From Mobula hypostoma (Eukaryota), in NCBI RefSeq assembly GCF_963921235.1, contig NC_086097.1:3720001-3784000 (forward strand): a stretch of 64,000 nt of DNA. Direction: 5' to 3'. Made by a program: the position numbers and the translations under genes. The notes under the pieces were generated by a model. The model was not told the origin of the DNA. It made no database searches and saw only the letters and a program-made list of their open reading frames with translations. This document shows, piece by piece, positions 1 to 64,000 of this stretch (positions are counted from its first letter, which is position 1; each line of letters begins with the position of its first letter).

Positions 1-1434
1 ACTAGGAGGGCGACCTGTTTACTGCACAGTTTACTGTTTACCTGTGCTGTGCACACTACATGCATTTTGAAATATATTTTATTAACTTACTTGTGGTAAT
101 ATTTTGTTTTATGTGCTGTGTGAGATATATATTGTGTGGTGCACCCTGGTCTGGAGGAACGTTGTTTTGTTTGGTTCTATATATGTACAGTCAGATGACA
201 ATAAAGTTAAACTTGGACTGGAATTACTGTATTAGAGTTATAGATAAGTACAGCACAGAAACTGGCCTTTCAGCCCATCTAGTCCGTGCCAAACCATTTA
301 AACTGCCTACTCCCATTGACCTACATCATGACCATAGCTCTCCATAACCCTCCCGTCCATATACTTATCCAAACTTCTCTGAAATGTTGAAATTGAGTTT
401 GCATACACCACTTGTGCAGGCAGATGTTCAGAATGGAGAAGACTCCCCTCCTGTTCCCCTTAAGCACTTCACCTTTCACCCTTAACCCATGACCTGTAGG
501 TATATTGTATCAGCTCTGGTGGCTAGAAGGCTGGTGCTGTATTCAACTCTTTAGCTTTCCTCCTATTCACTGTGAAATAGAATCATTGATCCTACAGACT
601 CCCTGATCCATGAATTACTGCAATTGTCGTTAAAATACACCAGGTGTATTTGGGGAGATCTGATAGAGGTTTATGTGTGGTGGGGTGAAGATATATCTCT
701 ACCAAAGGAGGAGGAAGACACTCCTTCCCTCTGTTAGCCTGCAAGTCACCCTTGGGCAAGGTGTGGTGCCTGGTGAGACGCCTGATCCGGATCACGTGAA
801 GCCATGGGAGCAGGTGGTGGATGGTCGTGTGAGCAGCTGGTGCACATCACAAGTCCTGGTTATGCGGCCACTGACACAGGGTAGACAATCTCTGAAGAGT
901 ATTGATAATAGCTTGTGTCACCTGTCTTGTAAAGGCACTGCCCAGAGAAGGAAATGGCAAACAACTTCTGTAGAAAAATTTGCCAAGAATAATCATGGCC
1001 ATGGAAAGTCCCTGATCACCCACGTCACACGACACTGTGCATAATGATGATGGCCAGGTTTACCACATTATGAGAGGTATAGACCGAGTACACAGACAAT
1101 ACCTTTCTCTCAATGTTGGATTGTCTAATACCAGAGGACATGCGTTTAAGGTGAGAGGGAGTAATTTTAAAGGAGGTGTGAGGGGCAAATTTTTTTTCAC
1201 ACAGAGAGTGGTGGGTGCCTGGAATGAACTGCCTGGGCTGGAGGTAGAGGCAGATACACCAGGCACTTTTCAGGGATGTTTAAATAAACACATGAATTAC
1301 AGTTATGGAGCAACTGTAACGAAAACCAATTTCCCCCGGGATCAATAAAGTATGACTATGACTATGACTATGAATGTGAGGAAAATGGAAGATGTGGACA
1401 TTGCGTAGACAGAAGACCTACATTAGGCATAATT

Positions 1435-1930
1435 GGACGCCACAGTAGTGTAGCGGTTAGCGCAACACTATTACAGCTTGGGGCAATGGAGTTCAGAGTT
1501 CAATTCCAAAGTTATCTGTAAGAGTCCTTCCTGTGGAATGCGTGGGTTTTCTCTGGGTGCTCTGGTTTCCTCCCACAGTCCAAAGAAATACCAGATAGTC
1601 GGTTAATTGTTCTAAAATTTCAAAGTTCAAAGTACACTTATTATGAAAGTACACCTGCAGTATGCAACTCTGAGATTTGTCTTCCCACAGACAGCCACGA
1701 AACAAAAAAACACCGTGGAACTTGTTCAAAGAAATCATCAAACACCCAACACGCAAAATAGAACAAGTTGTGCAAATGACAAAAAAATGAATGAATAACA
1801 CAAAATATAAAATATTGTAAATTGTAAATTGTCTCGCACTTAGGCTAGTGTTAAGTTAGGAAGTTGCTCGGCAGTGTGGCTCAAAGGGCCAGAAAGACCA
1901 GGTCCATGGTGTATTTATAAATAAATAAAA
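1435..1930 (+). mobile_element. tRNA-derived V-SINE (HE1-like), interrupted; further copies at ~6522, 8779, 26325, 33760 and 48985
   Basis: A-box-like gtagcggttag, B-box gagttcaattcc, V-domain gtgggtttcctccgggtgctccggtttcctcccaca-like core. Confidence 0.78.
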
Positions 1931-2223
1931 GATAAATAAGGGAGCAGTTTATCAAATAGCTCGTTAATTTGGTTTAGCACAATACTGTGACCAAAGGATC
2001 TGGTCCTGTGCTCTACTGTTTGATGTTCTATATTCTACTGTATGTTCTATGTATAAAGAGTGCAGATAAACAGGAACTCTTCTCTTTCCAATAGGCACAC
2101 TTTACCCAGTTTTCTCCTGCCTTCTGCAGTCGTAACTGTTTACCACTATCTTCATGTAAACATCTCTCCAGCACTTCTATCATTAAATCCTCCCTCAGCT
2201 GTTGCTCTTTACACTGAACGCTG

Positions 2224-2345
2224 GGTCGACAGTTGACCACAAGACATGACCTTGACCTTGCATGATGCCGCTGTTTGATTAGTGGTCGATAGTTGACCAC
2301 GAAACATGACGCTGACCTTGCATGATGCTGATATTTGATTAGTGG
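2224..2345. repeat. 60-bp tandem duplication (2 copies)
   Basis: ggtcga(c/t)agttgaccac...catgac..tgaccttgcatgatgc...tttgattagtgg repeated at a 60-bp period. Confidence 0.9.
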
Positions 2346-3059
2346 AGATTAGATTCAGAGAAACAATGACGCCAGTGAAGTCACCCAGAACAATGGGGCA
2401 TGGCTATGACATTAGATTTAACAGCGAAATTAAGAAATACTTTTCATCACACACAAAGGTTAGCTAAATCTTAAACTTCCTACCTCAAAGGCTGAATCTG
2501 TGAGTAAAAGGAAGCTTTGAAGATACGGATCAAATTGTTTTTGTTGGATGAGAGTATAAAGAGTTATGAACATGAGCATGAACTTACAGTTCAAAAGCAG
2601 TATGGCTATTTGATCTCTCACAATTCAATGCCGAACCCCTACAGGCGTGTGGTGCGGAGTGTACTGAGTGGTTACGTCCCAGCCTGGTATGGAAACACCA
2701 ATCCCTTAAATAGAAAATCCTACAAAAAGTAGTGGATAAGGCACAGGCCATCACGGGTAAAATCCTCCCCACCACTGAGCACATCTACACATAGCGCAGT
2801 CACAGGAGAGCAGCATTCCTCCTCACAAACCCCCACCACCACCCAGGACACGCTCCTTCTCACCACTGCCATCAGGAGGAGAGCACAGAAACCTCAGGAC
2901 CCACACCACCAGGCTCAGGATCGTTATTACCCCTCAACCATTGGGCTGTTGAACCACTCAGCTTCACTAACCCCATCACTGAACCGTTCTTACAACTTAT
3001 GAACTCACTTTCAAGGGCTCTTTAAGTCATGTTCTCAATAGCTATTGCTTATTTATTTG

Positions 3060-3632
3060 TTTAAGCAACACACATCAAAGTTGCTGGTGAACGCAGCAGG
3101 CCAGGCAGCATCTCTAGGAAGAGGTACAGTCAACGTTTCAGGCCGAGACCCTTCGTCAGGACTAACTGAAAGAAGAGCTAGTAAGAGATTTGAAAGTTGG
3201 AGGGGGAGGGGGAGATCCAAAATGATAGGAGAAGACAGGAGGGGGAGGGATGGAGCCAAGAGCTGGACAGGTGATAGGCAAAAGGGATATGAGAGGATCA
3301 TGGGACAGGAGGCCCAGGGAGAAGGAAAAGTGGGGGGGGGGAACCCAGAGGATGGGCAAGGGGTATAGTCAGAGGGACAGAGGGAGAAAAAAGAGAGAGA
3401 AAGAATGTGTGTATATAAATAAATAACGGATGGGGTACGAGGGGGTGGTGCGGCATTAGCGGAAGTTAGAGAAGTCAATGTTCATGCCATCAGGTTGGAG
3501 GCTACCCAGACGGAATATAAAGTGTTGTTCCTCCAACCTGAGTGTGGCTTCATCTTTACAGTAGAGGAGGCCACCAGCAACTTTGATGTGTGTTTCTTGA
3601 ATTTCCAGCATCTGCAGAATTCCTCGTGTTTG
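3060..3632 (-). mobile_element. Penelope 3' fragment with a short inverted terminal piece
   Basis: Near-identical to the reverse complement of ~17700-18211. A plus-oriented pLTR piece sits at ~3572-3632, and the flanks attgcttatttatttgt / attactcatttatttgt resemble a TSD. Confidence 0.85.
3128..3163 (-). ncRNA. Hammerhead ribozyme motif (GUU triplet variant) in a Penelope end
   Basis: Reverse complement AGTCCTGACGAAGGGTCTCGGCCTGAAACGTTGACT. Confidence 0.7.
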
Positions 3633-4879
3633 CATTACTCATTTATTTGTTTGTTTGTTTGTTTATTTTTACTTCTTTCTTTTCGTATTTGCACTGTTTG
3701 TTGTCTTTTGCACACCGGTTGTTTGTCCATCTTTGTTGTGCACAGTGTTTCATTGATTCTTTTTGCAGCTACTGTGAATACCGACAAGACAATGAATCTC
3801 AGGGTAGTGTATGGTGACATATATTCACTTCGATAATCAACTCAATTTGAACTTTGAACTTTGAACAGGGGAGCTGAGCGGCCCATTCTTGCTTCGTTAC
3901 GCAAACTATTAACTTGGATAAGATCAGGCAACTCAACAAAGACTAGATGGGAATTTTGCATGTTTCTTCTGCCTTGGTCAATCCCACAATGGTGCATTTA
4001 ACACTGAGAGAGCTCAGGGGAAAAGGGTTCAAGGTTTTTCTATGAACTGTTTACTAACAATGTAGAAAAATAACACACCACATGTTGTGGTGTTCCATTT
4101 ACCAAAATGTACTTCTTAAAACACCAAAAGTAATTAAAGAACACGTCTTAAGTTTGTGCTTATTATAAAGCATAAAAATTAAGTGTTGTGTCAAACTCGC
4201 ACTAATATTTTTTTAAGATTTTCATGATATGTTTTCAGGACAAGGTCTAAACTCAAGCCAATTCCCACAAAATGATCCTGAATCGCAGGAGAATTCATTA
4301 ACCACTATTCTTTCACAAAGAAAGCTCACCAAATCTTTTCTTATACATTGATGCCACAGAGTGTTTCGGCATGAAGAACAATCTGCTGGAGGAACTCTTG
4401 CAGCTCGAGTAGCATTTGTAAGGGAAAGGCATTGCTAATTCCTACAGAGAATACCGAAAACTGCCAAAACCATCACCAGGGTCCTTCTCCCCACTTTTTG
4501 TGACATTTATTGGGAGCGTTGTAGAGGAAGGGTTTGAAAATTAGCTAAGGATCCCTACCACCCATCCCACAATCTCTCTGACCCACTGTAGTCAGGGAGG
4601 AGGGAGAGGAGCATCAGGACCAGGACTGCCAGACTGGGTAATGGCTTCTTCCCTCAGGCTGTGAGACAAATGAATACCCTGCCACCACCGAGGTCTCATC
4701 ACGAGGTCAGCAAGCTGCTTACTATTTACTTCACATGCATTTTCAATGATATTTTGTTAACTTATTGGTGGTAATATTTTGTTTTACGTATGTGCTGTGT
4801 GTGATATATGTATAGTGGGTGCACAATGGTCAGGGGAAACATTGTTTTGTTTGGTTGTACTCACGTACAGTCAGGTGAC

Positions 4880-5285
4880 AATTTGGTGGCAGAGTGGAGA
4901 TACGTCTCTACCAAAGGAGGTGTAAGGTGCTCCTTCCCTCCGCTAGCCTTCAGGTCACCCTGGGGCAAGGTGTAGCACCTGCTTAGCCTCTGATCGGGGT
5001 CATGTGAAACCATGGGAGCAGGTGGTGAGTGGTCGTATGAGCAGCTGGTGCAGATCACAAGCCCTGGTTATGCGACCACTGACGCCAAGCAGACAAACTC
5101 TGAAGAGTATTGTCAAAGGCTGAGGTCACCCATCTTGTAAAGACACTGTCCAGAAGAAAGCAATGACAAACCACTTCTGTAGAAGAACTCGCCAAGAACA
5201 ATCGTGGTCAAGTCCATGATCACCTCATCACATGACATGGCACATAATGATGAATGTCATACAACACGGCACATAATAATGATGA
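4880..5285 (+). mobile_element. RTE/BovB-related non-autonomous element; copies at ~675-1050 and ~61470-61830
   Basis: Three homologous ~400-bp copies with an agaag..aatggcaaaccact motif and a (tga)n tail. Confidence 0.6.
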
Positions 5286-6283
5286 TTTAGAGATGGCAGT
5301 GAACTTTACCTTGAATTTAAACTTGATATTCATCGTCAAAACCCTGCATAGTACTGATGCAAGGTTACAACCTGAAACATCAACAATTCCTTTCTCCCAC
5401 ACAGAGGTGCTGCTCAGCTTGCTGAGTTCCCCTGGCAGATTGTTTGTCGCTCTGCATTCCCGCATCTGCCATCTCTTGTGCTTCCATATTTCTACACAAA
5501 TCTTGGTACTTTTTTTCATTTCTACATATATACAGATTAAAATACTGCGGCCTATTGGAAAGCTGATTTGAAAGTACAAAATTATGCAAATGCAGAGTAG
5601 ATCAGGCAACCCGGGTTGGAGGTGAGGCTGATTCTTCTGGGGTAACCTTCCATTAGAACTTGTGAGAGGACCCAACAATAATGAAGCCTAACTTTGCTTT
5701 TTCTTTCACGTCTTGGCATTTAATGTACCTTTAGAATGCTTCCGTTTCAAAACACCCGGGTTTGGGTTCCTCTACTTGGAACATTTAGATCCGAAGATCC
5801 TGGATTGATGGGTGAGCACCTATTGGTGCTGCCGTGGACAGTCCCAAGTCCGGCTGCAAAATGAGCAGGGTTTAGCATGGGGCTAGCAACTCCATCCCGT
5901 AAAAATCCAGATCTACAGAGACACCAACAGAGGCTCTGGAGGCCTCATCCCTGGGAGAGGGGGATGAGCCTCAGCCGGGGACACTGTGAAAGACTGGCCC
6001 AGGACAGATGACACTGTTGAGTTACCGTCGGCGCCCTGTACCCCAGCAGAATGATTGGGCTTGTGTACATCTTCGTGCTCAGTCTCTTCATCAATCATAG
6101 ACCACAGGGTGGATCTTTAACTTCAGTCTTTATATCCCTTGAAGTATTATTTCCTTTTGTTCTGTTGTACAGTCACATATAAAAAATTGTGCCATTGTTA
6201 TACTCTACACTGAATCCTTTTTTCATGTCAATTAACTTACTTCTACTTCTATTGTGAATTATGGTGTTCCTTGCTGTGCTCTG

Positions 6284-6429
6284 TTATGCAAACTCATTCG
6301 TATAGTTGTACTCCAGGTAATTTCTCAGCCGGCCAGGGAGCGGCAGCAGTTCAATAAGTTTTAATCTCTCATGTCCCAATAGCTTCCGAATTTTGATTCT
6401 ACAAAGATGAACAAGTGGTCTTGGAGGCT
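6284..6429 (-). CDS. ASB2: ASB2 last coding exon, SOCS box ([48 protein letters not shown])
   Basis: Acceptor ttcttcgtttag|; BC-box LxxLCRxxI and Cul5-box LPLP; TAA stop at 6284-6286. Confidence 0.95.
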
Positions 6430-9400
6430 CTAAACGAAGAATGAAATCAACGCATGTTAAACAATAGAAGCAATGAAGAAAAATACAATAGATCCTGGAA
6501 CCTGGAATAAAACCCGCAATGCTGGCACGATAGTGTGGCGGTTAGCACAATGCATTACAGTACCAGCCACCTGAGTTGAATTGTCACCACTATTTGTGAG
6601 GAGTTTGTATGTACTCCCTGCGTGGGCTTCCTCCGGCTGCTCTGGTTTCCTCTCACAGTCCAAAGACGTACTGGTTGGTAGGTTAACTGGCCATTGTAAA
6701 TTGTCCCGTGACTAGATTAGTTATAAATTAAAGCTGTGAAAGGAGGAGGCTTGGGCACACACCTAGCAATCCTATCCTATAAAATCCCGGAGCTACAGAA
6801 AAGCCAACAGAAGCTCCAGAGACCTCATCCCTAGGAGAGGAAGAATCTTTGAAGATGGACTCCATTTGGAGATAACTTGAAAGACCGGCCCAGGACAGAG
6901 GCTCGGTGAGCTGCTGTCAGCAGGACAGGCCCAGGACAGAGGCTGTGTGAGCTGCTGTTGGCAGGACAGAGGCTCTGGGAGCCGCTTTCGGCGGGACTGG
7001 CCCAGGACAGAGGCTCTATGAGCTGCTTTTGGCAGGACAGAGGCTCTGGGAGCCGCTTTTGGCGGGACTGGCCCAGGACAGAGGCTCTATGAGCTGCTGT
7101 TGGCAGGACAGAGGCTCTGGGAGCCGCTTTCGGCGGGACTGGCCCAGGACAGAGGCTCTATGAGCTGCTGTTGGCAGGACAGAGGCTCTGGGAGCCGCTT
7201 TCTGCGGGACTGACCCAGGACAAGGCTCGGTGAGCTGCTGTTGGCAGGACAGAGGCTCTGGGAGCCGCTTTCGGTGGGACTGACCCAGGACAGAGGCTGT
7301 GTGAGCTGCTGTTGTCAGGACTGACCCAGGACAGAGGCTCTATGAGCTGCTGTTGGCAACCTAGGCCCAATAGGGGTGATGGGTTGAAGTAAAGAATAAA
7401 AAATAAAATGTAAATGAACAGTAAACATTATATCATTCAGCAAATATGTGTTAGATTTTGTTTCAAGCAACACACATAAAAGTTGCTGGTGAACGCAGCA
7501 GGCCAGGCAGCATCTCTAGGAAGAGGTGCAGTCGATGTTTCGGGCCGAGACCCTTCGTCAGGACTAACTGAAGGAAGAGCTAGTAAGATATTTGAAAGTG
7601 GGAGGGGGGGAGGAAGAGATCCAAAATGATAGGAGAAGGCAAGAGGGGGAGGGATGGAGCCAAGAGCTGGACAGGTGATTGGCAAAAGGGATATGAGAGG
7701 ATCATGGGACAGGAGGCCCAGGGAGAAGGAAAAGTGGGGGGGGGGAACCCAGAGGATGGGCAAGGGGTATAGTGAGAGGGACAGAGGGAGAAAAAGGAGA
7801 GTGAGAGAAAGAATGTGTGCATAAAAATAAATAACGGATGGGGTACGAGGGGGAGGAGGGGCATTAGCGGAAGTTAGAGAAGTCGATGTTCACGCCATCA
7901 GGTTGGAGGCTACCCAGACGGAATATAAGGTGTTGTTCCTCCAACCTGAGTGTGGCTTCATCTTTACAGTAGAGGAGGCCGTGGATAGACCTATCAGAAT
8001 GGGAATGGGACGTGGAATTAAAATGTGTGGCCACTGGGAGATCCTGGTTTCTCTGGCGGACAGATTTTGTTTCTATGTCATTGGCACCATGAATATAGCT
8101 TGAACAATTGTACACAAAGTTTTCTATTAATCCCTTCGCATTATTATGACAATATTCTGTTTAGAATAAATAAATAATGCTATTAGAGACTTTTAGATAG
8201 GTACAGGAATGTGAGGAAAATGGAACGATATAAACATTGCGTAGACAGAGGAGATGAGTTTAGCTAGCCATTTGCTTACTAACGTAATTGGTTCGGCACA
8301 ACATTGTGGGCCAAATGGCCTGTTCTTGTGCTGTACTGTTGTATGTTCTATGTTCACAGATTTAAAGACTAGTTATTCCCTGAAAGCCTGTCCAAAATGA
8401 ATGCATTGTTATATTAACACTTTCAGAAACTCCATGGTTCCTTTTAATTAAAGGTTGCTCCTATAAATATGTTCTTTTCTGTGATTAAGTTGCTCTACAT
8501 GTTTACAAAAAGTCACTGATTAAATGTTCAGTACATGTTTTTTGGCCCTCTTGGGAATGTGATTCAAAAATTACATATTATGTAATTTGTGCTCTTATTA
8601 TCTAGAAACATTCCCATGATACTGCGTGAGAAAGCTCTGTGTAATGTTGTACCAGAATTTTACAAGACGGAGGAGTTGAGAAACAATCCTGACTTTACCA
8701 CAATTTTGTCATCATAGGACAAATTTAAGATCTATTTCCTAAAAGATTGTTTTATGAAATTGACAATCTGTTTCCTTCAGGTGCCATGGTAACGTAAGGG
8801 TTAGTGTTGCATTATTACAGCTCAGGGCCTCAGAGTTCAGAGTTCAATTCCAGCATCATCTGTAACAAATCTGTATGTCCTCCCAGTGGAATGATTGGGT
8901 TTTCTTCAGATCCTCTGGTTTCCTCCCACAGTCCAATAACATATTATTTAGTAGGTTAATTGGTCGTTGTAAACTGTCCTGTGATTAGGTTAAGGTTAAA
9001 TTGGGGGTTGCTGGGCAGCGTGGCTCGAAGCGCTGGAAAGACCTATTCCAAGCTGTATCTCTAGCTAACGAACAAAAAACTCAGTAAATGCCTAATAACA
9101 ACATTTAATTTTAGTCCATGTCCATGCTGAGTTACAACAGGATAATTTATTAAGGTGTTGATTTTACTTGCCTGATTTAGCTTTGATGGTTGCCCACTCC
9201 TCGTAGCTATCCAGATGTTCCTTCAGCTTACTGCAGAGAGTCACGTTCCCAACGTAGTCCAGGAGCACGTCAATGATTGGTCCGGCCCATCTGTAGATTC
9301 TGTCTGTGGATATGATCTCACAAAACTAGAAAGGAGATCGTTAGAAAAATTAATACTCCTGCACACAATTTCAGAAATATTCACATCAGAGCAAACCAAT

Positions 9401-12400
9401 TAATGTTGTGAAGATCCATTCCTGAAAAAAGTCAATCTAGATCTCTCTGCTGTTGCAGACATTGTTTTGATGCATTCTGCTCTATCATAGATTGTTTTCA
9501 TATTGGTTTGGAAGAAGATTTATGATCTGTCCTTAATGTTTAGTGAAATACACAACTAAAATAAATATATATTAACAAGGTTCAGGCTGCTACCTAATCT
9601 GTAGACAGCTATGCAGCATTCTCTGTCCTTGTGCTTCCCTGTCGAGGTCTATAATATAAGTGATAATATAATATAATAATATAAGTGACAACTTGAAAAC
9701 AAACTAAAAGTCCATGAGAGGCTAAGTGAGGGAGTATTGCACTGTATGATGCCTTCCAGCCAAATGAATTCCTCGTTGAAAAAGTATGTTTAATCCCTTA
9801 TTACAAATCAACACTAAAATTCATGTAGAACTAAAGGAAGCGAGACTATTGTAATTGGATCAAATTCAAACAAAGATGATCAGTCAAAGATGAGCGGTCA
9901 ATGAAAAATATGTGCTCCCTACTAACCCCTTCTGTAAGCCACCAAACTGCTGAACAGGTGACTATATTTGCTTTATTTTAACTGCCACCCAATGCCAGGT
10001 AACACCACCCAAACCCACCTGACAAATAACCTTAACCGTCTGAGGATGCGTAAGCAACTACAATACAGACAGGTAATACATAGATGATGTCTCCAACAAG
10101 GACTACTGCAATTATTACACACACCAAATGCCAGAGGAACTCAGCAGGTCAGACAGCATCTATGGAAAAGAATACAGTTGATGTTCCTACTGAAGAGTCT
10201 CAACTCGAAACGTCGACTGTACTCTTTTCCATAGATTCTACCTGGCCTACTGAGTTCCTCCAGCATTTTGTGTGTGTTGCCTGGATTTCCAGAGTCTGCA
10301 GATTTTCTTGCGTTTGCAATTATTATACAATGGCTTCATCAAACAGGCTACAACCAGGACATGTGAGATCACCGTCCTGTGAGAACAATGTGAAATATAG
10401 TGAGGCCCGTATGATGAGCAAGTGATACAGGTAATCAGTAAGGCTGATCAACACCTCTATCCACTAACCCACCCCTCCACACACCCCCAACCAGCACTGC
10501 CTTATCATTTCCGGTCAATCAATCTATATATACAAGCCATCTTGTGTATTTATTAGTGTGTGCTCTTTATCATATTGCAGAATTTTTTGTGCCGCATCAG
10601 ATCCAGGGTAACAATTATTTCATTCTCCTTTACACTTGCGTACTGGAAATGACATTAAACAATCTTGAATCTTGAATGTTGAGTGATGTGTGCAATTCCC
10701 TGTTTTATACTCCAGGGGGCCCTATCTATCTGTCTGTCTGTCACATTGGCTCTGTTCCACACCGAGCCTTCAACATCAGAGGGAAATGGATCAGCCATGA
10801 TGAAATGGTAGAGCAGACTCGATGGGCCAAATGGCCCAATTCTGCTCCTATATCTCATGGTCTTATGTTGTACATAATTTACTAGCAATTCATGGGAACT
10901 TATACTCTGCAAGATAGAATAGTATTTTACCCGTTCATACTTTAATTGCAATATAGCCCCCAGAAGTATTGGTACCTCTCCATGGCATGTTAATGGAGTT
11001 TCTCTGACAATAATGTTCACTCTGCAGCCTGTTTCTGACAGGAATTTGCCTACATTCCAATAAGGATAAACAATCAATGTGAAAACATGAATCCTTAGCT
11101 CACCTGTGGGTAGCAGGCCAAAAACTGCTAATATCAGCTTATATATCAGTTTAATAAAGCTTATTTATTGGGACAAAAGATGTTGTAATCACATATTTGT
11201 AAAAAACCATATATTTTGAACTTTAATATCTGTATTCAATGTACATGTCTGACTGTTCAAATTTGGACTGGTCTCATGGACTGTTTGTCCCACTCCCATC
11301 AGGGAGGAGGCTACGTAGCATCCACATCAGGACCACCAGACTCAAAAACAGTTACTTTCCCCAAACAGTAAGACTCAATCCACTAACCCATCCCACCACA
11401 CCACAACCACCACTACTTTACCATTTCCTGTCAGAGTCACCTCATGTCTTCTCCATGGATTGTCACCTTGTCGCGGTGGAGAAGCTTGTGTGGTCCTGAG
11501 ATCCCGAGAGCAATGCCATCTGGAGCTATGCTCCTGGTAGGGTCACCCATGACGGTAAAGTCGAGGGTGAGGTCCCTGACAAGACCTCAACGGTGGAACA
11601 GGAGGACGAAGTTACTTCGAACTCAATGGCTGTGAAGGCGGATGAAGGCTGCAACAAATCCATCAGCTCCAATCGTCGTGGTTTCCATGCCATTGGAATC
11701 AGTTGGTTGATTTGTGAAGCATCGTGTGCTTCTTGGAGTGCAACACCAAGTACACGTTAAACAAATACACGCACAGGCGTCTTCACTCTGTGGGCCACTT
11801 CTTCAGAACAAAGATCATCATCCTCGACCTCAAGGGATAGCCACGACGATGACACCTTATGTACAGACACTCCTGTGCTGAGCATCACTTTATGGACATA
11901 AACATAGAACATAAAAAGCCTACAGCACAATACAGGCCCTTCGGCCCACAAAGCTGTGCCGAACATGTCCTTACTTTAGAAATTACCTGGGGTTACCCAT
12001 AACCCTCTATTTTCCTAAGCTCCAAAAGTCTCTTAAAAGACCCGATCACCACTATCGCCGGCAGCCCATTCCACGCACTCACCACTCTCTGCATAAAAAA
12101 TTTACCCCAAAAATCAATCTATATATTTATCTATCTTATGTATTGATATTTATTGTGTTTTTTAAATTATTATTAATGTGTTCTTTATCTTACTGAGTTT
12201 TTTGTGCTGCATTGGACCTGGAGTAACAGTTATTTCGCTCTTCTTGTGTATTGGAAATTACATTAAACAATCTTGAATCTTGAAAAGCCATAAAGCTATT
12301 GGCATTCTGTGCATGGGGAGATACGGTTGGTTTACAATCAACTGATTGGCGGAAATAGATAACAAGCAGCGCAAATTCAGGGACCCTGGGGAGATCATTC

Positions 12401-15400
12401 TCAAAACAGAAAGTTCTGTATAGTACTTTTTCCTTTCAAAGAGGGAAGAGAATGGGAAAGCTGAAGAAAAGTGTGCAGGGAATTCCAGTAAACCGGAGCA
12501 GAGAGGTAGAGAAGTACAGAGCGGCCGGCTGAGAAGAGAGGATGGTGCACAGGGAATTGGCAGCACGCTGAATGATGGGACGTTGCAGTTGAGTTTTGAC
12601 TTGATTTAAGTTGCAGATGTTAATATTTGACTTCATTGCAGGGTCTGAACTCTGCAATGGATAGTCCCAAGCCCGACTTCGAAAGGGGGGGGGGTCGGGT
12701 TGGGCTTGGGGGCAACAACCCTGTCCTGTAAAAACCCAGAGCTACAAAAACACCAGCAGAAGCTCGAAACACCTTACCCCTGGGAGAGGAAGACTCTTCG
12801 AAAGCAAGCTACACCTGGGGACAACCTGAAGGAGACTGGCCCAGGGCAGAGGAGTCTGGCGAGCTGCTGTTGGTGGCTGATGCCCCAGTAGGGGTGATGG
12901 TCATAGGTAAGCAAGTGATGTCTAAGCCTACACCGTCAGTGCTGACTACTCGCCCACTCACTTGCTTACACACTGACTAGGTTACTGAACACGGAGTCTC
13001 GAAAGGAGAGGCAGGGAAGTAGCACAGTAACAGTGAGAAGGCCATAAGATATAGGAACAGATTTAGGCCATTGATCCATTGAGTCTACACCGCCATTTCA
13101 TCATGGCTGATCCATTTTCTTCTCTCAGCCTCAAACTCCTACCTTCTCTCCACATCCCTTCATGTCCTGACTCATTATGAATCTATCAACCTCTGCTTCA
13201 AATATACCCAATGACTTGGTCTCCACAGCTGCCAGTGGCAACAACTTCCAAAGGTTCACCACCCTCTGGCTAAAGATGTGGAGAAGAGGAGTGTGTGGAA
13301 GGAATAGGTCTGGCTGAGTGTTTAGCAAACTTCTGAGAGAGAAGGAAAGTGGTGGTTGTGCTGAACTACCTGCAGCAGTGTCGGTGATGTGGCCCGCTCT
13401 ATGGGAAGTAACGGTTGGTGGGGCCCATTCCTGTGGCTGGACTGAGCTACATTTCCCTAGAGGGACTATAACAGCCCCACACTCTGGTCCAGCAGCGCTA
13501 TCCCCTATACAACCTGGTCCTCAAATGGTTAAAGTTCAAAGTAAATTTATTATCAAAGTATACATCACCATATAGTTCTCTGAGATTCGTTTTCTTGGGG
13601 GTATACACACTAAATACACAAGAAATACAATAGAATTAATGAAAAGCTGCACACAACAAAAACAGACAAACAACCAATGTGCAAAAGACCACAGACCATG
13701 CAAATACAAATGAGAAAATGAAATAATAACAATAAATAAATAAGTAATAACTATGAAGAACATGAGACGAAGGGTCCTTGAACATGAGGTCATAGGTTGT
13801 GGAAACAATTCAGTATTGGGTGAGTGAAGTTGATGAGGCTGTCCCCTTTGGTTCGAATGCCTGATGGTTGAGGGTTAATAACTGTTCCTGAACCTGGTAG
13901 TGTGAGCCCTGAGGCTCCTGTACCTTCTTCCTGATGGCAGCAGTGAGAAGAGAGCATAGCCTGGATGGTGGGAGTCCTTGAAGATGGATGCTGCTTTCCT
14001 GCAATAGCCCTCCTTGTAGATGTGCTCATTGATGAAGAAGGAGTTTCCTATGACGGACGGGGCTGTATCCATTGAAAAGCGATGGCTGTTGGCCAAGTTT
14101 CCCAACTGGAGTCACCAAACAGTAAGGTATAAAATGCATAAAGAGTGTTTCTGTAGAACCATAGAACATTACAGCACAGAAACAGGCCTTTTGGCCCTTC
14201 TTGGCTGTGCTGAACCATTTTTCTGCCTAGTCCCACTGACCTGCACCTGGACCATATCCTTCCATACACCTCTCATCCATGTACCTGTCCAAGTTTTTCT
14301 TAAATGTTAAAAGTGAGCCCGCATTTTCTGTGTGAAGAAGCCCCCCCGCCAATGTTCCCTTTAAACTTTTCCCCCTTCACCCTTAACCCCATGTCCTCTG
14401 GCTTTTTTCTCCGCTAGCCTCTGTGGAAAAAGCCTGCTTGCATTCACTCTATCTATACCCATCATAATCTTATATACCTCTATCAAATCTCCCCTCATTC
14501 TTCTATGCTCCAGGGAATAAAGTCCTAACCTATTCAACCTTTCTCTGTGAGTTTCTCAAGTCCCGGCAACATCCTTGTAAACCTTCTCTGCACTCTTTCA
14601 ACTTTATTAATATCTTTCCTGTAATTCACAATACTCCAAATTCGGCCTCACCAATGCCTTATACAACCTCACCATAACATTCCAACTCTTATACTCAATA
14701 CTTTGATTTATAAAGGCCAATGTACCAAAAGCTCTCTTTACGACCCTATCTGCCTGTGACGCCACTTTTAGGGAATTTTGTATCTGTATTCCCAGATCCC
14801 TCTGTTCCACTGCACTCCTCAGTGCCTTACCATTTACCCTGTATGTTCTACCTTGGTTTGTCCTTCCAAAGTGCAATACCTCACACTTGTCTGTATTAAA
14901 CTCCATTTGCCATTTTTCAGCCCATTTTTCCAGCTGGTCCAAATCCCTCTGCAAGCTTTGAAAACCTTCCTCACTGTCTACTACACCTCCAATCTTTGTA
15001 TCATCAGCAAATTTGCTGATCCAATTTACCACATTATCATCCAGATCATTGATATAGATGACAAATAACAATGGACCCAGCACTGATCCCTGTGGCACAC
15101 CACTAGTCACAGGCCTCCACTCTGAGAAGCAATTCTCTACCACCACTCTCTGGCTTCTTCCATTGAGCCAATGTCTAATCCAATTTACCACCTCTCCATG
15201 TATACCTAGCGACTGAATTTTCCTAACTAACCTCCCATGCGGGACCTTGTCAAAGGCCTTACTGAAGTCCATGTAGACAACATCCACTGCCTTCCATTCA
15301 TCCACTTTCCTGGTAACCTCCTCGAAAAACTCCAATAGATTGGTCAAACATGACCTACCACGCACAAAGCCATGTTGACTCTCCCTAATAAGTCCCTGTC

Positions 15401-18400
15401 TATCCAAATGCTTGTAGATTCTGTCTCTTACTACTCACTCCAATAACTTACCCACTACCGACGTCAAATTTACCAGCCTATAATTTCCCGGATTACTTTT
15501 AGAGCCTTTTTTAAACAACGGAACAACATGAGCCACTCTCCAATCCTCCGGCACTTCACCGGTAGATACTGACATTTTAAATATATCTGCCAGGGTCCCT
15601 GCAATTTCAACACTAGTCTCCTTCGAGGTCCGAGGGAATACCCTGTCAGGTCCTAAGGATTTATCTACTCTGATTTGCTTCAAGATAGCAAGCACCTCCT
15701 CCTCCTCAATTTGTATAGGTTCCATGACCTCACTACTTGTTTGCATTATTTCCATTGACTCCATGCCAGTTTCCTTAGTAAATACAGACACAAAAAAAAC
15801 ATTTAAGATCTCCCCCATTTCTTTTGGTTCCATACATAGCCGACCACTCTGATCTTCAAGAGGACCAATTTTATCCCTTACCATCCTTTTGCTCTTAATA
15901 TACCTGTAGAAGCTCTTTGGATTATCTTTCGCCTTGACTGCCAAAGCAACCTCATGTCTTTTAGCCCTCCTGATTTCTTTCTTAAGTTTTATTTTGCACT
16001 TTTTATACTCCTCAAGCATCTTATTTGCTCCCTGTTTCCTATACATGTCATACATCTCTCTCTTCTTCTTTATCAGAGTTCCAATATCCCCTGAGAACCA
16101 AGGCTTTATCCCTCGATCGTGACCCCACTAAGGAGCACCAGGCCATTGTCTCCCACATCATCACTGACTTTATCCGCTCAGGTGATCTCCCATCCACTGC
16201 TACCAACCTTATAGTTCCCACACCTCGCACTTCCCGTTTCTACCTCCTACCCAAGATCCACAAACTTGCCTGTCCTGGCAGACCTATTATCTCAGCTTGC
16301 TCCTGCCCCACCGAACTCGTTTCTGCATACCGCAACACGGTTTTATCCCCCCTTGTTCAATCCCTTCCTACCTATGTTCATGACACCTCTCACGCTCTTA
16401 AACTTTTCGATGATTTTAAGTTTCCTGGCCCCCACTGCTTTATTTTCACCATGGATGTCCGGTCCCTATATACTTCCATCCCCCATCAGGAAGGTCTCAA
16501 AGCTCTACGCTTCTTTTTGGATTCCAGACCTAATCAGTTCCCCTCTACCACCACTCTGCTCCATCTAGCGGAATTAGTCCTTACACTTAATAATTTCTCC
16601 TTTGGCTCCTCCCACTTCCTCCAGACTAAAGGTGTAGCTATGGGCACCCGTATGGGTCCTAGCTATGCCTGCCTTTTTGTTAGCTTTGTGGAACAATCTA
16701 TGTTCCATACCTATTCTGGTATCTGTCCCCCACTTTTTCTTCGCTACATCGACGACTGCATTGGCGCTGCCTCCTGCACGCATGCTGAGCTCGTTGACTT
16801 TATTAACTTTGCCTCCAACTTTCACCCTGCCCTCAAGTTTGCCTGGTCAATTTCCAACACCTCCCTCCCCTTACTAGATCTTTCTGTCTCTATCTCTAGA
16901 GACAGCTTATCCACTGATGTCTACTATAAGCCTACTGACTCTCACAGCTATCTGGACTATTCCTCTTCTCACCCTGTCTCTTGCAAAAATGCCATCCCCT
17001 TCTCGCAATTCCTCCGTCTCTGCCGCATCTGCTCTCAGGATGAGGCTTTTCATTCCAGGACGAGGGAGATGTCCTCCTTTTTTAAAGAAAGGGGCTTCCC
17101 TTCCTCCACTATCAACTCTGCTCTTAAACGCATCTCCCCCATTTCACGTACATCTGCTCTCACTCCATCCTCCCACCACCCCACTAGGAATAGGGTTCCC
17201 CTGGTCCTCACCTACCACCTCACCAGCCTCCGGGTCCAACATATTATTCTCCGTAACTTCCGCCACCTCCAACGGGATCACACCACGAAGCACATCTTTC
17301 CCTCCCCCCCCTCTGCGTTCTGCAGGGATCGCTCCTTACGTGACTCCCTTGTCCATTCATCCCCCCCCCCCCCGTCCCTCTCCACTGATCACCCTCCTGG
17401 CACTTATCCGTGTAAGCGGAACAAGTGCTACACATGCCCTTACACTTCCTCCCTCACCACCATTCAGGGCCCCAGACAGTCCTTCCAGGTGAGGTGACAC
17501 TTCACCTGTGAGTCGGCTGGGGTGATATACTGTGTCTGCTGCTCCCGATGTGGCCTTCTATATATTGGCGAGACCTGACGCAGACTGGGAGATCGTTTTG
17601 CTGAACACCTACGCTCTGTCCGCCAGAGAAAGCAGGATCTCCCAGTGGCCACACATTTTAATTCCACATCCCATTCCCATGCTGATATGTCTATCCACGG
17701 CCTCCTCTACTGTAAAGATGAAGCCACACTCAGGTTGGAGGAACAACACCTTATATTCCGTCTGGGTAGCCTCCAACCTGATGGCATGAACATCGACTTC
17801 TCTAACTTCCGCTAATGGCCCACCTCCCCCTCGTATCCCATCCGTTATTTATTTTTATACACACATTCTTTCTCTCTCTCTCCTTTTTCTCCCTCTCTCC
17901 CTCTGACTATACCCCTTGCCCATCCTCTGGGCTTTTCCCCCCCTCCCCCTTTTCTTTCTCCCTGGGCCTCCTGTCCCATGATCCTCTCATATCCCTTTTG
18001 CCAATAACCTGTCCAGCTCTTGGCTCCATCCCTCCCCCTCCTGTCTTCTCCTATCATTTTGGATCTCCCCCTCCCCTCCCACTTTCAAATCTCTTACTCA
18101 CTCTTCCTTCAGTTAGTCCTGACGAAGGGTCTCGGCCTGAAACGTCGACTTTACCTCTTCCTAGAGATGCTGCCTGGCCTGCTGCATTCACCAGCAACTT
18201 TGATGTTGTTGCTTATTCTTATTCACTTTGCCTTTAGTCCTGACAGGAACATACAGACTCTGCACTCTCAAAATTTCTCCTTTGAAGGCCTCCCACTTAC
18301 CGATCACATCCTTGCCAGAGAACAAACCGCCCCAATCCACGCGTTTTAGATCCTTTCTCATTTCTTCAAATTTGGCCTTTTTCTAGTTTAGAACCTTAAC

Positions 18401-21400
18401 CCGATGACCAAATCTATCTTTACCCATGATCAAGTTGAGAGTAATGGTGTTATGATCACTGGAACCAAAGTGTTCCCCAACACACACTTCCCTCACCGTT
18501 AATAAAAAGATAGAAGATGCCGGAGAGTGGCAGCAGGTGAGGAAAGTGAATTATTAATGTTTAGAGTTATAAAGAAATATTAATGGAGTTATTGACTCAA
18601 ACCCGTAACTCGGTTTCTCCCGATGCAGATGGTATTTGGATTGATGACTTTCTCCAGTAACACGCTGAAAATGCTGAAGGATCTCGGGAAATGAGGCAGC
18701 ATCTATGGAGGGGAGTAAACAGTCAGACCCTTCATCATGCCGAGATGAAACCTATCGAATATTGGAAAGCCTAGAAAGACTGGATGGCAGAGGGCATTTC
18801 CTATAGTGGGAGACACAGCCTCAGAATACAGGTACATCCATTTAGAACGGAGATGAGGAGGGATTTCTTTAGCGGGAGGGTGGTGAATCTGTGGAATTCA
18901 TTGCCACAGGCAGCAGTGGAGGCCAAGTCATTGGGTGTATCTGAGGCAGAACTTGATAGATTCTTGATTAATCAGGGTGTGAAGGGATACGGGGAGAAGG
19001 CAGGAGACTGGGGCTGAGAGGGAAAATGGATCAGCCATGGTGAAATGGCAGAGCAGACTCAACGAGTCAAATGGCCTAATTTTGCTCCTATATTTTGTGG
19101 TCTTAAAAGCTTAGTTTGGACAAGATCAGGGTCCTAATGAAGGGGCTCGGCCTGAAACACTAATTGTTTATTCCTTTCCAGAGACACTACCTGACTTGCA
19201 GCGTTCCTCCGGCATTCTGTGTGTGTTAACCTGGATTTGCAGCATCTGCAGAATCTGTCCTGATGAAGGGTTTCAGCCTGAAACGTCAACTGTACTCTTT
19301 TCCTAGATGCTGTCTGGCCTGCTGAGTTCCTCCAGCATTTTGTGTGTGTTGCTCGGATTTCCAGCATCTGCAGATTGTCTCTTGTCTGCAGAATCTCTTG
19401 TGTTTATGATTTATCCCTACAACATTTACTGATTTTGTTTTAGATTTCCAGCATCTAATTTCTTTCTTGCTTTATTTATCTTTAAGATATTTCCTTGCCT
19501 TCAAGAGAAAAGGTTGCTGACTAGCTTTTTGAAAATTATACTATGAAGAAGTCAATTTTGTCCAACTTGTCTGCAGCTCAGCATAAACTTTTTGAAGTTC
19601 ATCCTGCAATCTAAATAGAGTCAGGTCCATATGGAGCTGAAAGCAAACTTCTGCAATGATATATCCACGACAAGGAACTTAGTCCGAAGAGAAAAAGACA
19701 AATTCCTAACTGTCGATGTGATCGAGTCTGAATGTGGTTGCCAAACAACAACATTTTGGACAGTGTTACTAATATTTATTTAGTAAATCACTTTGGCTGT
19801 CACTTTGGAAACAGTTCACACAGAAACTGAGTTTGCAAATCAATAGTTGAACTTGGAATTTGTCTGACCAACATTCTTCCATTGGTTTGAGAAACTTGAG
19901 TTTTCTATTTCAGAAAAATTGCATACCAAAAACCAAAAGTCATTTTGCAATTGTGTTATTAATGCATGTTCCCAAGTAACTGCTTATAAAGCAGATCAAA
20001 TTTGAAATATGTGCGCTATCTGAACTGGTTCCTTGGCTGTGTCCTGCAGGCATTGGGCTCCTGGGGTGGCTTCACTCAGCTCAGCACTGAATTGGACTCA
20101 TTTTCCGGGACTCTGCAGTTCATGTTCTCTGTGTTATTTGTTTTCCTTTTTTTATTGTTTGCGCAATTTGTTCTCTTTTTCACACATTGAGTGTTCATTG
20201 GTCTTTGTTGTGTCAGGTTTTTTGTGAATTCTGTCGCACTTCTTTGTTTTGAGGCTGCTTGCAAGAAGATGAATCTTCAGGTTGTATATGGTATACATAC
20301 TTTGATAATAAATATACAGTACTGTGCTAAAGTCTTAGGTACATTTATATAGCTAAGGTGCCTAAGACATTGCACAGTACTGCAATTGTCAATGTGGAGC
20401 AGAGAGCAAGTTTGTAAATCTAGCATGAGCAAAAGATGTTGGGAATGGTGGGGGTAGAGCTCTGTGAGAAGGGAGTGGGACAGGTGGCAGAGGAGTGCCA
20501 GGGTAGCAGGTGGCGCAGGTGCTGGATCGTATGGGTTTAAATAGGTTGCAGGTGATAGAAACATAGAAACATAGTAAATAGGTGCAGGAGTAGGCCATTC
20601 GGCCCTTCGAGCCTGCACCGCCATTTATTATGATCATGGCTGATCATCCAACTCAGAACCCCGCCCCAGCCTTCCCTCCATACCCCCTGACCCCTGTAGC
20701 CACAAGGGCCATATCTAACTTCCTTTTAAACATAGCTAATGAACTGGCAGGTAAACCCCTGTTAGCTGGGTGGAGACTGGGCCTGTCAAGAACCCTATTC
20801 ACCCTTCATGTGATCAACGTTATCAGGTTGTAGGGATTCCCTTCTCTGGCATTCATTAGGACCTGGAGAATGATGAAGGTGGCATTAAGAGCATTAAGAT
20901 GCACACTGAGTAATCATGAGCCGAATTATGATCCAGTGGTCAGAGGTCTGTGTTTCACCTACTTCTCTAACATTTTTAAATATATATTGGCTTTCCAGCA
21001 GGTGTCTCAACTTGCCTGGTCAAAATACAGTGAAGGAAAATTTTAACTGACAAGTTATTTAGTCTATTTTTCACAGCATTTCAGCTTATAATGCCGTGGT
21101 TTCCATGGCAACAGGTTCAGAACAATCAGTTGTACAGTTTTGAAGTATGTCTTTCCTTTGCACTAAGGTATAGTTTTTGCATACCTTTTTGTTTTCTCTT
21201 TCATCACTGTCTTGTATAATATTATATCTCTGCGTTGTCTGCACCTACGTACCTGAGATGCAGTTGACTGGCATTTTCTCATTGGACCTGCACCTCACCA
21301 TGACAATAGACGATCCAGGAACGCCCAGCTTCTCACTTCATTCCCCCTCATCTGGATTCACCTTTCACCTTTCACCTTGCCCCTCCTCCTCAACTTCTTA

Positions 21401-24400
21401 TTTTAGCTTCTTCCCCTTGCCTTTCCAGTCTAGGTGAAGGGTCTCGGCCCGAAAAATTGCCCCTTGCCCTGCATAGATGCTGCCTGACCTGATGAGTTCC
21501 TTCAGCAATTTGTATGTGTTATTTTGGATTCCTAGCATCTGTAGAATATCTTGTATTTAGGATTAGTACTTTGTAAACGAATTGCTGGTCTTGCTTTGAA
21601 TTTTATAGGGTCTTCATTCAAGTTCAAATTTGTTGTCATTTGACTGTACACATATACAACCAAACGAAACAATGCTCCTCCAGACCACAAATCATACATC
21701 ACACATAGCACATCAAACTAAACATTACCATAAATAAATTAATAAAATATACTGTAATTCAAAATGCATCTGGCAACTTACAGAAGGACAGACATGTATC
21801 TGAACCAGGTGAACTGGACCTCCTTTCTCAGGAAGGCCATTGGAGAGCTGGAGGAGAGGTTGCGGGCTTTGGGACACTTCCTCTGAGCAACATGTAAGGC
21901 ATACATGCAGTTTTGGGCGAACTTTAAAGGACTTAAGGAGAAGAAACAAATGGCAATTTTGAAATATTCTATGTATTTACGTTCTACGTGAAATAGATCA
22001 TTTCTCAGAGATACAGCTGTGAAATGACTGAACCAAAGGGAGTGAAGAAAAGGCTGAGTCACCACGTCTGGAAGAGAGGAAGGGATGGAATTTGAGATGA
22101 AACCTGCAACTTTTATGTCTCTGTCCGGTTTAAAGTTCAAATTCCACTTGAGACATGAATAGGCTGAGGCATGGTTGTTCTACCTCATGGATATTTATCA
22201 GGGGAATTTCTCAAGCCACATGGGGAGTTCCATCTCAAACAACCAACTAAGAGGCACTATTATTGAGGGCCTTATAACTGCATGGTTCCTCAAGATTATT
22301 AATTGTAGCCGGGGGGGGGGGGCGGGGGTAGTAGTGAGGATAAGCTCCCACTACCTATTAAATGCTCCCAATGGTGTGCGTCTCAATTAATCTCTGACAA
22401 CCCAGTCCAAATCCTAATCTTCATGAACGGCTAAGCTACTAAACCCAGCGGAACCATTTCTACTGACAGGAGAAGGTACAAAGAATGGTTACTAGCACTT
22501 TAAAACCCATCACTTCAAGCAGATGGGGCTCGTCAGCTGAGGGTGGCGGCTCATCTAGAAGAAGGAAAACTCTGATCTTAAACCTCCACTGCCTAGCGGC
22601 TACACCCACTCACGGCCAAGGCTTTGGGAGTAAACCTCGAGGGAAAATCCAGAGCTGGAGTCCCTAAGGCAACGCTATGTTAAGGTCAATGCTGACGGAC
22701 AACTCCTGCAATGCTACAGGTGCTAAAGTGTATTGATCCCTGCTGTTTCTCTGGGTTCAACAGCAGCATGGAGAAGGGGAGCATCCATATTGTACTGCCC
22801 TGGCCTGTGTACCGGCTTGGATATGGCAACTAAACTGCCACATCCATGCTCGACCGAACTAACAGAGGGCCGCCATAATTGCATGGCCCAAAGCTAACAG
22901 AATCTGATTACTTACAGCAATAGGAATGTTGGTTCAGCTCATTTCAAACTGCTTTGCCTCCCTTTCTTTCAGTCACCAAAACAGGCACTTTGAGCTTGAA
23001 AGCACTTTAGTCTCTTTCAGATGGGGTGTGCAGCGAGGGGTAGCACCTCTGGTGAAGGGGCTTGTTGTGTCCATTCTGGGGCACCTCACTCACCTTTGAT
23101 CCCACCGGACACTCAGCTCTCAGCTGTGGCTGCAAGTAGCTGTTTGCGTGTGACAGCGGCCACACCGCGGTACAGCTCTTTGCCAGGTGGATGGAACCAG
23201 TTGAGAGTAACTGGCAGGGCTCATACCCCGGTGAGATAGAGTCATGCCTGTCCTAGCTTGTGAAGTCAGCTCTTGCGGACTGGACAGATGAGATCTACAG
23301 TGAGATCCAATGGCCAGGAAGGCTTTTCTGCAACGTTCCACAGAGAGTGAAGGGCAAGACAAGGCACCGAAGACATCATGGTCATCCACTGCACCCAAGG
23401 AGGACCCCAGTTTGTGACAACTACTCGTATCACCGGACACAAACTTCGGACGTCAAGAGAGTGGAACTGTCCCAGTGCAACAGCTTTACCACTTTCAAAG
23501 CTCTCCCACACAGGGCTCCTGTCATTGTTGGATATGACAGACAACCACCTCATACATTTCAGACTTAATTTTGTGCAGTCTCACAGCTAATATAGGCCCT
23601 CCATTGTCAGGGTCAACCATGGATGTTGCAACCTAGGTGACTATGTTTACGAAGGCCGGAACAGTATGAAATGGAGAACAAGCTGTTGCCCATGCAGGCT
23701 CCCTCTCTCCACGCAGATGATGAATCCAAAGAAACAGTGGAGACCAATACAGTTGGCACCAGCAGCATCACACGAGTTGTCAGTCAGTGTTGAACTCAAC
23801 ATAGGACTACCTTAGGAACGCCAGCTCTGGATTTTCCCTCGGGGTTTACCCCCGAAGCCTTCCCCATGAATGGGTGTAGCCACAAGGCAGCAGAAGTTTA
23901 AGATCAGAGTTTTCCTGTCCTGGATGAGCTGTCGACTATGGCTGATGAACCCCAACTGCCCTGAAGTGGTTAGTGTTTTCCCCCAATAATATCAATCTGT
24001 TAGCCAGAGAGAACTAAAAAAAAAATGCTTTTTCATTTTTCATTAACTTGTCCTCATGCAGGATTCCATAAAGGTTAACCTCCAGGTTGAGTCTGTGGTG
24101 AGGAAGGCAAGTGCAATGTTGGCATTATTCATTTCAAGAGGATTAGAATATAAAAGCAAGGATGTAATGCTGTGGCTTTATAATGCATTGGTCAGACGCA
24201 TTTGAAGTATTGCGAGCAGTTTTGGGCCCCTTATCTAAGAAAGGATGTGCTGGCATTGGAGAGGGGCCAGAGAAGTTTCACAAGAATAATCCCAGGAATG
24301 AGAGGGAGAACACATGATGAGCATTTGATGGCTCTGGGCCTGACTTACTAGAGTTTAGAAGAATGAGGCTTGATCTCATTGAAATGTACTGAATGTTGAA

Positions 24401-27400
24401 AGGCCAAGATAGAGTGGGTGTGGAGAGGATGTTTCCTATAGTGGAGGAGTCTAGGACCAGAGAGCACAGCCTCAGAATAGAGGGATATCCAATTGGAATA
24501 GAGATAGGGAAAAAATTCTTCAATTAGAGGGGGGCGAATCTATGGAATTTATTCCCACAGACGGCTGTGCAGTCCTAATCATTGGGTATATTTAAGGCAG
24601 AGGTTGATAAGTTCTTGATTAATTATGGCATCAATGGTTACGGGGAGAAGGCAGGAGAATGATGATAAATCAGCCATGATGGAATGGCAGAGCAGACTTA
24701 ATGTAACGAACGGCCGAAGTCTGATCCTATTCCTGATAGTTTTATGGTCAATCAGTACTAAGATCCATAGATTTTTAAAAAATGGCATTTTCATTTTTCA
24801 TTTATATTTCTTAGAGATACAACATGGTAATAGACCCTTTTGGCCCAACAAGGCCATGTCACACAGCTGCACCCATGAGACCAATTAACCTCCTGACCCG
24901 CACACCTTTGGAATATGGGAGGGAATCAGAGGAAATCCGTGTGTTCACGCAGAGAACTTAGACAGCAGCAGGAGTTGTTGGTGCTGTATTAGAGTAAAGC
25001 TAATTGCTACTCTGCTGAACAAATTAGTAATCAAATGGCCAAATAAGCTTTATCTCTTCTGCCTACATAATGCCCTCTATTTTCCCCACATTCATGTGCC
25101 TATCTAAATGTCCCTTAAAAATCCCGAATATATCTGCCTCTAGCACCATGCCAGACAGCGCGTTCCAGGAACCCACCATCCTTGGCTGGAGTACTGCGCA
25201 GACGCAACAGAAGCATTCCCGCACAGGTCCAGCAAAGAGCTTTAAAAACTCAATCTCTCTAACAGAGAGGTACCGTCTAGTGGAGCGGTCATCGTGAGAC
25301 TGGTCGTTGTCAAAGTAGTCTTGAGTCAGAATAGTAAAGCTTTGGCTAAAAAGGGGTTTGGCAAGAACAAGCTGAGGCAAGGTAGGGGAGGCCATTCCTT
25401 ATTTCTTATTTAACTCTTGAGGGAATAGGGGGCATGCCTACAGAACCTGTCTTCTGTTCTGGGTGTCAGATGTTGGGATGTCAGGAGACTTCCACGGTCT
25501 CCGAAAGCCACACCTGACCAGTGCATCGAGACGCAGCTCCTTAGAGACCGTGTTAGGGAACTGGAGCTGCAGCTCGATGACCTTGGGTTGTTAGGGAAAG
25601 TGAAGCATCTACAGGGAGGTAGTCACCCCTAGGCTACAGGAGAAAGATAAGTGGGTGACTGTCAAGAGAGGGAAGGGAGAATGTCAGATAGTGGAGAGCA
25701 CCCCTGTGACTGTCCCCCTCAACAATAAGTACTCCGTTTTGAGAACTGTTGGGGGGGAACAACCAACCTGGGGGAAGCAACAGAGGCCGTACCTCTGGCC
25801 CTGTAGGTTAGAAACATAGGGAACTGAAGAGGGTGGCAGTAGTTATAGGAGACTCTATAGTTAGGCGGACAGACAGGCGAATCTGTGGATGCAAAAAGAA
25901 AACACAGATAGTAGTTTGCCTCCCAGGTGCCAGGGTCCAGGATGTTTCTGAACACATCCACAATATCCTGAAGGGATTTAAACTTGTTCAGGGTCGGCAT
26001 CCCTCACAGTGGAGCAGCAAATCATAAACAGAAGGAAGTGTACAGATGCTGGAAATCCAGAGCAACTCTCACACAATGCTGGAGCCCTCTCCTTCACCCT
26101 CTCCAAAGCTCCAACATCCTTCCTACTGTAGGGTGACCAGAACAGTGTGATGTGGCCGAACTAGAGTTTTATAAAGCTGCAGCACAACGGCCTGGCTTTT
26201 GAACTCAGTGCCTTGACTAATAAAGGCGAGCGTACCATTTGCCTTGTTAACCCCCGATCAACCTGTGCGGGCACAAGTACTGAAAATTGTCTCGTTATTG
26301 CATGAATCACATTATATTCCGTGCGGCAGCACGGTAGCACAACGCTTTACCGTATTGGTGACCCGGGTTCAATTCCCAATGCTGCCTGTATGCTCTCCCC
26401 ATGACTGAGTGGTTTTCCTTTGAGTGCTCCGGTTTCCCCCTACAGTCCAAAGGTGTGCCAGTTGGTAGGTTAATTGGTCATTGTAAATTGTCCCGTGATT
26501 AGGCTAGAATTAAACTGGGGGACTGCTGGGTGCCGTACCTCGAGGACTGGGAGGGCCTGTCAATCAATGAAAAAGCAATAAATATTATTGGGACTTACTT
26601 GTACAACTTTTCGATGTTTTTGTTCTATTACTGTGTCAGGTCTTCTTTGCTCTTGTTCTGGATGTTGGCAATTGCCATATTCACAATTAAAGCAAGATTC
26701 TGCGTCGCCGCCATAGTCCATAATCAACTTCAGCAAGCTGAGGTACTTCATACAAAACATGATTGTTGCTGGGAAGGACGTGGGGTGTGTCGGAATATAG
26801 GCATTGATGTTAGCTCCGTAGCTCATCAGCAGCTGGATGATTCTGATGGAGCCGTGTCGGATCGCAATGAGCAGTGGGTTTATCAGATCCACATTAGGAT
26901 TTGCTCCAGCCTTCAGCAGGATTTCCGTAGCCTCCACATTGTTGTTGTAAACAGCAAAGTACAACACAGAAGTGCGCTTGTCTTCAAAAAGTCGTGATCT
27001 TTCAGGTGACAAGAGGGCATTTATATTGTAGCCAGCTTCAATCAGCTCCTCCATAACATCCACGTGGTTGTGCTGAGCAGCGAGATGAAGAGGGCTTATT
27101 CCACTGCGTCTCACCCGGACCTTACTCGTGACTGGGAGCAACATTTCAATCAGGCTGGGTGGGAACAAGGAATTGATAACGATGTGTCACACATCAACCA
27201 TTTTCAATACCAAGACATTGCAAACCATCTCAGCAAGCTGCATCACCACACAGTACGGAAACTGCACTGCGATGGACAGCAAGGATCTACAACAGGTAGT
27301 CGAAACTACCCAACACATCACCGGGGGAGGGGGTGTCATCAAGGACATATATATGGAAAAGGGCCAGTACCATCATGAAGGATCCCACCCACCCCGCTCA

Positions 27401-30400
27401 TGGACTGCTTGTCCCATTCCCATCAGGGAGGAGGCTACGTAGCATCCAGACCAGGACCACCAGACTCAAATATAGTTGCTTTCCCCAAGCAGTAAGGCTT
27501 ATCAACACCTCCACCCACTAACCCACCTCTCCAAACCCCCAACCACCACCACTTTATCATTTCCTGTCAGAGTCACCTTATGTACAGACACTCCTGTGCC
27601 CAGCGTCACTTTATGGACATACAATCAATTTATGTATATAAGCTATCTTATGTATTTATATTTATTGTGTTGTTTTGTGCTGTATCAGATCCGGAGTAAC
27701 AATTATGTACCGGAAATCATATTTTAAAATCTCGAATCTTGGATCTTACTCGTGTTATTACTCTGTGGCTGCAATCAGGAACGTCAAATATTTGACTTAA
27801 TGATAGCAAAACCTTAAATTAGAGCTCACAAGTATGTTGATGAATCTCTATTCTCCCCAGCACCAAGGGCACCTTTAAAAAGTGATGATTCAAAAAGGCA
27901 GCATCCATCATTAAGGGCACCCATCACCCAGGACAAGCCCTCTTCTCATTGTTACCATTGAGGAGAGGGTACAGAAGCCTGAAGACACACACTCAGTGAT
28001 TCAGGAACAGCTTCTTCCCCTCTGCCATCAGATTTCTGAATGGATAATCAGCCCATGAACACCACCTCACCTATTTTTATTCTCTTTTTGCACTACTTAT
28101 TTAAGTAGAATTTATATATATATTTCTTATAGGAAGTTATAGTTTTATTATTATGTATTGCAATACACTGCTGCCACAAAACAACAATTTTCACATCTGC
28201 CAGTGAGATTAAACCTGATCCTGATCCAAACCAAGTTTAGCAAATCATTTGTCGCCTTATTTTTCTTTTAAATGAAAGTATCAAAGGGTCAATTCAAGTC
28301 CCAGAGCCCATGCCCAAGTCCACAGTAATTCAGACCTCTGCAACATTTTCAGTTCAGGCAGTTGTGTCTCGTCAACTTACTCCATGTTGCCTCTGGCAGC
28401 TGCGATGTGAAGGGGCAGCCAGCCATCCTTGTTCCCCTTGTTTGCATCAGCGTTTTGCGAAAGGAGAAATTCCACAATGTCGGTATGCTCATTTTTGCTG
28501 GCTTCATACAATGCTGAGGCATTATCATTGGCTTGGGTGTTGACGTCAGCACCTGAGGAGAGTGGAACAGTAATATTATTAACACAATGATCATCGCAAA
28601 GAGTTGCATTGAATAATCAATGGTAGAAATTTACGGTTCATCATGCTCACAGTGTCTGAAATAAAGATGTAAGGCATAGGTGCAGAATTAGACTGTTCGG
28701 GCCATCGAGTCTGCTCCACCATTCTATCATGGCTGATTTATTTTCCATCTCAGCCCCATTCTCCTACCTTCTCCCTGTAACCTTTGATACCTTGACTAAC
28801 GAAGAACCTATCAGTATACCCAAAGGAACAGGCCCTTCAGTCCGTGATGCTACTGGGGCAGCATCCGAGGGAATAAAGTGAGGAAGGAACCTTCCAGCCT
28901 CGCAAAGCTTTCTGAAGTTCACTGGGTGAAGAGTGCAGGAAGAAACCTCCACCCCTTTGTTCTGACTTTGCTGGTACCAAAAGGGAAAGTCCACTGCTTT
29001 CAGGGAATTTCAAACCATACTGCTCGGTTTATTAACTGGCACACACTAACATGGATTGAATGTCAGGCAGGCAAATCAGGAGTTCACCATTTCAGCAGCC
29101 AGAACAAAAAGGGTTAAAGGAGTCACTGGAATGTCCAGCAAGCTCTGAGCTCCAACTAGAGATGTAACTTAGTAACCACAAAATGCAGAGCAGTAACCAG
29201 GTAATGGAAGAAGGGCTGTTGCAGGCAGAATTATGACGCTTTCAAGGGCACATGCAACATTATTTACCACAGAACTTCAAAGAGGGTTTGATCCAGATCA
29301 TGGGCATTGCTAGTATGAAGTTTGCTTGTTCTTCCTGTTGGCTAGGAAGGATTTAAGATCTATCTCAGGGTCAAGGACAGTGGAAGTAGACAAATCAATT
29401 GTTTTTGTTCTTGCCGTGTGGTTGAAGGAATGGAGGCTGCCATTTTGTGACGCTACTCTGTAACCTCCATTTTGTGAGCTGTCTTGTGAGGTGGTTTTGC
29501 TCAGGAATGGCTGTATCAAAGTGTTTTAAAGTGGATACAATGATGCTCCTGATAATCTGCTGAACTAGAGGTCAGTTCCAAATAAGAAGTTATTTGTGAT
29601 GTGTTCTTTGATACAATAGAACATGCAGGTTTATAAATAGGGGAGTCTGTGTCTGACCTGAGCAACTGGAACCTCACAACAGACTGATCTGCTCTGATTC
29701 AGAACAAAGAGTTATTACTCACAAGTTGTTACTTGCGAGAAGGGCAATTACACAATGCTAGTTAATGGGAAGGTGACACGCGTTAGCCAGATAGGCCAGA
29801 GCCAACGAGATCTAAACGCAGTATTTGAACTGATACAAATGCAAAATGGCAAGAGCTCTGCAGCCTAACTATCACAAAGAAGGCTCCCCCATGCTGGGGA
29901 CTGGGAGAAGAAGGATTGATCATTTCGCCAATGAAAGATCTCTATTTCAGTGATATAAATTGGAGAGGTGATCTGAGTGAGTGTTGGTACAGAGGGAAGA
30001 GTAAAGTTTATGTTTTAAGTTGCTGGCCTGGGGTTAAATAGTTATGTTAATGTTTGTGCAAGAGACAATAAAGTGCAAGTTTTGAGTAATTAAAAGTTGT
30101 GTAGTTAATTACCTAACCTATATGAGTTGATGTAAGTCAACATCCCTGTGACCGACTGTGTGTCATTCCTCGAGTGCTCCATTTTCCTCCCACATGCTAA
30201 AAACAAGCTGGTAAATTGGCAAATTGGCAAATGTAAATTGCCTCTAGTGTAGGTGGGGACGGAGTTGATAGGAAAGCTAGAAGAAGGGCGATGTAACAAG
30301 CAGTCACTCTTATCTTGTTTTCAAAAAAGAGCAAGATTGAGGTTTCCCTTGACCACCATCTTCTATAACTTCCTCTGACTCCAGATTCAATAAAGGTAAT

Positions 30401-33400
30401 ATTGGATTATACAGCATCTAACATTGGCCAACATGTATAAAGGATTATTAAACATGATAATGCCTAAGCCATTTTGAATTAGCTCAACTCTCTTGTGCAC
30501 CGGAGATTCACCAGGTTGATTCCAGGGATGGGGGGGGTAGCCTATGAAGAGAGGTTGAGTCAGATGGGACAATGCTGTCTGGAATTCAGAAGAATGAGAG
30601 GAGAACTTATAGAAACATATAAAATTATGAAACTGATAGATAGGATAGATCTTGTGTTTGCAAGACCTTTTTGGACATTGGTAATGTAGAATAGTGCAAG
30701 TCTGAATCATTGGTTCATTGTAGAAACCGGTGGTGGGGGAACTGCATGGTCTTAATTGTGCAGAACAGGCCCTCAAGCCGTGGGATCGCCTGACGCAGCC
30801 GCCCAGGGGAGGAGTTGCCAGAGGCGGTGCAGTGTGGCGGGCATCCATGCTGGGTTCGGGACTGGCCACTACCATCAGTGCTATTCTCCAGTGTTCGCTC
30901 GGTGAAAAACAAGCTGGATCGTGATCATCTATGGCTGCACTAGTGCGTGGTGGCCAGACTGCCATGGGCTTGTTCTTGCTGACAAACATCTCATGGACCA
31001 TCAACAAACCAATGACACTCAGGGACTTGTGTGACTCGACGTTTACTGCTATAGTAATTATACATGCCTTGTGCTGTGTGCAGCCGTTGGTACTGAGTTT
31101 TACACCTTGGTCTCAGAGGAACGCCGTCTCGTTTGCCTGTATTCATCTATGATTGACCGACAATTAAACTTGAACTTGAATTTGAAGATAGAGGCTAGAA
31201 AGTTGTTTCTACTGGTGTGTGAGACTGAATTTGGGAGATGTGACCCCAAAATTGGGGGGGAGGAGAATTAATTTAGGACGGCGAAGAGGAGAGTAGTGAA
31301 TCTGTGGAATTCTCTGCCCAGCGAAACATTCTCTTTAGATATTCGTAAGACACAGTTAGAGAGGTTTTTGTATGGCAGGGTGATTAAGGATTATGGGGGA
31401 GAGGCAGGTAGGTAAAGCTGAGACATTAGCAGGATCAATCATGATCTTATTGAAATCAAGAACAGGCTCAGCGGGCCAGATGGCCAACTCCTACTCTTAG
31501 TTTTCACGTCTCGTATGTTTATGTAATTTTCCAGAGCAGTGAATTGTCTTCCTCTTCATCCGTTCATCTGTCCCTTCTAAACCTGCTCTCACCCCTCTTA
31601 CAGACAGTGCAATGTAGATCATAAAAACTCACTGCTCAGCAAACTCAATCCTCATTTTAGCCTCCACCCTAATGGTATGAACATGGATGTCTCCAACTTC
31701 GGGTAATTTTATTCTCCTCCCCCTTTCCTGTTTTCAGTTCCCAACTCCGGCCTCTTACCTTTCCTCCTCACCTGCTCAGTGAGGATATTCCCCATCTCCA
31801 TTCCCAATCCCCGTTCCCCTTTTACCCCTTCTCTTCCCCTCACCTATCATTCAACTTCCCCTGGTGCTCATCCTCCTCTCCTCTCTCCATGGTCCACTCT
31901 CCTCCCCGATCAGATTCCTTCCTCTTCATCCCTTTACCTTTTCCACCTATTGCCTCCCAGGTTCTGTTCACCCCCACCCCCCCCCCACTCCTACCCACCT
32001 GGCTTCACCTGTCAACTTCTAGCTTGGACTCCTTCACGTCCCCCACCTTTTTATTCTGGCTTCCTCCCCCTTCCTTTCCAGTCCTGATGAAAAGACTCAG
32101 CCTGAAATGTCGACAGTTTATACTTTTCCACAGATGCTGCCTGACCTGCTGAGTTCTCCAGCGTTCTCTTTGTGTCTCTCCTCATCTTGCCTTTTACCAA
32201 TTGTCTTCCAGCTTGGTGTCCTTTGATTACCAAATCCCTGCAGTAGAAGACCTCATAGTCCAGCGTCCTTCTCAATAACCGCACTGCGAGATAGTTGCAC
32301 TTACCGTGTTTGACAAGAAAACGCAAGGCTTCCAATTGTCCACTCTGAGCTGCAACAAACAATGGACTGACTCCATAGGCATTTGTTGACTCAATCTTGG
32401 CACCGGCGGTGATAAGAGCTTCAATAATGTCCAGATCGTTTCGTACAACTGCCTCGTGAAGAGCAGTCCATCCGCGATTGCAGCGGTGATTCACATCAGC
32501 ATTGAACTTAACCAGCAATTTCACCACCTCCACATTTTTATTTTCACAGGCTGTTAAAAAGGAAATCACAAAGTTAAATTAATATGTGCTGACAAAATTG
32601 GGGATATTGTGCTGCACAATATATGCATCTTTGAATTATATTTTATTAACTTATTTGTGGTAATGCAGTGGATTCTGGTTAATTGGGGCATCGGTTAATC
32701 AGTGCCGCTGCTTATTTGGGACAACTCTCAAAGCTCAAAAACTAATCGAGAAAATTGCCATTTATTTGGGACAGTATGCCACTTAATTATTTATTTATTT
32801 GGGACAGTGTGCCACTTATTTATTTATTTATTTGGGACAGTGTGCCACTTATTTTGGACAGGAGACTGTTGCTGAATAGATACTAACTAGTGTCAGCCAG
32901 GTGCACTCGTGTGGCCGTTGGATGCAACATCATGCTTCGAGCGAAGTTTTTATATTGTGTTAGCAGCCACTAATTGGATCAAAGGTGTCCCAATGAACTG
33001 GAATCCTCTGTCTTTTGTTTAATTTTATGTATATAAGAATCCGTTAATCTTATGAGACCATGGATTTGCTCCTTGGAAGGTTTCCAGGGCGCAGGCCTGG
33101 GCAAGGTTGTATGGAAGACCAGCAGTTGCCCATGCTGCAAGTCTCCCCTCTCCACGACACCAATGTTGTCCAAGGGAAGGGCATTAGGACCCACACAGCT
33201 TGGCACCACTGTCGTCGCAGAGCAATGTGTGGTTAAGTGCCTTGCTCAAGGACACACACGCTGCCTCAGCCAAGGCTTGAACTAGTGACCTTCAAATCAC
33301 CAGACAAATGCCTTAACCATTTGGCCACACGTCACACTTGTTTAATGTACTGAGTGTGATATATGTTGTGTGAGTGTCCCATGGTCCAGAGGAACATGGT

Positions 33401-36400
33401 TTCATTTGGTTCTTTCTACGCACCATCAGATGACAATAAACTTGAACTTGATAGTGTTTTAGTAGTTGGAGCACAAATTGAAAAGTCATTTGGTTCTCCT
33501 GTGAAATTAATGCAATAATTTAAAGTGAGAAATTAGGATAATTTTGTTCATTGTTTATGGTCATCTCTGTCCAGGCCTGAATGTGTTGCCCATCCGGAAC
33601 TGGACAGTGTTGCTCAGTTCCCCTCTTGCAATCCTTTTGCAGTGTCACTGGGGGGCTAATTCTCTTATCTGGGCCCAATGAAGGAATGGCCGCCTGCTTG
33701 CAAGGCAGGATAGCATGTGACCCTGAGGGAGAGCTGAGAACGGTTGACTGTTAAGAAGTTGGGCAACACAGTAGCCTAGTTCAGTTCCCTCTGCTGCCTG
33801 TAAGGAATTTGTGCGTTCTCTCCGTGATGGCATGGATTTCCTCTGGGTGCTCCAGTTCCCTCCTGCAGTCCAAAGGCATACTGGTTGGAAGGTTAACTGG
33901 TCATTGTAAATTGTCCCATGATTAGGCGAGGATTAAATCAGGGGATTGCTGGGGGTGTGGCTTGAAGGGCCCGGCTGTATCTCAAAAAATAAGCAAATAA
34001 GTCACTAGTTCAATCTGCCATATCCCACCAAAAGAAACAATACTCCCCCAGACCAAGGTGCACAAAAAGTAATAAAGTAATATTACTACAGTTAAGTTAA
34101 CAAATAATAAAGTGCATTTATGCCACAAGTTACAAAGTAAATGGTATAATGCTACTGACACTTCCAACATGATGAGACTTGGGTGGTGGCAAAGTGTTCA
34201 GTAGCCTCATGGTCTGGGGGAAGGAGTTGTTTCTCATCCTAAAAGTTCTTGCACTAATGCTAGAGTGCCTCCTGCCCGATGGTAGGGTGTCAAAGAGATT
34301 GTTGGATAGGTGAGTGGGATCATTGACAATGCTAAGGCCCTGTGTACACAGCACTCCTGATAAACATCTCTGATGGGTGGAAAAGCGAGTGATAATCCTC
34401 CCAGCAGTCCATACAATTCTTTGTAGGGTCTTGTGGTCAAATGTCTTGCAATTCCTGCTATGTATTTCTTTGTATAAAAGACAGCTTATTATGAAGGGTT
34501 TCAGAAGCAGTTTTTCTCCTGAAGTTACAGTGTTGGTACATAATTGATTCACTTGTTTATTTATTATTATTAGGTTTTATTGTATTAATTAATTTTTCTC
34601 TCTGCTAGATTATGTATTGCATTCAACTGCTGCTGCTAAGTTAACAAAATTTCACGTCACATGCCGGTGATAATAAACCTGATTCTGATTTTGATTCCGA
34701 TCCTCAGTCTGCAAGTGCACAGTATGCACCCCTGACATAACCCACAAAAAAGCTTTCAACATTTACCGGCTAATCCACTGTAATCTCTGTTTGGGAATAG
34801 TTTATAGAGGCAACACAGAATACACTAACACAAGAAGAGTAGATTAAGAGTGTTGGTTACCTTTGTAGAGTGCTGTTTCTTTGGTCTTATTGGTGATATC
34901 ACATTCTGCCCCAGCTTCCAGTAAACAAATCATGCACTCCACGTATCCTCGAGATGTTGCTAAATATAGAGCTGTTTCCTCTCCCAGCGTCCGACAATCC
35001 ACCGTTCCGGGATAAGCTGTTTACAGTAAATCATGTAAACATTTCAACTCAACTAAGCAGAGATGTGTTGGCATTGGAGAGGGTCCAGGAGGTTCATGAG
35101 AATGACCCCAGGAACAAAAGGGTTAACATACAAGGAGCCTGTACTTTGGTTCTATACACATGACAATTTACAATGATCAATTAACCTATAACCAATACAT
35201 CTTTGGACTGTGTGAAGAAATCAGAAGACCTGGAGAAAACCCATACATTCCACAGGAAGTGCCTGCTGACTGCTTACATATGACGTCAGAATTGAACTCC
35301 GAGCACTGACATCGTGAGCTGTAATAGCGTCATGCCACAGCGGTGCCCATAGATATTTCCTGTAGTGGCGATGTCTAACACCAGAGGACATCTTCAGAAA
35401 ACAGGGACATCCCTTTAGAATGGATGTGAGGAGGAATTTCTTCAGCCAGAGGGTGGTGAACCTGTGGAATTCATTGCCACAGGCGACTGTGGAGGCCGGA
35501 TCATTGGGTGTATTCAGAGCAGAGGTTAATAAGTTCTTGATTAGTCGCCATGTCAAAGACTATGAGGAGAAGGCAAGAGAATGGGGTTGAGAGGGAAAAT
35601 AAACCAGCTATGATGGCAGAACGGACATGATTGGCCAGATGCCCTATGTCTTATGGTCTTATGTTCTTATTACAGCAGAGTACAGGCTCTTCACGCCACG
35701 ATGTTGTGCAAACCTTTAAACCTACTCCAAGATCACTCCACAGTCTGACCACCTTCTGAGTGAAGACATTGCCCCTCCCACTCCCCTTACACCTTGTTTC
35801 CCTTGGTAAGATCTCAGACAAAGTTAGGAATCAAAAGTTTGATCATGGTGTGACTAGTGTCCAGAGCCGCATATACTTGAATGAAAGAAGTATCGTAGGA
35901 AAGGCGAATGATAGTGCTGAAGATGCGGTAGCTGGTTTGGTTTACAAAGAGAAGCGATGTGTAGTGAGGAGAGGCTGTTGATAGGGCAAAATTGCAGTCA
36001 ACAGGATGAGTTATAATGTAAAGACAGACAAAATCAACCAAAGGTGTTGTATTTGAATGTGTGCAGTACACAGAATGAAGTAGATGAACTTCTAGCACAG
36101 TTGCAGATTGGCGGGTATGATGTTGTAGGCATCACTGAATTATGGCTGAAAGAAGATTGTAGCAGGGAGCTTAATGTCCAAGGATACAGATTGTATCAAA
36201 AGGACAGGCAGAAAGACAGAGGGAGCAGCGTTAAGGTAAAAACCTTCAGGGACAAGACATCATAACATGATCAAGTTCACCCTGAAATTTAAGAAGCGGA
36301 AGTTAAAGTCAGATGTATCAGTATTACAGTGGAGTAAAGTGGAATTGCAGAGGCATGAGAGAGGAGTTGGCCAGAACTTGAAATCAGAGGGATCTTGGGG

Positions 36401-39400
36401 TCCAAGTCCATAGGACACTCAAAGCTGCTGTGCAGGTTGACTCTGTGATTAAGAAAGCATATGGTGTATTGGCCTTTATCAATTATGGGATTGAGTTTAG
36501 GAGCCAAGAGGCAATGTTGCAGCTATATAGGACCCTGGTCAGACCCCACTTGGCGTACTGTGCTTAGCTCTGGTCACCTCACTACAGGAAGGATGTGGAA
36601 ACCATAGAAAGGGTGCAGAGATGTACAAGGATACTGCCTGGATGTGGGGGCATGCCTTATGAGAATAGGTTGAGTGAACTCGGCCTTTTCTCCTTGGAGC
36701 GACGGAAGATGAGAGGTGAGCTGATAGAGGTGTGCAGGATGGTAAGAAGCATTGATCATGTGGATAGTCAGAGGTTTTTTCCCAAGGCTGAAATGGCTAG
36801 CACAAGAGGGCATGATTTTAAGGTGCTTGGAAGTAAGCACAGAGGAGATTCAGGGGTAAGTTTTTTACACAGAGAGTGGTGAGTGCGTGGAATGGGCTGT
36901 CGGTGATGGTGGTGGAGGCAGATACGATAGGGTCTTTTAAGAGACTCCTGAATAGGTATATAGGGCTCAGAAAAATAGAGGGCTATGCATAACCCCAGGT
37001 AATTTCTTAGGTAAGGACATGTTCGACACAGCTTTGTGGACCAAAGGGCCTGTATTGTTCTGTAGGTTTTCTATGTTTCTTTGTTTCTAACTGATTGGAA
37101 AAGAACACTGGCAGGGATGATGGCAGAGCAGCAATTGCTGGAATTTCTGGAAGCAACTTGGAAGGCACAGAATATATACATCCCAAAGAGGAAGAAGCAT
37201 TCAAAAAGAAAGATGACACAGCCACGGCTAACAAGAGAAGTCAATGCCAACATAAAAGTCAAAGAGAGGGCATATAATAGAGCAAAAATTAGTGGGAAGT
37301 TAGAGGATAGGGAAGCTTTTCAATACCAACATAAGGCAACTAAAATAGTCATTAAGGTAAAGATGGAATACAAAAGTATACTAGCCAATAATAATAAAGA
37401 GGAGATCAAATGTTTTTTTAGTGTATAAGAGAGATGAGAGTCAATATTGAACCGTTGGAAAAAGATGCTGGAGAGGTTGTAATGGGGGACAACTGAATAA
37501 ATACTTTGCGTCAGTCTTCACTGTGTAAGACATGAGCAGTGTGATCAATGTTCATTGTTCATGTTCATGACGAATGTTCCAGGTATCAGGGGGCATGAAG
37601 TGTGTGAAGTTACCACTACCACAGAGAAGATTCTTGGGAAACTGAAAGGTCTAGAGAAGAATAAGTCACCTGGACCAGATAGTATATGACCTACCTTGGT
37701 TGGTCCTACTGAAGTACAAATCCTCATGCTGTCTGCTTTAAATTCCATCTGCCATTTTCAACCCATTTTTCCAGATGAATTTGATCCCTCTGCAAGCTAT
37801 GATAGCCTTCCTCACTGTCCACTCACTGACCCCCATCTGGTGTCATCTGCAAATTTGCTGATCCAGTTAACCACATTATCATCCAGATCATTGATGTAGA
37901 TGACATACAACAACAGACCCACCATCGATCCCTGTGGCACTCCACTAGTCACAGGCCTCCAGTTAGAGAGGCAACCATCTACTGCCACTCTCTGGCTTCT
38001 CCCACAAATCTAATGTCTAATCCAATTTACTAAATCATCTTGAATGCTGAGCGACTGAACCTTCTTCACCAATTTCCCACGTGGGACCTTGTCAAATCCC
38101 TTGCCAAAGTCCACTTTCCTGGTAACTTCTTCGAAAAACTCTGAAAGAGCTATCTAAATTTAGGTCAAACGTTCATTTTAGTAGAATTAATTTGGTCAAT
38201 CGATGATAACGAAAGGGGCGACCAATTTGATAATGTTCTTTTTATATAATTTAATAAAGTAAGAAAATTTTCTTTAAATAAGTATTTATAATTCTTAGTA
38301 ATTGTTACACCCAAATAAGTGAATTGGTTTCTTACAAGTTTAAAAGGAAGGTTAATATCAGTTAACGGCAAAATATTCAAAGGAAAAAGTTCACTCTTGT
38401 GTAGGTTCAATTTATATCCAGAAGACTGTCTAAGACAAGATAGTAAAGAAAGCACAGAAGGTAATGAAGTTTTGACATTAGAAATGTAAAGCAATAAATC
38501 ATCTGTGTAAAGTGAAACTTTGTGGATAGTACCCTTCCGTAAAATGCCAGTGATATCGTTAGATTCTTGAAAAGCAATAGCTAAAGGTTCTAAAGTCGGG
38601 TCAAAGAGCAAAGGACTCAGAGGGCAACCTTGCTTGGTTCCACGTTGAAGTTTAAATGCTTTAGAATTCTGAGAATTAGTAAGATCCCGAGCAAAAGGGG
38701 ATAAATACAGTAATTCAATCCATTGAATAAAGTTGGATCCAAAATTAAATTTTTCTAAAATTTTAAACAAATAATGCCATTCAACCCGATCAAAAGCCTT
38801 CTCAGAGTCTAAGGATATCACACACTCCGATATCTCCTTAGAAGGAGAATAAATAACATTTAATAATCGATGAATATTAAAATGAGAATATTGATTTTTT
38901 ATAAAACCAGTCTGATCGTCAGAAATGATAGATGGTAAGATATTTTCCATCCTACAGGCCAGAACTGTAGATATTATTTTAGCATCAACATTAAGTAAGG
39001 AAAGTGGTCTATATGAAGAACATTCAGTTGGGTTCTTATTTTTTTTAACCTAAATTTATATACCTCCTTCAGGCGTTACCCATTTTTATTCCTAAATCCT
39101 TTTTTGACTCTCTGGACTCTATTTTATCCTCCTACATATGGAAAAATAAATGTCCTCGACTGAATAAAGTACATCTCCAGAAAGTTAAAAAAATGGAGGT
39201 TTAGCTTTACCCAATTTAGGTTTTATTACTGGGCAGCTAATATACAGAATCTCATGTTTTGGTTATACTACATTAATCATGAGGACTGCCCCGGGTGGGT
39301 TTCTTTAGAAGCTAACTCGGTTTAATAAATTTTCTATTATCTCTCTTTTGGGATCTTCACTTCCTTTATCCTTAAGTAAGATAACTGAAAATGTGGTGGT

Positions 39401-42400
39401 CAAACATACTTTGAGGATTTGGATACAATTTAGAAAACATCTTGTTTTATTGAGATTCTCCCTTTCTAGTCCCATTTAAAAATTTTTTTTTGAGCCTTCT
39501 ATGACTGATGTAGTTTTTAAACAATGGGAAAGATTGGGCATTACATGTTTCTGGGATCTGTTTGTTGGAGGAAGTCTTTCTTCGTTTGAATAATTGTTAA
39601 CTAAATTTAGTTTACCAAAAACCCATTTTTTTGGGTACTTACAAATTAGAGATTTTCTGCGATCTCAATTATATACATTTCCTAATAGTCCTGATAAGAA
39701 TGTATTAGATGAAATTCTTAATATGAAATCATTCTATAAAGGTTCAATATCCAAAATTTATGATATGCTGTTGGGAATGAAAAATGATTCTTTAGATAAA
39801 ATTAAAAATCTTTGGGAAGAAGATTTACAGACCTCAATTTCTGAAGAAACTTGGAATGAGATTTTTAAACTGGTTAATACTTCATCGTTATGTGCTCGAT
39901 ATTCCCTCCTACAATTTAAAGTGGTTCATAGGGCTTATATGACCAAGGATAAGTTATCTCGTTTTTATAGGGATATATCTCCCTACTTTGATAGGTGTAA
40001 CAATGGAGAAGCTTCACTTATTCATATGTTTTGGACGTGCCCAAGTCTTGGAAAATATTGGAAGGAAGTATTCCAAACATTTTCTGTACTCTTTAAAGTA
40101 AATTTTAAGCCTAATCCTTTGACTGCCCTATTTGGTATTGTTGGAAGGAAAGATATCATCTTGAAGACATCTGATTTGCACATTCTGGCTTTTATCTCTC
40201 TAATGGCTAGGAGGGTGCTTTTGTTTAAATGGAAGGATGCTGTTCTGCCTAATCATGCTCAGTGGTTACAGGATGTTATGGCATGCTTAAATTTAAAAAA
40301 GATTCGTTGTTCAATTTCTGAATCTAACCAAGATTTTCAAAACTTGTGGGGGCCGTTTTAAAATTATTTTCATAATCTTTGACTTCTTGTTAAGGTACAG
40401 AAGTTGGTTAATAGTATATCTTATTATCTGATTAAGTTTTTTTTTTCTTTTCTTTCCCAAACAGCTTCAACTTTGGTAGTGGGTGTAGATCCTTTTTTTA
40501 AATAGAATTGTTTATATTCTAATGTATGAATTAATCTAATCCATATGAATATAGAGTGAGGAGTATGTTAATGTGATTCAATATAATGTATCTGGTATTA
40601 TGATATTGTTTCTTTTGTTTTATAATATGTATTTTCTTGAACTCTGTATTCTTCTATATAGAAATCAATAAAAAAATTGGAAAAGGAAAGAAAGAAAAAA
40701 CTCTAAGATTGGTTAGACATGACTAGCACACATGAAGCCATACTGGCTATCCTTAATCAGTCCATGTCTTTCCAAATAGTTAGATATGCAGTCCCTTAGA
40801 ATACCTTCCAATAACTTTCTTATAACTGATGTCAGACTCACTGGCCTATAATTTCCTGGTTTCTGTTTAGAGCCTTTTTTAAACAGCAGAACATCATTGG
40901 CTATCCTCCAATCCTCTGGTACCTCTCCTGACGTTAAGGATGATTTAAATATCTCTGCTAGGGCCCCAACAACTTCTGCACTTCCCTCCCACAGGGTCTG
41001 AGGGAACACTTTATCAGGCCCTGGGGATTTATCCACCCTGATTTGCCTTAGGATAGCAAGCACCTCCTCCTCTGTGATCTGTACAGGGTCCATGAAGTTG
41101 ATGCCGCTTTGCCTCACCTCTATAGACTCTGTGTCTGTCTCCCAAGTAAATACAGATGCAAAGAATACAATTAAGATCGCCCCCATCTGTTTTGTCTCCA
41201 CACATGGATTACCATTTTGATCTTTCAGAGGACAAATTTTGTCCCTTGCAATCCTTTTGTTCTTAACATATCTTTGGTCACAGAACAATATAGGCTATTC
41301 AGTCCAAAATGTTTGTGCCAGACAGCTAAAAAGCAAATCAAAAACACCCAAACACTTGCCTCTTATCTCTACCATGTCCAAATCTCTCCATTTTTCTTAC
41401 GCCCATGTACCTATCCATACATCTCTTAAAAGCCTCTACTGGTAAAGGACTGTTACCTGGGGTAAATTCCTTCAGGCCCTGGGGACATTCACCTTAATAC
41501 TCATTAGGAGGCCCAACACTTCCTCCTCCTCCATGCCCTACCCACAACACTGACCTCCTGGTCCTCCATATCCATTTCCTTGGTAAATATTGAAACAAAT
41601 AATGACTTGGATGAGGGAATTAAATGCAGCATCTCCAAGTTTGCGGATGACACGAAGCTGGGTGGCAGTGTTAGCTGTGAGGAGGATGCTAAGAGGATGC
41701 AGAGTGACTTGGATAGGTTGGGTGAGTGGGCAAATTCATGGCAGATGCAATTTAATGTGGATAAATGTGAAGTTATCCACTTTGGTGGCAAAAATAGGAA
41801 AACAGATTATTATCTGAATGGTAAACAACAGGAATTCTGCAGATGCTGGAAATTCAAGCAACATACATCAAAGTTGCTGGTGAACGCAGCAGGCCTGCTG
41901 CGTTCACCAGCAAATTATCTGAATGGTGGCCGATTAGGAAAAGGGGAGGTGCAGCGAGACCTGGGTGTCATTATACACCAGTCATTGAAAGTGGGCATGC
42001 AGGTACAGCAGGCGGTGAAAAAGGCGAATGGTATGCTGGCATTTATAGCGAGAGGATTCGAGTACAGGAGCAGGGAGGTACTACTGCAGTTGTACAAGGC
42101 CTTGGTGAGACCACACCTGGAGTATTGTGTGCAGTTTTGGTCCCCTAATCTGAGGAAAGACATCCTTGCCATAGAGGGAGTACAAAGAAGGTTCACCAGA
42201 TTGATTCCTGGGTTGGCAGGACTTTCATATGAAGAAAGAGTGGATGAACTGGGCTTGTACTGGTTGGAATTTAGAAGATTGAGGGGGGATCTGATTGAAA
42301 CGTATAAAATCCTAAAGGGATTGGACAGGCTAGATGCAGGAAGATTGTTCCCGATGTTGGGGAACTCCAGAACAAGGGGTCACAGTTTGAGGATAAAGGG

Positions 42401-45400
42401 GAAGCCTTTTAGGACCGAGATTAGGAAAAACTTCTTCACACAGAGAGTGGTGAATCTGTGGAATTCTCTGCCACAGGAAACAGTTGAGGCCAGTTCATTG
42501 GATATATTTAAGAGGGAGTTAGATATGGCCCTTGTGGCTATGGGGATCAGGGGGTATGGAGGGAAGGCTGGGGCGGGGTTCTGAGTTGGATGATCAGCCA
42601 TGATCATAATAAATGGCGGTGCAGGCTCGAAGGGCCGAATGGCCTACTCCTGCACCTATTTTCTATGTTTCTATGTTTCTAAAGTACTCATTAACTGCCT
42701 TACTCACATTCTCCTAATACTGTAACCTAACTGTTCACCCACTGAAAGGTCAGTCACCCGGCCAGGTTCACTACCCAACACCAGGTCCAGTATAGCTCCT
42801 CCTCTCACTGCACTGTCCACATATTGATTTAAGAAACCTTCCTGGATATGCTTAACAAATCCTGCCCCATCTAAACCCCTTGCACTAAGAAGATCCCACT
42901 TTATATTAGGGAAGTTGAAATGCCTGCTATTTTTACACTTTTCCTTAATCTAATTACATTTCTGTTCCTCAATGTCCCGTTGGCTATTGGGAGTCTGCAG
43001 TACAATCCCACCAGTGTGATTGCACCCTTCCTATTCCTGAGTTCCATCCAAATGGACTCGGTGTCTGACTCTCCATTATGTCTCCCCTGAGTGCAGTTGT
43101 GATATTGTCCCTGATTAGTAGTGGCACTCCCCTCCGTCTTTTACCTACTCCTCTATCTTTTCTTAAACTTCAAAAACTTGGTACGGTAATCACCCATTCC
43201 TGTCTCTTTCTCAAGCAAGTTTCACTAATAGCTACAAAATTGTAGTTCCACCAGCTGATCCATTCTCTAAGTTCATCACCCTTACCCATAATACCTGTAG
43301 CATTAAAATGCATGCACTTCAAATATCCGACCCATCATACCTGTTACTTCGATTTTGCCTACAACACTTTCCCTGACATCTACCTTCTTGGTCCAATCCT
43401 TCCCTTACTGACCTGGGGCTCGGGTTCCCAGACCCCTGCAAATCTAGGTTAAACTCACCCAAATAGCATTAGATAGAAAGATAGATAGATCAGTACTTTA
43501 TCAATCCCAAAGGAAATTACAGTGTCACAGTAGCATTACAGATATACAAATATACAAATATGAGAAGAGAAGTAAGAAAGAATAAAAAATAAGTAACTTG
43601 AAATTGTCTAACAGGAGGGAGTCATCACTTCCCCATCTACAAGTTGATTCATTATAGAGCCTAATGGCCGAGGGTAAGAATGACCATCTTCTCAGCCATT
43701 CTTTCTTCTGTGCTATCACCCATTCCCACCTGTGCCAGCCCATGACACAGGGAGTAATCCAAAGATTACAACCTTGGAGGGCCTTCCCTTAAATCTCTAT
43801 ATACTCACTGTGTAGGACCTCATTTCCTTTTCTGCCTGTGTCTTTTGTGTCAATGTGCACCACGACCTCTTGCTGTTCCCCATCCCCCTTGAGAACATCC
43901 TGCAGCTGAGGAGCAACGCACCATCTCTTTTGCAGCCACAGAATCTCCTTTTCGTCCCCCAACTATCCAGTGCCCTACAACTCCAAGCTTCGGTAGGGCT
44001 CTAACGTCAACACTTTCTGAGTCTGCGCAGCCCAAGAAATCGTTTTTATTCTTACCCAAATCTGCTCCTTTTATCCTCTCTCTCCCAACTTCCGTAGGGC
44101 TCTCACACCCACACTCATACACCCGTGCCTGAGCCACTGGAAAAAGGCGATAAAATCCCTTAGGATCTGTGGAATTGCTCAGGGTTCTCCTTCACCTCGC
44201 CTGCTAGGGCAATTTTGTGCCTTCTTTTAGCCTTCCTGATTACTTTCTGAAGTGTTCTTTTGCATTTCCTGTATTCCATAAGCACCTCATTTGTTCCTAC
44301 CTGCCTATACTTGCTAATCACCTCCTTTTTTCTCTTAATCAGGGCCTCAATATCTCTTCTAAACCAAGGTTCACTACACTTGTTATCGTTACCTTTTATC
44401 CTGACAGACACATACAAGCTTTATACTCTCAAAATCTGACTCTGAAGGCCTTGCACTTACCAAGTACACCTTTGCCAGAAAACAGCCTGACCCAGTCCAC
44501 CCTGGTCAAATCATTTCTGATACCATCAAAATTGGCCTTTCCCCAATTTAGAATCTTAACCCATGGACTAGATCTATCTTTTTTCATAATTAATTTGAAA
44601 CTAATGTCATCAAAGTTGCTGGTGAACGCAGCAGGCCAGGCAGCATCTGTAGGAAGAGGTGCAGTCGACGTTTCAGGCCGAGACCCTTCGTCAGGACCTC
44701 TTCCTATAGATGCTGCTTGGCCTGCTGCGTTCACCAGCAACTTTGATGTGTGTTGCTTGAATTTCCAGCATCTGCAGAATTCCTGTTGTTTTTGAAACTA
44801 ATGTCATTGTGATCACCAGATACAAAGTGCACCCCTACACAAACATCTGTCTCCTGCCCTGTCCCATTGCCTAATAGCAGATCCAGTATTACACGCTCTC
44901 TTGTTGGAACTTTTACGTACAGATGAAGGAAATTTTCCTGAACACTCTATCCCATCTAGTCCTTTTCCAGTATGGGATTCCTAGTCAATAAGTGGAAAGT
45001 TAAAATCTTATGTTTCTTGCAACAGTCTGTAATCTCTCAATAAATTTATTCCTCGAAATCCCACCGACTACATGTTCAATCAGTGTTAGAAGTTATTTCT
45101 TTTCCATAGTTTGCCTATTCCATCACCTTCCTTCCAATTTTTCCCTGCCAATCTGACAGATACATGACTCATTCGCCTGTCTTCCCAAAGGTCCATCTTG
45201 TTAACCCCTGACCCCTGACTCCTGGCTCAACAATCCGCTCTAAACGTCTGATTGGCTCTCATAACAACTGCTGGTCTCTATCTGTACATGCTGATTTGCT
45301 TTCTGCTGAATTTTCTCATCCTCTCTAGCCTGCTCATTTCCGATGCATTATAACTTCTAGAAGGAAATCTTTTATTGTAGCACATGCAATATGTTGGAAG

Positions 45401-48400
45401 AACCCTGCAGCTCAGACAGCATCTATGGAAATGAAAAACCAGTTGACTTTTCAGGTCAAGACTCTTCTTCAAGACTGAAAAGGAAGGGGGAAGAAGCCAG
45501 AATAAGAAGGTTGGGCAAGGGGAGGGAGAAGATGGTAAGTGAGGCCAGTTGGTTGGGGGAAGGAGGATGAAGTAAGAAACTAGGAGGTGATAGGTGGAAA
45601 GGGTAAAGGACCAGAGAAGCAGGAATCTGATCAGAGAGGAGAGTGCACCGTGGGAGAAAGGGAAAGAGGAGGGGCACTAGGGGGGAGCGGTAGTCAGGTG
45701 AAGAGAAAAGAAGGGCTAAAAGGAGAGCTAGGATTGGGAATGGACCAGGAGATAAAAGGAAGGGGAATAATTACCGGAAGGTAGAGAAATCTATGTTCAT
45801 GCCATCGGGTTAGAGACTACCCAGATGGAACACGAGGTTTTGCCCTGCCAACCTGAGAGTGGCATTTATCCTGGCAGAAAAGGATGTCATGTTGAAATGG
45901 GAATGGGATTGCAATTAAAATGATTGGCACTGGGAAGTCCTGCTTGTTGCAAATGGAACGAAGGTGATCAACAAAGCAGCCCCCCAATCTACGTTGGGTC
46001 TAACTAAATCTTTCTCCTCCTTCAGTAGTCCCACCATTTAAGACATGGCAGGTCTGTACCTTATCACATTCTGCCTATTTTGGTGGTGTGCCCTCTAATT
46101 CTCAGAATTCGAAAGCAAAAAAAAATCTGTTATAGGCTGCTATGTAGCTAGAAGTTCCGGTGATGTGCAATTTTTCCAGATTTCTACCCTGTGTGACAAT
46201 TTTTCCAGTCCCATCTTCAATTGCTTTGTGTTCTCATATCATGTTTACTTCAAAGCAGACAGCTGTTGCATGAGAATTTGACTTCTCTGCTCATAGATCT
46301 CGAGGAGAGAGCCAACTTTAAACAACTTCTATAATTATCACACAATATTCTTAAATAAACAGTGACAGAAATAGTAAACATCTGCTCACGTTCTAATTTT
46401 TCACTGGTAATAGCATCTCCATGGAACTATACCCCTGGGGATTGTGTGGCACATTTTCTCCACCAGATAGATGCTTCAATTATTCTCTGCTTTATTTAAA
46501 AACATTTGGCAGCTTTAAAATAAAAACATTAATTTTTGAGACATCTTATCTATTTGGCACATTGATTATTTTTTAACCCTGGAGACTGCAGATCGAGTTA
46601 GGGTTGTCTTTAAGTTTGCAAAGAGATCGAATTGGAGTAGCTTTCAAATGTATGAACAGTTCTAGTTAGTGTAGCCTTCAAATATATGAATATTTCTAGT
46701 CAGGATAGATGTTATGTCTTGCAACTGCAAAGCATTAAATTAATTCAAAGAATACAAAGGACTCTGGGAATACGGGTCAAGTTCAAGTTTACTTTAAGCA
46801 AGGTGTGCACATATCATGGGATGATTTAAACAAACAAGACTACTTAATCAAGGTACATACACACACACAAGATTACTCAAATATTATTGAAATATCAAAT
46901 GCAAAACAGTAGCCTCAAATTTACGAACATCCTGCCATATTTATAGCTATTTTACAGAAGTTCACAAATTAGTTACTTTCACATCATCTTATTTCTAATG
47001 TAACTCAAGGTCTGTTAAAGAAATACCCCACAGTCTTCGTTCAAATATGAATTTAAGAGTATAAAGGATACTCACTGTTTTAACCATAAACAACTTCAAA
47101 GCATTAGGATCACATTAGACTTTTGCTCTCTTTACAGTAATAAATGCATGTATAAGCCCAAACCAATATAATTCAAGATTCAAATTTATTTATCACAAGT
47201 ACACTGAAAAATACAGTGAAATGCTTTATTTGCATTAACATCCGACACACCTGAGGATGTACAGGGCAGCCTGCAAGCGTTACAACACATTCTGGGACCA
47301 ACAGAGCATTCCCATAATGCTTAGCGGAACAACATGAGAAACAATAAAACAGAAAACAACCAGTGACAAAATAACAACGAGAAAACAAGCCTTGTTCCTC
47401 CCTCCTATCCACCTACCCACGCACATAAGCAGTCCTCCAGCCCCAGAAGAGTCGGCTTTTGGATTCCAGGCTCCAGTGGGGACAGACTCACAGATACTGA
47501 GACTTCGACTTCCCCAGTGGGCTCGTAGAGACTTGCAGACCCACAGTTCTGGCCGCCAGGCATGACGGACAGTGCTCAGTAAGCTCACTCTGTATACACA
47601 CACACAAATATTGCCTTGACATTCTGCTGCCGTTGTGCTGGGTGTGCGCACTTCAATGTCTTCCCCCCTCATCATGGGTTTTAAACTGAGCTGACGTGTT
47701 CAGTTTGCCACGATGGTGCCTTTCCCGCCATACACGGTGGAATATTCCACTTCTTCAGTAATGCGGATGTGTAGATGTGTATATATTGTTTGTATACTGT
47801 ATTCAAGGCCGATACTTCTGTCTATTTTGTAATATGATTGTAACTACATTGTGGGATGCATCATATTCCGATTCATGTGTAGTCTTAAGTTAACTTTGTG
47901 GGTAATTAAAAGTGATACGTCCTGGTGCGTAAAAAAGAGAGGCTCATTGCTTTTGCTAGGGGAGAGAGAGAGAAATCGACCTGCCAGGAATTCACACTGG
48001 ACAAAGCATGGAGCTATTTGATGCACTATCAATTACTCCAAAAGATTGGAAGTAGAGTAAATACTGAAAGGCTTTTAATGGTAAAATGGACCCATGACCA
48101 TGCTGAGTATCTGCCCCTGGACTGAGGGAGGAGCAGTGACACAATCGCCTTTATTCAGGGGTCTGTGGGAGGAGCCACAGGAGCAGTCAGCAGAGGGGCG
48201 TGTCCAGACAGGTAACCCAGTTACAACATATATATATATATGGTTTACCACACTATTTTATAGAGTTTTCTGGTAGATATCTTCTTTGTAAATATTGGCA
48301 GTTTTCTTTTTGCTATTTTTGCTAATACTTGTAAGTTTGATTTTTGACACACCTTAGAAGCACCCTTGTACAAAAGTGATAAGCCATTTTATTTTTCTTT

Positions 48401-51400
48401 GGTCAAAACCCACGTATCGTAACACCAGCTTTCCAATCAACCCTCAGACCTCGATCCTCTGCATCGACCCAGGTCCACCGTTCACCAACCACTAGGCCTC
48501 AAACGCCAAACTCGCCGATGTTGGAACCCTGAACACTAGGCCTCAAACTCCAGTCCCACCAATTCACACACCTAGGAGGTCATCGGACCTCATTCTCCTG
48601 CCCACAAGGAACTCCAGCTCAGTGCCCTTACTGTACATACGCTCAGTGGAGAGAGAAGAGATTGCAGATGCTAGAATCAGCATCAGCAGTCCCTCATGTC
48701 GCCGCTGTATGCTCCATTGGGGGTCTCTTCAAGGTATGCTGGCTCTGATGAGGTTTTCCTGCTCTCTCTGATGTGAGTTCTATGAGACTCTCTCTCACTA
48801 CTTCCACTCTCTGGTTTCAACCCTGCAGACTGTTTATTCTGTGTATGTTACACTGATACTGTTGTGTACCCTTAATCTGGTTGTGTATTATCTATTACAT
48901 GTTTACAACACACTCTTCCTTAGTACCTGGACTATTTCCAAGGTTGCAATGCACATGTTATTCTTCATTTTAAAAGCTCTTTGGCCAAGCGACTAGAACA
49001 ACTCGGGGCGTCGGAGTGTGAGTTCAATTCCAGAGCAATCTGTAAGGAATTTGTACATCTCCCCATGACCTCTGGGTGCCCAAGTTTTCTCTCAAAGTTC
49101 AGAAACGTACCGGTTAGTAGGTTAAGACCACAAGACATTCAAGCAGAATTAGGCCATTCAGCCCATCATGTCTCCTCTGCCATTCCATCATGGCTGATTT
49201 ATTATTCCTCTCAACCCCATTCTCACATCTTCTCCCCATAACTTTTAATGCCTGACTAATCAAAAATACTTTAAATATATCCAATGACTTAGCCCCCACA
49301 CCACTTTGTGGCAATGAATTCCACAGATTCATCACCTCTGAATAAAGAAATTCCTCCTCATCTCTGTTCTAAATGGACGTCCCATTGTTGTGAGGTTGTG
49401 CTTCCTGGTCCTAGATGCCCCCACCATAAGAAACAGCCTCTCTATATCCACTGTATTTAGGCATTTCAATACTTGATAGATTTCAGAGATTCCCCCTCGA
49501 CCACAAGTCTGCTGTCACCAGTACAATTTTGTCTTCAGTGGTGTGCTGGGATAATGGCATCAACACGGGTGATGCCAACAGGTTCAGTAAACTGATTAGA
49601 AAGGCTAGCTCGGTTATAGTAGTCAAACTGGACACACTGGAAGCTGTGGTAGAATGAAGGACCCTATGGAAAATCCTGGCAATTCTGGACAATATTTCTC
49701 ACTCTCTGCAGGTCACCTTGGCTAAACAGAGGAGCACTTTTAGTAATAGACTAAAGGCTGATTTATACTTGTACGTACCAACTTACGCCGTAGCCTACGC
49801 AAGTGGGCTACGCTGTTGTGAGCATTTATACTTGTGCGTTGGTGTGTCTGCGTCACTCTGCAATTCAGGCACGTACATGTATGTGCACATCACGCATGCG
49901 CACATACCTGCCCGTGCAAGGCTTCATGGTCATGGTAGTCTTTCTCGGAGTAAACAAGTTTAAAGCGAGCATCTTTTTCATAAAAGCGAAATGTGTCCTC
50001 CAGAATTTCGGAGGTCTGTAAAGCTTTATGGAAAGCATTGCAGCCAGAGTTCCTTCCCTGCCCTTCAGTCGCCCAATGGGAAGCTATTGCAGTGTAGGAG
50101 GAAATGCGATGCGACCAAACGGATCAATCACAGTTGTTGCGGTCTGCGATGCCGTGACGCGTAGTTACATTTTGGGAGAGGTGCACGTCAGGCTACGGCG
50201 TAGGGATCCGCGTAGGCACTGCGTAGGGTTCGTACCTACGCTGTACCTACGGCATCGATTTGACGCACAAGTATAAATCAGCCTGAAGACAACTGTGCTG
50301 CTCCAAAGAGCGCTATATGAGGTCATTCTTACCCTCGGCCATTAGGCTCTATAATGAGTCAACCTATAGTTGGGGAAGTGATGACCCCCTCCTGTTAGAC
50401 TGTTTGTTATAACTTATCTTTAATTCTTTCTACTTCTAATATTCATATCTGTGCACTTGTAATACGACTGTGACATTGTAATTTCCTTTGGGATCAGTAA
50501 AGTACTTATGGTTGTTCTAATCTCCTGCGAGTACAGGCCTAGGACCATTAAACACTCCTTATATGTCAACCATTTCATTCCGGGATCATTCTTGTGAACC
50601 TCCTCTGGACTCTCTCCCAAACCATATGGCTTTCAATTCCTTTGCCATGTTCCTTCCCCGTCAGGCTCTATGTCATGAAATTAAAACATCAGGCCAGTCA
50701 TTCCTGAAGCCACCCAGTCACTTACTAACCTGACAGCAGCAATTTCACGCATCCTGGTTTGTTGTAAAAGACGGCTTCATGCAGAGGGATCCAACCATCC
50801 GGATTTGGCGTGCAAAGGTTCTTCCCTGCTTGTATCATTCTCTTCAGAGCTTCTTCGTCCCCTTTACTAATTGCTATGGCAACAGGATCAGGCTCCCTGG
50901 AATCAAACATGGCCAGATGAAGTAAGACCATTAGACATAGAGGCAGAATTAGGCCATTCAGCCCATCGCACCTACTCTGCCATTGCATCATGGCTGATTT
51001 ATTATCCCTCTCAACCCCATTCTCCTGCCTTCTCCCTGTAACCTTTGACACCCTGATTAAACAGGAACCTGCTTTAAATATACCCAATGACCTGGCCTCC
51101 ACAGCCATCTGTGGCATGTTTGCACTTTATCCCATTGTAAAACACTTTTGAACTACATTCTCTGTATGGAAAGTGCTCTATAAGTAAAGTTATTAGTAGT
51201 ATTTATTTTTTCTCACCTCAAGCTGGTAAAACCTGAGGCACAGGCATAGCCAAGCACACTCATTTCTCAATTGCTAGGAACTTTTGGACTATTCTAGTGA
51301 TGTTTAGTATTGTGGCTTTCTGGAAATTTACATAAAAATTGTTCTGTAGGCCTAATTGTTTAATGCTATTGTGTAGTGACTTTGGGGTGACACCAGTTGT

Positions 51401-54400
51401 AGATATTACTGTTGGGACAATGCATACCTTGTTCATGTTCCATAGTCTTGCAATTTCCTTTTTTAATTCCACGTCTTTCTGGTGTTTTCCCCTTTAGTGA
51501 TTTCTGTATGTTACATGTGCTTGGAATGGTTGTATTGCTTTTGCTTGTTTATCTTGCAATATTTTATCCGGACTGTTATTATGGATTATCCTATCTGTAA
51601 TAATGGATCAGTCATAATATAGTTTGTAGGAATCTGATTCTAAAACTAAATCAGGCCTGTATTTATAATCAGTTATGGTGTCTTTTATGGGTTTCTATCT
51701 TAAAGAAAGATTTTAATGAATGATGTTTGCCACTTGATTGCACTTGTGTTAGTAATCAAATTGAGTTAAATTGCTGTAATGTGTTGGATTGTTTCTGCTT
51801 CTAGAAAGAACTGTTCTCTAAGCCAGGCGCTTGACACTTCCTTGTCGACATCTAGTCTGCTCAGCTGGTGGGGATGTCTTCCATAGGGTCATGCTGCTCC
51901 ATTGGTTAACTCTTTCTTCAAGGGCAATAATTTCTTCATTTTCCTGGGTTGTGCTTTCATTTAAGTTTTGAGGTGTGTGCTTCTTATCAGAATTGCATAT
52001 GCTCATATGGAGCGCTGAATCCTGTTTTCCTTGATGAAAATATATCCTCAGAAATTTTATCTGACAGTTGTGTAAATTTCCTACACCTGTTCTGCCCCAG
52101 GTAGTGTCAATCTCAGCACGTTCGAGTGGACATAGTGTTTTCTCAACTTGGTCATTTCAGTTCTTATTTTTCTTTGTAAATTTTCCAGATTGGTTTCTGA
52201 CTAAGATATTATGCCTAAAGCAACAGTAAAAGTGTTTATTGCCTTTGTTATATTTTCACTACTGAACTCTGCTCCGCAGATTTTCTTAAGTCTTGAGGTA
52301 AGTTCTGCTGAAAGTTTTCCCCTTATCACACTATGATCTGTTTTCTTTGCCTGTTGAAATACGTTCCATATTCATCCAGCGGCTGTACTGTACCCCGCTG
52401 CTCCGCTTTACATTCTCCCAGCTCTATTTCCCTTTATGCTTAATATTCTGCACTTATCTAATCCAAAGTTCATGTTTACAACGTTAGAAAATAGTTCTAC
52501 TATTTGAATTAATTGCTTAATTATTATCACTGGGTTTTTATTTTTCTCAGCGCGAGCTGGCAGAATGCGAGATCCCGGCATCGCCAAGCAGGCTCGTTGT
52601 TATTATGATTAATCTCTCCCGCGCCGGAACAACGCCACACACTTACGCTGCCGGTTTGGAGACGGGGAACGGTCTGCCGTCGTATCTTCTGGAGAAGGCT
52701 GACCTCGGAGGGTTCGCTGAGGGAGCAGCGCCGGTCACCGGCGACCTGAGAGAGGGTCGAGAATAAAAAAGCTGAAAGTATTTTGGATAAGAGAAGCCCG
52801 TCATCTTGTTGTCCCCCGCAGTCTCTTTTTTTTTGTGTCAATGTGAACAGCCGGGCTCCACTCTGCGCTCGCACGTGTTTATTTTTGGCTTCCAGACGCC
52901 AAGGGACTGTTTGACCATATAAGACAATAGACTGAGAGTTGTGTCAGACGGAAAGTGGACACTTCGGGGCAGAACATCGCTCAGGGCAGGAGCAGACAAT
53001 CTTACAAACGATCCCTGTCACTTCCAAGTGGAGTTGATTTATAGGGGCATCTTTAAACTGCTATAATACTCCGCCCCTCGTTAGTTTCCCGAGACAAATC
53101 CGTGATCCCAAAGCCAAAAAATAAAGGGCAGAGCAACAATGAAAAATCTGTTGAACGTGGGCGCGCAGTGAAAATCCACAGCAGGTCCCGGCTTTCGGGG
53201 CAACACGGGGTGACAGTGACAAACGAGGATAATCGTGTATCCCGGTGGAGGCAGAAGCTGGAAGGGGGGGGGGAAACTCAAGTGCGATGCACGGTGGCTT
53301 AAGGCAGTTATAGCTGTGATGGTAATGGGGATGAGCTCCCACTACCTACTAAATGCTCCCAATGTCGGCAACTCCATTAGCCTCTGACAACCAAGTCCAG
53401 CTCCTGGCCTAGTGCCCGGCGGAACCGCTTCTACTAACAGGAGAACGGGCAAAGGTGGGTTATTGGTGCCTTTAAGCCGAAAGGGAAAATTTCAGAGTTG
53501 GAGTCCGTAAGGCAGTCCTGGGTTGAGTTGACGATGACTGGCGTCTCCGGCGACGCTGCTGGTGTCAAACTGTAACGGTTTTCACCTTTTCTACCGATTC
53601 ATCCGCTGCGTGGAGAGAGTTCGGGGGGTGGGGGGAGCCTGCTGCGCCGGCAACAGCTTGCTCTCCATATCCTACTGTCCTGGCTTGGGTAGGAACTTCG
53701 CTGGGCATCCAGGACGCAGTATCCACGATCGACCCGTGGGACGAAAGGAGGGCGATTGTAATCAGGGAGGGGAGAGCAGGCATTCCATTCAAACACCTGC
53801 TTCCAGTTCAGATGGGACAGAACAGACTATCTAACCTGGACCCGGATCGTAATGTTTTCAAGCCGAGGAGTGGTAGTGGGGACAAGCTCCCACCGGCATG
53901 CGCCTCAAATAGCCTCTGACAACCAAGTACAACTCCAGGCCTTCTCATGTGGCTTAGCCTCTAAGCCCGGTGGAACTGTTTCTACTGACAGGAGAAGGGG
54001 CGAAGGCGGGTCCTGGTGCCTTAAAACCAGTGCTTCGGGTAGGTGGAGCTCGTCAGCCTGGGATAGCAGTCCATCTAAGAGAGGGAAAACTCTGATTTCA
54101 AACCTCCGCTGCCTTGCGGCCATACCCACTCGTGAGAAAGGCTTCGGGAGTAAACCCTGAGGGCAAATCTGGAGCTGGAGTCCCTAAAACAGTGCGACGT
54201 TGCCTTCAACCTCATTCTGGCAACTCCTGCGACGACGCTGGTGCCAAGCTGTATCGGCCCTTGCCCTTCGCTTGGACAACATCGGTGTCGTGGAGAGGGG
54301 AGACTTGCAGCATGGGCAACTGCTGGTCTTCCGGACAACCTTGCCCAGGCCTGCGCCCTGGAGAGGACACTAGGCTTTCCAGGCGCAGGTCCATGGTCTG

Positions 54401-57400
54401 GCGAGACTAACGGATGCCACCACCACCCCCACCCCGGACCCGTGACACCTCCTCATTAGTCAGGAAGGCACAGTGGTGTCTACAGTTTCTGAGGAGACTG
54501 AGGCGCGCAAGGCTGCCGTCTCCATTTTAACAGCTTTCTACAGGAGCATCATCGGGGCATTCCTATCTGGCGGTATCAGTGTGTGGTACAGAAGCTGCGA
54601 GTTACCGCGCCACAAGATACTACAGAGGATAGCAAAAACCGCCGAGAGGATCACTGGGGTTTTGTGACATTTACCCGAAGCACTGTTGAGGATCCCTACC
54701 ACATCCCACAATCTCTTTGACCCACTACTATCAGTCAAGACGCACCGGAACGTCAGGACTAGACTGCCAGACTGGGTAACAGCTTCTTCCCTCGGGCTCT
54801 GAGACCTGCCGCCACCGAGGTTTCATCACTATGACAGCGAACTGTTTGCTGTTTATCTCTGCTGCGCGCCATGCGTTTTGAATTATATTTTATTGACGTG
54901 CTGTGGTCATATTTTGTTTCATGTATGTGATATATTGTCACAGAGTGCGCTGGCAATATCAGAACCCAACAGCAGGAAAGACAGACGGCGGCGAGAGGTT
55001 ATTCACAGTAATTCCAAACTCAGCCCAGCGACCCCGCGGGAAGTAGCATTCTCAAAACCGGGACCCCTACGATTAGCGCTAATCGGACATCCACAAGTAA
55101 CTCGGAATTCCAGAGCCCATCTAAGTAAACTTAAACAGAAAGCGCCAGGAGATCGCATTAAGTGCGAGTCGCTCGAGATAAACACAAGGACCTCTAAACG
55201 ATTAAGGACTCGCGTGAAACAATTTTGATGTGTGTTGCTTGAATTTCCAGCATCTGCAGAATTCCTCAGTTTACAACAATTAACCTATTCGGGTGCTCTA
55301 TAAAACCTCGGAGACCAACGCTCTCCGGCGCCCCGCACAGGCCCGAGGGGGCCTCACTACACGGACAAACACGCACCCTGGTCCGTGGTGCGGACGAATG
55401 TTGTTTTGTTTGGTTGTATACATTTACACAGCCGGATAACTATAAACTCGAACTTGAACCCGAGTCCCTTAGATGGTCAGCAGGATTTTCCCACGATTCA
55501 ACGGCAACTTCTTCCCCTTCACCGTCAGATTTTCGAACGGACAATGGACCCAAACACTGCCCCGTTATTCCTCTCTTTGCCCTGTCTATTTATTTTTCAG
55601 CTTAGAGCTACGTATGTACGACTGCCCAAAGCAACGATTTCCACGTCACATAAAATCTGAATTTAGGAGCATCTGCGGATGCTGCAAATCCAGAGTAACA
55701 CACACAAAATGCTGGAGGAGCTCAGCAGGTCAGGCAGCATCTATGCAAATGAATAAACAGACGATGTTTTTAGCCAGGACCCTCCTACAGGTCTGGAAAG
55801 AAAGGGGAGGAGCCAGAATACGCAGGCGGCGGGGGGGCGGGTGCGGGGGGGTGCGGAGTGCAAACTGGAAGAATAAGAACATAGAACATAGAATAGTACA
55901 GCGCAGTACAGGCCCTTCGGCCCACAGTGTTGTGCTGACCCTTAAGCCCGGCCTCCCATATAACCCCCCCACCTTAAATTCCTCCATATACCTGTCTAGT
56001 AGTCTCTTAAACTTCACTAGTGTATCTGCCTCCACCACTGACTCAGGCAGTGCATTCCACACACCAACCACTCTCTGAGTAAAAAACCTTCCTCTAATAT
56101 CCCCCTTGAACTTCCCACCCCTTACCTTAAAGCCATGTCCTCTTGTATTGAGCAGTGGTGCCCTGGGGAAGAGGCACTGGCTATCCACTCTATCTATTCC
56201 TCTTATTATCTTGTACACCTCTATCATGTCTCCTCTCATCCTCCTTCTCTCCAAAGAGTAAAGCCCTAGCTCCCTTAATCTCTGATCATAAGAAAGGGGA
56301 GGAGCCAGATTATGCAGGCGGGGCCGGGGGGGGGGGTAGAAGCTGGAAGGATAAGTATAAACACAGGAGATTCTGTTAATGCTGAAAATCCGAAGTAACA
56401 CACAGAAACGCCGCACCGACAGGAAGGAATCAACTGAAATTCTTCTTCAGAAACTTCGACTCCATCGATGCTGCCGGACCTGCCGAGTTCCTCCAGCATT
56501 TTGCACATGTTGCTTCAAAAGGATAAGCACCAGGAGGGAGATTAGCGGGGAATGACAAGGGAATCACTGAGAGATCGATCCCTGTGGCAAGCGGAGGGTG
56601 AGGTGGAGGCCAAGATGCGATTGCTGGTGGGTTACATTGAGGATGGTGGAGGCTGTGCAGAATGATGTGCCAGACACAAAGTTCGTCAGGTGGCAGGTTA
56701 TTTATTTAATAATAATAAACCTGATAATGATATGAAGAAAAAGCCTTCAGAGGAACTTAACGTGTCTGGTAGCATGCGTGAAGGGAAACGTACAGTTGAT
56801 TTTTCTGGAGCAGGTGAAGGGCCTCGACTTAATATGTGATCTCTTTATTTTCCACTACTGCTCCTGCAGCTGGCTTGTTTCTCCTCCTCTCTCCCCCTCT
56901 CTCCCCTCTCTCCCCCTCTCTCCCCCTCTCCCCCCTCCCCGTCTCTCCCCTCTCTCCCCCTCTCTCCCCTCTCTCCCTGTCTCTCCCCCTCTCTGCCCCC
57001 TCTCCCTGTCTCTCCCCATCTCTCCCCCTCTTTCCCCCCTCTCCCCGTCTCTCCCCCTCTCCCCCTCTCCCCCTCTCCCCATCTCTTCCCTCTCTCCCCT
57101 CTCTCCCCGTCTCTCCCCCTCTCTGCCCCCTCTCCCTATCTCTCCCCCTCTCTCCCCCTCTCCCTGTCTCTCCCCATCTCTCCCCCTCTCCCTGTCTCTC
57201 CCCCTCTCTCCCCCTCTCCCTGTCTCTCCCCATCTCTCCCCCTCTCCCTGTCTCTCCCCCTCTCCCCGTCTCTCCGTCTCTCCCCTCTCTCTGTCTCTCC
57301 CCCCTCTCCCCCTCCCCCTCTCTCCCCATCTCTCCCCCCTCTCCCCTCTCTCCCCATCTCTCCCCCTCTCTCCCCCTCTCCCCGTCTCTCCCCTCTCTCC

Positions 57401-58737
57401 CCCTCTCTCCCCTCTCTCCCCATCTCTCCCCCTCTCTGCCCCCTCTCCCTGTCTCTCCCCATCTCTCCCCCTCTCTCCCCCCTCTCCCCGTCTCTCCCCA
57501 TCTCTCCCCCTCTCTCCCCGTCTCTCCCCCTCTCCCCGTCTCTCCCGTCTCTCCCCTCTCTCCCCTCTCTCCCCCTCTCCCCTCTCTCCCCCTCTCTCCC
57601 CCTCTCTCCCCCTCTCCCGCTCTCTCCCCCTCTCTCTCCCCCTCTCCCCGTCTCTCCCCTCTCTCCCCCTCTTCCCCTCTCCCCGTCTCTCCCCTCTCTC
57701 CCCCTCTTCCCCTCTCCCCTTCCCCCTCTCTCCCCATCTCTCCCCCTCCCCCCTCTCCCCATCTCTCCCCCCTCCTCTCTCCCCATCTCTGCCCCCTCTC
57801 TCCCCCTCTCCCCATCTCTCCCCCTCTCTGCCCCCTCTCCCCGTCTCCCCCTCTCCCCCTCCCCTCTTTCTCCCTGCCTCCTCACCCCCCCAGCTCTCTG
57901 TCTTTTCCTCTCTAGCTCAGTCTGTAGACCACGTGTGTGTATGTGTGTGGGTGCAAGCTCTTGCACATCTTTAAAAGGCGATGCCTCAGAAAGGCAGCAC
58001 CCATCACTAACGACCCCTATCACCCAGGACACGGCCTCTTCTCGTTACTACCACCAAGGAGGAGGTACAGGACCTTGAAGATCCAAACTCAATGCTTCAG
58101 GAACAGCTTCTTTCCCTCCACCATCAGATTTCTGAATGGACAATGAATCATAAACTCTACTTTTTTCTCTACTTTTGCTCTCTTTTTACTACTTAGTTAA
58201 TTTAATTCTTATTTATATTTCTTATTGTAATTTATAGTTTTAAAATAATGTATGGCACTGCACGGCTGCCACAAAACAACTAATTTCATGACAAGTTCAA
58301 GTTCGAGTTTAGTACCCATGACTATAGCTAAATGAAACCGTGTTCCTCTGGGGTCAGGGTGCAAAGCATTATCACCAACAGTCACACACAGCACAAGGCA
58401 CATAAAGCACGTATGTCAGCGATACTTAACCTGATTTTGACTCTGTGGCTCGCTGTCCGTTCAAACACGCGTGTGCTCACCTGTTCTTGGGGCATGGCTG
58501 GGGTCCCAAAGCCCGGACAGCTGGATGATTGCCCTGAGCTTGGGCTCGGGCTAGGGCCCTGGGGTGAGTCGGCACTGTCGAACCGGGAGGCTGGGCGGAG
58601 GAGGAAGAAGTGACAGAGAGGCTTTGCTCTACTGCCATCTGAATGAGCTCGTCCTCACTCAGGCTGCTGTACAGACTGTATTCCTCCTGGCCGAAGGTGT
58701 GGCCCGAATCACGGCTGCCTGTGACCCGTGTCGCCAT
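6284..58737 (-). CDS. ASB2: ASB2 orthologue, beta-type isoform, spliced CDS: join(58481-58737, 52647-52745, 50730-50896, 34861-35016, 32305-32550, 28381-28552, 26599-27154, 9172-9325, 6284-6429); 1953 nt, 650 aa
   Basis: Manually spliced exons give one open frame with compatible phases (2,2,1,1,1,2,0,1). The product matches remembered vertebrate ASB2 throughout: [25 protein letters not shown], ankyrin repeats ([36 protein letters not shown]), [16 protein letters not shown], and a C-terminal SOCS box. Confidence 0.95.
6887..7357. repeat. Minisatellite, 71-bp higher-order unit built from ~30-bp and ~41-bp subunits
   Basis: g(g/a)cccaggaca recurs at 6928, 6999, 7070, 7141, 7212 and 7282. Confidence 0.92.
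7465..8061 (-). mobile_element. Penelope 3' fragment in the last ASB2 intron
   Basis: Encodes the GIY-YIG C-terminus ([10 protein letters not shown]...IDFSNFR). Flanked by a 12-bp direct repeat agattttgtttc (7453-7464 / 8062-8073). Hammerhead variant at 7530-7565. Confidence 0.88.
9172..9325 (-). CDS. ASB2: ASB2 coding exon 8 ([51 protein letters not shown])
   Basis: Acceptor ctcctttctag|, non-canonical donor CAG|gcaagt; 154 nt. Confidence 0.93.
12645..12915 (+). mobile_element. Short RTE-derived element with a degenerate twister ribozyme core at its 5' end; copies at ~5795-6065 and ~6730-7390
   Basis: GTCCCAAGCCCG...G-rich...TTGGGC followed by gc.a.caacc...gtaaaaa, and an RTE-type ORF end (LAQDR..W....LCP). 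Confidence 0.62.
16104..18211 (+). mobile_element. Penelope-like retroelement, 5'-truncated: RT + GIY-YIG endonuclease + pLTR, inserted into a CR1
   Basis: ORF 16025..17497 has Penelope-type RT motifs ([36 protein letters not shown]). The same frame continues through GVIY...LYIGET to TAA at 17813-17815 past two TGA stops. Host CR1 sequence resumes at 18212. Confidence 0.93.
18115..18150 (+). ncRNA. Minimal type-I hammerhead ribozyme motif in the Penelope pLTR
   Basis: AGTC-CTGACGA-AGG(GTCTCGG)CCT-GAAA-CGTC-GACT: stem I, CUGANGA, stem II, GAAA, palindromic short stem III, GUC cleavage triplet. Confidence 0.85.
24061..24745 (+). mobile_element. CR1 3' fragment
   Basis: Degenerate ORF2 C-terminus ([23 protein letters not shown]) and 3' UTR shared with many copies in the window. 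Confidence 0.8.
25180..25975 (+). mobile_element. CR1 5' region (ORF1 zinc-finger/leucine-zipper and SGNH esterase remnants)
   Basis: Translates to [18 protein letters not shown]...[12 protein letters not shown] and [17 protein letters not shown], typical of CR1 ORF1. Confidence 0.75.
26599..27154 (-). CDS. ASB2: ASB2 coding exon 7 ([26 protein letters not shown]...HRKVVQ)
   Basis: Within ORF 26560..27168; acceptor ttcccacccag|, donor CAA|gtaagt; 556 nt. Confidence 0.95.
28381..28552 (-). CDS. ASB2: ASB2 coding exon 6 ([57 protein letters not shown])
   Basis: Acceptor ccactctcctcag|, donor GA|gtaagt; 172 nt; translated by hand. Confidence 0.94.
29336..30142 (+). mobile_element. Solo LTR (807 bp) inserted in a V-SINE
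   Basis: TGTTG...CAACA termini; 4-bp flanks ttcc / tccc; TATAAAT ~29954 and AATAAA ~30067; the two halves of the host SINE rejoin across it. Confidence 0.75.
32305..32550 (-). CDS. ASB2: ASB2 coding exon 5 ([28 protein letters not shown]...RFLVKH)
   Basis: Within ORF 32051..32569; acceptor ctttttaacag|, donor CG|gtaagt; 246 nt. Confidence 0.95.
32666..33010. mobile_element. Tc1/mariner (pogo/Tigger-like) MITE relic
   Basis: Imperfect ~22-bp TIRs CAGTGGATTCTGGTTAATTGGG / CAGAGGATTCCAGTTCATTGGG; internal tandem tttatttgggacagtgtgccactt; TA TSD decayed. Confidence 0.65.
34861..35016 (-). CDS. ASB2: ASB2 coding exon 4 ([52 protein letters not shown])
   Basis: Acceptor tgtaaacag|, donor AAG|gtaacc; 156 nt, ankyrin repeat; translated by hand. 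Confidence 0.93.
35870..37680 (+). mobile_element. Deleted CR1 (endonuclease remnants) interrupted by a younger CR1 3' fragment (~36376-37080)
   Basis: YLNVCS..NEVDEL...[11 protein letters not shown] is the APE endonuclease start; the inner fragment ends in tttctatgtttct. Confidence 0.75.
38143..40695 (+). mobile_element. L1-clade LINE, 5'-truncated with 5' inversion (38143-~39047 inverted)
   Basis: Minus ORF 38165..38950 has L1 RT motifs ([35 protein letters not shown]). Plus ORF 39594..40361 has the C-terminal DRC..HMFWTC. AATAAA and an A-rich tail follow; TSD aaaaactct at 38134-38142 / 40696-40704. Confidence 0.92.
41598..42680 (+). mobile_element. Young 5'-truncated CR1 (ORF2 C-terminus open, (ttctatgt)n tail)
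   Basis: ORF 41580..42584 runs KFADDTKL...[14 protein letters not shown]; the 3' UTR is nearly identical to the copy at ~20557-20748 (-). Confidence 0.9.
44663..44698 (-). ncRNA. Hammerhead ribozyme motif in a short Penelope-derived insertion
   Basis: Reverse complement GGTCCTGACGAAGGGTCTCGGCCTGAAACGTCGACT; catalytic core intact. Confidence 0.8.
48019..48252 (-). mobile_element. Short solo LTR (234 bp)
   Basis: TG...CA termini, perfect 5-bp TSD CTATT (48014-48018 / 48253-48257), AATAAA and ATTAAA on the minus strand. Confidence 0.82.
49490..50510 (+). mobile_element. Rex1/Babar LINE 3' fragment
   Basis: [37 protein letters not shown] and [11 protein letters not shown]. Related LPSGRR..RTTR..NS.FP fragments occur at ~2630, 4440, 11270, 13820, 27215, 27890, 34150, 54470, 57975 and 60355. 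Confidence 0.75.
49755..50284. mobile_element. Non-autonomous DNA transposon (PIF/Harbinger-like MITE) in a Rex1 fragment
   Basis: 18-bp perfect TIR AGGCTGATTTATACTTGT; 3-bp flanks TAA / GAA; host sequence rejoins as agactaa|gacaactg. Confidence 0.82.
50730..50896 (-). CDS. ASB2: ASB2 coding exon 3 ([55 protein letters not shown])
   Basis: Acceptor tttgattccag|, donor G|gttagt; first ankyrin repeats. Confidence 0.93.
51185..52495 (-). mobile_element. R4/Dong (Rex6-like) non-LTR retrotransposon relic with restriction-like endonuclease
   Basis: Minus translation: [12 protein letters not shown] (RT), [13 protein letters not shown], and [26 protein letters not shown]...QKATIL (REL C-terminus); TAA-rich tail ~51190. 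Confidence 0.72.
52647..52804 (-). CDS. ASB2: ASB2 coding exon 2: alpha start [20 protein letters not shown] at 52804; beta splices into an internal acceptor at 52745 ([32 protein letters not shown])
   Basis: Not shown in this frame in the ORF track. It resembles human ASB2alpha MTRFSYAEYFSLF. The internal acceptor ctctctcag|GTCG keeps the beta frame, and the donor is GC|gtaagt. Confidence 0.88.
53030..53080 (-). promoter_or_regulatory. Candidate core promoter of the ASB2 alpha isoform (GC box plus TATA box in a CpG-rich region)
   Basis: On the minus strand, GGGGCGGAG (~53069-53077) is followed by TATAAAT (53037-53043), about 240 bp upstream of the alpha ATG. An E-box CACGTG lies at 52872-52877. 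Confidence 0.4.
53863..54410 (+). mobile_element. Non-autonomous non-LTR element of uncertain clade; copies at ~22325-22860, ~53310-53730, ~23600-23965 (-) and ~33040-33200 (-)
   Basis: Multiple homologous copies with a 5' hairpin ggtagtggg...cccactacc and catctaggagaaggaaaactctga. Confidence 0.6.
55876..56288 (-). mobile_element. Young CR1 3' fragment inserted in a Penelope-end relic
   Basis: [28 protein letters not shown]...; (ttctatg) tail; ataagaa at both ends. Confidence 0.85.
56878..57912. repeat. ~1-kb polypyrimidine/polypurine low-complexity tract (ctctcccc-type units)
   Basis: Almost exclusively C/T on the plus strand. Confidence 0.95.
58481..58737 (-). CDS. ASB2: ASB2 beta-specific first coding exon ([40 protein letters not shown]...PKNR), with ubiquitin-interacting motif
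   Basis: Acceptor ttcttcccctacag| (exon starts 58756), ATG at 58737 in GGAGGATGG context, donor AACAG|gtgagc. [14 protein letters not shown] is a UIM as in mammalian ASB2beta. Confidence 0.93.
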
Positions 58738-61700
58738 CCTCCCACAGTGGTAGCAGCTGTAGGGGAAGAAGTACCCAAAGATTGTTAAAACACCTGTGCC
58801 TTGCCAAGTTTTCTTTAAAAATTTGCCACATTCCTTGCCATCTGTGTCCAATTCTGTTTAAAAAAATCTGGGAGCTTCTGGACAACTAAATTCTTGAGGC
58901 GTAATTTCAAAGGAGATGTGAAGGTCAAGATTTTTGCACAGAGAGTGGTGGGTGCCTGGAGTGAGCTGCCTGGCGTGGGGGTAGAGGCAGATACAGTAGG
59001 GACATTTAAGAGACGTTTAGATAGACACAAGAATGTGAGGGAGATGGACACTGTGTAGGCAGAGGGGATTAGTTTAGTTGGCCACTAGATCGGCACAACA
59101 TTGTGGGCTGAAGGGCCTGTTCCTGTGTTTTAAACATAATCTAATCTAATCTGTCTGGTCTATACATGTGTTGACTTGGAGAAAGTTTCCACCACATACT
59201 GAACAGGACGTCTTATATCAGCCTGGCATGACCCATTGGAGAATGCAAACATGTGATGACATTTTCCCACTGTTGCTCCCACACTGTGACATCTTCGTGG
59301 AGATGGTACTGAAAGGCAGGCAGAAAATTGATGAGAAGCGAAGGGCGGGGAGGTGGGGGGTGTGGCACGATGCAGAGAGTGCCATTCTGTGGTGCTTTTT
59401 AACGTTGCTTTTAGAGCTGTCTCATACAGCTTTACATAAAACCATATGACTTAGGAGCAAGTTTAGGCCTTCTGACCATTCCATCATGGCTGATTCATTA
59501 TCCCTCTCAATTCCATTCTCCTGCCTTCCCCCGTAACCTTTGACATCGTGACTAATCAGACCCATCCAAATCCACTTTAAATATACCCAATGACTTGGCC
59601 TCCACAGCCGTCTATGGCAATGAATTCCACAGATTCACCACCCTCTGGTAAAAGAAATTCATCAGCTCTGTTCCAAATGGACTTCTCTCTATTCTGAGGC
59701 TGTGCCCTTTGGTCCTACTCTCTCCCTCTGTAGGAAACATCCTCTCCACATCCACTCTATATAGGCCTTTCAATACTCCTTAGGTTTCAGTAAGTTACCC
59801 CTTCATTCTTCTGAACTCCAGTGAGTACAGACCCAGAGCCATCAAAAGCTGCTCATACGTTAACCCCTTCCAGGAATCATACAGGCGATCAAGTACTTTT
59901 GAGGTCTAACCACTATGACTGTCCCTAAATTGGATGCAGTGGGGCCTCGCAACTCAGCCTCTGTTGTGCTGTATCAGATCATCCAACTCGCTGCAGTCTC
60001 TGAGTTTTCAGATCTCCCTCCTGGACACCCCAAAACCAGAGTCAACATCACCTCTGTTTACAGAGCATGGTGCATGCCTGGCAGGTGGCAGGACAGTGGC
60101 AAAGAATCACAGAGCAGCAAACAATGCACATTGAGAAACACTTGTGGTAACACAAGTTTAAAGAGCAAGATACGACAACATTATGTCCTTGTTTTCACAT
60201 CCCTCCACGGTCTCAGCCCTTCCTTTCACTGTATTCTCCTCAGGCTCTACATACAAATGATGTAACTGCACTCCTACTCTTAAATAACCCAGCCTTAATG
60301 ATTCCACTCTTCGGAAGCATGTGCCAAATTCCAGAGGTTTGGAAATTTCACACTAGATGTAACAGAAAAGCCACGGATGTACCGTGGAGAGCAGTCTAAC
60401 TGGTTGCATCACTGTCTGGTGCAGAGGGGCCACTGCACAGGATCGGAAAGAGCTGCAGAAAGTGATCAACTCAACCAGCACCACCATGGGCACTATTCTC
60501 CCCAGCACTGAAAACGCCTTTCATTTGTTTATTTATTCAGATATTATTTACTGAGATTCCATTCAGAATAGGCCTTCCAGCCCCTTGAGCTGCATTGCCA
60601 GCATCCCCCTGATTTAATCCCTGTCTAAACATGGGACAATTAACAATTAACCAAACAACCAATACATGCTGTGGACTGTGGGAGGAAACTGGAGCACCGG
60701 GAGCAAACCCATGGGGAGAAGGTACAAATTCCTTACAGGCAGCGGTGTGAATTGAACCAGTTTTGCCTGTACTGTGAAGCTTTGTGCTAACCACTACACT
60801 ACCGTGCCCCCCATCTCCAAAAGGTGATGCCTCAAAAAGGCTGCATCCATCATCAAACACCAACATCACCTCGGACGTGTCCTCTTCTCATTGCTACCAT
60901 CGAGGAGGAGGTACAAGAGCTTGAAGGCAAACACTCAATGTTTCAGGAACAGCTTCTTTCCCTCAGCCATCAGATTTCTGGAAGGACAATGAACCCGTGT
61001 CCTCCAAAAGGACCACATCCTTGTCGTGGTTTGGAGGCTTGCGTGTCTCAATGACCCGGAGAGCTGTGTTGGCTGGAGTCAGGGCTTTATGCTTTGATTC
61101 TTGGTAAGGTCACCCATGCCAGGTCATAGGGTAGATGACAGACTAGGAGTGGTCTACTGGTCCTCCAGGTTTAGGGGCTCAGCTCAGACCTAACTACCCT
61201 CTGGTCATATAAAGCCATTTCAGAAACAGCACAGAAGAATCCTTCTACATCTGAGTGGCCAAGGACAGAGAGAGATGGAGGACTTCATTGCTGCCCTAAA
61301 CACCAGCGGCGTAACGGAAAGTAAGTAAGTAATGAAGCGATGTGCACCTCCTCACTATTGTCTGTTTTTCTTTGCTCTCTTTTTGAACTATTTATTTAAT
61401 TTAATTTTGTATATATGATTTCTTACTGTAATTTATAGTTTTGTTTTATTATTACGTATTGTAATGTATCCGGAAGCAGGGTGGAGATAGCAGAGGAGGT
61501 GCAAGGCGCTCTTTCCCTCTGCTAGCCTGGAGATCACCCCTGGGCAGGGTGTAGCACCTGCTTAGCCCCCGATCAGGGTCACGTGAAGCCATGGGAGCAG
61601 CTGGTGCATATCACAAGTCCTGGATATGCAACCACTGATGCCAGGCAGACAATCTCCGAAGAGTATTGACAATGGCTGAGGTTACCCATCTTTCAAAGGC

Positions 61701-62779
61701 ACTGCCCAGAAAATGGCAAAAACAAGCCACCTCTGTAGAAAAATTTGTTAAGACAAATCAAGATCATGGAGACCATGATCGCCCACGTCATACGACAGGG
61801 CACATAATGATGATGATGATATATGATGATATTGTACTGATGCCACAAAACAATAAATTCCAAACCACATGCCAGTGATATTAACCCTGATTCTGATTCG
61901 GATCCTGAACCGGATCTTGGACTAAGATGTTGATCTCCTTTAGTACATCTTCAAACAGTTTGGATTTTATACAAGTTTTATCAAGTTTTGATAACGTCAC
62001 TTTCAATTACGTCGTGACTATTTGCTATTTCAAAAGCATAGTATTAATGCATGTGGTTGTTGGTGAAGAGAATATTCACAGTAAACATCGCTTGCTTTTA
62101 TTTCCCCCAGCAATCATCATTATAGTATCTATTCAGATTCAAAGTAAAAGAGCAACAACTTAAAGATTCAATATTGTTTAACATCATTTCCCGTACACAA
62201 GTGTAAAAGGAATGAGTCATAGATGTGAACAGCACTGAATCAGACCATTTGGCCCTTCCAGTCCTGCCGAACCATTTGATCTGTTTACTCCCATTGACAT
62301 GCACCTGAACCATAGCCCTCCAAACCCCGGCCATCCAAACCTCTCTTGTATGCTGAATTTGTGCTCGCATGCACCACTTACACTGGCAGCTCGTTCCACA
62401 CTCTCAGCACCCGCTGACTGAAGAAGTTTCCCCTTATGTTCCCTATAGCCTTTCTACCTCTCGCCCTTAACCCATGACCTCTACTTGTTGTCCCAAACAA
62501 CCTCAGTGGAAAAAGCCTACTTGCATTTACCCTATCTATATCCCTCTTAATGTTTTATACCTTGAACAAATTTTCTCTCAATCTTCTACATTCCAAGTCG
62601 TGACCTATTCAATCTTTTCCTGTAACTCAGGTCCTCCAGACCTGGCAACATCTTTGTAAATTTTCTCTGTACTCTTTCAACCTTGTTTACATCTTTCCTG
62701 TAGATGGGTGACCAGAACTGTACACAATACTCCAAATTAAGCCTCACCAACATCTTCTGATCACAATACAATTAATTTC

Positions 62780-64000
62780 AACATGAAATTTGATAGAGGG
62801 AAAGCAAAGTCTGATGTAGCAGTATTTCAGTGGAGTAAGGGAAATTACAGTGGTATGAGAGAGGAGTTGGCCAAAGTAAATTGGAAGGAGATGCTGGCAG
62901 GGATGTCAGCAGAGCAGCAATGGTGTGAGTTTCTGGGAAAAATGAGGAAGGTGCAGAACACATATATTCCAAAAATGAAGAAATATTCAAATGGTAAAAT
63001 AGTACAACCATGGTGACAAGGGAAGACAAACCTACTGTAAAAGCAAAAGAAAAATTAGTGGGAAGATTGAGGATTGGGAAGTTTTTAAAAACCTACAGAG
63101 AGCAACTAAAATCATTAGGAGGGAAAAGATGAAATATGAAATAGCAAATAATATCAAAGTAGATAGAAAGCATAGAAAACCTACAGCATAATACAGGCCC
63201 TTCGGCCCACAAAGTTGTGTCGAACATGTCCCTACCTTAGAAATTACTAGGGTTACCCACAGCCCTCTATTTTTCTAAGCTCCATGTACCTATCCAAAAG
63301 TCTCTTAAAAGACCCTATCGTATCCACCTCCACCACCATTGCCAGCAGCCCATTCCACGCACTCACCACACTCTGTGTAAAAAACTTACCCCTGACATCT
63401 CCTCTGTACCTACTCCCAAGCACCTTAAACCTGTGCCCTCTTGTGGCAGCCATTTCAGCCCTGGGAAAAAGCCTCTGACTATCCACATGATCAATGCCTC
63501 TCATCACTTTATACACTGTAAAAGTTTTTTCCAGTATGTAAAAAATAAAAGTGAAATGAGTGTGGATATAGGACCGCTAGAAAATGAGGCAGAAGAAATA
63601 ATGATGGGGACAAGGAGATGGCAGATAAACTAAATGAGTATTTTGTATCAGTCTTCACAGTGGAAGACACTAGTAGTGTGTCAGATGTTGTAGTGTGTGA
63701 AGGTAGAGAAGTAGGTGAAGTTACTATTACAAGGGAGAAGGTGCTCAAAAGCTGAAAGACCTAAAGGTACATCAGTCACCCGGACCAGATGAACTGCATC
63801 TTAGGGTTCTGAAAGAGATAGCATTAGAGATAGGGGTGGCACTGGAAATGATCTTTCCAAAATCTTTGGACTCTGCCATGGTGCCAGAGGACTGGAAAAT
63901 GGCAAATGTCACTCCACTCTTTAAGAAAGGTGGAAGACAGCAGAAAAGAAACTATCGACCAGTTAGCCTGACCTCAGTGGTTGGGAAGATGTTAGAGTCA
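62780..64000 (+). mobile_element. CR1 ORF2 fragment interrupted by a minus-strand CR1 3' end (~63165-63515)
   Basis: SPGPDELH..VLKE...[34 protein letters not shown]. Confidence 0.85.

Follow-up and report, generated by a model that had tools for sequence, protein, structure and literature searches.

The window that we have analysed, 64 kb from the Mobula genome (C1:3720001-3784000), contains three dead copies of a dispersed repeat of about 250 nt. In the reading that we hold with considerable confidence, this is a non-autonomous, internally deleted non-LTR retrotransposon of the RTE clade, the 5' end of which was made by a twister ribozyme. A twister-processed 5' end on an RTE derivative had been proposed from the letters of the window, and it is supported at the level of the family by the conserved nucleotide positions, by an element boundary at the cleavage site, and by target-site duplications (TSDs) that abut this boundary. 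In the layout that we propose for the ancestral element, nt 1-47 would comprise a type-P1 twister that has no P3 and is missing the P1 5' strand. A stable hairpin would come next, together with about 60 nt from the RTE 5' UTR, and then what is left of the final ~25-45 codons of the RTE open reading frame (ORF). The tail would consist of (TAAG)n or (GAA)n.

Three decayed copies within the window

All three copies lie on the forward strand, with 84-86% identity to the majority sequence of the family. Copy 1 (12648..12915) is full length, corresponding to family nt 1-250 with an identity of 85.6%. The base preceding it (-1) is G, and a search for its TSD revealed none that was recognisable. By comparison with good copies from the genome its twister core (12648..12696, forward strand) is decayed, with a cmscan score of 12.7 bits. 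The core retains AA-CUCU, which includes the 5' strand of P2, and the L4 sequence UCCCAAGC. GCC has become GCA, the CGG of P4 has become UAG, AAAGGAGGAGGG has been replaced by AAAGGGGGGGGGG with additional bases, and GAGGG is lost. Copy 2 (5829..~6066, 84.3% identity) starts from family nt ~5-7, with AACT either absent or mutated. Its twister remnant (5829-5874, forward strand) has the L4 sequence UCCCAAGU, and GGAGGAGGG is changed to AUGAGCAGGG. Copy 3 (6733..~7395, 85.9% identity) is 5'-truncated at family nt ~29, and AAAGGAGGAGGC-TTGGGC is its only ribozyme residue. It contains a 71-nt tandem expansion at 6891-7356, and its 3' end reads ...AATAGGGGTGATGGGTTGAAGTAAAG.

The strings quoted in the original prediction are present at the places given for them, i.e. 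AACTCTGCAATGGATAGTCCCAAGCCCGAC...AAAGGGGGGGGGG from 12648, GCTGCCGTGGACAGTCCCAAGTCCGGCTGCAAAATGAGCAGGG from 5828 and GTGAAAGGAGGAGGCTTGGGC at 6737-6757. It had also described the copies as decayed, and this is borne out. The window copies are mutated in P4, GCC and the GAGGG strand, and the ribozyme can no longer form.

Within the whole 64 kb nothing passes an Rfam gathering score, and a 9-kb search of the window returned no twister match at E ≤ 10. Shorter slices give matches at the level of noise, with twister-P1 scoring 12.7 bits (E 7.1) at 12643-12696 in a 241-nt slice, and Twister-P5 scoring 12.2 bits (E 3.4) at 5815-5853 in a 221-nt slice. Allowing up to one mismatch, GTCCCAAGYCCG occurs twice in the 64 kb where 0.19 occurrences are expected, and one of 100 shuffles reached two. 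With matches at noise level the ribozyme reading is undecidable from the window alone, and it is the better-preserved copies elsewhere in the genome that make the twister signal clear.

The family numbers thousands of copies and is old

The genome that was searched comprises 3,475,679,493 bases (3.48 Gb) in 200 contigs. BLAST with window positions 12640-12940 as the query gave 3474 first-look candidates. The 40 that were scored, excepting the query itself, are 74-78% identical to the query, and almost all begin at query base 5-19. We also searched genome-wide for CpG-free 25-nt blocks with up to three mismatches. The 5' block is found 2273 times and the 3' block 2044 times, with 0 occurrences for the reversed-pattern control of either block. 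The family therefore numbers thousands of copies, most of them full length.

Twenty-four copies sampled by BLAST have 86-93% identity to the majority sequence, with a mean of 90%. The 5' junction of copy 1 is bridged by contigs of three other organisms (X19, X20 and X21) with roughly 8-10% difference, so that this insertion is old and common to these organisms. The stretch running from P4/L4 through AAA and P2 to GAGGG is letter-perfect in only 30 copies in the genome, a count that leaves the P2 5' strand and GCC outside, and we conclude that nearly all copies of the family are dead.

A probable type-P1 twister at the head of the family

A genome search with the twister-P1 model (RF03160) gave 198,712 rough candidates, of which 62 were scored, and 52 of the 62 match at E ≤ 1. 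When the eight best genome copies are compared by cmscan with 4227 Rfam families they match twister-P1 with scores of 39.2-46.9 bits (E 1.1e-7 to 1.8e-5). In these copies UAA, the C of P2, GCC, CGGUCCCAAGCCCG, AAA and GAGGG all match the model, and the highly conserved twister-P1 nucleotides are present in the family majority sequence too. The alignments have P2 as CUCC/GGAG and P4 as CGG/CCG, and P3 is deleted in all eight. The 5' strand of P1 lies outside the element, as it does in the published T-variants (PMC8501958), and is supplied by chance from the flank in the eight alignments, with between none and two of the four P1 pairs non-standard in each. Directly after GAGGG, in the place of the P1 3' strand, there is a conserved hairpin GGGCAUGGGG...CCCCAUCCC. 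The putative T1/T2 pseudoknots, which on the pattern of the crystal-structure literature would pair the CCC of L4 with the GGG of GAGGG and the GC of L4 with the GC of GCC, have partner nucleotides in the eight best copies that are those of the RF03160 model consensus. The copies provide no covariation, because they are products of neutral decay.

The best score for RF03160, 46.9 bits, lies below the curated Rfam gathering threshold of 67.2, and none of the 62 scored candidates is above it. The original prediction had held that scores below the covariance-model threshold would count against a twister, and on this point the result formally goes against it. The low scores result from the missing P3 and P1 5' strand, and not from mismatches in the core. 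On its sequence, the family head is probably a type-P1 twister without P3 and without the P1 5' strand, and the reading that was made from the window is well supported for the family as a whole.

A hairpin AGCACC-TATT-GGTGCT (5815..5830, forward strand) had been put forward as a possible P3. It does fold, but it consists mostly of flanking sequence plus the first bases of copy 2, which is truncated by about 4 nt, and it lies outside the family, with no counterpart in 29 sampled copies. We have rejected this assignment, which was mistaken; the family has no P3.

The variants CTCTGCC and CTCCACC are frequent among the copies, and correspond to CpG decay of CTCCGCC. Minimum free energy folding of two genome copies gave z values of +1.43 (L036) and -1.60 (L031), which are not better than shuffles, and the fold of the latter shows P1, P2 and P4. 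Such folding is uninformative here, as the methods cannot model pseudoknots. The majority sequences of two subfamilies are identical over nt 1-98, and are equally uninformative as a test for ribozyme-specific selection.

The repeat begins at the predicted cleavage site

When 30 loci are aligned together with 120-nt flanks, shared sequence is seen only from AACTC onward. A set of 29 copies sampled by BLAST, and so unbiased with respect to the flank, shows the same boundary: 26 reach family nt 1-3 and 23 begin with AAC, the remaining three being truncated or diverged. The family boundary coincides with the predicted cleavage site, and copy 1 begins with family nt 1 at 12648.

An exact, CpG-tolerant 26-nt start is found in 255 genome copies. 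The -1 base is T in 117 of these and A, C or G in 138; a count by hand of the first 100 of the 138 gives 39 G, 33 A and 28 C. At about 46%, T is enriched at -1 over the 28% T content of the window (binomial p 1e-9), but it is not obligatory. A pile-up of 5' ends at U^AA had been proposed as a check. They do pile up at AA, without an obligatory U.

TSDs were sought as exact direct repeats of at least 8 nt, with one member in the 20 nt preceding AA and the other in the 70 nt that follow the 3' block. They were found in 14 of 47 copies, compared with 3 of 47 and 0 of 47 using control flanks. The repeat runs through the -1 base in seven of the 14, and where this is so the base derives from the target and not from the RNA. 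The tails are variable, comprising (TAAG)n, (GAA)n and variants of these. The boundary at AA, the TSDs abutting it and the tails together indicate that the repeat starts at the scissile bond of the twister and owes its insertion to target-primed reverse transcription.

The body of the element derives from an RTE

Searching with DUF6451 (PF20049) led to a LINE, L092, located on the minus strand at C36:131598900-131603400. It has a single open frame of 1018 aa, with 988 aa from the first ATG, that contains Exo_endo_phos, RVT_1 and DUF6451 domains. Its atlas neighbours have the same domain set, some bearing the name 'craniofacial development protein 2', and from the architecture and these neighbours the ORF would be placed in the RTE clade, an assignment by resemblance. 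The stop codon of L092 is followed by 11 nt and then by (GAA)n, a tail that L092 has in common with the short family. The 5' UTR of L092 matches family nt 41-82 with E 7e-6, and five more copies of the L092-type LINE align better than L092 does, over ...AAGGAGGGTTGGGCATAGGGTTAGCAGCCCTATCCTG.

At the 3' end, one natural short copy was read as a peptide of 53 aa (P0001), and a search of 1.84 billion proteins with it gave P0006. Residues 44-66 of P0006 align to P0001 (74%, 6e-10), and the L092 ORF matches residues 2-68 of P0006 with its C-terminal 67 residues (51%, 7e-17). Copy 1 still gives 14 protein letters in the P0001 frame, as read by eye. Direct comparison of the L092 C-terminus with the short copies by tblastn gives a weak link, with eight copies at E ≤ 1, all of them on the AQDR..W motif, compared with 0-4 copies for each of the control queries (one reversed and five shuffled). 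The homology of the ORF tail is therefore established through P0006. Of the five phmmer hits we set aside three (P0003-P0005), which are unrelated repeat proteins.

The homology to both the RTE 5' UTR and the ORF C-terminus bears out the description of a short RTE-derived element. The element had also been called 'SINE-like'. This is right only in a loose sense, since it has an RTE head and an RTE ORF tail with the middle deleted, and no head of the tRNA type. ARAGORN finds 0 genes in five loci and in window positions 5000-14000, and there is no Rfam match to tRNA, 7SL or 5S RNA in the window searches or in the eight best copies. The element is not a SINE in the strict sense of one with a pol III head, and internally deleted RTE is the better name.

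A proposed mechanism, and other origins for the 5' end

No promoter is recognisable in the element itself, and we infer that it would have been transcribed inside longer host transcripts. The twister would then have cut between the -1 base and the first A. The RNA beginning AACUCC would have been copied into new sites by the endonuclease and reverse transcriptase of an RTE, primed at the tail repeats. Each new copy would thus start at AA beside a TSD, which would supply the -1 base (T in ~46%) together with any partner for P1.

An internal promoter initiating at AACUCC, of the kind that many LINEs have, could also make the 5' end, with the twister-like sequence a fossil, or an RNA structure acting in translation, stability and so on. 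Full-length non-LTR elements usually do have a sharp 5' end, and taken alone the sharp end fits such a promoter. So does the position of all copies below the Rfam gathering score, and the youngest RTE lineage that we have read has a 55-nt leader before its twister remnant, evidently managing without a ribozyme. But the promoter would have to place the end in nucleotide-exact coincidence with the scissile bond, within a sequence that matches all the conserved twister positions, and the ARAGORN searches find no tRNA-like head. The same coincidence, together with demonstrated cleavage, has been published for Perere-3 (PMC8501958). We regard an internal promoter as improbable. It might alternatively be supposed that the G/C-rich head of a repeat resembles a twister by chance, and never was a ribozyme. 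The noise-level matches of the window (12.7 bits, E 7.1 and 12.2 bits, E 3.4) and the empty 9-kb search would allow this. The better copies, however, match with E values from 1e-7 to 2e-5 in a search of all 4227 Rfam families, and have a 14-nt P4/L4 block, GCC, AAA, GAGGG and a Watson-Crick P2 in the correct order and spacing. There is moreover an active twister at the homologous position of another RTE lineage, that of Perere-3 (PMC8501958). Chance resemblance, which was disfavoured already, is very improbable indeed.

The presence in the window of two copies, at 5829 and 6733, on the same strand and at a distance of 900 nt could suggest an element of the retrozyme kind, with tandem ribozyme copies giving rise to small circular RNAs in place of linear RNAs mobilised by a LINE, and ribozyme-bearing retroelements with circular RNAs do exist in animals (PMC7761336). 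Yet at the 54 loci that we sampled the copies are single and dispersed, with TSDs and with tails of microsatellite, and about 300 kb of sampled flanks contain no second copy. The counts of the 5' and 3' blocks are nearly equal (2273 versus 2044), and copy 3 is without a ribozyme. An origin through circular RNA is hardly credible for this family.

Search for an autonomous partner

The L092-type LINE is the only autonomous RTE lineage with a readable 5' end here. Six copies of it share an additional leader of ~55 nt upstream of the place that is homologous to the twister, where they read ...UACCCUGCC-ACGCAU-GUCG-UAAAAGG-CGAC-U-AAGGAGGG. This place keeps P2-like and P4-like stems, without the CCC or the GC of L4 and with GAGGG shortened, and an Rfam search over the first 700 nt of L092 found no ribozyme family at E ≤ 10. 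Judged on these sequences, the lineage is without a canonical working twister.

A canonical twister start is found at C36:131261218 (+), with a match to DUF6451 on the same strand 2563 nt downstream, which may be compared with a spacing of ~2640 nt in L092. By a rough estimate, ~0.004 such pairs would be expected by chance from the listed positions, in a cross-check made by eye. The coordinates suggest a full-length RTE with a canonical twister near this position. A protein search with the N-terminal 330 aa of L092 gave 122 matches, and the candidate at C36:1312612xx is not among them. An RTE that partnered the family would have an ORF ending ...LERLAQDRGLWRAAVGGLCP.

None of the 54 twister-bearing loci runs into a LINE, all being the short element or its deletion or duplication variants, and no orphan 3' ends were found in about 360 kb of sequence examined. 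Two other kinds of LINE were considered as the partner and rejected. Those with Exo_endo_phos_2 (PF14529) have neither a twister nor homology to the family at 30 loci, and L091, identified by a match to PF03372, proved to be another LINE, whose ORF has 986 aa and which carries no twister.

It is possible, though we put it forward only tentatively and think it rather doubtful, that the ancestral RTE lineage depended on a P1-less twister, with the insertion site restoring the scissile U in almost half of all insertions, and that the L092-type lineage has since destroyed the catalytic loop of the ribozyme, with L4 replaced and GAGGG shortened, and gained its leader of ~55 nt. If true, one LINE clade would contain a natural switch in how the 5' end is formed, from ribozyme-dependent to ribozyme-independent. 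The conserved hairpin that follows GAGGG may stand in for P1.

Relationship to known ribozyme-bearing elements

The original prediction had named Perere-3 as a precedent for a twister at the 5' end of an RTE, and the precedent is real. Liu et al. (2021, PMC8501958) describe twister 'T-variants' at the 5' end of this RTE-family LINE of Schistosoma mansoni. The P1 5' strand is formed by the TSD, which adjoins the cleavage-site AA, there are GTAA repeats at the 3' boundary, and cleavage was demonstrated in vitro and in reporters. The Mobula family resembles Perere-3 as described there in having a type-P1 twister core at the extreme 5' end of an RTE-type element, with copies that start at the post-scissile AA. 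In both the TSD abuts the AA and gives the upstream strand, the 3' repeats are short and of the GTAA type, and insertion is not site-specific. Perere-3 is a coding LINE, whereas the Mobula family is a non-coding deletion derivative of ~250 nt with a predicted self-cleavage. Its host is not a flatworm and has a genome of 3.48 Gb, and the family is old, at about 10% from the majority sequence. The best copies share with canonical RF03160 all the highly conserved positions, P2 and P4, and the L4 sequence UCCCAAGC. They differ from it in having no P3, in a P1 5' strand that lies outside the element, in scoring 39-47 bits against the curated 67.2, and in the hairpin GGGCAUGGGG...CCCCAUCCC that replaces the P1 3' strand position.

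HDV-like ribozymes occur at the 5' end of R2 and of other LINEs, those of RTE type among them (Ruminski et al. 2011 and Eickbush 2010, cited in PMC7761336 and PMC13725137). They have the same role as we propose for the twister, freeing the 5' end of the retroelement RNA from a host co-transcript. These ribozymes are of a different class and are situated entirely downstream of the cut, whereas cleavage removes the P1 5' strand from a twister.

de la Pena et al. (2020, PMC7761336) state, as work 'in preparation', that elements of the RTE superfamily have conserved twisters at the 5' end which are 'truncated but catalytically competent'. This single sentence gives exactly the architecture of the Mobula family, and the passage in which it stands contains no data, hosts or non-autonomous derivatives. 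A full-text search of the literature found no later paper following up the remark, and none on a non-autonomous twister-headed family or on the Mobula genome. The supplement of PMC8501958 sets out T-variants by organism, with vertebrates included, and may already contain this Mobula species or relatives. The twister-headed kind of RTE is thus already in print, and by analogy the mechanism that we propose for the Mobula family matches the one published for Perere-3.

The partnership of twister and RTE, shown experimentally only in Schistosoma, would be extended by the family to a non-coding derivative of thousands of copies in a large and very different animal genome, where a ribozyme head and an ORF tail alone would be enough for propagation. 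Twisters that lack P1 and P3 are missed entirely by the Rfam thresholds, so that it is repeat annotation, and not scanning with covariance models, that reveals them. The approximately 30 copies that are letter-perfect from P4/L4 to GAGGG are ready substrates for experiments on how a twister functions with a random upstream flank.

A conserved hairpin shared with an autonomous LINE

Directly 3' of the GAGGG-UU that closes the twister head, the short element carries a strong, conserved hairpin, GGGCAUGGGG ... CCCCAUCCC, at approximately nucleotides 48-75 of the family, as for example at 1549-1580 of the genomic locus L036 and at 12697-12735 in the window. It lies in the position of the 3' strand of P1, in place of which it might stack. 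The same hairpin is found in the leader of an RTE-type LINE, represented by the locus L092 (G000:C36:131598900-131603400, minus strand), which contains an uninterrupted open frame of 1018 amino acids.

Within the 5' region of this LINE, in L092 and in five further copies (L093-L097), there is a twister remnant in which the P2- and P4-like stems are kept and the catalytic loop is replaced, and this is preceded by an additional conserved leader of about 55 nt. A query of 561 nt gave 19 further matches; it was assembled from a 40-nt piece of the 5' region, the rest of the 5' UTR and the opening ~420 nt of the ORF. Ten of these cover nearly the full query with 85-88% identity, and the other nine are partial or weaker (76-91% identity).

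Individual copies of the short element

A contig of 660 letters from run X1, from the same organism, corresponds to window positions 12553-13212 with two differences, and spans the whole of copy 1, the decayed full-length copy, together with both flanks. If this contig represents RNA, which is only a guess for run X1, then the dead copy has been read through uncut.

In the 5'-truncated copy 3 a 71-nt unit derived from the ORF tail of the short element is repeated about six times (window 6891-7356). This ...WRQLERLAQNRDAWRKLVGGLCP... unit is arrayed in tandem in a similar way in P0002, a protein from the database, and such expansions therefore recur elsewhere, mis-called as genes.

A CpG-rich variant (AATTCCGCCGCGGCCGG...) of the element is present twice on G000:C91, at 72.67 Mb (L042) and 72.71 Mb (L043). 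The 1.5-kb segments around the two copies share 98% identity, are inverted and stand ~41 kb apart, which looks like a recent segmental duplication.

Other features of the window and genome

Another LINE, unrelated to the twister-headed family, is present in dozens of copies genome-wide, with an open frame of identical length (1224 amino acids). The Exo_endo_phos scores of these copies are nearly the same as well, and together this suggests that the family is young in the Mobula hypostoma genome. In the window, a SNORD73-like C/D-box match at 11130-11197 on the minus strand has an E value of 0.025, and its 31.4 bits fall short of the gathering score, which is 42. A large tandem array with a period of ~10 nt occupies 56855-57700, where the repeat families D1 and D2 have 65 and 42 overlapping copies, respectively.

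Follow-up and report, generated by a model that had tools for sequence, protein, structure and literature searches.

ASB2 and the Penelope-like element fragments of the locus

The 64-kb stretch of ray DNA analyzed here (the window) contains ASB2 on its minus strand and a series of Penelope-like element (PLE) fragments that carry hammerhead ribozyme motifs (Table 1). In the PLE copy with the hammerhead at 18115, a reverse transcriptase (RT) and endonuclease frame spans 16112-17815 and is interrupted by one or more in-frame stops in the interval 17497-17579; a 3' untranslated region (UTR) then extends from 17816 to ~18215. This region holds the hammerhead, 304 nt past the stop codon and 68 to 69 nt before the end of the element. 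Using tblastn, residues 326 to 887 of an 889-amino-acid RT and GIY-YIG homologue were aligned to this frame at 53% identity. In Pfam the homologue matched RVT_1, with GIY-YIG below the cut-off, which two other homologues passed; the window pieces alone gave a weak RVT_1 match (26.1 bits; cut-off, 29.6) and none to GIY-YIG. Pfam returned nothing for the small open reading frames (ORFs) 3' of the RT frame, the endonuclease being evident via homologues only, and a PDB sequence search with the 503-amino-acid RT frame gave no matches at E values up to 1. The original prediction that PLE 3' ends carry the hammerheads was borne out, as the motif lies 3' of the RT and GIY-YIG frame and in sense with it.

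Table 1. Positions of ASB2, PLE fragments and hammerhead features in the window
Feature	Position	Strand	Remark
ASB2 coding span	6287-58737	-	Ankyrin repeats; 100% identity to a protein named devil ray ASB2
ASB2 exons	58737-58480, (52756-52646), 50901-50728, 35029-34859, 32551-32303	-	
ASB2 exons, continued	28553-28356, 27153-26536, (~21940-21728, one isoform only), 9325-9173, 6436-6287	-	
5'-truncated PLE copy carrying the 18115 hammerhead	16105-18215	+	93.5% over 2107 nt to L106
PLE 3'-end fragment with hammerhead 3128-3163	3062-3572	-	94.4% over 519 nt
PLE 3'-end fragment (endonuclease coding end and 3' UTR)	7465-8064	-	94.0% over 604 nt
Head-to-head pair of short PLE ends	44608-44791	both	61-nt arms, 92% complementary
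Two diverged head-to-tail ~126-nt units (hammerhead, tail, ~27 nt of leader)	19124-19374	+	76% between units
Helix I, 5' strand, AGUC	18115-18118	+	
Core C3-A9, CUGACGA	18119-18125	+	
Extra (bulged) A	18126	+	
Helix II GGGU/GCCU, loop CUCG	18127-18138	+	
GAA	18139-18141	+	
ACGU palindrome, in place of helix III	18142-18145	+	
C17, cut directly 3'	18146	+	
Helix I, 3' strand, GACU	18147-18150	+	
Near-identical copy	3128-3163	-	1 mismatch; GUU site; helix I of 5 bp
Near-identical copy	7530-7565	-	2 mismatches; C at 11.1 (G-C pair); ACGU to ACAU, palindrome lost
Near-identical copy	44663-44698	-	1 mismatch; every core position kept; helix I of 4 bp
Variant, another subfamily	32074-32121	+	57.6 bits; core boxes intact, helix II degraded, ACGU to AUGU
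Decayed copy	45435-45482	-	55.2 bits; C3 to U, C15.2 to A, G1.1 to A
Decayed copy	10177-10224	+	Core box CUACUGA
Decayed copy	21421-21464	+	26.1 bits; core box UAGGUGA
Decayed copy, absent from the original prediction	5344-5391	+	30.2 bits; A9 to C
Weak relic, absent from the original prediction	55753-55800	-	18 bits, E = 0.032

The remaining window copies are shorter 3'-end PLE fragments, and all copies in the window are 5' truncated. A complete unit elsewhere in the genome (L106) has hammerheads on both sides of its ORF, 3516 nt apart, and forms a partial tandem. The upstream hammerhead lies ~60 nt 5' of the first in-frame ATG and 85 nt before an open frame of 1043 amino acids, and the downstream one 303 nt past the stop codon. 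An offset of 302 to 303 nt after the stop was found in three of the six genome copies fetched (L104, L106, and L107), and 47 of the 51 scored copies of the family have no stop inside the match.

Head-to-head inverted PLE pairs were identified at 44608-44791 and at 3572, where the minus-strand fragment abuts an inverted 65-nt tail/leader fragment (3572-3636, plus strand). The arms of the former pair are 97.8 to 97.9% identical to L106; its minus arm (44608-44698) consists of an intact hammerhead and a tail, while its plus arm (44697-44791) begins 7 nt past the cut site and therefore has no hammerhead. Pseudo-long terminal repeats (pseudo-LTRs) generated from partial tandems, 5' truncation, and adjacent inverted 5'-truncated copies are known PLE features according to the available parts of PMC8557442.

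Build of the hammerhead at 18115 and its copies in the window

A hammerhead had been predicted at 18115 on the plus strand, and all core positions were found exactly there. C3 U4 G5 A6 N7 G8 A9, G12 A13 A14, the A15.1-U16.1 pair, and H17 are complete across 18119-18146, defining a core-intact minimal type I hammerhead of 36 nt (18115-18150) with a predicted cut between C17 (18146) and G1.1 (18147). Helix I has four pairs and is open-ended, as in type I; a fifth pair, either U-G or C-G, is present in other copies. Helix II likewise has four pairs and is closed by G-U, the U at 18138 occupying position 11.1. The position and core of the predicted motif therefore stand, but its helix II register (AGG/CCU) does not: in that register 20 of 42 aligned rows have lost the A-U pair and 78.6% of cells are paired, compared with 93.2% for a bulged A and a GGGU/GCCY helix.

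The Rfam hammerhead models (type I, II, III, HH9, and HH10) gave no matches at the gathering score in the 64-kb window, and a search of 17500-19800 at E values up to 10 returned eight weak matches, with no hammerhead among them. No Rfam match is expected, as the motif lacks the helix III hairpin that the models presuppose.

Near-identical copies, defined as those with up to three mismatches to the motif at 18115, were found at three further places in the window, with no matches in 100 shuffles. The strict core pattern was present at 10190, 18119, and 19260 on the plus strand and at 44667-44694 on the minus strand, again with none in 100 shuffles. A covariance model built from eight window copies scored the 18115 copy at 69.6 bits (E = 2.9e-17). 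The model recovered all ten places named in the original prediction and added two relics, at 5344 and 55753, giving a window total of twelve hammerhead copies or relics. As judged by eye, both core boxes are intact in half of the twelve (match starts 18109, 3122, 7524, 44657, 19250, and 32074), and three copies (18115, 3128, and 44663) combine an intact core with two intact stems and an intact ACGU palindrome.

The two head-to-tail units at 19124-19374 are antisense to ASB2. The first copy (19124-19171) is dead, with G5 changed to A, and the second (19250-19297) has an intact core and a helix I broken by a change of G1.1 to A; this 126-nt two-unit remnant was not reported by Tandem Repeats Finder on 19000-19500. 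The variant at 32074, also antisense to ASB2, lies ~180 nt from exon 32551-32303. The decayed copy at 45435, which is sense to ASB2, lies terminally in a further PLE 3' fragment, whose endonuclease-coding remnant extends to ~46007.

The copies at 7530 and 44663 had been placed in ASB2 introns in the sense orientation, in agreement with the mapping of the ASB2 exons to the minus strand: the former lies between exons 9325-9173 and 6436-6287 and the latter between exons 50901-50728 and 35029-34859. The copy at 3128 is outside the introns, ~3.1 kb past the ASB2 stop codon. Overall, the orientation of copies inside ASB2 is mixed, with four sense and six antisense.

Abundance in the ray genome and occurrence in unrelated PLEs

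Across the 3.48-Gb genome, the strict motif was found 90,877 times (45,373 + 45,504), or 26 per Mb. The reversed pattern occurs 705 times (347 + 358), so that the strict motif is in 129-fold excess. The window contains four strict motifs, compared with ~1.7 expected from the genome-wide count (P ~0.09 by a hand Poisson calculation). Likewise, the covariance model matched 11 times in the window (64 kb); for 11 arbitrarily placed stretches from three contigs, 110 kb in total, the count was 18. The ASB2 locus is thus not singled out by its hammerheads; both the strict counts and the covariance-model densities correspond to genome background, and enrichment at ASB2 was rejected. By rough extrapolation from the 11 stretches, relics would number several hundred thousand genome-wide. 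Clean tandem arrays of 40-nt and 62-nt hammerhead units are present elsewhere in the genome.

Position 11.1 was T in 71, C in 26, A in 2, and G in 1 of the first 100 genome copies listed. C11.1-G12 is a CpG, and T at 11.1 may, judging from the sequence, be a decay product later fixed by a master copy. Among 48 distinct rows from the ray genome, 86.6% of cells were paired, compared with 85.4% in shuffles, and changes on both sides of a pair were seen in five cells. Covariation within the genome is not decisive either way, since the masters from which these copies derive were themselves very similar.

Metagenome contigs provided an independent set of 80 unrelated PLE loci, totaling 303 kb. In these loci the ORF strand bore 22 motifs and the opposite strand none, compared with an average of 0.4 over both strands in shuffles; 13 lay downstream of the ORF match, seven upstream, and two inside composite matches. 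The stems covary among these motifs. Sixteen distinct motifs were compared on features outside the search descriptor, and it was found that 14 have the bulged A, all 16 have G10.1-C11.1, and 15 have a palindromic helix III. Helix II pairs 4, 5, and 6 were paired in 16/16, 12/15, and 12/14 motifs, respectively (shuffle means, 10.0, 5.8, and 5.4), with none of 500 shuffles as high. In helix I, pairs 1 to 4 were paired in 15 to 16 of the 16 motifs and pair 5 was at chance level. The motif at 18115 shares the same build, with the exception of the closing pair of helix II, which is G-C in the metagenome motifs and G-U in the 18115 copy.

Relation to known hammerheads and likely role

The minimal hammerhead ribozyme (min-HHR) of PLEs is a known kind, described in metazoans in 2014 (Cervera and De la Pena; PMC4209133). 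As characterized in the available parts of that paper, these motifs have in common with the ray motif the type I topology, the CUGANGA and GAAA boxes, an extra nucleotide after A9, a helix I of 4 to 5 bp, and a palindromic 15.2-16.2 (ACGU) in place of the helix III hairpin. Both reside in the terminal repeat of an RT and GIY-YIG element at massive copy number, mostly as single motifs in truncated copies, with some close opposite-strand pairs. However, helix II is 4 bp in the ray, compared with 6 to 8 in most of the motifs described there and in 11 of the 16 metagenome motifs, and the G-U closing pair of the 18115 copy and most other ray copies is unlike theirs. The ~91,000 strict ray motifs are ~10-fold more numerous than the ~9,000 reported for Xenopus tropicalis (PMC4209133), a rough comparison given that the descriptors differ.

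In the Anolis Poseidon element PAc (PMC11167929, in the portion available), the hammerhead is likewise minimal and type I, is located in a pseudo-LTR near the ORF start, and has weak activity. The two differ in exact placement, the upstream hammerhead of L106 lying ~60 nt 5' of the first in-frame ATG, and protein-assisted cleavage was shown for PAc. Animal non-LTR retrozymes, as presented in the accessible text of PMC7229834 and bioRxiv 10.64898/2026.07.22.740005, are short head-to-tail units with a type I hammerhead related to PLE repeats. Canonical retrozyme hammerheads possess a helix III and loop-loop contacts according to the same portions of these two sources, whereas the ray motif has no helix III. 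Retrozymes are further characterized by expression as circular RNA. Candidate retrozyme-like features here are the decayed two-unit remnant at 19124-19374 and the genomic 40-nt and 62-nt arrays; unlike retrozymes, the motif at 18115 is solitary and terminates a fragment of an autonomous element instead of belonging to a tandem unit. The conserved intronic hammerheads of amniotes are reportedly few, canonical, and full, found at orthologous sites, and represented by Rfam models. They too lie in sense orientation in host-gene introns, but the ray window is without Rfam matches and its copies are recent repeat insertions, 92 to 98% identical to other copies.

Taken together, the motif is very probably the min-HHR of a PLE terminal repeat, the window copies being dead PLE by-products that are most likely inert for ASB2. 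The observation of hammerheads at this locus is confirmed, and the motifs are ordinary tail-end cargo of dead copies of a very abundant PLE. Fragments from the 3' ends of several PLE subfamilies, all 5' truncated, would have inserted within and near ASB2 on either strand. By analogy with published work, in a transcript running through a partial tandem the upstream hammerhead would trim foreign upstream RNA and define the 5' terminus of the element RNA, and cutting by both hammerheads would release a unit-length RNA. Such cutting would be weak and would need either two copies pairing via the ACGU palindrome or the element protein. The copies in the window would then be by-products of the PLE life cycle, most likely with no function in, and no measurable effect on, ASB2.

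What has been published on cleavage fits a weak activity of this type. PLE terminal repeats are where min-HHRs sit, and cleavage was undetectable for single min-HHRs and low for dimers, as far as the accessible sections of PMC4209133 go; the original statement that minimal PLE hammerheads cleave best as dimers agrees with this source, with the proviso that dimer activity is weak. In the available text on PAc (PMC11167929), the hammerhead cuts only with the element protein present, compensation by C3G/G8C regained part of the activity, insertion in vitro was unaffected by hammerhead mutants, and no RNA-seq reads start or end at the cut site. In addition, PLE clades without hammerheads proliferate well, according to the portion of PMC8557442 at hand. 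Given that mutants insert normally, that no read ends fall at the cut site, and that clades devoid of hammerheads thrive, a role in the life cycle is unproven.

An unlikely alternative is that the hammerhead shape is kept for a noncutting role, as part of a 3' module recognized by the RT or as a passenger parasite, with no cleavage in the ray lineage. It would account for the joint conservation of the hammerhead and its ~65-nt tail among subfamilies with unalignable upstream flanks, for the U at 11.1 (G-U pair) in full-unit and long-open-frame copies, and for the normal insertion of core mutants of another PLE in vitro (PMC11167929, available portion). Folding predictions also point this way. 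By nearest-neighbor calculation the active shape is not favored, the monomer having a minimum free energy of -10.7 kcal/mol compared with -6.5 for the hammerhead shape and the double hammerhead being predicted at -10.5 compared with -29.7 for the best dimer; the lowest-energy monomer fold is predicted to hide the core by pairing its GACG with the CGUC at the cut site. Against a noncutting role, the stems of unrelated PLEs turn over fully while the catalytic boxes, bulged A, G10.1-C11.1, and palindromic helix III stay, which is a signature of selection on a ribozyme fold and not on a mere binding site. Moreover, the cleavage of PAc with protein and its partial restoration by C3G/G8C, both from the accessible part of PMC11167929, are difficult to reconcile with it.

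The ray genome would be among the densest vertebrate hammerhead loads, and it is conceivable, though very improbable, that the element protein assists the ribozyme in trans, as reported for an Anolis PLE, and that bursts of PLE expression lead to the cutting of the many host pre-mRNAs with intact sense copies, ASB2 (through 44663) included; if true, host transcript integrity would be linked to retroelement activity. Even more doubtful is the proposal that the intronic sense copies at 44663 and 7530 by themselves cut ASB2 pre-mRNA and alter ASB2 expression. Both are located on the gene strand, and 44663 has a full core and a 4-bp helix I. However, cleavage by lone min-HHRs was undetectable in published assays (PMC4209133, as available), 7530 has lost the palindrome required for dimerization, and the only sense-strand neighbor of 44663 is the relic at 45435, ~780 nt away, whose core has a C3-to-U substitution and further changes. 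The originally predicted potential for self-cleavage of the ASB2 pre-mRNA is weak accordingly, and with density at background and orientation unbiased, the insertions are tied to ASB2 no more than to any other intron. A chance likeness within a repeat, which would fit the lack of scores from the Rfam hammerhead models, is refuted by the shuffles, the excess over the reversed pattern, and the presence of the same architecture in the same place in unrelated PLEs, and is practically negligible.

For ASB2 there is most likely no consequence, since its copies are remnants of dead retroelements no denser than the genomic background. Literature searches listed no paper specifically on ray or shark hammerheads, and one preprint, in its accessible part, samples a single chondrichthyan. 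The genome is of modest interest to the ribozyme and transposon field, being that of a cartilaginous fish with ~91,000 core-intact minimal hammerheads and many uninterrupted PLE frames. With a G-U pair in most copies and arrays with units down to 40 nt, the ray offers a convenient natural system in which to ask whether PLE hammerheads cut in vivo.

Hammerhead copies and their carrier element

The intact minimal hammerhead that the original prediction placed at 18115 is present, as all invariant hammerhead positions were found in AGUC CUGACGA A GGGU CUCG GCCU GAA ACGU C/GACU (slash, predicted cut site, between 18146 and 18147). With up to three mismatches permitted, a 36-nt search identified further copies in the window starting at 3128, 7530, and 44663, and a strict core pattern gave four matches; neither search had a match in shuffles (100 dinucleotide-preserving shuffles for the 36-nt search). 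When eight of the window copies were used to build a covariance model, it recovered all ten places originally proposed and added two. Read by eye, both core boxes are kept in 6 of the 12 sequences, and the boxes, both stems, and the ACGU palindrome are kept in three (18115, 3128, and 44663). None of the window copies scored with the Rfam hammerhead models, as expected for a motif without a helix III hairpin.

Features of the window (hammerhead copies by start where only that is given)
Position	Strand	Feature	Strict core match	Relation to ASB2
3062-3572	-	Copy of the repeat ending at ~18215
3128-3163	-	Hammerhead		Past stop codon
5344-5391	+	Hammerhead, added by covariance model		Past stop codon
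7465-8064	-	Copy of the repeat ending at ~18215
7530-7565	-	Hammerhead		Intronic, sense
10177	+	Hammerhead	10190 (+)	Intronic, antisense
14607-15434	-	PLE-unrelated retroelement frame
16105-18215	+	Dead, 5'-truncated Penelope-like element
18115-18150	+	Hammerhead	18119 (+)	Intronic, antisense
19124	+	Hammerhead		Intronic, antisense
19124-19374		Two head-to-tail units
19250	+	Hammerhead	19260 (+)	Intronic, antisense
21421	+	Hammerhead		Intronic, antisense
21940-21728 (near)	-	Isoform-specific exon		Coding
32074	+	Hammerhead		Intronic, antisense
38165-39049	-	PLE-unrelated retroelement frame
39594-40361	+	PLE-unrelated retroelement frame
41508-42584	+	PLE-unrelated retroelement frame
41823-41895	-	Tail/leader fragment without hammerhead
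44608-44791		Head-to-head short PLE ends
44663-44698	-	Hammerhead	44667-44694 (-)	Intronic, sense
45435	-	Hammerhead		Intronic, sense
55753-55800	-	Hammerhead, added by covariance model, weak match		Intronic, sense
56736-58078		Open in all six frames		Just downstream of first coding exon

Self-comparison of the window revealed a repeat end at ~18215, with two copies, each ~94% identical. An open frame of 503 aa lies directly upstream of the repeat and weakly matches the reverse transcriptase domain RVT_1. Its relatives are proteins of ~890 to 960 aa (112 matches; best E value, 8e-153), and the three that were scanned carry RVT_1 and the GIY-YIG endonuclease domain, the latter above the Pfam cut-off in two. 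Using tblastn, residues 326 to 887 of an 889-aa relative aligned in one frame with 16112-17803, and one or more in-frame stops interrupt the element's frame between 17497 and 17579. This partial alignment and the interruption identify 16105-18215 as a 5'-truncated, dead Penelope-like element (PLE), with the hammerhead placed in the 3' UTR 304 nt past the stop codon and 68 to 69 nt before the element end, in agreement with the Penelope origin originally proposed. The remaining window copies are shorter fragments from the 3' ends of this or sister PLE subfamilies.

Three further PLE hallmarks occur in the window. At 44608-44791, two short PLE ends lie head to head with 61-nt arms that are 92% complementary, each ~98% identical to L106 (a full PLE unit elsewhere in the genome), and the hammerhead is in the minus arm only. 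At 3572, an inverted 65-nt tail/leader fragment adjoins the minus-strand copy. The two diverged ~126-nt units at 19124-19374 (76% identity) each comprise a hammerhead, the tail, and the first ~27 nt of the element leader, and together look like a decayed retrozyme-like derivative. The 73-nt fragment at 41823-41895 is 100% identical to positions 534 to 606 of the L106 tail/leader. Four retroelement frames unrelated to PLEs are also present, with matches to RVT_1 (E values, 4.4e-30 and 6.8e-36), to zf-RVT just below the Pfam cut-off, and weakly to RVT_1.

The family across the genome

In a protein search of the same genome, 51 places were scored out of 151,871 first-look candidates; 47 were free of stops within the match and several fall in 1043-aa open frames, and the family looks to have been recently active. 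L106 has hammerheads at 477, ~60 nt upstream of the first in-frame ATG, and at 3993, 303 nt past the stop codon (spacing, 3516 nt). This is the pseudo-LTR, ORF, pseudo-LTR layout of PLEs given in the available text of PMC8557442. The window element shares 93.5% identity with L106 over 2107 nt.

Clean tandem arrays whose units contain little beyond the hammerhead itself were found at L110:462-665 (contig C190; 5.1 copies of a 40-nt unit, 100% identity) and L111:350-845 (contig C50; 8.0 copies of a 62-nt unit, 98% identity), and further arrays among the matches listed have units of ~40, 61, 62, and 67 nt. No retrozyme consensus in the accessible part of a 2026 preprint (bioRxiv 10.64898/2026.07.22.740005) is as short as the 40-nt unit, the minimum there being 51 bp. 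Head-to-head short PLE ends are common (loci L001, L007, L008, L012, L013, L014, and L015, besides the window pairs at 44608-44791 and 3572), and in several the arms join at the 5' edge of the hammerhead core or a few bases away. An exact 18-nt junction was counted 129 + 142 times across the genome, versus 0 + 1 for the control, and may mark a site favored for template switching or a short palindromic element undergoing amplification.

Across the 3.48-Gb genome, the strict pattern gave 45,373 + 45,504 matches and the reversed pattern 347 + 358. This density (26 per Mb) predicts ~1.7 matches per 64 kb, and the four seen correspond to a P value of ~0.09 (hand Poisson calculation). With the covariance model (E < 0.001), 11 matches were found in the 64-kb window and 18 in 110 kb of background (eleven 10-kb stretches at arbitrary positions on three large contigs). 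Hammerhead density at the ASB2 locus is therefore that of the genome background, and the locus is not special. The genome-wide number is high for a vertebrate with a 3.48-Gb genome, set against ~9,000 in Xenopus tropicalis (PMC4209133, in part) and up to 120,000 retrozyme copies in the far larger axolotl genome (PMC7229834, in part), a rough comparison as search descriptors differ.

Helix II register, fold conservation, and class

The AGG/CCU pairing originally given for stem II was not upheld. Among 48 distinct copies it is 78.6% paired, its A-U pair being broken in 20 of 42 rows, versus 93.2% for a register with an unpaired A followed by GGGU/GCCY. The latter matches the published minimal type-I hammerhead (min-HHR), in which an extra nucleotide follows A9 and precedes the 10.1-11.1 pair (PMC4209133, in part).

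Pairing within the ray genome was uninformative: 86.6% of cells are paired versus 85.4% in shuffles, changes on both sides occur in only five cells, and variation is mostly one-sided (C-G to U-G or G-U to G-C). Masters that were very much alike gave rise to the copies, whose later decay probably fell largely on the motif's four CpGs, and for this reason unrelated PLE loci were used instead. Eighty PLE-protein-encoding loci from metagenome contigs were searched with a descriptor demanding only the two core boxes, helix II of at least 3 bp, U-H, and helix I of 3 to 4 bp. This yielded 22 motifs on the ORF strand and none on the opposite strand (shuffle average, 0.4 for both strands), with 13 downstream of the ORF match, seven upstream, and two inside composite matches. 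Features outside the descriptor recurred among the 16 distinct motifs: the bulged A in 14, G10.1-C11.1 in all, and a palindromic helix III (AUAU, AGCU, ACGU, ACCGGU, or AAAUUU) in 15. Helix II pairs 4, 5, and 6 are formed in 16/16, 12/15, and 12/14 (shuffle means, 10.0, 5.8, and 5.4; none of 500 shuffles as high), with several pair types per position, and helix I is 4 bp, a fifth pair being at chance level. This build is shared by the ray motif, which differs in its short helix II (4 bp) and the U at 11.1.

In the 18115 copy, the 10.1-11.1 pair is G-U, not G-C, but all other min-HHR defining features examined were found, and on this evidence the ray motif is assigned to the PLE min-HHR class, in print since 2014 (PMC4209133, in part). 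No paper specifically on ray or shark hammerheads was found in full-text literature searches, judged at listing level; the accessible part of the 2026 preprint has one chondrichthyan sampled for retrozymes. The observation and its attribution are both correct, and the finding is of a known kind and of little interest for the ASB2 locus.

Activity and the ASB2 transcript

In the available text of PMC4209133, single min-HHRs had no detectable cutting and constructs with two or three copies had weak cutting; its authors suggest that element RNA is processed by the ribozyme out of longer precursors, with circles as a possible product. The accessible part of PMC11167929 reports, for an Anolis PLE, cutting only with the element's protein present, insertion in vitro unchanged by core mutants, and no RNA-seq reads starting or ending at the cut site. 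In a partial tandem of the ray family, a 5' end ~60 nt ahead of the ATG would be produced by the upstream hammerhead.

Alternatively, the motif may by now have little or no catalytic activity in the ray lineage, an explanation kept alive by unfavorable predicted folds and the U at 11.1. Nearest-neighbor folding gives -10.7 kcal/mol for the best monomer fold versus -6.5 for the hammerhead shape, and -29.7 for the best dimer versus -10.5 for a double hammerhead. The predicted lowest-energy monomer is a rod-like hairpin in which GACG of the core (18121-18124) pairs with CGUC at the cut site (18143-18146). Position 11.1 is U in 71 and C in 26 of the first 100 genome matches listed. It is also U in the full unit L106 and in L104 and L107, which are open-frame copies.

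Ankyrin repeats are encoded in two minus-strand ORFs of the window, one with 100% identity over 89% of its length to a devil ray protein annotated as ankyrin repeat and SOCS box protein 2, and by tblastn the ASB2 coding exons span 58737 to 6287 of the minus strand. Copies 44663 and 7530 are accordingly intronic and in sense orientation, as predicted. Copy 7530 has lost the palindrome needed for dimerization; copy 44663 is intact, its head-to-head partner is without a hammerhead, and the sole other sense copy in its intron (45435) has a mutated core. Since monomers were inactive in published assays, it is highly improbable that ASB2 pre-mRNA is cut to measurable effect.

Fifty residues specific to one predicted ASB2 isoform map to the isoform-specific exon with 76% identity, versus 91 to 100% for other exons. 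The frames open at 56736-58078 are 300 to 410 aa long and occur in each of the six readings, which points to a long stop-free stretch of simple or low-complexity repeat.
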